Assembly (NCBI RefSeq): GCF_000284115.1
Contig: NC_017080.1
Coordinates: forward strand, 2,280,001 to 2,312,000
Length of the DNA: 32,000 bases
DNA from: Phycisphaera mikurensis NBRC 102666
GTDB lineage: Bacteria; Planctomycetota; Phycisphaerae; Phycisphaerales; Phycisphaeraceae
Direction of reading: 5' to 3'
The notes beneath the pieces are model-generated. The model did no database searches. It had not been told where the DNA came from and was given only the letters and a program-made list of their open reading frames with translations. Positions within the stretch are counted from its first letter, which is position 1; each line of letters begins with the position of its first letter. A program made the translations under genes and the position numbers. Positions 1 to 32,000 of the stretch are shown here, one piece after another.

Positions 1-1
1 G

Positions 2-130
2 ATCCAGGACCGCCGCCGCGGGCTGGAGGCGCTCGCCGATGAGACCGACGCCGACACCCTCCGCCGCCTCACCACCGACGCGCCCCGGCGGCTCCTGAAC
101 CTCGACGCCGAGGACGCCGCCGGCGGATAA
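2..130 (+). CDS. 3' end of an unidentified CDS (partial, continues upstream of the window)
   Basis: The frame is open from nt 2 to TAA at 128-130 (...LRRLTTDAPRRLLNLDAEDAAGG*). Third codon positions are almost all G/C, as in the confirmed genes. No family recognised. Confidence 0.4.
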   Translation: MQDRRRGLEALADETDADTLRRLTTDAPRRLLNLDAEDAAGG

Positions 131-142
131 GGTGGCTTCGCC

Positions 143-216
143 GCCTCCGTAGCTCAGTTGGATAGAGCACGGCTTTCCTAAAGCTGAGGTCGGAGGTTCG
201 AGCCCTCCCGGAGGCA
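143..216 (+). tRNA. tRNA-Arg (anticodon CCT)
   Basis: Hand-folded 74-nt cloverleaf. Acceptor GCCTCCG/CGGAGGC, D-arm GCTC-AGTTGGATA-GAGC, anticodon arm CGGCT-TTCCTAA-AGCTG (CCT), T-arm GGAGG-TTCGAGC-CCTCC, discriminator A. CCA is not encoded. Confidence 0.9.
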
Positions 217-386
217 TCCTCCGCGACTCGCGCACCGGGCCGTTGCCCGGGCGTCACGCCGCTGGCGGGGTGGCGGTCGCCGCGGGCGGCGCCGACGGTG
301 CCGGCGTCGGTGCCCGGATCCGCGTTCTCGCGGCTCGCCCCGAGCGCGGCGTGACACGGGACGGGCTGCTCATCGCCCGTGCCGGT

Positions 387-1559
387 TCACGGCGTCAGGA
401 CGACCTTGATGCAGCCGTCGGTCTTGTTCTTGAAGCGGTCGTAGGCGGCGGGCGCCTCGTCGAGGCTCGCGTGGTGGGTGATGACGAACGACGGGTCGAT
501 CTCGCCGTCGACGACCTTCTGCATCAGCGGCTCGAGGTACCGCTGCACGTGCGTCTGCCCCATCTTGAACTGCAAGCCCTTGTTCATCGCGGCGCCCCAG
601 GCGAGGTCGACCTTGCCGAAGTAGACGCCCGGGCAGCTGACCTTGCCGCCCTTGCGGCAGCAGCGGATGATCTCGTTGAGCACGTTCGGCCGGTCGCTGC
701 CCAGGTGCAGCGCCGTCTTCGCGTCCTCGAGCGTGTCGGCGACGAGGCCGCCGGCGTGGTTCTCCGCCCCGACGCCGTCGACGCAGCAGTCGGGCCCGCG
801 GCCGCCGGTCATCTCCTGCAGCCGCTCGTAAACGTCCTCCTGAGAGAAGTCGATCGTCTCGGCGCGGCCGTGCGTCCGCGCCATCTCCAGCCGCTCGGGC
901 ACGCGGTCGATGGCGATCACGCGGCCGGCGCCCAGCATCCACGCGCTCTGCATGACGAACTGTGCCACGGGGCCGCAGCCCCAGACCGCGACGGTCTCGC
1001 CCTCCTGGATGTCGCAGTTCTCCGCGGCCATGTAGCCGGTCGGGAAGATGTCCGACAGCAGCACGACCCGGTCGTCGCTGAGGTCCTCGGGCACCTTGAT
1101 CGGCCCGGTGCGGTCGGCGAAGGGCACCCGCAACGCCTCGGCTTGGCCGCCGGCGTAGCCGCCGAGCATGTGCGTGTAGCCGAGCATGCCCGAGGGCGTG
1201 TGGCCCATCTGCTTCTGCGCCATCTCCGCGTTGGGGTTGGTGTTGTCGCAGAGCGAGAACCGCGTGGACGCGCAGAAGAAGCAGCGACCGCACGCGAGCG
1301 TGAAGGGCACGACGACGCGGTCGCCCTTGGCCAGCCGCGTGACGGCGGAGCCCACCTCCTCCACGACGCCCATCGGCTCGTGGCCGATCACGTCGCCGTG
1401 CCGCATCGCCGGCGCGGCGCCGGTCATGATGTGCAGGTCGGAGCCGCAGATGCCCGAGGCGGTCACGCGGATCACCACGTCTCTCTCGTCCTCGATGCGG
1501 GCGTCGGGCACCTCGGTCGTGCGGATGTCGTTGCGGCCATGCCAGGTGACGGCTTTCAT
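387..1559 (-). CDS. Zinc-dependent alcohol dehydrogenase (MDR superfamily; formaldehyde/threonine-dehydrogenase-like)
   Basis: Lies inside ORF 387..1805. The ATG at 1559 gives [17 protein letters not shown]... Motifs present: [20 protein letters not shown], a structural-zinc Cys cluster [15 protein letters not shown], and a Rossmann segment [11 protein letters not shown]. The 82 upstream codons are Arg/Gly/Pro-rich and look non-coding. Confidence 0.85.
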
Positions 1560-1671
1560 CGGTGATCTCCGGTTCGGTGGCGGGCGAGCCGGAGCGGGTG
1601 CGCCGGCGCGGAGTGCTAGCGCATCGCTGGACTTGCGTCCACCGCGGACGCGGCAAAACCTGCACGGACCG

Positions 1672-2073
1672 TCAGGAAGCTGGAGGCCAGTGCGCGATCC
1701 TCGGCCACCCGTCCACGCTCCCGTTGAAGAAGTAGACCCACGCCTCCACCCGGTCCACGGGCGCCTTCTCCCGCCGGAAGAGGTGCGGCCGCGGGCAGCC
1801 GGCACCGCAGCCCTCCCAGGCGTCCAGCACCGGCCAGAGCTCCCGCGGACCGTGCACCTCGAAGAGCATCCCGGGCACGCGGTCCGCGGGCGTCGAAGCC
1901 GGGAGCAGCGCCGGCCAATCGCCGGCGTCGTGCAGGCGTCCGGCCACCCGAGCCGCGCCCAGCGCCCGCGTGTGTCGACGCATCGCGGCCGCCACCGCCG
2001 GCGGGCCGCCGCGGATCAGCGTGCCGTAAGCAAAAAGCAGCTCGCGGTCCGCGGGTTGCGGCGCCGGCGCCAC
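1672..2073 (-). CDS. Gamma-glutamylcyclotransferase (AIG2/GGCT)-like protein
   Basis: C-terminal 133 codons of ORF 1672..3234. It has [12 protein letters not shown] near the N-terminus and VWVYFF-like WVYFFNG near the C-terminus, typical of GGCT-fold proteins. The proposed GTG start at 2073 lies 2 nt after the serC stop (TGAGCGTG). The start is uncertain. Confidence 0.6.
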
Positions 2074-2075
2074 GC

Positions 2076-3158
2076 TCAGCCGTTCCTGTCGCGGAAGTCG
2101 CTCATGAAGCCCGCCAGCGCCTCCACGCCGGCGACCGGCATCGCGTTGTAGATGGAGGCCCGGATGCCGCCGACGCTGCGGTGGCCCTTGAGGCCCGAGA
2201 GGCCGGCGGCCTCGGCTTCGGCGACGAAGCGTTTCTCCAGCTCTTCGGAGGGAAGACGGAAGACCACGTTCATCGTCGACCGGTACCGCTCGTCCACCGG
2301 GCACCGGTAGAAGCCGTCGCTGCCGCCGAGCACGCCGTAGAGGATCCCGCTCCGCTCGGCGGCGGCCTGCTCCGCCCAGGCGAGGCCGCCGCGGGCCTCC
2401 AGCCACTCCAGCACGAGCTTGACCATGTAGATCTGGAAGACCGGCGGCGTGTTCAGCATCGAGCGGTTCTGCACGTGTCCGCCGTAGTTGAGGTAGCCCG
2501 GCAGGTCGCCGTCGCAGGCGGCGAGCATGTCGTCGGTGAGGATCACGACGGTCACGCCGGCGGGGCCGATGTTCTTCTGGGCGCCGGCGTAGATCAGCCC
2601 GAAACGCTCCAGCGGGACCGGCCGCGACAGGAAGTCGCTGCTCATGTCCGCCACGAGGGGTGCCTCGCACGCCGGGAAGCTCTTCCACTGCACGCCGCCG
2701 ATCGTCTCGTTGCTGGTGAGGTGCAGGAACTGCGAACCGGCGCTGCTGCTCACCGACGCCGGATCCGGCAGCGTCATGTAGTCGTCGGGTGTGCCGTCCC
2801 AGACCACGTTCACGCGGCCGATCTTCCGGCCGTCGGCGATCGCCTTCTTCGCCCACGCCCCCGAGTGGGTGTAGTCGCCGAGGCGGCCGTTGGTGAGGAA
2901 GTTCATCGCCAGCATCGCGAACTGGAAGGTGGCGCCGCCGGCGACGAAGGCGACGTGGTGGTGCTCGCCGAGGCCGAGCAGGCGGCGGAGCGCGGCCTCG
3001 GCGGCGTCGCGTACGCCCTCCACCGGGGGCGTGCGGTGGCTCATCTCCAGCAGCGACATGCCCGCGCCGTGGTAGTCGACGAGCTCGCGCTGAGCGGTCT
3101 CCAGCACCTCCAGCGGGAGGGTGCAGGGTCCGGCCGAGAAGTTGTGCAGGCGGCGCAT
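2076..3158 (-). CDS. serC: Phosphoserine aminotransferase
   Basis: 360-aa ORF with an ATG start. The N-terminus MRRLHNFSAGPCTLPLEVL...ELVDYHGAGMSLLEMSHR and the overall length match SerC (class V aminotransferase) as I know it. Confidence 0.9.
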   Translation of the reverse strand: MRRLHNFSAGPCTLPLEVLETAQRELVDYHGAGMSLLEMSHRTPPVEGVRDAAEAALRRLLGLGEHHHVAFVAGGATFQFAMLAMNFLTNGRLGDYTHSGAWAKKAIADGRKIGRVNVVWDGTPDDYMTLPDPASVSSSAGSQFLHLTSNETIGGVQWKSFPACEAPLVADMSSDFLSRPVPLERFGLIYAGAQKNIGPAGVTVVILTDDMLAACDGDLPGYLNYGGHVQNRSMLNTPPVFQIYMVKLVLEWLEARGGLAWAEQAAAERSGILYGVLGGSDGFYRCPVDERYRSTMNVVFRLPSEELEKRFVAEAEAAGLSGLKGHRSVGGIRASIYNAMPVAGVEALAGFMSDFRDRNG

Positions 3159-3333
3159 CGCGGGAGCCTACCGGCCGGGTCGGGGGCCCTTCCCACCTTC
3201 CGCACGGGCTCGCATTCAACGCGGGGCGCGGCAAGTCGACGCGGCGAAACGCTTGCGTCGCGGGAGCGGCGGCGCAGACTCGGGGCGGGGTTCCGGATCA
3301 CCCACCCCATTCACCCCCAGGTTTGAAGCCCCG

Positions 3334-3621
3334 ATGAGCGAACAGCAGTTCCAAGCAGAGATCGACGCCCTCATGTGCAAGATCGCCCAGTTGCCCGAGA
3401 GGGAGCGGGGAGCGCTCGGCGACGCCGCCGAGCAGACCCGCCAGCGTCACGCTTCGCTGCGGGACACGGTGGCGCAGCTGCAGGAGTCGCTCGATCACCT
3501 CCGGCTCTCGGTGAAGTACCTGGTCTTCGACCTCGAGGCGACGCGACGGGAGAACCGGCTGCTCCGCCGGCTGATCGAGACCGACAACGGCCCCGACGAC
3601 GAGGCCTCGACCACGGACTAA
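3334..3621 (+). CDS. Small (95 aa) predicted coiled-coil protein, unknown function
   Basis: ATG at 3334 within ORF 3121..3621. The product MSEQQFQAEIDALMCKIAQL...LQESLDHLRLSVKYLVFDLEATRRENRLLRRLIE has heptad-like, charged composition and G/C-rich third positions. No family recognised. Confidence 0.55.
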   Translation: MSEQQFQAEIDALMCKIAQLPERERGALGDAAEQTRQRHASLRDTVAQLQESLDHLRLSVKYLVFDLEATRRENRLLRRLIETDNGPDDEASTTD

Positions 3622-3777
3622 GAGGCTGTTTCAGAACCTGCTGGGCTTCGCCACCCGTGGCCGCCCGCTGCCCGCGTCGGGCTCCGAACGGGGGGACCGC
3701 CCCCCGCTCTCCCCCTCCTTGGCAGCGAACAGCCACGGGCGACCCGGGCGTGCAGCCGGTTCTGAAACAGCCTCTAA
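3619..3777. repeat. 155-bp imperfect palindrome with 18-bp perfect terminal inverted repeats, flanked by TAA/TAA (MITE-like element or composite bidirectional terminator)
   Basis: AGAGGCTGTTTCAGAACC (3621-3638) is the exact reverse complement of GGTTCTGAAACAGCCTCT (3758-3775). Interior arms also pair: TCGCC..CGTGGC at 3648-3662 with GCCACGGGCGA at 3732-3742. The centre is a hairpin C-G6 / ACCG / C6-G (3689-3706). TAA at 3619-3621 and TAA at 3775-3777 flank a 17-bp version of the inverted repeat. Confidence 0.6.
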
Positions 3778-4181
3778 GCAACCGCCGGGAGCCGGTACAC
3801 CTGCGGGCCGGGGCTCTCGCTGCCGCCGTGGTGGCCGTTGCGGAGCCAGTCCCGCAGGCCCGCCGGCGGGTCGATCCACTTGAGGCCGACCGTCTGGCGT
3901 CGGAAGCCGCAGGCCTTCACCCGCCTCACCACGCAGTCGACCTCGATCAGCTCGCACGACCAGCTGATCGAGACCCGGATCGTCTGCCCGATCTCGACGG
4001 CGGGCCCGCGGTGCGTGACGGCCATGCCCGACCCGCTGACGTCGACGACTTCGCCGAAAGGCGTGGCGAAGTTCGTGTTCCGGAGCCGCGGCTCGGCCCG
4101 GCGTTCGCGGCGGAAGATCATGACGGAGCCCGGGAGGAAGGAGAGGATCGTGAAGTCGGGCGCACCCGGCGGGCGCGTCAT
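3774..4181 (-). CDS. Single-domain PilZ protein (putative c-di-GMP receptor)
   Basis: 135-aa ORF with an ATG at 4181. It carries both PilZ signatures at canonical spacing: RRERR (RxxxR) followed about 18 residues later by DVSGSG (DxSxxG). An alternative start is Met21 (nt 4121). Confidence 0.7.
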   Translation of the reverse strand: MTRPPGAPDFTILSFLPGSVMIFRRERRAEPRLRNTNFATPFGEVVDVSGSGMAVTHRGPAVEIGQTIRVSISWSCELIEVDCVVRRVKACGFRRQTVGLKWIDPPAGLRDWLRNGHHGGSESPGPQVYRLPAVA

Positions 4182-4235
4182 CGGCCGAAGCGGAGGCCGG
4201 CTGAAGCCGCGACCGGCTCACGCCGAAACCCGGAC

Positions 4236-5156
4236 GTGCTCTCCTCCCCCCGCGCCCTCCCCCGCCGCCGCCTGCTGCGCCTCGCCGCCGCCGGCGTCGC
4301 GGCTTCCGCCCTGCCCGTCGCCGCTTCGATCCCGGCGGCGGCAAGCCCGGTGCGGCGGCTGAACACGGACCGGGTCTGCCTGCTGGCGGATCCGCACGTC
4401 GCGGCCGCGCCCGGTCGGCGGCTGCTCGGCGCGTCGCTGACGCCGAACCTGCAGGCCGCCGTGCGGCGGGTGCTGGAGGGGCCGCGACCCGACGCGATCG
4501 TGCTCGCGGGCGATTGCGCCGCCGACGAGGGGCGGCCCGGGGACTACCGGCAGCTCGGCCGGGTGCTCGCGCCCCTGGCCGCGGCCGGCCTCGCGCCGCA
4601 CCTGACGCCCGGGAACCACGACGACCGGGCGGCGCTCGCGGCGGCGTTCCCCCACGCTTCGGGCGCGAGCGGCGAGCAGCCCGGCGGCCGCCGGCTGCGG
4701 CTGGCCGGTTCGGACTGGTACCTGCTCGACTCGCTGCGGAGGACCGACGAGACCCCCGGCGAGCTCGGCGCCGCCCAGCTCGCGTGGCTGGCGGCGTCGC
4801 TGGACGAGCGGCCCGAACGGCCGGCCTTCCTCGTGGTCCACCATCCGCCCGGGAGCCGGCGGAACCCCGGCGGCCGCGGCGTCGGCCTCGACGACGGGCA
4901 GCGGCTGCTCAAGCTCCTCGCTCCGCGCCGCCAGGTGAAGGCGCTCTTCCACGGCCACCTCCACCGCATGACGCGTTGGAACCACGAGGGCCTCCACGTC
5001 GTCGGCCTGCCCGCGACCTCGTACACCTTCCGCCCGCTGGTTTTCCGCGGGCACGTGAGCGTCGAGGTGGGGCTGAACCACCTCGTCCTCGAGCGGACGG
5101 CCCTGCGGGCGGGCGGCCGGGGCGACGGGAAGCGGACAACGCTGGCGATGCGGTAG
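4236..5156 (+). CDS. Calcineurin-like metallophosphoesterase with twin-arginine (Tat) signal
   Basis: 3' part of ORF 3375..5156. GTG at 4236 gives VLSSPRALPRRRLLRLAAAGVAASALPVAASIPAAAS (RR motif plus a hydrophobic core). Phosphoesterase motifs present: LADPH, GDCAADEG, GNHD, VVHHPP, GHLH. The upstream part of the ORF is Arg/Pro-rich and overlaps the PilZ gene on the opposite strand. Confidence 0.75.
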   Translation: MLSSPRALPRRRLLRLAAAGVAASALPVAASIPAAASPVRRLNTDRVCLLADPHVAAAPGRRLLGASLTPNLQAAVRRVLEGPRPDAIVLAGDCAADEGRPGDYRQLGRVLAPLAAAGLAPHLTPGNHDDRAALAAAFPHASGASGEQPGGRRLRLAGSDWYLLDSLRRTDETPGELGAAQLAWLAASLDERPERPAFLVVHHPPGSRRNPGGRGVGLDDGQRLLKLLAPRRQVKALFHGHLHRMTRWNHEGLHVVGLPATSYTFRPLVFRGHVSVEVGLNHLVLERTALRAGGRGDGKRTTLAMR

Positions 5157-5291
5157 AAGCGCGAACGAGCGTGGGAGGGGCCGAGCAGGGGCAAGGCGCG
5201 AAGGCCAAGCGGGCGGCGCTGCCGCCGCGACGCTCCGGACGCCTGGTCCCTCCCCGCTCGACGGGCTGGGAGCCTCGGCTCCGCCTCCGCG

Positions 5292-6404
5292 TCAGAGCGC
5301 GGCGAGCCGCCTCGCCCGGTCTTCCGCGATCAGGGCCTCCACCAGGTCCTGCAGCTCGCCGCCGAGAAACTTCTGGAGCGGGAAGCTGCGGGACAGGCGG
5401 TGGTCCACGGCGATGGCGTCCTTCCAGCGGTAGGTCCGCACCCGCTCGCTGCGGCCGCCGGTGCCGATGAGGTCGGCGCGGGCTTCGGCCCGCTCGCGGT
5501 CGGCCTCCGCGCGCTGCCGCTCGTAAAGCCGGGCCCGCAGGAGCTGCTCGGCTTTCTGGCGGTTCTGCTGCTGGCTCTTGCTCTCCTGCATCCGCACCTC
5601 GATGCCCGTCGGCTTGTGGATGAGGTGCACCGCCGTCGCGACCTTGTTGACGTTCTGCCCGCCGGGGCCCTGCGCGGTGGTGACGTGGACCTCGACGTCG
5701 GCCGGATCAATCGTCACCTCGACCTCTTCGGGCTCGGGCAGCACCGCGACCGTGGCGGTGGAGGTGTGGGTGCGGCCCTGCGTCTCGGTCGCCGGGACCC
5801 GCTTCACGCAGTGGACGCCGCTCTCGTAGCCGAGCTGCTGCCACACCCCCTCGCCCGCGACGCTCACCGTCGCCGAACGGAGCCCGCCGGCGTCGCCTTC
5901 GCTGTGGTCGAGCGTCTCGAAGGCCCAGCCGCGGTTCTTCGCGAAAGCCTGGTAGACGCCGAGCAGCTCGCCGGCGAAGAGCGCCGCCTCCGCCCCGCCG
6001 GTGCCGGCGCGGACCTCGAGGATGACGCTGCCGATGGCCGCGTCGTCGGCCGTGACCAGCTCCGCGGCGATTGCTTCGAGCGCGGCTTCCGCGGAGGCGG
6101 CGGACTCCGCCTCCTGCTCCCGCGCGAGCTCGATCAGTTCGGCGTCGTCTTCCGCGGCGAGAAGCTCGCGGGCCTCTGCCAGCGCCGCCGCATCCGCCTG
6201 GTACCCGCGGTAGCGGGTCACCAGCGGCTCGATCGCCGCCCGCTTGATGGACAGGCGGCGGACAGCCGTGTGGTCCTGCAGGATCGCCGGATCCTGGAGC
6301 TCCTCGCCGAGCTTGGCGTGGACGCCAGCGAGCTCGTCGAGCTTCTCGAGCAGCGTGGCGTGGGAGGGACTGGAGGCGTCGATGCTTGCAGCCCCTCCGG
6401 GCAC
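5292..6404 (-). CDS. prfA: Peptide chain release factor 1
   Basis: 370-aa ORF with the GGQ motif ([15 protein letters not shown]) and the RF1-type PAT tripeptide ([10 protein letters not shown]). The start appears to be GTG at 6404. The exact start is uncertain. Confidence 0.9.
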
Positions 6405-6405
6405 C

Positions 6406-7137
6406 TTAAACCTTGCGGCGGCGGGCCGACATCAACAGGCCACCGGCTCCGAGAAGCACGCCGCTGGCCGGCTCGGGGACGAGCGTGAGAGAGATCTCGT
6501 GGACGTCGGTCGCGCTCCCGGCCGCGCTGAAGGTGGAACCGGGCGCAAGGTCGGCGCTGGTCAGCGCGAGGCCCCCGCTGCGGGTGGCCCAGGCGGCATC
6601 GGCGGTCTGGTCGCCGGCGTTGAGCTTCGCGACGCTGTCCTGCCACTGCCCGTTGCCCGGCACGAGGCCGGTCACCAGCACCGCGTACTCCTGCCCGGGG
6701 ACCAGCACGATCGGCGTGGTGAAGTCGAAGTCGACGTCCGTGTAGCTGTTCTGGGCCGTCGGGGCCGAGACCACCGGCACTTCGGTGTTGAGCACCGTCG
6801 CCGTCGCGCTCGCCGACCCGGCCGGGCGGGTGAGCGAGAGCACGTAGCCCGCGACGCTGTGGAGCGTCCCCCCGCTCTGGAGGTCGTCGTCGATCGCGAA
6901 GCTGAAGGACTCCAGCAGGTTGTCGGTGTTGGCGACGGGGACAGTGAAGCCTTGGAAGACCGCCGTGTTGCCGGAGAAGCCCGAGATCTCGAAGATCGAG
7001 GTGACAACACGCGCCCCGGAGGTCGGACCGTCACCAAAATCGATCACCGCGGCGCTGGCTCCCGTGGAAGCCGCCGCCGCGGAGAGGGTGAGAGCGAGCA
7101 CACCCGCGGGGGTGGAGCAGAAGCGATGAACAGCCAT
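6406..7137 (-). CDS. PEP-CTERM sorting-domain secreted protein
   Basis: N-terminal signal peptide ([20 protein letters not shown]), a Thr/Ser/Val-rich body, and a C-terminal [24 protein letters not shown]. That tail is the PEP motif plus a hydrophobic helix plus a basic tail, the exosortase recognition architecture. Confidence 0.8.
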
Positions 7138-7225
7138 TCGGGAGATCTCGAGGTGGAGGTGCTGCGGCCGGCACGGTACGCGGCCGCGGAAAGATGCTCC
7201 CGGAAGGGGACGAGCCGCCGGACGC

Positions 7226-7483
7226 TCACTTCTTGCCGAAGTAGTTCCCCGCGAACTTGCGCTGGAACTTCTCGACGCGGCCGGCGGTGTCCACGAACTT
7301 CTGCTTGCCGGTGAAGAAGGGATGGCTCTCCGAGGAGATGTCGACCTTGATCAGCGGGTACTCCTGGCCCTCGAACTCGATGGTTTCCTTGCTCTTCGCG
7401 GCGGACTGCGTGAGGAAGGTGGTGTCGGCGGACACGTCGCGGAAGACGACGGGGCGGTACGTCGGGTGGATGTCGGGCTTCAT
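7226..7483 (-). CDS. rpmE: 50S ribosomal protein L31, type B (no CxxC zinc motif)
   Basis: ATG at 7483 inside ORF 7226..7543. The product is [23 protein letters not shown]...[31 protein letters not shown]. This matches the L31 type B pattern, and no Cys pairs are present. Confidence 0.85.
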
Positions 7484-7648
7484 GGCGGGGGCCGGGGCTG
7501 GGTTCGACCCGCCGGTGCGGCTGCCTTGGAGCGGGTCACGCACGGCGGTGACCCGGCCGCGGGGGCGGGGGTTGGCCGGTTAGGGTAGTGCATCGGCCGG
7601 ATGGGGCAAACGCCGCCCCTTCCCGCCGCCGCACGGCCCGAGCCCCCC

Positions 7649-8566
7649 ATGCAGAGCTACGTCAACGGAAGCTTCCACGATGCCGATGACCCGGCCCTGC
7701 GGGTGGAGGACGCGGGCTTCCAGCACGCGGTGGGCCTCTTCGAGACGTTCCAGGTGCACCGCGGCCGGCCCTTCCGTCTCGACGCGCACCTCGCCCGGCT
7801 GGCCGGCTCCGCCGCGACCCTCGGCCTCGCCGCCGACATGGCGGTCGCCCCGCTGGTCGCCGCGGTGGAGGAGACGATCCGGCACAACGGCATCGATCGG
7901 GCCCGCTGCCGGCTGACGGTGACGGCGGGCACGGTCTCGCTGCTGCGTGCGGACCCCCGGGGCGGGGGACCGGCCGAGGCGGTGGCGGTGAAGCAGACGG
8001 TGGCGATCGTTCCGCAGCCGCCGACGATCTGGGAGCCCTCGCTCTTCGAGGATGGCGTGGCGGTCACGATCCACGGGCCCGCCGCCAACCCCTTCGACGA
8101 CACGGCGGGCCACAAGACGCTGAACTACTGGCAGCGTCTGCGGTCGCTGCGGCGGGCCGCCGCGCAGGGCGCGGCCGAGGCCATCTGGCTGAACGTCAGC
8201 AACCACCTCGCGAGCGGCTGCGTCAGCAACCTGCTGCTCGTCAAAGACGGCGTCCTGCTGTCGCCGTTCGCCCGCGGCGAGGAGGAGCCCGGGGCGCTGC
8301 CGGCGCCGGTGCTCCCGGGCGTGACCCGGCAGCTGCTGCTCGAGGCCGCCGCAGACGCTGGTCTCGCCGCCCGCAAGCGGATGCTGACGATCGACGACCT
8401 TCTCGACGCGGACGAGGTGATGCTCACCAACTCCGGCTGGGGCGTTCTGCCCGTCGTCCGCGTCGAGAAGAAGCCGATCGGCGACGGCCGGGTCGGCCCC
8501 GCCACGCAACGGCTGCGCAAGGCCTGGTCGGACGCCGTCGCGGCGGAGACGGCGGAACCGGGCTGA
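7649..8566 (+). CDS. Class IV aminotransferase family protein (aminodeoxychorismate lyase / branched-chain or D-amino-acid aminotransferase-like)
   Basis: ATG at 7649 gives MQSYVNGSFHDADDPALRVEDAGFQHAVGLFETF. A candidate catalytic Lys sits in TAGHKTLNYW. The C-terminal DEVMLTNSGWGVLPVVRV matches the fold-type IV pattern. The subfamily cannot be assigned by eye. An alternative start is 7601. Confidence 0.75.
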   Translation: MQSYVNGSFHDADDPALRVEDAGFQHAVGLFETFQVHRGRPFRLDAHLARLAGSAATLGLAADMAVAPLVAAVEETIRHNGIDRARCRLTVTAGTVSLLRADPRGGGPAEAVAVKQTVAIVPQPPTIWEPSLFEDGVAVTIHGPAANPFDDTAGHKTLNYWQRLRSLRRAAAQGAAEAIWLNVSNHLASGCVSNLLLVKDGVLLSPFARGEEEPGALPAPVLPGVTRQLLLEAAADAGLAARKRMLTIDDLLDADEVMLTNSGWGVLPVVRVEKKPIGDGRVGPATQRLRKAWSDAVAAETAEPG

Positions 8567-8593
8567 CGCCGCTCCCCGTGCCGCCGGTTTCCA

Positions 8594-8667
8594 TACGCCC
8601 GGAGGGAATCGAACCCCCAACCTGCGGAGTAGAAATCCGCTGCTCTATCCGGTTGAGCTACGGGCGC
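8594..8667 (-). tRNA. tRNA-Arg (anticodon TCT)
   Basis: The reverse complement folds as a 74-nt cloverleaf. Acceptor GCGCCCG/CGGGCGT (G1-U72 wobble), D-arm GCTC-AACCGGATA-GAGC, anticodon arm GCGGA-TTTCTAC-TCCGC (TCT), T-arm GGGGG-TTCGATT-CCCTC, discriminator A. Confidence 0.9.
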
Positions 8668-8791
8668 TGCGCCGCGACAGGGTATGCGGAGCCGGAACGG
8701 GCCCGCGCGAACCTCCGGGAGAACCCGCGGACCGCGGACGCGACGGCCCTCCAACGACCGCAATCCGCGGCGAGAAAGGGGCTTAAGCCGG

Positions 8792-10978
8792 ATGCCGGCC
8801 GTGCCGATGCTCTCCGGCAGGGACCGCCGTGGGATCCCGACGCCCAAGCCCGTTCCGGAATCCGCCGCCTTGCCCTCCGCCTCCGCCGAGCCCGCCGAGC
8901 CGCTCCGCAGGGGTGAAGCCGCCCGCCGCCGCCGCGAGCGCTTCGAGCGAGCGTGGGCGCCGCTGGTGCGGGCGATCGACGCGGCGGGTCTCTACGACGC
9001 CGAGCACCCCACGGTCCGCGACCGCCTCGCCGAGGCCGCCGAGGCCCTGGGTCACGCCCTCGCGACGCTGCCGTGCACGCTGCTTGTCGAGCCCGCTGCG
9101 ATCGTGCCGGTGGCGGGAGGCGAGGCCGGCGTGGCGGCGACGGCCGAAGCGCGGCTGGCGGGGCTGCTGCACGGGCGTGACGCGGCGGCGATCCGGTTCA
9201 CGGCGCTCCCGGGGCCCGGGGACGTCCGCGCTCTCGCGGAGGGCGTGGCGGCGTGGCGGCCGGGCCGGCCGTGGTCCCAGACGCTCGGCCGCGTCGTCGA
9301 AGCCTCCGACGGGCGGGTCTCCGTCGAGCCGATGAACTTCGCCGGGCTCGCCGCGGGGTTCGGTCGCGGCCGAGGCGGACCGGCGGGATGGTCGACGCTC
9401 CTGGATTGCCTGCTCGGCGGCGGCGCGGCCGGCGACGCGGCCGCCGCCGGCGGCGGGTCCGCGGCGGTGCGGGACGCCGCCGAGGCCGTCGCCACCCGGA
9501 TGCGGGCCGATCCACAGGTCGGGGCGGAGCTGCTGCGTCGCCGGCTGGCGGAGGCGGGGGCGACGATGTCCGGGGCCGACGCCGTGGCCGACGCCGCGAC
9601 GGTGCAGCGGATGCAGGACTTCGCGACCGAGCTCGGCAAGCTGCTCGGACCCGACGCGGAGGCGTCGGACGCGGAGGCCGGCACGCCGACGATCCTCCGG
9701 CAGTCGCTGCTGATGTGCACGGCCCTCAGCGGCTTCTCGGCCGAGGACCCTCGAGCCAGCCACGGCGACGGCAGCTGGATCGAGGGCTTCCGCGACCTCT
9801 TCAAGCGGCAGGAGGACCCCGAGCACACGCCGCCGGCGTACATGCGGCGGCTCGAAGCGCTCGCGGCCCGCCAGGATGCCGAGCTGCGGCAGCGGACCCC
9901 GCGTGACGCCGCGGAAGCGGTGGGGGCGGTCGATCCCGCGGCGTTCCGCGCCGCCCACATCGAGTCGCACGCCTGCCGCATGGCGCTCGCGATGCTCGAG
10001 GACCTGCTCGACGGGCGGGCGGAGGGCGAGCAGGCGACCGGGGCGGGCCGGGCGGAGGAGTCGCTGCTCGCGGAGCAGGCCGCGGGCGTCTTCCCGGAGC
10101 TGCTCGCGCAGCGGGACGCCGTGCGGCTTCTGAGGTTGCTCGAGCTCTCGCAGCGGGACGGCGGCGGGAGCCTGCGTGCCGCCGTCGACGCCGGGCTGCG
10201 GAGCGCTACCGCCGGCGCGACCCTCGCCGCTTGGACCGCCGAGGGTGCCGAAGCGGGGCCGGTCCTTCGGCTGGCCCGCGCCGCCGGCCCGGAGACGCTG
10301 GCCGGCTTCATCGCCGCCGTCGCGGCGGAGGCGCCTTCGCCGCAGAGCCGATCCCGCATCGCGTTGCTGCATCGCGAGGAGCTGGAGGCCCTTCGGGTCC
10401 AGTGGCTGGCAAAGCACCCCGCCGGTGCCTGCCGCCTCGCGCAGATGTTGGCGCCGATGCCGGCCGCGGAGGCCGAAGCCCTGCTCGGCCCGGAGCTGGT
10501 GCAACCGGACCCGGCGCGCCGGCTGCGGGGCTTCCGGACGCTGCTGCGGGTGGCCGACGCGGTCGACGAGGCGTTCGTCCTGGGCCTGCTCGATCATCCC
10601 GACGCGGAGGTGATCCGCCTCGGGACCCGCTGGCTCCTCGCCGACGGCTCCACCGGCGGCCGGCGGCTGGGCCTGCTGCTCGGCTGGCTCCGGGCTCGGG
10701 GCCGGCAACGCGGCGAGGCCCACGGGGTGGTGGTCCTCGAGCTCGCCGCCGACGCCTCCGGGCACGGGCTGCTGCACGAGCTGCTGCGTCCCGCCGCCGA
10801 CGCGCCGCGGGCCAACGCCCGCGCGGCGGTGGCCGCCGCGCGCGTGCTGCTGGGGCGGCCGGGCCTGCCGCCGGCGCTCCACGCCGCCGCGGCCGCGGCC
10901 GCCCGCCCCGGCTCGCTCGCCTCCCTGCGGTCCCTGGTGCTCGGCCGCCTCCCGCACCGTCGTCCCTCCGCGGCCTGA
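8792..10978 (+). CDS. Large (about 728 aa) Ala/Leu/Arg-rich protein of unknown function; N-terminal module shared with the downstream HD-GYP protein, HEAT/ARM-like C-terminus
   Basis: Frame of ORF 8684..10978. Third codon positions are overwhelmingly G/C and the composition is normal, unlike the antisense 735-aa ORF. ATG at 8792 (alternative 8807). It contains GLYDAEHPTVRD, paralleling GFYGSEHPVVRD of the next gene. The C-terminus has HEAT-like LLDHPDAEVIRLGTRWLL. The stop lies 3 nt before the next ATG. Confidence 0.65.
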   Translation: MPAVPMLSGRDRRGIPTPKPVPESAALPSASAEPAEPLRRGEAARRRRERFERAWAPLVRAIDAAGLYDAEHPTVRDRLAEAAEALGHALATLPCTLLVEPAAIVPVAGGEAGVAATAEARLAGLLHGRDAAAIRFTALPGPGDVRALAEGVAAWRPGRPWSQTLGRVVEASDGRVSVEPMNFAGLAAGFGRGRGGPAGWSTLLDCLLGGGAAGDAAAAGGGSAAVRDAAEAVATRMRADPQVGAELLRRRLAEAGATMSGADAVADAATVQRMQDFATELGKLLGPDAEASDAEAGTPTILRQSLLMCTALSGFSAEDPRASHGDGSWIEGFRDLFKRQEDPEHTPPAYMRRLEALAARQDAELRQRTPRDAAEAVGAVDPAAFRAAHIESHACRMALAMLEDLLDGRAEGEQATGAGRAEESLLAEQAAGVFPELLAQRDAVRLLRLLELSQRDGGGSLRAAVDAGLRSATAGATLAAWTAEGAEAGPVLRLARAAGPETLAGFIAAVAAEAPSPQSRSRIALLHREELEALRVQWLAKHPAGACRLAQMLAPMPAAEAEALLGPELVQPDPARRLRGFRTLLRVADAVDEAFVLGLLDHPDAEVIRLGTRWLLADGSTGGRRLGLLLGWLRARGRQRGEAHGVVVLELAADASGHGLLHELLRPAADAPRANARAAVAAARVLLGRPGLPPALHAAAAAAARPGSLASLRSLVLGRLPHRRPSAA

Positions 10979-10981
10979 ACC

Positions 10982-12226
10982 ATGACGCAACCCCTCTCAC
11001 CCCGACGCCGCGCCGCCGACGCCCCCGAGAAACCCCGCCCCCTGTCGGCATCGGCCGCGTCGAGCCTCGACGCGGCGATGCGCGAGGTGCAGTCCGCTCT
11101 GGAGGGCCGCGGCTTCTACGGCAGCGAGCACCCGGTGGTCCGCGATGCGCAGGAGCGGGCGTTGCCGCGCCTCCGGGAGGTGCTCGAGGAGGAACCCTCG
11201 GTGATGGTCGCCCGCCTCGGCGACCGCGTGGTGGCGCAGGGGGAGCGGCTCGCCTCCGAAGGGATCCTGCGACGCGGCCTCTTCGCGCGGATGGAGGCGG
11301 CCGGCTTCGAAACGCTCACCTTCGACCGCGGCTTCGGCGGCGCGGAACTCGCGGCGGTCCTCGACGGGCTCCACGCCGGAGAGGCCGCGGCCGGGTCCGA
11401 CGCGTCGGGGGTGCGGCTGGGCCACCTCCTCGGCGGGGGCGCGGAGCGAGCCGAAGCGTCGGAGGCCGAGCCCAAGGCCGCGGGCCCAGCGGCGGCCGAT
11501 CCCGCTGCGCTGATGCGTCCGGTCGGCCGCGCTTTCCAGTCGATCCTGCGGGGTCGCCCGGTGGAGCGCGGGGGGCTGCACCGGCTCGTCGAGCAGCTGG
11601 GGCAGGCGGCGCGGGTGGGCGCCGGCGCGCTGCTGCCGATGCGCGACCTCAAGCGGCACGACGACTACACCTTCGCGCACGCGATCAACGTCGGGATCCT
11701 CGCGTGCGGGCTCGCGGGGGCGGCGGGGCTCGACGAGGGAACGGTCCGCGACGTCACGATCGCGGGGATGCTGCACGACGCGGGGAAGGAACGCGTGCCC
11801 ACGAGCCTGCTCAACAAGCCCGGCCGCCTCACCGGCGAGGAGAAGTCGATCGTCGACGGGCACCCGGTGGCCGGTGCGAAGCTGCTCATGGCCGCGGAGG
11901 GCGTCCCGCGCCTGGCCGCCATCGTCGCTTGGGAGCACCACATGAACGCCGACGGGAGCGGGTACCCCCGCCAGCCCGCCGGGCACCGGCGGCACCCGGC
12001 GAGCCAGATCGTGCAGCTGGCGGACGTCTTCGACGCGCTGCGGACCCGGCGTCCGTACCGCGCCGCGCTGCCGCTTGCGGAGGTACACGCCGTGCTCCTC
12101 GCCGGCCGCGGCGGCCCGTACGATGCGGCCCTCGTCGATCTCTTCCTCCGGGAGGTCGTCGGCGAGACGCTCCCCGCGGCGGCGCCGGCCGCCGAGCCGG
12201 CCGCGGCGCCGCGGCGGGCCGCCTGA
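10982..12226 (+). CDS. HD-GYP domain phosphohydrolase (putative c-di-GMP phosphodiesterase)
   Basis: 414-aa ORF. HD motif in AGMLHDAGKERVP and GYP motif in WEHHMNADGSGYPRQ. It also has FAHAINVG and ADVFDALRTRRPYR, typical of HD-GYP domains. The N-terminal roughly 200 aa is a non-catalytic module. Confidence 0.85.
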   Translation: MTQPLSPRRRAADAPEKPRPLSASAASSLDAAMREVQSALEGRGFYGSEHPVVRDAQERALPRLREVLEEEPSVMVARLGDRVVAQGERLASEGILRRGLFARMEAAGFETLTFDRGFGGAELAAVLDGLHAGEAAAGSDASGVRLGHLLGGGAERAEASEAEPKAAGPAAADPAALMRPVGRAFQSILRGRPVERGGLHRLVEQLGQAARVGAGALLPMRDLKRHDDYTFAHAINVGILACGLAGAAGLDEGTVRDVTIAGMLHDAGKERVPTSLLNKPGRLTGEEKSIVDGHPVAGAKLLMAAEGVPRLAAIVAWEHHMNADGSGYPRQPAGHRRHPASQIVQLADVFDALRTRRPYRAALPLAEVHAVLLAGRGGPYDAALVDLFLREVVGETLPAAAPAAEPAAAPRRAA

Positions 12227-12244
12227 CGCCGCCTCCTCTCCCGC

Positions 12245-13093
12245 GTGAAGCCGACCGAACCCGCGAGCGACGACGACGGCAGCGGGGATCTGCACGCCCT
12301 GCTCGGCGACGTCGCCGCGGGGAGGCTGAGCCCCGCCGCCGCCGCCGCCCGGCTTGGTCGACCGGCTCCGGCCGAGCCCCCCGAGCGGCTCGGCTTCGCC
12401 ACCGTCGACCACGACCGCGGGCGCCGCTGCGGACTCCCCGAGGTGGTCTACGCGGAGCACAAAACCCCCGAGGAGGTGATCGCGATCGTCGACGCGCTGC
12501 GGGAGCGCAGCGGCTACGCGCTGGCCACCCGCGTGAAGGAGGCCGACCGGCCGGCGCTGCGGGCGGCCTGGTCCGGCGTGCCGGTCCAGGAAGCGGCCGG
12601 CGCCGGGGCGTTTCTGGTGGGCTCGCCGCCGCCGTTGGTGGGGCTGCCGCCGGTTCCGGTGGTGGCGGCCGGCACCAGCGACCTGCCGGTGGCGCGGGAG
12701 GCGGAGCTGACGCTCCGCGCGATGGGCCAGTCCGCCCACCGGATCACCGACGTCGGCGTGGCGGGGCTCCACCGGCTGCTCGAGCGGCTCCCGGAGCTGG
12801 CCGCCGGCCGCGTCGTCGTGGTCATCGCCGGGATGGAGGGGGCGTTGCCGAGCGTGGTGGCGGGGCTGCTGCCCGCCCCGGTCGTCGCCGTGCCCACCTC
12901 CGTCGGCTACGGAGCGGCTTTCGGCGGCGTCGCCGCGCTGCTGGGCATGCTCAACAGCTGCGGCAGCGGCGTGACCGTCGTCAACATCGACAACGGCTTC
13001 GGGGCTGCGCTTTCGGCCGGGCGGATCAACGCCCTCGGCGGGCCGGCCGAGCCGGACGCCGCCGCGGCGGTCAGCCCTGCATCTGGCCGATGA
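12245..13093 (+). CDS. larB: LarB-like protein (PurE-related; nickel-pincer cofactor biosynthesis carboxylase/hydrolase family, COG1691-type)
   Basis: GTG start at 12245. Motifs present: VPVVAAGTSDLPVAREAELTLRAMG, DVGVAGLHRL, VIAGMEGALPSVVAGL, VPTSVGYGAAFGGVAALLGMLNSCGSGVTVVNIDNGFGAA. These match my memory of the LarB/NCAIR-mutase-related family. Confidence 0.75.
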   Translation: MKPTEPASDDDGSGDLHALLGDVAAGRLSPAAAAARLGRPAPAEPPERLGFATVDHDRGRRCGLPEVVYAEHKTPEEVIAIVDALRERSGYALATRVKEADRPALRAAWSGVPVQEAAGAGAFLVGSPPPLVGLPPVPVVAAGTSDLPVAREAELTLRAMGQSAHRITDVGVAGLHRLLERLPELAAGRVVVVIAGMEGALPSVVAGLLPAPVVAVPTSVGYGAAFGGVAALLGMLNSCGSGVTVVNIDNGFGAALSAGRINALGGPAEPDAAAAVSPASGR

Positions 13094-13748
13094 AGCGGTC
13101 GGCCTCGGCGATGCTCGCCTCCATCTCCTCGATGAGGTCGTCGATCTCGTTGCTGAGGTCGAGTTCCACATCGCGGAGCGACGCGATCGCCTGGGCGTTG
13201 AGCTGGCCCTTCAGGAAGATGACGCGGTTGTGGAACTTCGTGAGGATCGGCGTCATCGAGTCCGCGGCGTTGTTCATCTTCACGAGCACGTCGTCGAGGC
13301 TCCCGCGGGTCCGCTCGAGCAGCTGCTCGCTGGAGCGGGTGAGCTTCGGGTCGTCCTCGATGAGGTCGATGTCGTCGGACCACTCGTCGAAGAGCGCCCG
13401 CGAGACGTTCTCGACCGCCGCGATGCGTTCCCGCACGTCAGCGGCCCGCGCCTCGGCGGAGGTGTAGGCCGCGTTCAGCTCCTTGTAGGTGTCCTCCAGG
13501 TCCCCGCCGTCGAAGCTCGTCAACGCCTTGAAGCGGTCGAGCGCGGACACGAACTGGTCGCGGGCCTCCCCCTGCGCCTCGGAGGCCGCCTGCACGTCGT
13601 CCACCAGGCGCTCGCGCTTGTCGTAGCCGACGTACTCCCAGGCGTTGTAGTACTTCTCCCGGACCGTCTGGCAGCCGGTCGCCGCGACGGCGGCGGTCGC
13701 GAGGATCAAAAACGCGGCGACGGGGAAACGGGGGCGGTGCGGGTTCAT
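13071..13748 (-). CDS. Lipoprotein, DUF2959-like
   Basis: Signal peptide plus lipobox (AAVAATGC). The mature start QTVREKYYNAWEYVGYDKRERLVDDVQAA... and the helical acidic body resemble DUF2959 proteins as I remember them. Its 3' end overlaps larB by 23 nt. Confidence 0.65.
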   Translation of the reverse strand: MNPHRPRFPVAAFLILATAAVAATGCQTVREKYYNAWEYVGYDKRERLVDDVQAASEAQGEARDQFVSALDRFKALTSFDGGDLEDTYKELNAAYTSAEARAADVRERIAAVENVSRALFDEWSDDIDLIEDDPKLTRSSEQLLERTRGSLDDVLVKMNNAADSMTPILTKFHNRVIFLKGQLNAQAIASLRDVELDLSNEIDDLIEEMEASIAEADRFIGQMQG

Positions 13749-13863
13749 GGGGCGTGTCTCGCGGAGCGGTTGGAAGCCCGCGAGGGTAACCCGCCGCCGG
13801 GGCGGGGATCCGCGGCGTGGCCCGTCCCCCCGCCGCCGCCGGAACCGCGGGTAGCGTCCCGGG

Positions 13864-14670
13864 GTGAGCTCCCCGCCCGCTCCCCGAACGCTCCCGCTCG
13901 CCGAGCGACTCGGGCTCTACGCCGACGCGGTGCAGCAGCCGCTCGCGGAAATCCGCTTCGTGGAGACGGCCTCGCGCCACCACCGCCGCGGGGGCGGCCG
14001 GGCGGATGAGCCGGCGTGCCTGCTGCGGGAGGACTTCGCGGGCACCTGCGACGTGGCGGCGGCGTGGTGCCGCAGCGCCCCGGAGCGCCAGGCCGTTGCG
14101 GTGGAGATCCACCCGCCCACCCTCGCCTGGGCGAGGCGTCGGCACGCGGACGTGGAAGACCTGCACCTGGTGGAGGCGGACGTGGTCGACTTCCACGGCC
14201 CGCGCGTCGACGCCATCACCGCCACCAACTTCAGCGTGCTCGGCTTCCATCGGCGGCCGGGGCTGTTGCGCTACCTCCGGCACGCGCGGCGGTGCCTGCG
14301 GCCCGGCGGGGTCTTCGTGATGGACCTCTACGGGGGGCCGGGGGCGGAGGCGCCCGGGGAGCAGGCCCGGGAGGCGGGCGGCTTCGGGTACGTCTGGGTC
14401 CAGGAGACGTACGACCCGCGGACCGCGAGGGCGCGGTGCCGCATCCGCTTCACGGTCCGCGGCCGATCGTGCGGCGGCTTCCGCTACGACTGGAGGCTGT
14501 GGCGGCCCGCCGAGCTGCTCGACGCCCTGGCCGAGGCGGGCTTCGCCGAGCCGACGCTCTGGGCCGCCGACGGCCGCGGACGCCACCGCCCCGGCGCGGC
14601 CCTGGCGGCGGGCGAGGACTTCGTGGTCTACCTCACCGGCGGGCGCGACACGGGGGCCGGGGCGTCCTAG
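13864..14670 (+). CDS. Class I SAM-dependent methyltransferase-like protein
   Basis: GTG start. It has LLREDFAGTC (motif I-like), VDAITATNFS and LRPGGVFVMDL (post-II/III-like motifs). The substrate cannot be inferred. Confidence 0.5.
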   Translation: MSSPPAPRTLPLAERLGLYADAVQQPLAEIRFVETASRHHRRGGGRADEPACLLREDFAGTCDVAAAWCRSAPERQAVAVEIHPPTLAWARRRHADVEDLHLVEADVVDFHGPRVDAITATNFSVLGFHRRPGLLRYLRHARRCLRPGGVFVMDLYGGPGAEAPGEQAREAGGFGYVWVQETYDPRTARARCRIRFTVRGRSCGGFRYDWRLWRPAELLDALAEAGFAEPTLWAADGRGRHRPGAALAAGEDFVVYLTGGRDTGAGAS

Positions 14671-15491
14671 CGTCCCAGGAGCCGCCCGAAGAAGCCCGGC
14701 GGCTCGCGGTACACCCGCGGCTCGTAAGGCCGGGCGTCCGCGAAGAGCGCGTCGCCGCGTTCGGCCGACAGCTCGCCCCAGGCCTCGGGCGCGGTGCCGA
14801 GCGAGCGGCCGGTGAGCGTCTCCAGCGAGCCCGCGGCGGCCGCGACGACGGCGTAGTCGGCGTCGACGAGAGCGGCCCGCAGCGCCTCGAAGGCGTCCCG
14901 ACGCGGGTACCTCGCCAGCGCCTCGGCCGCGGCCACGCGGGTGCCCGCGTCCTCGTCGTTGAGGAGCCGGTCCAGCAGCGGAGCCACGGCGGCCTCGCCG
15001 GGCAGGTGCCGCAGCGCCTTGGCGGCCTCCCAGCGGAGGAAGGCGTCGTCGGACCGCAGCTGCTCGGCCACCCGCGCCGCGTCGCCCGCTGCGCCGTGCC
15101 GCGCGAGCGCCGACACGGCGGCGGCACGCACGGAGGCGTCGGGATCCGTGAGCAGCAGGCGGTAGAGCGGCAGCATCGCCGGCCGGTCCCCGTAGCGGGA
15201 GGCCGCCACCTCCCGCAGCGAGGCCTGCCGCCGGTCGGCGTCCGTCCGGTCGAAGGCCCCCCGGATCGCCTCGGCGGGGTCCTCGCCGAGGGAGGCGAGC
15301 AGCTGCGCGAGCAGGGCGGGCTCCGCGGTCCGGGCCTCGGTCCGGTCCCGCGCGGCGGCCGCGGCGGCCGCGTCACGCTTCTCCGCCCCGCCGCCGGCGC
15401 AGCCCGAGCCGAGCACCAGGCACGCCACCAGCGTCCCGATCCCTCGCACCGGGCGGGCGCTGCGTTCGCCGGTGGGTCCGCGGTGCTGCAT
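14667..15491 (-). CDS. HEAT-repeat lipoprotein
   Basis: ATG at 15491 gives MQHRGPTGERSARPVRGIGTLVACLVLGSGC (signal plus a lipobox-like Cys). HEAT-type units repeat: LLTDPDASVRAAAVSALARHG, LRSDDAFLRWEAAKALRHL, LLNDEDAGTRVAAAEALARY, LVDADYAVVAAAAGSL. Confidence 0.65.
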   Translation of the reverse strand: MQHRGPTGERSARPVRGIGTLVACLVLGSGCAGGGAEKRDAAAAAAARDRTEARTAEPALLAQLLASLGEDPAEAIRGAFDRTDADRRQASLREVAASRYGDRPAMLPLYRLLLTDPDASVRAAAVSALARHGAAGDAARVAEQLRSDDAFLRWEAAKALRHLPGEAAVAPLLDRLLNDEDAGTRVAAAEALARYPRRDAFEALRAALVDADYAVVAAAAGSLETLTGRSLGTAPEAWGELSAERGDALFADARPYEPRVYREPPGFFGRLLGR

Positions 15492-15648
15492 CGCGCGGGA
15501 GCCTACCGCTCCGCGGGCCCGGGCCCGGCGTGTCCGGGTCTGCTCCAACGCCGCCCCGCCCTCATGGGATGCTCACGCTCCGGCTTTAGCGTGGCGGCCC
15601 GTCCGGCAGCGAAGCCGGAGACCCCCCACCCGCCACGAGATCTTCCTC

Positions 15649-16641
15649 ATGACGACCTTCCCCCGCTCCCCGCTCACCCGCGTCCTCCCCGGCCTCGCCC
15701 TCGCGGCGGGCCTCTGCGTCCCCGCCGCCGCGCAGACCCGCGGCACGGTGGAGATCGACGGCTCCAGCACCGTCGGCCCGATCACCTCGGCCGTGCAGCG
15801 CGAGTTCCTCAACGAGTACCCCGGCGTGGACGTCACCGTGAACGTCTCGGGCACGGGCGGCGGCTTCAAGCGTTTCACCCGCGGCGAGACCGACATCTCC
15901 AACGCCTCCCGCCCGATCAAGGGCAAGGAGATCAAGAACGCCGAGGCGAACGGGATCGATTTCGTCGAGGTTCCCGTCGCCTACGACGGCCTCTCGATCG
16001 TCGTCAACAAGCAGAACGACTGGGCGACGGAGCTCACCGTCGAGGACCTCCAGAAGATCTTCCTCGCCGAGCACCAGTCCGACGTCAAGAGCTGGAAGGA
16101 CGTCGACGCGTCGTACCCCGACGTGCCGATCTCCATGTACATCCCCGGCACCGACTCGGGCACCTTCGACTACTTCAAGGAGGTCGTCGCGGGCAAGGAG
16201 GGCCAGATCCGCTCCGACGTCTCGCCCTCCGAGGACGACAACCAGCTCGTCCGCGGCATCGAGGGCAACCGCGGCGGCATCGGCTTCTTCGGCTCCAGCT
16301 ACTACTTCGAGAACCAGGACAAGCTCCGCGCCCTGAACATCAAGAACAAGGACGGGGACTTCGTCGGGCCGACGCCCGAGACGATCGAGGACGGGACCTA
16401 CAACCCCTTCTCGCGCCCGCTGTTCATCTACGTGAAGGCCGACTCCATGGACAAGCCCGCCGTGCGGGAGTTCGTGAGCTTCTACCTCGACGTCGCCCCC
16501 GACGTCGCCGAGGCCGTCGGCTACGTCCGCCTGCCGGCCGGCGTGTACGACAACGCCCGGTCCCGCATCGCCAACCGCGTCACCGGTTCGGTGATGTCCG
16601 ACAACCACGAGTCGATCGTGAAGGCGTACACCGCCGAGTGA
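15649..16641 (+). CDS. pstS: Phosphate ABC transporter substrate-binding protein
   Basis: ATG at 15649 inside ORF 15472..16641. It has a signal peptide (LPGLALAAGLCVPAAAQ), then IDGSSTVGPIT...SGTGGGFKRF...ISNASRPIK, which are PstS-family motifs. It is the first gene of the pstSCAB order. Confidence 0.9.
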   Translation: MTTFPRSPLTRVLPGLALAAGLCVPAAAQTRGTVEIDGSSTVGPITSAVQREFLNEYPGVDVTVNVSGTGGGFKRFTRGETDISNASRPIKGKEIKNAEANGIDFVEVPVAYDGLSIVVNKQNDWATELTVEDLQKIFLAEHQSDVKSWKDVDASYPDVPISMYIPGTDSGTFDYFKEVVAGKEGQIRSDVSPSEDDNQLVRGIEGNRGGIGFFGSSYYFENQDKLRALNIKNKDGDFVGPTPETIEDGTYNPFSRPLFIYVKADSMDKPAVREFVSFYLDVAPDVAEAVGYVRLPAGVYDNARSRIANRVTGSVMSDNHESIVKAYTAE

Positions 16642-16661
16642 CCCTCCGGGCACCGCTCTCC

Positions 16662-16691
16662 CCGCGGACCGGCCCACCGGCCGGGCCGCGG
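16662..16691 (+). promoter_or_regulatory. Intercistronic GC hairpin between pstS and pstC (possible attenuator / mRNA-stabilising stem-loop)
   Basis: CCGCGGACCGGCC-CACC-GGCCGGGCCGCGG forms a 13-position stem with one A/G mismatch and a 4-nt loop. It starts 21 nt after the pstS stop and ends 33 nt before the pstC ATG. Confidence 0.45.
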
Positions 16692-16723
16692 CTTCGCACC
16701 CCGGGCTCCCCGCCGCACCGCCG

Positions 16724-17779
16724 ATGACCACCTTCCCTTCCGGAACCCAGCAGATGCCCGCCGCCTCGCCGCCGACCGGCGAGGACCGCCGGGCACGCTC
16801 CGCGGGCATCCGCAACGCGCGGGAAGGCTTCGTCTTCGCGCTGCTGCTGGGCTGCGGCCTCTTCAGCGTCGGCACGATGCTGATGATCCTGTGGATCCTG
16901 CTCAGCAACACGGTCACCTTCTTCGGCCACCCGATGCAGGACGTCTCCGGGCAGGTGAGCACCGTGACGCCCCGCGAGTTCCTCACCGGCGGCGAGTGGA
17001 ACCCGCTGCTCGGCGCCGAGAAGCACTTTGGGATGTGGCCGCTGGTGGTGGGCACGCTTCAGGTGGCGGTGGTGGCGATGGTGTTCGCGCTGCCGCTGGG
17101 GCTGATGGTCGCGATCTGGCTCAGCGAGTACGCGGCGCCGAAGGTGCGGGCGGTGGTCAAGCCCGTGCTCGAGGTCATCGCCGGCGTGCCGACGGTGGTC
17201 TTCGGCTTCTTCGCGATCACCTTCATCACCCCGACGCTGCGGCTGGCCTGGCTGCCCGGCGGCCGCGACAACGCGTACTACAACTGGTTCGACTTCGGCA
17301 CCTACAACGTGCTCGCCGCGGGCCTCGCCGTGGGCATCATGTGCATCCCGATCGTCACGAGCCTCTCCGAGGACGCCCTGCGGGCCGTGCCCCGGTCGCT
17401 CCGCGAGGGCAGCTACGGGCTGGGCGCCTCGCGCTTCGAGACGTCGGTGAAGGTGGTGCTGCCGGCGGCGCTCTCGGGCGTGATCGCCGCCTTCCTGCTC
17501 GCGGTGGCCCGTGCCGTGGGAGAGACGATGATCGTCGCGCTCGCCGCCGGGTCGCTCCCGCCGAACCTCGCCGACCGCCCCGGCGACGTCTTCGACCTGA
17601 CGCAGGACACGCAGACGATGACCGGCTACATCGTGCAGATCTACCTGGGCGACGTCGCCCACGGCGGCGTCGAGTACCTGTCGGTCTACGCGATCGCCTT
17701 CACCCTCTTCGTGATCACGCTGTTGCTCACGATCGGCGGCGGCATCATCCGCACCCGCTTCCGGCAAGCGTACGAGTGA
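16724..17779 (+). CDS. pstC: Phosphate ABC transporter permease PstC
   Basis: 351-aa polytopic membrane protein in the second position of the operon. The permease loop SEDALRAVPRSLREGSYGLGASRFET (EAA-type motif) matches the PstC pattern. Confidence 0.85.
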   Translation: MTTFPSGTQQMPAASPPTGEDRRARSAGIRNAREGFVFALLLGCGLFSVGTMLMILWILLSNTVTFFGHPMQDVSGQVSTVTPREFLTGGEWNPLLGAEKHFGMWPLVVGTLQVAVVAMVFALPLGLMVAIWLSEYAAPKVRAVVKPVLEVIAGVPTVVFGFFAITFITPTLRLAWLPGGRDNAYYNWFDFGTYNVLAAGLAVGIMCIPIVTSLSEDALRAVPRSLREGSYGLGASRFETSVKVVLPAALSGVIAAFLLAVARAVGETMIVALAAGSLPPNLADRPGDVFDLTQDTQTMTGYIVQIYLGDVAHGGVEYLSVYAIAFTLFVITLLLTIGGGIIRTRFRQAYE

Positions 17780-17819
17780 ACCCGCGACCCCGCCGCTTCG
17801 GCTCTTCCGGAAACCCGCC

Positions 17820-19391
17820 ATGACGACGCTTTCCTCCTCCGCCGCGGCGTCCGCCCGCGACGCCTCCGCCCCGCCGCCGCCCGCGGGCGCCGGCGAACGG
17901 ACGCGCTACCCGGTCCGCAGCCGCCGCTCCCGCGTCGCGGTCGACCGGGTCTTCCAGATCGTCTGCATCGCCGCGGCCGTGCTGGCGATCTCGCTGCTGG
18001 TCGTGCTGATCGTCGCGATCACCTTCCGCGGCGCCCCGCGGCTCTTCGGGCACTTCGGCGAGTTCCTCACCGGCTTCCACAGCTCCAATCCGCTGGAGGC
18101 CGGGATCGCCGCGGCCATCGTGGGCACGCTGTGGCTGCTGCTGGTGTGCGCCATCTCGGCCATCCCCCTGGGCGTCGGCACCGCCGTGCTGCTGGAGGAG
18201 TACCGCCCCAAGAACCGCTTCCTCCGCTGGCTGCACGGGCTCGTGCAGCTGAACATCACCAACCTCGCCGGCGTGCCGTCAATCGTCTACGGCATCCTCG
18301 GCCTCACGGTGTTCGCCGGCTTCATCGCCTTCAACGACCGCATCGGCGACCCGCTGGTGACGGTCGGCCAGAGCTGGTTCCGCACCTACGAGAGCGTCGG
18401 CGGGGAATACTTCTACGTGCCGGTGGCGACGCGGGCCGAGGCCGAGGACGGCACGCCCGCCGCGCCCGGCATGGCTTTCCTCGATGCGCCGCGGACCGGA
18501 GCCGCCTCGGCCGAGGTCGACGTGCGGTCCGCGGCCGAGGTCGCCGGCGTCGAGCGTGCCGTCGACGAGGCGATCCGCGGGCTGGAGCGGAAGATCAAGA
18601 CCGAGCTGCGGGCGGCGCAGGAGGGCGGCCGCGGGCCCGCCGCGATCGACGACGCGAAGGCGTCCGCCATGGCGGCCGCCGTCTTCGACGGCGTGACGAT
18701 GAGGGCGGACCTCGGCGAGCTTTCCGGCATCGCCACCGCCTCCTTCCGGGCGATGGACGGCCAGGAGAGCATGACCCTGATGCGGTCGCGCCGCGAGCTC
18801 GCGGCCGAGCTGACCGCCGCGGAGATCAAGGCCAACGGCGTGGGCAACGTCGTCGCCGCCGGCACCGCCTCCACCCCGATCGACCACAAGGCCGCGTACT
18901 ACATGCAGCTGCCCTTCGGCCGCGGCCTGCTCGCCGGCGGGCTGACGCTGATGCTGGTGATCCTGCCGATCATCATCGTCGCCAGCCAGGAGGCGATCCG
19001 CTCGGTCCCGCCGTCCATGCGCGCCGGCTGCCTCGCGCTGGGCGGCACGAAGTGGCAGGCGATCCAGAAAGTCGTCTTGCCCTCGGCCATCCCGGGCATC
19101 TGCACCGGCAGCATCCTCGCGATGAGCCGCGCCATCGGCGAGGCCGCCCCGCTGCTGATGATCGGTGCCGTCTTTCTCACCTTCGTCCCCGGCCCCAAGC
19201 CCTTCTTCGGCGACGGCAACCTGACCGACAGCTTCACCGCCCTGCCGCTGCAGATCTTCTCGTGGACGAGCATGCCCGCCGACGGCTTCCGCGACGCCGC
19301 CGCGGCGGGCATCATCGTGCTGCTGGCAATCCTCCTGGTCTTCAACCTCGCCGCCATCCTCATCCGCCAGAAGTACACCGCCAAGGATTGA
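17820..19391 (+). CDS. pstA: Phosphate ABC transporter permease PstA (long form with about 190-aa soluble insertion)
   Basis: 523 aa. The C-terminal half has [39 protein letters not shown] (EAA motif, PstA-like). A hydrophilic Ala/Glu-rich segment (about nt 18333-18915) separates transmembrane blocks. Confidence 0.8.
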
Positions 19392-19440
19392 TCGCCCGGA
19401 GCCCGCACGCCCCGCGCCCGGCCCACGAGGAGCCTTCCCG

Positions 19441-20328
19441 ATGCCCACGACCATGACCCAACCCACCGAGCCCTCCGCCTCGCCAGAAGCCGGCGCCCCG
19501 CCGCGGGTCGCACCGCCCTCGCCCACCGCCGCCCTCGGCGGCGACGTGCAGGAAAGCGTCGACCTCGACGACGCCCCCACGCTGCTCGAGCTCCGCGGGT
19601 TTTCCTGCTGGTACGGAGACTTCCAGGCCTGCCATGACATCAGCCTGGCGATCCCCGCGAACAAGGTCACGGCCTTCATCGGGCCCTCCGGCTGCGGCAA
19701 GTCGACGCTGCTGCGATGGATCAACCGCATGAACGACCTCGTGCCCGGCGCCCGCGCCGAGGGGCAGGTCAGCCTGCACGGCGAGAACCTGCTGGACCGC
19801 AGCGTCGACGTCGTTTCGCTCCGCCGGCGCATCGGGATGGTCTTCCAGCGGCCCAACCCCTTCTCCAAGAGCATCTACGACAACGTGGCCTTCGGGCCGC
19901 GGCTGCACTACAAGCTCAGCCGATCGCAGACCGACGACCTCGTCGAGGCGTCGCTGCGCGGCTCGGCCCTCTGGGACGAGGTGAAGGACCGGCTGAAGCA
20001 GTCGGCGCTGGGCCTCTCCGGCGGCCAGCAGCAGCGGCTGTGCATCGCCCGGGCGATCGCCGCCGAGCCGGAGATCCTGCTGATGGACGAGCCCTGCTCG
20101 GCGCTGGACCCCAAGAGCACCGTCGCCATCGAGGACCTGATGGCCGAGCTCAAGAAGAAGTACACGATCGCGATCGTGACGCACAACATGCAGCAGGCGG
20201 CCCGCGCCAGCGACCAGACCGCGTTCCTCTTCGAGGGCAAGCTCATCGAGTGCGGCGCCACCCGCCGGGTCTTCACCAAGCCCAACAGCGAGCAGACGGA
20301 GAATTACATCACCGGCCGGTTCGGCTGA
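19441..20328 (+). CDS. pstB: Phosphate ABC transporter ATP-binding protein
   Basis: Walker [10 protein letters not shown], signature [14 protein letters not shown], Walker [14 protein letters not shown]-loop VTHNM. The C-terminal ENYITGRFG is typical of PstB. It has an N-terminal extension of about 35 aa. Confidence 0.92.
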
Positions 20329-20344
20329 GGCGTCGGCGGGACGT

Positions 20345-20680
20345 TCAGCCCCGCCCCGCCGGCGGCCGAGCCAGCAGCCGCTCCACCTCCTCGGCCAGCC
20401 CGGCGGCCGCGGCGGGCACTCCCGCCGCCCCGAAGGCCCGTTGCAGCGCACGCCGGTGCTGGCCGAGCAGGACGCGAGCCCGCGTGCGGCCGATCGGCTC
20501 GCCCTCGGCGCCGACAAGCCGCCCCGCCAGCACGTGCAGCCCGACCAGCGCGGGCGTTGCCGCGCGCCAGCGGCGGCCGTCCTCGTCGTCGGGCAGCGCC
20601 GCCGCGGCCTGCGCCAGCGCGACCCCGCCGGCGAGCACGCCGAGGGCTTCCCCCTCCGATGGGCCGCCGTCTGCGGTCAT
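20345..20680 (-). CDS. Hypothetical 111-aa protein
   Basis: ATG start with strongly G/C-biased third positions, and the region is otherwise unassigned. No family recognised. It could be a GC artefact. Confidence 0.3.
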   Translation of the reverse strand: MTADGGPSEGEALGVLAGGVALAQAAAALPDDEDGRRWRAATPALVGLHVLAGRLVGAEGEPIGRTRARVLLGQHRRALQRAFGAAGVPAAAAGLAEEVERLLARPPAGRG

Positions 20681-20709
20681 GCCCGACCGTAGCCGCTCTA
20701 CCCTTGGCC

Positions 20710-21516
20710 GTGGCTGCCCGCGGACCGTGGACGAAATCCGCCCGGAACCGGCCCGGTCCGCGGCGCGGGCTCGGGGCGCTCGCGCTGTGCCTCGCCGCGG
20801 GCGTCGCGGCGCAGGACGTCCCGCCCGCCGCGAGCCTCCCCCACGTCCGGGTCGACCGGGAGGCCGGCATCGTCGAGTTCGCCGCGGAGGTCATCGGTCG
20901 CGAGGCGGACTGGCTCGAGCTGCTGGTCTGCAGCGCCGGCGGCCGCGAGCACGAGTCGCTGCTGCGCACCGAGGCGGCCCCGTCGCACGTCCACCTCGGC
21001 CTGGTGATGATCGGCCTGGAACCCGGCCGGCCCGCGGGCGTGGGGCCCGGTGGCGCCGCCATCTCGCCGGCGGGCCCGGGGCTGCGGGTGACGCTGCACA
21101 GCCCCGACGGAGCCTTCCCCGCGGCCGAGGCGGGCGGGTGGCTGCTCGACCGCACCGCGGGCCGGACGCTGGCCCGGGCCGGCTGGCGCTTCACCGGATC
21201 CCGCGTCCTGGAGGACGCCGCCGGCCCGGCTTACCTCGCCGACGTCAACGGCACGCTGCTCTCGCTGGTCTCCTTCGGCGACGACCTCGTGCTGCTGGAC
21301 CTCGCCGCCGAGCGAGCGCTGAACGCGGGCAACGACGGCCAGCGCTTCGCCGCCTCTTCGGCCGTGCCCGGCGCCGGCACGGCGGTGCTCGTGCGGCTCG
21401 GCGCGGCCGGAGGCGGACCCGCCGGAGGGGCCGCAGTTGACACCGGGCCGGACCGGCCGGACACTCCGGGCCCCTCCCCGGAGAACGCTCCGGATCCCCC
21501 GCAGGACGCCGAATGA
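20710..21516 (+). CDS. Secreted hypothetical protein (possibly YdjY-domain-like)
   Basis: 3' part of ORF 20557..21516. GTG at 20710 (or TTG at 20704) precedes the signal-like RRGLGALALCLAAGVAAQD. The body has VRVDREAGIVEFAAEV...WLELLVCSAGGREHESLLRTEAAPSHVHLGLVMIGLEPG. From memory this resembles proteins annotated as YdjY domain; unverified. Confidence 0.5.
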   Translation: MAARGPWTKSARNRPGPRRGLGALALCLAAGVAAQDVPPAASLPHVRVDREAGIVEFAAEVIGREADWLELLVCSAGGREHESLLRTEAAPSHVHLGLVMIGLEPGRPAGVGPGGAAISPAGPGLRVTLHSPDGAFPAAEAGGWLLDRTAGRTLARAGWRFTGSRVLEDAAGPAYLADVNGTLLSLVSFGDDLVLLDLAAERALNAGNDGQRFAASSAVPGAGTAVLVRLGAAGGGPAGGAAVDTGPDRPDTPGPSPENAPDPPQDAE

Positions 21517-21788
21517 TGAAGACAGTTTCCCACCGCAAGCTCACGCTCCTGGCGGCCGTGGCCGGCTCGACGCTCCTGCTCTCGCTCGGCGGCACCGGCT
21601 GCACGAAGGCGCAGCGGATCCGGGCGAACTACACCCCCTACCTCGACAGCACCGCGTACAACAGCGAGCAGGACCGCAACCGGCAGGCCCGCGTCATCGA
21701 CCACAACACCCGGGGGGTCTGGGACGACCTCAACCGGGTGCTCCTCCTCGATCAGCCGTCGCGGCTCTCCCCCTACACCATCCCCTGA
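21513..21788 (+). CDS. Small lipoprotein (91 aa), unknown function
   Basis: MMKTVSHRKLTLLAAVAGSTLLLSLGGTGC is a signal peptide plus a lipobox Cys. Its ATG overlaps the upstream stop (ATGA), which implies coupling. Confidence 0.55.
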   Translation: MMKTVSHRKLTLLAAVAGSTLLLSLGGTGCTKAQRIRANYTPYLDSTAYNSEQDRNRQARVIDHNTRGVWDDLNRVLLLDQPSRLSPYTIP

Positions 21789-21823
21789 TCCCGAGGCGCG
21801 GCGTGGCCCGCTAGCATCCCGGC

Positions 21824-22396
21824 ATGGGACTCGAAGCCACTCTGCCCGCCGACGGGTTCATGACCACGCGGCTCACCAGCGCGATCAACTGGGCCCGCCG
21901 GTCCTCCGTTTGGCCGATGCCGTTCGCGACGGCCTGCTGCGGGATCGAGCTGATGGCCTCCGCCTCCTCCCGCTTCGACCTCGCCCGCTTCGGGGCCGAG
22001 GTGATGCGCTTCTCGCCGCGCCAGGCCGACCTGATGCTGGTGGCCGGCCGCGTGAGCGTCAAGATGATGCCGGTGCTGCAGCGCATCTACGAGCAGATGT
22101 GCGAGCCGAAGTGGGTCGTTTCCATGGGGGCCTGCGCCTCCACCGGCGGCGTCTTCGACACGTACGCGGTCGTCCAGGGCATCGACCAGTACATCCCCGT
22201 CGACGTCTACGTGCCCGGCTGCCCGCCGCGCCCCGAGACGCTGATCGAGGGGATCATGGCGATCCAGCGGATCATCGACGCCGACAACCTGCCGCGTGAT
22301 CCCGACGGCCTCCGCCAGCCGCTGGGCATCACCGTGGAGCCGACGTACACGCCGCGGCCGATCCCGGTGGGCATCTCCGCCGCCTCCCGCGCCTGA
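21824..22396 (+). CDS. nuoB: NADH-quinone oxidoreductase subunit B (NuoB / 20-kDa PSST family)
   Basis: [38 protein letters not shown] and [10 protein letters not shown] are present. All four Cys ligands of the N2 [4Fe-4S] cluster are there. Confidence 0.88.
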
Positions 22397-22474
22397 AACC
22401 GCTCCCGGGCCGCTCCCGCCGGCGACGGCGATGAGCTGCCCGGGGAATGCCGGGCGTGCGACTGCGTACGCGAC

Positions 22475-22492
22475 GAGCGGGCAATCCCGCTC
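22475..22492. terminator. GC hairpin between convergent nuoB and ilvC (candidate bidirectional terminator)
   Basis: GAGCGGG-CAAT-CCCGCTC has a 7-bp perfect stem and lies 19 nt beyond the ilvC stop. A second hairpin, GCCCGG-GGAATG-CCGGGC, lies at 22438-22455. Neither side has a U-tract. Confidence 0.3.
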
Positions 22493-22510
22493 CGCCGCCG
22501 CCGGTCGGGC

Positions 22511-23563
22511 TCAGGCCTTGGCGGCGCCGTCCGCATCGACCTCGACCGCCTTGCCGTCCTGCAGCTCGACGGGGTTGAGCCAGGGCATCATGCGGCGCAG
22601 CTCCTTGCCGACGCCCTCGACGCCGTGGCCTGCATTCTCGGCGCGCTGCTTCTTGAACCAGGCGAAGCCGTTGGCGTAATCGTCGCGGAAGGCCTTGGCG
22701 AAGCTGCCGTCCTGGATGTGCGTCAACGCGTCCTTCATCCGCTGCTTGCTGGCGTCGTCGACGATCTTCGGACCGGTGTAGTAGTCGCCGAACTCGGCGG
22801 TGTTGCTGATGCTGTACCGCATGTAGTCCAGGCCGCCGCGCTTGATCAAGTTGATGATCAGCTCGAGCTCGTGGCAGACCTCGAAGTAGGCGAGCTCCTC
22901 GGGGTAGCCGGCCTCGGTGAGGACCTCGAAGCCCTTCTTGATCGACTCGGACAGGCCGCCGCAGAGCACGACCTGCTCGCCGAAGAGGTCGGTCTCGCAC
23001 TCGTCCTTGAAGTTGGTGACGAGGATGCCGCCCTTGCCGCCGCCGACGCCGATGGCGTAGGCGAGCGCCTTCTCCCGCGCGGAGCCGGTCGCGTCCTGGT
23101 GGACGGCCAGCAGGGCGGGCACGCCGCCGCCGCGCTCGTACTCCCAGCGGACGGTGTGGCCGGGGCCCTTGGGGGCGACCATCACCACGTCGACGTTCTG
23201 AGGCGGATCGATCGTCTTGAAGTGCACGTTGAAGCCGTGCGTGAAGAGCAGCGTCTGGCCGTCGCGGAGGTTCGGAGCGATGTCCTGCTCGTAGACGCCG
23301 GGCTGCACCTCGTCGGGCAGGCAGACCGAGACGAGATCGGCCTTGCTCACGGCCTCGGCGACGGGCGTGGGCGTGAAGCCGTGCTTGCTGGCGAGCTTGC
23401 CGTTGGCGGAGTCGGGCCGGTTGGCGACGATGACCGTGAGGCCCGAGTCGCGGAGGTTCTGGGCGTGGGCGTGGCCCTGGCTGCCGTAGCCGAGAACGGC
23501 GATGGTCTTGCCTTGGAGCGGCGCGAGGGAGCCGTCCTTCTCGTAGAGCGTTTCGATGGCCAT
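22511..23563 (-). CDS. ilvC: Ketol-acid reductoisomerase (class I)
   Basis: ATG at 23563 inside ORF 22511..23812. The product starts MAIETLYEKDGSLAPLQGKTIAVLGYGSQGHAHAQNLRDSG and continues with LLFTHGFNVHF, MVAPKGPGHTVR and LFGEQVVLCGG. These are canonical KARI motifs. Confidence 0.92.
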   Translation of the reverse strand: MAIETLYEKDGSLAPLQGKTIAVLGYGSQGHAHAQNLRDSGLTVIVANRPDSANGKLASKHGFTPTPVAEAVSKADLVSVCLPDEVQPGVYEQDIAPNLRDGQTLLFTHGFNVHFKTIDPPQNVDVVMVAPKGPGHTVRWEYERGGGVPALLAVHQDATGSAREKALAYAIGVGGGKGGILVTNFKDECETDLFGEQVVLCGGLSESIKKGFEVLTEAGYPEELAYFEVCHELELIINLIKRGGLDYMRYSISNTAEFGDYYTGPKIVDDASKQRMKDALTHIQDGSFAKAFRDDYANGFAWFKKQRAENAGHGVEGVGKELRRMMPWLNPVELQDGKAVEVDADGAAKA

Positions 23564-23729
23564 GTCTGCCGGGATCCTTGGGTGCGTGGGAGCCCCCGGA
23601 GCCGCGTGGCCCGCGCGGCGGCCCACCGTAGAAGCCGCCCCCGCGGGCGTCAACGCCGGCGGCGGGCCCCGCGGACCGCGGCGTCCGGGCGGCTTTTCGC
23701 GTCGCGATCCGCGGGCGGGGCACGCCCGC

Positions 23730-24728
23730 TCACGAGCGCCGGCGCAGCGCCCCCATCGCGATGCCCAGCCCGGGCAGCCGGGGCTCGATCTCCCGGGCGA
23801 AGCGGGCGGCATCGACGCCGTAGCCCTTGGTGGAGGCGACGCCGGGGCACGCGGCGGCGAAGAAGGCCGCGAAGCGGGCCATCAGGAGCTCGCGGCTGTA
23901 CTTGGCCGCCATCGACGCGAGCGCGACCGGCAGGTGCCGCTCCTCGGCTTGCACCTCGAAGCGGACGAGCATCCACCGGCCGTCGCCGAGCAGGCGGTAC
24001 GCGGACAGGGACGGGGTCTCGGCCAGCACCTCCAGCCGGGCCCCGGGGAGCGCCGCGCGCAGCGCGGCCCCGTAGCGGGTCCGGCCGCCCTGCCGGTCGA
24101 CGGCGACGACGGGCCCGTCGCCGCCGCGGGTCCGCCAGAGCTCGCGCAGCCGGCCCATCGCGCGGGCGAGGTTGACGGCGGCCTTGCCGCCGGGTCCACC
24201 CGCCTCGGCGTTGAAGGCGTCCTCCAGGACCACCGCGACGGAGAACGGCGCGGCGGCGACGCCGATGCGGGCCGCGGCGGCGGCGAGCTGGCCCCGCGCG
24301 ACCGCGAGCTCGCCGGCCGGCACGGAAGCGGGCAGCGGGGGCGTCGGAGCGGCCCGGTACCACGGCGGCAGCGGCGTCGGCAGCCCGGCGGCGACGGCGT
24401 CGAACCAGGCCGCCTCGGTCGCGGGCCGCTGCCCCGCGAGGTCCGCGAAGGCCAGCACCCCGCGCTCGAGGTGGGCGAGCCCGGCGGCCCGGCCGGTCAG
24501 CTTCTTCGAGTCGTTCACCGGGATGCGGCCCGAACGCCGGGCCTCGCCGACGGTGCGGCAGACCACGCGGGAGAGCCGGGCCCAGAGGTCCGGCGGCCGC
24601 CACGCGAGCGGGTCGGGGCCGGCGGCGGGGCTCGGCAGCGCGCCGATCTCCAGCACGCACCGGCCGACGGTGAGCGGGCCGAACAGCGGGCCGTAGCCCG
24701 CTTCGTCGATGCCGGCGTAGACGAGCAT
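23730..24728 (-). CDS. RNase HII-family protein, atypical long form (332 aa)
   Basis: Four segments follow the RNase HII motif order. GIDEAGYGPLFGPL corresponds to DEAG.GPL. VNDSKKLT corresponds to DSKKL. VVAVDRQGG is the IDG-equivalent. LASMAAKYSRELLM corresponds to AASI.AK..RD, followed by TKGYGVD. An extra segment of about 100 aa separates DSKKL from VDRQG. Confidence 0.55.
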   Translation of the reverse strand: MLVYAGIDEAGYGPLFGPLTVGRCVLEIGALPSPAAGPDPLAWRPPDLWARLSRVVCRTVGEARRSGRIPVNDSKKLTGRAAGLAHLERGVLAFADLAGQRPATEAAWFDAVAAGLPTPLPPWYRAAPTPPLPASVPAGELAVARGQLAAAAARIGVAAAPFSVAVVLEDAFNAEAGGPGGKAAVNLARAMGRLRELWRTRGGDGPVVAVDRQGGRTRYGAALRAALPGARLEVLAETPSLSAYRLLGDGRWMLVRFEVQAEERHLPVALASMAAKYSRELLMARFAAFFAAACPGVASTKGYGVDAARFAREIEPRLPGLGIAMGALRRRS

Positions 24729-24898
24729 GGGCGGACGGGCGGGGCGGGCGAGGGATCGGCGGCGGGCTCGGCGGCGAGGAAGTTTGCGCGGAAGGTTGGG
24801 TTTGTGCCGGCTGGGGGGTAGGTTTCGGTGTCGCGGGTGTTATCGGTCGTTCCGATCGATCCGCCCGCCGCCGGTCCTGCCCGCACCCCCCGATCCCC

Positions 24899-25705
24899 AT
24901 GAAGCCTCTCGCCGCCTCCGCCCCCGCGCTCGCCTTCGCCCTCGCGGCCGTCGTCGCGCCCACGCTCGCCGCCGCCGCCGGGCCGATGCAGCGGCCCAAC
25001 CGCGTCACCGACAACCCGACCTCGACGACCAACAAGGTGCTCGTGGCCGTGCCCACGGCGGACCTCTCCGCCTACGACTTCCTCTACGTCGCCACCGAGG
25101 CCGACCTCGACGCTTACGGCACGCCCGTGGCCGTCGACGGAGCGACGCCCTTCAACAGCACCCTGGTGCTCATGAGCGCCCCGCTGCTGGAGGCCCGCAA
25201 CGGGTTCTGGGGGCGGAACTTCCTGCGGGCGGAGCGGACCGGTTTCCAGACCTACGCCCCCGGCTCCTCCGCGGCGGAGGGCAACAACACGCTCGGCGAG
25301 GAGGTCGCCGCCCTCCGCGATGCGCTGGCCCGGCCGGTGAGCGTCCACGCCGCCGCGGGCCCGCGCCTCAAGGATCTGCCCGCCGGCCTCCGCGGCGACC
25401 CGTGGGCGCTGCTCAACAGCGGCCGGCTCCGCGACGCCGGCTCGGTCTTCGCCGGCCTGCCCGCTTCGCCGCAGCGGGACGCGGGGATGGCGCTCGCCGC
25501 CGCCCTCCTGGGCAAGCTCGACGCCGCGGGCGAGCGGCTCGACGCGATGGACGCGGCTTCGCTCGGCGACCTGCCGATGATGCCGCGCCTCGTCGAGCAG
25601 GCCCGCGGCCTGGCCTCGGAGGCCTACGCGGGGCGGCCGGCCGCCGCGGTGCTGGACGCGATGGCCGACGCCGCGATGCCGGCGTCCGCCGACCTGTCCA
25701 AGTGA
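24899..25705 (+). CDS. Secreted hypothetical protein (268 aa)
   Basis: ATG start and a signal peptide (MKPLAASAPALAFALAAVVAPTLAAAAG). Composition is normal and third positions are G/C-rich. No family recognised. Confidence 0.55.
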   Translation: MKPLAASAPALAFALAAVVAPTLAAAAGPMQRPNRVTDNPTSTTNKVLVAVPTADLSAYDFLYVATEADLDAYGTPVAVDGATPFNSTLVLMSAPLLEARNGFWGRNFLRAERTGFQTYAPGSSAAEGNNTLGEEVAALRDALARPVSVHAAAGPRLKDLPAGLRGDPWALLNSGRLRDAGSVFAGLPASPQRDAGMALAAALLGKLDAAGERLDAMDAASLGDLPMMPRLVEQARGLASEAYAGRPAAAVLDAMADAAMPASADLSK

Positions 25706-25769
25706 CCCGCCGGGTCCGGATCCGACGCTCCCGCGGACCGCGGACCGCGGGCCCCCGGGCGCCGCGGGG

Positions 25770-25787
25770 CCCGCGATCCGCGGGTTT
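25770..25787 (+). terminator. Candidate intrinsic terminator after the 24899-25705 gene
   Basis: CCCGCG-ATC-CGCGGG followed by TTT, 65 nt after the stop. The stem is short and the T-tract weak. Confidence 0.3.
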
Positions 25788-25940
25788 CGAGCGGCCCGGC
25801 CGAAGGTCCACCCGCTCGGGCGCGACCTACTCTCCGGACCGGGCCGCGGCATCCGCGCCGCCGGCCGAAGCATCCGCTCAACCCCGCTCCCGGCGGAAGG
25901 AACCCGCACCATCGAATCCGGTCTTCGTGAAACCCTCAAG

Positions 25941-27254
25941 GTGGAGTCGGAGCGCGCCGTGCTCGTCGCCGCCCTGCTGCCCGACTTCAACGGCAACCCG
26001 CACGACCCCCTCGACGAGCTCCGCAGCCTCGCGGGCACGGCCGGCGCCCTCCCCGTCGCCGAGATCCTGCAGAAGAAGGGCAAGCCCGAGCCCGCGACCT
26101 TCATCGGCCGCGGCAAGGTGCAAGAGGTCGCCGAGGCGATCCGCCTGCACGAAGCGCAGGTGGTGATCTTTGAGAACGACCTCACCCCGCGGCAGATCGC
26201 CAACCTGGAGGAGCGGGTGGAGGCCAAGGTGGTCGACCGCTCCGAGCTGATCCTGGACATCTTCGCCTCGCGTGCCACCACGCACGAGGCGAGGCTGCAG
26301 GTCGAGCTGGCGCAGCTGCAGTACACCTTCCCGCGCCTCCGCGCGATGTGGAGCCACCTCGAGCGTATCTCCGGCGGCGCCCCCACCGGCATCGGCACGC
26401 GCGGGCCCGGCGAGCAGCAGCTCGAGGTCGACCGGCGGATCGTGCGGAAGAAGCTGGGCCTGCTGCGGAGCCAGATCGCGGAGATCCAGGGCCGCAAGGA
26501 GCGGGCCGTGGCCGCGCGGAACCTCGACCACTTCAGCGTCGGGCTCGTGGGCTACACCAACGCCGGCAAGAGCACGCTCTTCAACAGCCTCACCGCCGCG
26601 GGCACCTACGCCGACGACAAGCTCTTCGCGACGCTGTCGACCAAGACGCGCGAGTGGAAGCTCGGCGGCGGCGACGCCGTGATGCTCTCGGACACGGTCG
26701 GCTTCGTCCGCAACCTGCCCCACCACCTCGTGGCATCGTTCAAGGCGACGCTGGAGGAGGCGGTCCACGCTCACCTGCTGCTGCTCGTGGTCGACGTGAG
26801 CGACCCGCACTGCCTCGACCACCTCAAGACGGTCCGGCACGTGCTCGACGACGTGGGCGCCGGCGAGCGGCCGTTCCTGCTGGTGCTCAACAAGATCGAC
26901 GCGATGGCCCACAACGCCGATCTGCTCGTGCTCGAATCGGAGCACCCCGACGCGATCCGCGTGTCGGCCAAGAGCGGCGACAACCTCGCCGCGTTGACCG
27001 AGGCGGTGCGGGACGCGCTGCACGGCCAGGTGCAGGAGATGGTGCTGACGGTGGATCAGGCCGACGGGAAGGCGATCACGTTCCTGGAGAACCGGACCGA
27101 GGTGCTCGGGCGCGACTACGCCGACACCACGGTCGACTTCCGCGTCCGGATCGGCGGCAACCAGCTCGACCGCCTCCGCGCCATGGACACGACCGCCCGG
27201 CTGCCCGGGGAGGCCGAGGCGCCCCCGTGGCGGGCTTCCCGCACGCCGGCTTGA
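25941..27254 (+). CDS. hflX: GTPase HflX
   Basis: GTG start. HflX N-domain: IFENDLTPRQIANLE, RLQVELAQLQYTFPRL, GTRGPGEQQLEVDRR. GTPase motifs: G1 GYTNAGKST, G3 SDTVGF, G4 LNKID. Confidence 0.9.
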   Translation: MESERAVLVAALLPDFNGNPHDPLDELRSLAGTAGALPVAEILQKKGKPEPATFIGRGKVQEVAEAIRLHEAQVVIFENDLTPRQIANLEERVEAKVVDRSELILDIFASRATTHEARLQVELAQLQYTFPRLRAMWSHLERISGGAPTGIGTRGPGEQQLEVDRRIVRKKLGLLRSQIAEIQGRKERAVAARNLDHFSVGLVGYTNAGKSTLFNSLTAAGTYADDKLFATLSTKTREWKLGGGDAVMLSDTVGFVRNLPHHLVASFKATLEEAVHAHLLLLVVDVSDPHCLDHLKTVRHVLDDVGAGERPFLLVLNKIDAMAHNADLLVLESEHPDAIRVSAKSGDNLAALTEAVRDALHGQVQEMVLTVDQADGKAITFLENRTEVLGRDYADTTVDFRVRIGGNQLDRLRAMDTTARLPGEAEAPPWRASRTPA

Positions 27255-27273
27255 ATCCCCGGCCGCCGCGCGC

Positions 27274-27328
27274 CCGCTCACCCGGTGTACGATCCCGCGG
27301 CATGCGACGCCGCGGGATCCGTGAGCGG
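27274..27328 (+). terminator. Composite GC hairpin 20 nt downstream of hflX (candidate terminator/attenuator ahead of the PilM-like cluster)
   Basis: Inner stem GATCCCGCGG (27291-27300) pairs with CCGCGGGATC (27310-27319), a 10-bp perfect stem with a 9-nt loop. Outer stem CCGCTCAC (27274-27281) pairs with GTGAGCGG (27321-27328). There is a 9-nt asymmetric internal loop and no U-tract. Confidence 0.4.
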
Positions 27329-27421
27329 ACACCTGCCGACCAAGCGCCGCCCTCGTGCTCCTCCCCTCTCCGGGGCTCGCCGTGATCCGCGGCGCCCGCT
27401 GAACCCGAGACACCCACCTTT

Positions 27422-29767
27422 ATGGCAAGAAGCAGCAGCAGCTGGGGAATCGACGTCGGACGCGAAGCGGTCAAGGCCGTGAAGCTGGTCCAGCGTGGAT
27501 CCGAGGTGGAGGTCGAGGCCTTCGAAGTCCTTCCTTACGACGAGGTGCTGACGGCACCGGACGTCGACACGGACCAGGCCATCCAGCTCCAGCTCGACGC
27601 CCTGCTCCAGAAGCACGAGCTCAAGAGAAGCCGCGTCGTCGCGTCGGTGCCGGGCAACACCGCCTTCGCCCGCTTCGCCAACCTGCCGCCGGTGGACCCC
27701 AAGACGATCCCCAAGATCGTCCGCTTCGAGGCCGAGCAGCAGATCCCCTTCCCGATCGACGAGGTCGAGTGGGATTACCAGGTCTTCCAGGACGCCGACA
27801 CGCCCGACGTGAAGGTGGGCATCTTCGCCATCACCAAAGAGCGGGTGATGCAGTTCCTCTCCAACTACCGCGCGGTCGACGTCCGGGTGGACGCCCTCAC
27901 GCTCTCGCCGGTCGCGGTCTTCAACGCCTTCGCGTACGACACCGCCAACGACGAGGACGCGAGCGGATCCGGCCGCGTCTACCTCGACATCGGCACGCTG
28001 TCGACCGACGTCATCATCATCGAGGACGGCGACATCTGGCTGCGGACGGTGCCCATCGGCGGCAACCACTTCACCGAAGCGCTCGTCAAGCAGTTCAAGA
28101 TCAGCTTCTCGAAAGCGGAGAAGCTCAAGCGTGAGGCCGCGACCAGCAAGTACGCCAAGCAGATCTTCCAGGCGATGCGCTCCGTCTTCGCGGACCTCGT
28201 GCAGGAAGTCCAGCGCTCCATCGGCTTCTACCAATCGATGAACCGCGAGTCGGAGCTGAGCGAGGTGGTCGGGCTCGGGTCCACCTTCAAGCTCCCGGGG
28301 CTCCAGAAGTTCCTGAAGCAGCAGCTGCAGATGGACGTCAAGAAGCCGGGGGCCTGGGAGCGGGCGGTGGTGGACGGCAAGCGGGAGTCGGAGCTGGTCG
28401 GGCAGGTGGGCGTGCTCACGACGGCCTACGGCCTCGCGTTGCAGGGCCTGGGCGTGGAGCGTGTCTCCGCCAACATCCTGCCCGCCCACGTGCTGCAGCA
28501 GCGGATGTGGCAGGCGAAGCAGCCTTGGATTGCCGCGGCGGCGGCCTGCGTCGCCGTGGGGGCGGGGCTCTACGGCGCCCGCTACTTCGTCGACCAGGCC
28601 GCGCTCGAAGAGGCTTCGACGCAGATCGCCCGCGAGGTGCAGCCGGTGCTCGCGCGGGCCAATCAGTACCGAAGCGAGGCCGAGGAGGCGAAGACGCAGG
28701 ACCCGCGCCAGGGCATCGAGAACCTGCGCCAGGTGGTGCCCAACCGCGACGTGTACCCGCTCCTGCTCGCCGACCTCGACGCCGCCATCGGCTCGGTCGG
28801 CACGCAGGAGGCGGTCCTCTCGGGTGATCCCGCCCGCATCGCCACGATCCCGCGTCGCCAGCGGCGCTTGCTCTCCATCGAGTCGGTGGTCGACACCTAC
28901 ATCCCGGCGCCCGCCACCGATGCCGAGGAGGCCGCACCGGTGGATCCCGGCCAAGGCGGATTCGGCGGCGGGTTTGACGGCGGCTTCGGCGGGGGCCCGG
29001 GCGGGTTCGGCGGCGGGCCGGAAGGCTTTGGCGGGGGCTTCGACGGCGGCTTCGGGGGCGGCGGTGGCTTCGGCGGGGGCCGGGCGGCCGGTGGCGGCGC
29101 TCCGGCGACCGGAGCCCCCACGAGCCTCGCGGAGATGATCTCGCAAGGCCAGAGCAAGGACTTCTTCGCGGGCGAGGTCGGCCCCCAGCTCGACCTGGTC
29201 ATCAAGGGCACGACCCCCTTCGAGACGCCGTCGAGTCTCCTCAGCGAGACGATTATCCAGTGGCTCCGCGACAACGCGGACCGACCGGACCGCCCCTACA
29301 TCATCGAGGTGGGCGAGCAACCCATCGCCTTCCTCCAGCAGGTGGGCGATGGCGGGGCGAGCCGCAGCCCCTCCGGCGGCATGGGGATGGGGATGGGGAT
29401 GGGCGCGGGCGGCGGCCGCGGGGGGGCGGCCGACTTCGGCAGGAGCGGGATGGGCATGCCCGGCGGCGACTTCGGCGGAGGCTTCGGCGGAGGGGGCTTC
29501 GGCGGGGGAATGGGCGGGGGCTCCGCGATGGGAGCGGCGGACCTGGCGGCCCTGCTGCCCCGATCGCCGCTCGCGGACGAAGACGCTTCCACGGACTTCC
29601 GCTTCGAGCTGCGCTTCAAGCTCCAGCTCCGCGATCCGCTCGCGCAGCCGGACGAGGAAGCGGGCGGGGCCGGCGAGCCGGAGGGCGTGGGCGATGATGC
29701 CTTCGGGCAGGACGCGGACGCGTCCGTGCGGGCGGACGGGCAGCTGACCGAAGAGGTGACCTCATGA
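27422..29767 (+). CDS. PilM/FtsA-type actin-fold protein fused to a TM helix and a PilN-like extracytoplasmic region with two Gly-rich low-complexity inserts (781 aa)
   Basis: N-terminal roughly 350 aa carries WGIDVGREAVKAVKL, VRFEAEQQIPFPIDEVEWDYQV, YLDIGTLSTDVIII, RTVPIGGNHFTEAL and GLGSTFKLPGLQKFL, which is the PilM pattern. A single hydrophobic helix follows (WIAAAAACVAVGAGLYGARYF). The C-terminal roughly 390 aa contains the GGF and GM repeats. Confidence 0.8.
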   Translation: MARSSSSWGIDVGREAVKAVKLVQRGSEVEVEAFEVLPYDEVLTAPDVDTDQAIQLQLDALLQKHELKRSRVVASVPGNTAFARFANLPPVDPKTIPKIVRFEAEQQIPFPIDEVEWDYQVFQDADTPDVKVGIFAITKERVMQFLSNYRAVDVRVDALTLSPVAVFNAFAYDTANDEDASGSGRVYLDIGTLSTDVIIIEDGDIWLRTVPIGGNHFTEALVKQFKISFSKAEKLKREAATSKYAKQIFQAMRSVFADLVQEVQRSIGFYQSMNRESELSEVVGLGSTFKLPGLQKFLKQQLQMDVKKPGAWERAVVDGKRESELVGQVGVLTTAYGLALQGLGVERVSANILPAHVLQQRMWQAKQPWIAAAAACVAVGAGLYGARYFVDQAALEEASTQIAREVQPVLARANQYRSEAEEAKTQDPRQGIENLRQVVPNRDVYPLLLADLDAAIGSVGTQEAVLSGDPARIATIPRRQRRLLSIESVVDTYIPAPATDAEEAAPVDPGQGGFGGGFDGGFGGGPGGFGGGPEGFGGGFDGGFGGGGGFGGGRAAGGGAPATGAPTSLAEMISQGQSKDFFAGEVGPQLDLVIKGTTPFETPSSLLSETIIQWLRDNADRPDRPYIIEVGEQPIAFLQQVGDGGASRSPSGGMGMGMGMGAGGGRGGAADFGRSGMGMPGGDFGGGFGGGGFGGGMGGGSAMGAADLAALLPRSPLADEDASTDFRFELRFKLQLRDPLAQPDEEAGGAGEPEGVGDDAFGQDADASVRADGQLTEEVTS
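28949..29100 (+). repeat. Coding low-complexity repeat 1: (GGF/GGGF) Gly-Phe-rich tract
   Basis: Translates to GQGGFGGGFDGGFGGGPGGFGGGPEGFGGGFDGGFGGGGGFGGGRAAGGG. The DNA is a degenerate tandem array of ggcggcttcggcggg-like units. Confidence 0.9.
29375..29540 (+). repeat. Coding low-complexity repeat 2: Gly-Met / Gly-Phe-rich tract
   Basis: Translates to GGMGMGMGMGAGGGRGGAADFGRSGMGMPGGDFGGGFGGGGFGGGMGGGSAMG. It includes (atgggg)x3 hexanucleotide repeats. Confidence 0.9.
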
Positions 29768-31221
29768 AGAGCGTGCTGATCTGGCTCAAGAACAACCCGA
29801 TCACCGTGGCCTCCGGCCTCGTGATCCTCCTCGCCCTGGGCTTCGCCGCCTGGACGTGGTCGAGCTTCGGCGCCCTGCGGGGCGATCTCGAGGCCACGGC
29901 GAGGGAGAAGGGCAAGCTCGAAAACTTCGGAAACAACACCGCGGAGCTGCCCGCGGAGGAGATCGACGCCCAGCCGCTCACCGTCGAGGGCGTCACGTAC
30001 AACCCGCCGACCGTCGATCGGATGAGGCGGATCTTCGGCGACCTCAACTCGCAGACGGAGCTGACCGCGGCGACCTTCGCGGTCTTCAACGAGCGGGGCC
30101 ACCAGCAGCTGGTCGAGGGCTTCTTCCCCTCGGCCGCGGGCGACGCCTTCAACTACAAGAACCGGTACCGCGACGCGATCCAGACCCTGCTGGCGGGCCC
30201 GGGCCCCGCGGCGGGCTTCGCGGAACAAAACGGCGTCCTGCTCCCCACGCTCAAGGCGGGGCTTCCCCCTCAGGCGCAGACGCTGCAGACGCGGCTGAAC
30301 CGCATCGCCGAGGAGGGTGCCCGCGCCTTCGGGGACCGGCTGACCGAAGACCAGATCCGGCGGCTCGAGGACGAGCAGCGGGTGGAGTTGCTGGAGGCCC
30401 TAACCGAGCGTGCCCGCGCGTTGGACGTCTACGCGATCAACGACATCGGCCCCACGACGGCGCTGAATCCCGAGTACCCGCTGCCCGTGCTCCGCTACGT
30501 CTACGAGGGCTCCCAGCCGGAGCCGCGGCAGATGTGGGAGAGCCAGATGCAGACGTGGATCCTCCAGGACCTCATCGCATCGATCGGCTTGGCCAACGGC
30601 GTGCCGGTCCCGGGTGTGGCCCCGCTGCCCGCCGCGGCACGCGGCGAAGGGGGCAGCGCCCAGGGCGTCCTCGGAGCCGTCGTGAAGCGACTGATCAGCG
30701 CGGACGTCCTGCCGGGCTACGTCGGCATCCAGAGCTCCGGCGGCGTCGGCCAGCTCGACAGCGACACGAACACCGGCCGCAACGCCTCCGCGGGCTTGGC
30801 CGCCGGTGCCGGGCCCGTGGAGGGCCTGGCGTCCGATGGTGCCGGCATCCCGGTGATCAAACCGAACTACTTCGTCAGCCCGACCGGGCGTACCAGCAAC
30901 CCGGTCTTCGACGTCCGCCACACCCGCCTGCGGGTGCACGCCGATTACACCCGCCTCCCGCTGCTCTTCGAGGCGATGGCGAAGATCAACTTCATCTCCG
31001 TCGTCGACATGAAGCTCGCCTCGATCGACGAATACGACTACTCCACCAGCGGCCGCCTCGGCGGGCCCTTCGTCTACGGCGTCGGGGAGATCGTCGACGT
31101 GGAGATGATCGTCGAGAGCCTCTGGTTCAGGAGCTGGACCGTGCCGCTGATGCCTGACAGCGTCAAGACCACGCTGGGCATCGCCACGGTCGAGCCCGCC
31201 GTCGCCGACGACACCTTCTAG
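29764..31221 (+). CDS. Bitopic membrane protein of unknown function (485 aa; loosely PilO-like organisation)
   Basis: Its ATG overlaps the upstream TGA (ATGA at 29764-29767). One N-terminal helix (ITVASGLVILLALGFAAWTW) is followed by a charged helical segment and a C-terminal beta-rich region (VRHTRLRVHADYTRLPLLFEAMAKINFISVVDMKL). No family confidently recognised. Confidence 0.65.
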   Translation: MKSVLIWLKNNPITVASGLVILLALGFAAWTWSSFGALRGDLEATAREKGKLENFGNNTAELPAEEIDAQPLTVEGVTYNPPTVDRMRRIFGDLNSQTELTAATFAVFNERGHQQLVEGFFPSAAGDAFNYKNRYRDAIQTLLAGPGPAAGFAEQNGVLLPTLKAGLPPQAQTLQTRLNRIAEEGARAFGDRLTEDQIRRLEDEQRVELLEALTERARALDVYAINDIGPTTALNPEYPLPVLRYVYEGSQPEPRQMWESQMQTWILQDLIASIGLANGVPVPGVAPLPAAARGEGGSAQGVLGAVVKRLISADVLPGYVGIQSSGGVGQLDSDTNTGRNASAGLAAGAGPVEGLASDGAGIPVIKPNYFVSPTGRTSNPVFDVRHTRLRVHADYTRLPLLFEAMAKINFISVVDMKLASIDEYDYSTSGRLGGPFVYGVGEIVDVEMIVESLWFRSWTVPLMPDSVKTTLGIATVEPAVADDTF

Positions 31222-31300
31222 ACGCGGGCCGGCCCCCACGCCCGCCCCCGAGCACCCCCGGCCTCGCGCCGCTTCCCGCCATCCTCCCTCTGGACCCTCC

Positions 31301-32000
31301 ATGGCCGCACGCCAAGCCGGCTTCTTCGTGAAGCACACGGAAAAGATCATCCTCGCGGTCGCCGCGGCCTTCGCCCTCCTCCTGGTCGCCATCGCGTGGC
31401 TCGGCGTGTTCGGGAGCCCCGCCAGCACGCGGATCAACGGCGTGGTGGTGACCCCCGAGAACGTGCAGGACATCGTCAACGCCGAGGCGGACCGCCTCCG
31501 ATCCAAGCTCGACGAGACCGAGCCCGGCGTGCCCGAGGTGCAGATCCCCAACTACGCCGAGGACTTCTCCAGCCGCATCGCCGCGCCGATCCTCGCGGGC
31601 GATCCGCGGTTGGTTAGCGGAGGCTTGGACCGAGCGGGCCTCACCGCGGCCACCTTCGTGCTGCAGCAGAACAGCTTCCCGGCCTACTTCCTGCCCACCC
31701 CGCCGGTCCCGACGGACGTGACGCTCAAGGCGGGCACCGCGGTGCTCGCCGACCCCGCGAGCGAGGGCGACGCCGCGGCGCGGGAGCGGCTGGTGGAGCT
31801 GCGGAACCGGCTGGACATCCGCGAGCCGGGCGACTTCCAGTTCGTCTCGGTGATGGGGCGCTTCCCGTTGCAGAGCTGGAGCGAGCGGCTGGAGGGGCAG
31901 GACCCCGAGGGTTCGCGGCAGCCGATCCCCGAGAACGTCTGGCGGCCGCGGCTGGGCCTGGCGGCGGTGTACCTCCTCCGCCAGCGGCAGGACGCCCGCA
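31301..32000 (+). CDS. Bitopic membrane protein of unknown function (partial, runs off the window)
   Basis: Not in the supplied ORF track because it has no stop. I translated from the ATG at 31301 through 31999 and found no stop in 233 codons. The product begins MAARQAGFFVKHTEKIILAVAAAFALLLVAIAWLGVF (one TM helix) followed by a soluble domain. Third positions are G/C-rich. Confidence 0.6.
   Translation, partial: MAARQAGFFVKHTEKIILAVAAAFALLLVAIAWLGVFGSPASTRINGVVVTPENVQDIVNAEADRLRSKLDETEPGVPEVQIPNYAEDFSSRIAAPILAGDPRLVSGGLDRAGLTAATFVLQQNSFPAYFLPTPPVPTDVTLKAGTAVLADPASEGDAAARERLVELRNRLDIREPGDFQFVSVMGRFPLQSWSERLEGQDPEGSRQPIPENVWRPRLGLAAVYLLRQRQDAR

Follow-up and report, generated by a model that had tools for sequence, protein, structure and literature searches.

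A conserved PilM-fusion gene trio in Phycisphaera mikurensis, a probable distant relative of the Akkermansia MUL2 core

Three co-directional open reading frames lie at the end of the 32,000-nucleotide stretch of Phycisphaera mikurensis DNA analysed here (the window; Table 1). All three called frames have a coding-type third-position GC content (GC3 of 0.92-0.96), and the three-gene cluster proposed in the original prediction, which was made from the sequence alone, is present as described. The source is a planctomycete, a host that the prediction had considered conditionally. Its description of the 27 kb upstream as free of pilus parts also agrees with our reading, as only housekeeping genes were found there, with hflX directly upstream of gene 1. 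Likewise, no secretin, pilin or ATPase gene occurs in the 10 kb of the source contig that follow the window. Gene 3 runs off the window, as noted earlier, and continues to a full length of 672 aa, but its start is separated from gene 2 by 79 nt rather than 80. A scan for promoters and terminators around the three genes gave nothing useful.

Table 1. Genes, protein regions and coupling site of the trio, in window positions
Feature	Position	Strand	Basis
Gene 1 (781 aa): PilM domain joined by one TM helix to a periplasmic part	27422..29767	+	ORF; PilM_2, TIGR01175, Amuc_1101_fam and PDB 2ych matches
Gene 1, cytoplasmic PilM actin-fold domain, aa 1-345	27422..28456	+	HMM and PDB matches; motifs GIDVG, DIGTLST, GLGS
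Gene 1, single TM helix, aa 369-386	28526..28579	+	Uncharged hydrophobic stretch; flanking KQPW conserved
Gene 1, Gly/Phe-rich low-complexity insert 1, aa 505-560	28934..29101	+	G 59%, F 14%; homologue columns mostly gaps
Gene 1, Gly/Met/Phe-rich low-complexity insert 2, aa 640-706	29339..29539	+	G 49%
Coupling site: GAGG (29753-29756) and ATGA start/stop overlap (29764-29767)	29753..29767	+	Sequence; overlap conserved
Gene 2, 485 aa, bitopic, distant PilO/Amuc_1100-type	29764..31221	+	ORF; AF2 model; Foldseek; Amuc_1100_fam matches in 5/43 relatives
Gene 2, cytoplasmic N-tail aa 1-13 (MKxxLxWIKxNPI) and TM helix aa 14-34	29764..29865	+	Family conservation
Gene 2, PilO-like beta-alpha-beta-beta C-terminal core, aa 373-470	30880..31173	+	Model strands/helix aa 382-455; Foldseek; conservation 0.57
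Gene 3, bitopic, two folded periplasmic domains; first 233 of 672 aa in window	31301..32000	+	ORF; family alignment; model

Gene 1 encodes an actin-fold domain of the PilM kind, in which the nucleotide-binding-type motifs are intact, and a periplasmic part to which this domain is fused by one transmembrane (TM) helix. The Pfam family PilM_2 (PF11104) aligns with aa 9-341 (115.5 bits against a cut-off of 27, E = 3.3e-33), the pilM model TIGR01175 is passed (157.8 bits, cut-off 133), and solved structures of PilM are matched, 2ych with E = 2e-24. The three motifs listed in Table 1 are more than 95% conserved among 118 homologues (mean identity 0.67), and identity within the PilM domain is 56-87% across the best 120 of the 4491 matches to gene 1, homologues of which are named PilM in the source databases. 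Another 395 residues follow the TM helix, in agreement with the layout given originally (an actin-fold N-domain, one TM helix and about 390 aa outside the cytoplasm). The peptide segments and Gly-rich inserts quoted for this tail are present as well, but their interpretation as PilN/PilO-like lacks sequence support. Pfam PilN and PilO gave no match for the C-terminal part (16 sequences scanned), which shows no resemblance to PilN or GspL by sequence, and its profile, stripped of Gly runs, found no PDB match at E <= 10. When this tail and the gene 2 and gene 3 families were compared with one another by hhalign, nothing more than a TM/coiled-coil match emerged (E = 8e-4, probability 25%), and the alignment of the tail with the gene 2 profile was not significant.

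The product of gene 2 is predicted to be bitopic, with long helices and a C-terminal core that distantly resembles PilO and Amuc_1100. The AF2 model is moderately confident (pLDDT 65.6, pTM 0.67), and its top 14 Foldseek matches in the PDB are exclusively PilO or Amuc_1100, at weak scores (E 0.01-0.3); the core accounts for matches of 79 columns to PilO (2rjz, 5uvr and 3jc8_O). Five of the 43 gene 2 relatives match Amuc_1100_fam (NF038287), the sole NCBIfam family matched by more than one of them, with at best 34.9 bits (E = 1.1e-8) against a cut-off of 180. This best match spans the N-tail, the TM helix and the first helix; the N-tail/TM region is where a relative, P0175, matches the family. 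The tail is more conserved than the TM helix (0.60 vs 0.37), with W7, K9, N11 and P12 invariant. No Pfam or NCBIfam family matches gene 2 itself, Pfam PilN and PilO match neither gene 2 nor its 42 relatives scanned, and the family profile found only chance or low-complexity matches among PDB sequences. A single sequence of Amuc_1100, residues 31-317 of which are identical to PDB entries 6lad and 6kny, aligned with the gene 2 profile at the N-terminus only (E = 0.022), and phmmer with it found nothing. The gene 2 family comprises 1950 clusters at 50% identity, and its broad alignment (A3) was too diverse for the genome scan, for which a narrower one (A1) was used.

The product of gene 3 is bitopic, and its model shows two periplasmic domains folded with high confidence (pLDDT > 90 in aa 125-330 and 483-644), which matched no known kind in the searches made. 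It has no match in Pfam, PilN included, or in NCBIfam, and none to PilP by HMM. Searches with the model against the PDB and the viral BFVD library gave noise only, those with the family profile against PDB sequences gave chance or low-complexity matches, and the model shows no resemblance to the beta-sandwich of PilP or the GspC HR domain. The original prediction had recognised no family for either gene 2 or gene 3. This is upheld for the single N-terminal TM helix of each, for the missing Pfam and NCBIfam matches and for the matchless gene 3, but gene 2 is distantly recognisable as PilO/Amuc_1100-type.

The trio is inherited as one unit. Its gene order, proposed earlier as a point to check, is retained in all 45 related genome loci found and on five further contigs, whereas the flanking genes vary. 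The ATGA overlap between genes 1 and 2 exists as first reported, and the 4-nt overlap recurs in 30 of 30 scored loci (28/28 scripted, plus L049 and L051); gene 2 is translationally coupled to gene 1. Clustering of the flanking genes across loci revealed no conserved neighbours of the trio. None of the Pfam families for pilN, pilO, pilP and pilQ occurs within 10 kb in six labelled loci, and across 51 loci a secretin, a pilin-like gene or an ATPase is linked in none and pilQ is never adjacent. Strong HMM scores for PilO or PilP together with adjoining pilQ and pilins, named in the original prediction as marks of an ordinary pilus operon, were looked for and not found. The suggested stand-alone machine with unrecognised partners is retained in part: the trio is self-contained, planctomycetal and has no pilus genes beside it, but its gene 2 partner can be recognised. 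Glycosyltransferase genes occur near the trio in three of the six labelled loci; they are not orthologous, and this linkage was set aside.

The best family for gene 1 is Amuc_1101_fam (NF045709; 216.1 bits, E = 1.1e-63), although the score stays below the equivalog cut-off of 650 bits. The match covers aa 1-456 of gene 1 and positions 1-461 of the 608 in the profile, and therefore runs through the TM helix. Amuc_1101 is the PilM-like MUL2B, and Amuc_1100 is a protein of the PilO/PilN fold. The trio appears to be related to the MUL2 locus of Akkermansia, because gene 2 is of a distant PilO/Amuc_1100 type and gene 1 finds its best match in the Amuc_1101 family. MUL2 (Amuc_1098-1102) is a pilus-like locus that mucin acquisition requires, and it is reported within Verrucomicrobiota only. 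In both loci the PilM domain runs on into a TM helix and a periplasmic part, the following gene is bitopic (its model here matching the Amuc_1100 crystal structures and its relatives matching Amuc_1100_fam), and a further bitopic gene comes next; moreover, both hosts belong to the PVC group. However, the trio is far under the equivalog cut-offs (216 vs 650 bits, and at most 35 vs 180), its genes are much longer and carry Gly-rich inserts, and in the 51 loci it has, within 10 kb, neither the upstream pilin-like gene corresponding to Amuc_1102 nor the downstream secretin gene corresponding to Amuc_1098.

We consider it probable (roughly 60%) that the three genes form one operon for an inner-membrane-anchored, periplasm-spanning scaffold, an alignment platform like those of type IV pili and type II secretion, and that it belongs to the PVC-specific lineage in which the Akkermansia MUL2 core (Amuc_1101 and Amuc_1100) is the case that has been studied. 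In such a scaffold, genes 1 and 2 would pair through their periplasmic regions in the manner of PilN-PilO or GspL-GspM, and the PilM domain may be the docking site for the cytoplasmic N-tails of gene 2 (aa 1-13) and gene 3 (aa 1-15), which are short and highly conserved. With its Gly-rich spacers the complex could bridge a wide or variable periplasm, and the C-terminal beta-domain of gene 3 might touch an outer component, in the place of PilP or GspC. The whole complex would then position or gate a trans-envelope fibre or channel, with the ATPase, the filament subunits and the outer-membrane pore encoded elsewhere. Several observations stand against the scaffold reading. The Amuc_1101 cut-off is missed, gene 2 has no HMM match of its own and, by fold, reaches only weak scores (E about 1e-2) with a moderately confident model, gene 3 bears no likeness to PilP or GspC, and the tail of gene 1 is unlike PilN and GspL by sequence. 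Secretin, pilin-like and ATPase genes are moreover linked to the trio in no locus, unlike the situation in Akkermansia.

The strongest competitor, which we nevertheless regard as unlikely, is an ordinary but diverged type IVa alignment complex, with gene 1 as a PilM-PilN fusion, gene 2 as PilO and gene 3 as PilP. It would serve a canonical pilus whose pilB, pilC, pilQ and pilin genes are located at other sites, the operons of this genome being scattered. Compared with the PilM-PilN-PilO-PilP subcomplex (Myxococcus 3jc8, Thermus 2ych, Pseudomonas 2rjz), the PilM domain passes the pilM HMM cut-off and matches a solved PilM, its homologues bear the PilM name, PilO is matched by the fold of the gene 2 core, and the gene order, in which bitopic periplasmic proteins come after an actin-like one of the cytoplasm, is that of pilM-N-O-P. 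However, PilM here has a TM helix and a periplasmic region of its own, where the PilM of the subcomplex binds the peptide of a separate PilN, and gene 1 scores higher with Amuc_1101_fam than with pilM. Pfam PilN, PilO and PilP are matched by none of the three families, the gene 3 model lacks a match to PilP or the GspC HR domain, and pilQ adjoins the trio in none of the 51 loci. The trio was also compared with GspL-GspM-GspC of type II secretion. Gene 1 is laid out like GspL, with an actin-like domain in the cytoplasm, one TM helix and then a domain in the periplasm, genes 2 and 3 share the bitopic form of GspM and GspC, and weak matches to gene 1 were obtained with TIGR01709 (E = 0.0014, aa 51-415) and Pfam T2SSL (E = 0.053). 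On the other hand, all of these scores are below their cut-offs (17.8 bits against 65 for TIGR01709), gene 1 retains the phosphate and adenosine motifs of the actin fold, and no gspD, gspE, gspF or gspG is found near the trio.

A role in cell division or morphogenesis, in which Phycisphaerae would rely on a membrane-anchored, FtsA-like protein of the actin fold and on its partners to organise binary fission without FtsZ, seems far less probable. Planctomycetes lack ftsZ, and most lack ftsA. The ASKHA/actin fold is common to PilM and FtsA, Pfam FtsA matches gene 1 weakly (E = 1.9e-12), the PilM domain is unusually conserved across the best 120 matches, and the locus has a housekeeping character, in that each locus holds a single module, the flanks vary and hflX lies next to it. 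However, gene 1 reaches only 36.1 bits with the ftsA equivalog TIGR01174 (cut-off 175.85), no dcw or mur genes were found in the window or the examined flanks, and most of the protein mass is outside the cytoplasm. FtsA is anchored by an amphipathic helix, whereas gene 1 has a true TM helix and a 395-aa periplasmic part, and the host phylum offers no FtsZ partner. The closest family, moreover, comes from an Akkermansia locus tied to mucin uptake and not to division, and the division idea raised in the original prediction is not sustained. Finally, the notion that these are chance neighbours or spurious frames of a 72% GC genome without any functional unit has virtually no probability left, because although high GC yields many long spurious ORFs on both strands, it is already refuted by the hundreds to thousands of homologues of each protein and by a gene order and 4-nt overlap kept across at least 45 genomes, and the GC3 of the called frames also speaks against it.

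Beyond the scaffold reading itself, the trio might be the planctomycetal counterpart of MUL2 and form the inner-membrane core of an apparatus, shared across the PVC group, by which macromolecules such as polysaccharides are pulled into an enlarged periplasm without an adjacent secretin or pilin, a proposal that we regard as rather doubtful. Planctomycetes take macromolecules into their periplasm, and fibre-mediated uptake has been described in them; in Akkermansia, Amuc_1100 and its locus are the subject of much work on effects on the host and on the uptake of mucin. If the trio is such a counterpart, it would provide the first genetic handle on fibre-mediated uptake in Planctomycetes, with gene 3 and the Gly/Phe-rich spacers as components particular to the lineage, by which a variable periplasm is spanned. 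The existence of a distant but strictly conserved relative in Phycisphaerae suggests that the PilM-fusion core could date far back in the PVC group, and that it can exist without a linked secretin and pilin gene. Our survey also defines two large families without Pfam or NCBIfam models, those of gene 2 and gene 3. As a conserved complex with an actin fold and a membrane anchor, the trio is a concrete candidate for macromolecule uptake or FtsZ-less division in Planctomycetes.

The trio is a real, conserved operon. With one genome per species scanned, 45 trio loci were found, nearly all of them in Phycisphaerae, Phycisphaeraceae, Algisphaera or Mucisphaera MAGs, and by tblastn the order gene 1-gene 2-gene 3 is kept on one strand in every locus, within the limits of its contig. 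None of the genes that adjoin the trio in P. mikurensis (hflX, amine oxidase and glycosyltransferase) lies next to it in any other genome by tblastn. When all flanking ORFs were clustered, no further gene recurred in more than 14 loci; pdxA and CNNM/CorC, mostly on the opposite strand, were the most frequent. Five more Pfam-labelled contigs also retain the trio with differing flanks. The gene 1 stop and gene 2 start overlap by 4 nt, with a GGAG-like motif upstream, in all 28 loci that were scored by script, and gene calls add two further cases; the translational coupling suspected in the original prediction is thus conserved. At the cytoplasmic N-termini, the short tails of gene 2 (MKxxLxWIKxNPI) and gene 3 (GFFxKHxEK) match the folded cores in conservation and exceed the TM helices.

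Glycosyltransferase or polysaccharide-synthesis genes flank the trio in three of the six Pfam-labelled loci and are not orthologous between them. The sole pilin-like hint among all loci is a divergently oriented 347-aa gene in L051, which weakly matches N_methyl (prepilin-type) and lies upstream of the trio at a distance of about 850 nt; it adjoins an 886-aa protein without Pfam match.

Because the window has about 72% GC, long ORFs are present in all frames; GC3 of 0.92-0.96 and GC2 of 0.46-0.48 in the three trio frames correspond to the coding signature of this genome, and all three genes were recovered as placed earlier, including the ATGA overlap. The short gap between genes 2 and 3 also stands, although it measures 79 nt instead of 80. 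The host is indeed a planctomycete, its proteins being named in databases as Phycisphaera mikurensis. Only unrelated genes occupy the 27 kb upstream (alcohol dehydrogenase, aminotransferases, release factor, ribosomal protein L31, HD_5 protein, AIRC-like protein, DUF2959, methyltransferase, HEAT-repeat protein, pstSCAB, PilZ-domain protein, ilvC, RNase HII and the adjacent hflX), in agreement with the claim that pilus genes are absent there. The 10 kb beyond the 3' end of the window, taken from the source contig (557 kb; NCBI GCA_014207395.1), which was located through an exact match to the gene 2 protein, likewise hold no secretin, pilin or ATPase: gene 3 is followed, after a 411-nt gap, by an amine oxidase, a GT2-PMT_2 glycosyltransferase, a second GT2, a polysaccharide flippase and a pyruvyl transferase.

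Between the hflX stop and gene 1 lies a strong GC-rich hairpin with an 11-bp perfect stem within an 8-bp outer stem; it has no T-run, and the entire spacer folds no better than shuffles (z -1.1). It may be the hflX terminator, which would leave the trio with its own promoter. The PilZ-domain protein (E 3.2e-7), 23 kb upstream and with no evident link to the trio, is a possible c-di-GMP receptor. Two other upstream gene groups are listed in the table.

Features of the P. mikurensis window and of other trio loci. Coordinates are window-relative unless a locus is named (L001, P. mikurensis locus including downstream sequence, own coordinates; L048, L049 and L051, trio loci on other contigs)
Feature	Position	Strand	Remarks
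Gene 1	27422-29767	+	ORF, 781 aa
Gene 2	29764-31221	+	ORF, 485 aa
Gene 3	ATG at 31301, beyond window end	+	ORF; 672 aa complete
GAGG	29753-29756	+	ahead of ATGA overlap
ATGA start/stop overlap, genes 1/2	29764-29767	+	sequence
Gene 1 low-complexity runs	28934-29101, 29339-29539
Gene 3 low-complexity runs	L001 12582-12713, 12807-12971		aa 349-392, 424-478
Hairpin	27274-27329
PilZ-domain protein	3774-4181	-	135 aa
Co-directional, closely spaced genes	8684-13093	+	764-aa Arg/Pro-rich protein without Pfam match, HD_5 (HD-GYP-type) protein, AIRC-like protein
Phosphate-type ABC transporter operon	15472-20328	+	PBP_like_2, two BPD_transp_1 permeases (second unusually long, 523 aa), ABC_tran
Trio-flanking genes	L001 13967-21458		GT2-PMT_2, GT2, flippase, pyruvyl transferase
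Trio-flanking genes	L048 2296-5457		GT87, GT2
Trio-flanking genes	L049 2522-9746		GT_STM0557_N, GT4, ABC2
N_methyl gene	L051 8104-9147	-	347 aa

Gene 1 begins with the PilM/FtsA-type domain and TM helix originally described. A direct scan matched Pfam PilM_2 (aa 9-341, E 3.3e-33), whereas the precomputed Pfam table, which has gaps, gives no family for this gene (L001 7659-10004); TIGR01175 pilM scored 157.8 bits (cut-off 133), and the solved PilM structures 2ych, 3jc8 and 5eou matched at E 2e-24 to 1.8e-17. The top-scoring family is that of Amuc_1101 (NF045709, 'PilM-like pilus complex protein'; 216 bits, E 1.1e-63), far under its equivalog cut-off of 650, while GspL (TIGR01709) reached 17.8 bits against a cut-off of 65. 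The Amuc_1101 family match (aa 1-456 on profile positions 1-461 of 608) spans the TM helix at aa 369-386 and extends some 70 residues into the periplasmic part, so gene 1 and Amuc_1101 have the PilM-TM-periplasm fusion in common. The PilM domain is very conserved (56-87% identity in the best 120 of 4491 matches), and the actin-fold motifs GIDVG (aa 9-13), DIGTLST (189-195) and GLGS (284-287) are more than 95% conserved among 118 homologues. The periplasmic part consists of conserved blocks and two intervening inserts with 49-59% Gly. Sequence comparison did not support its suggested likeness to PilN/PilO: when 16 C-terminal regions were stripped of Gly runs and built into a profile, no PDB entry matched at E<=10 and neither did the Pfam families PilN and PilO, and hhalign yielded just a TM/coiled-coil match to the gene 2 family.

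Genes 1 and 3 both carry Gly/Phe (also Met and Asp) low-complexity runs in their periplasmic parts, for instance GGFGGGFDGGFGGG (G 47-59%, F 11-14%), and 43 of the 118 gene 1 homologues have a 30-aa window of at least 50% Gly. These runs might act as flexible spacers or form a cohesive mesh.

Genes 2 and 3 had both been assigned to no recognised family, which holds for gene 3 and needs revision for gene 2. Gene 2 itself matches no Pfam or NCBIfam model, but a profile from its 14 relatives (word-indexed search) retrieved 1950 clusters at E<=1e-3, of which 762 reached E<=1e-30, among 1.84 billion representatives, a large family without a model in either collection. Its AlphaFold model (pLDDT 65.6, pTM 0.67) combines a TM helix and long helices with a C-terminal beta-alpha-beta-beta core that a disordered insert interrupts; the top 14 Foldseek matches in PDB are all PilO (2rjz, 5uvr, 3jc8_O) or Amuc_1100 (6lad, 6laf, 6kny), with weak E-values (0.01-0.3) and probabilities up to 1.0. 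Among 43 diverse family members, five matched the Amuc_1100 family NF038287 (best E 1.1e-8), the sole NCBIfam family matched by more than one; in the best match (P0175), aa 6-102 align to profile positions 2-97, comprising the conserved pre-TM motif, TM helix and first helix. What we take to be the Amuc_1100 sequence (residues 31-317 identical to 6lad and 6kny; 300 bits on NF038287 when complete) aligned, when taken singly, to the gene 2 profile by its N-terminus only (E 0.022). Fold, bridging HMM matches and position beside an Amuc_1101-like gene, none strong alone, thus agree on a distant Amuc_1100/PilO-type protein.

Gene 3 has 17 relatives, one from Algisphaera agarilytica, and matches no Pfam or NCBIfam model singly or across its family; PDB sequences returned nothing except low-complexity noise. 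In its model (pLDDT 73.7 overall), two folded domains exceed pLDDT 90, one alpha/beta (aa 125-330) and one all-beta (aa 483-644); a TM helix and two Gly-rich disordered stretches flanking a helix are also present. As HMM, sequence and fold searches gave no match (Foldseek against PDB and BFVD, PilP and the GspC HR domain included), gene 3 represents a well-folded family without recognisable relatives.

Among studied systems, the Akkermansia locus Amuc_1098-1102 (MUL2) comes closest. It encodes a PilM protein (Amuc_1101), a secretin (Amuc_1098), Amuc_1100 with a structure like that of PilO/PilN, and Amuc_1102, which is similar to an archaeal type IV pilin; the locus is required for mucin acquisition and has been surveyed within Verrucomicrobiota only. 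In contrast, the trio lacks linked pilin-like and secretin genes, its proteins are much longer with Gly-rich inserts, and it falls under both equivalog cut-offs. An FtsA-like role in cell division, also raised originally, draws only circumstantial support: PilM and FtsA share a fold, conservation is high, and Planctomycetes lack ftsZ and usually ftsA. It is very improbable in view of the HMM scores (TIGR01174 ftsA, 36 bits against 176), the surrounding genes and the function in Akkermansia.

We favour, at a probability of roughly 0.6, a PilM-fusion, MUL2-like alignment scaffold. Its parts, all inherited together, are a PilM domain in the cytoplasm, held at the membrane by a TM helix of its own; a translationally coupled bitopic protein of PilO/Amuc_1100-like type; and a third bitopic protein modelled with two folded periplasmic domains. 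By analogy with PilM-N-O-P and GspL-M-C, genes 1 and 2 would pair through their periplasmic parts, the conserved N-tails of genes 2 and 3 would dock onto the PilM domain, and gene 3 may extend towards an outer component. The Gly-rich spacers would let the complex reach over a wide periplasm. Such a complex might align or gate a trans-envelope fibre or channel whose remaining parts are encoded elsewhere. Our literature search found no paper on this module in Planctomycetes. The trio would be of high interest should it turn out to form the core of macromolecule uptake in planctomycetes, or to work without any pilus or secretion partners.
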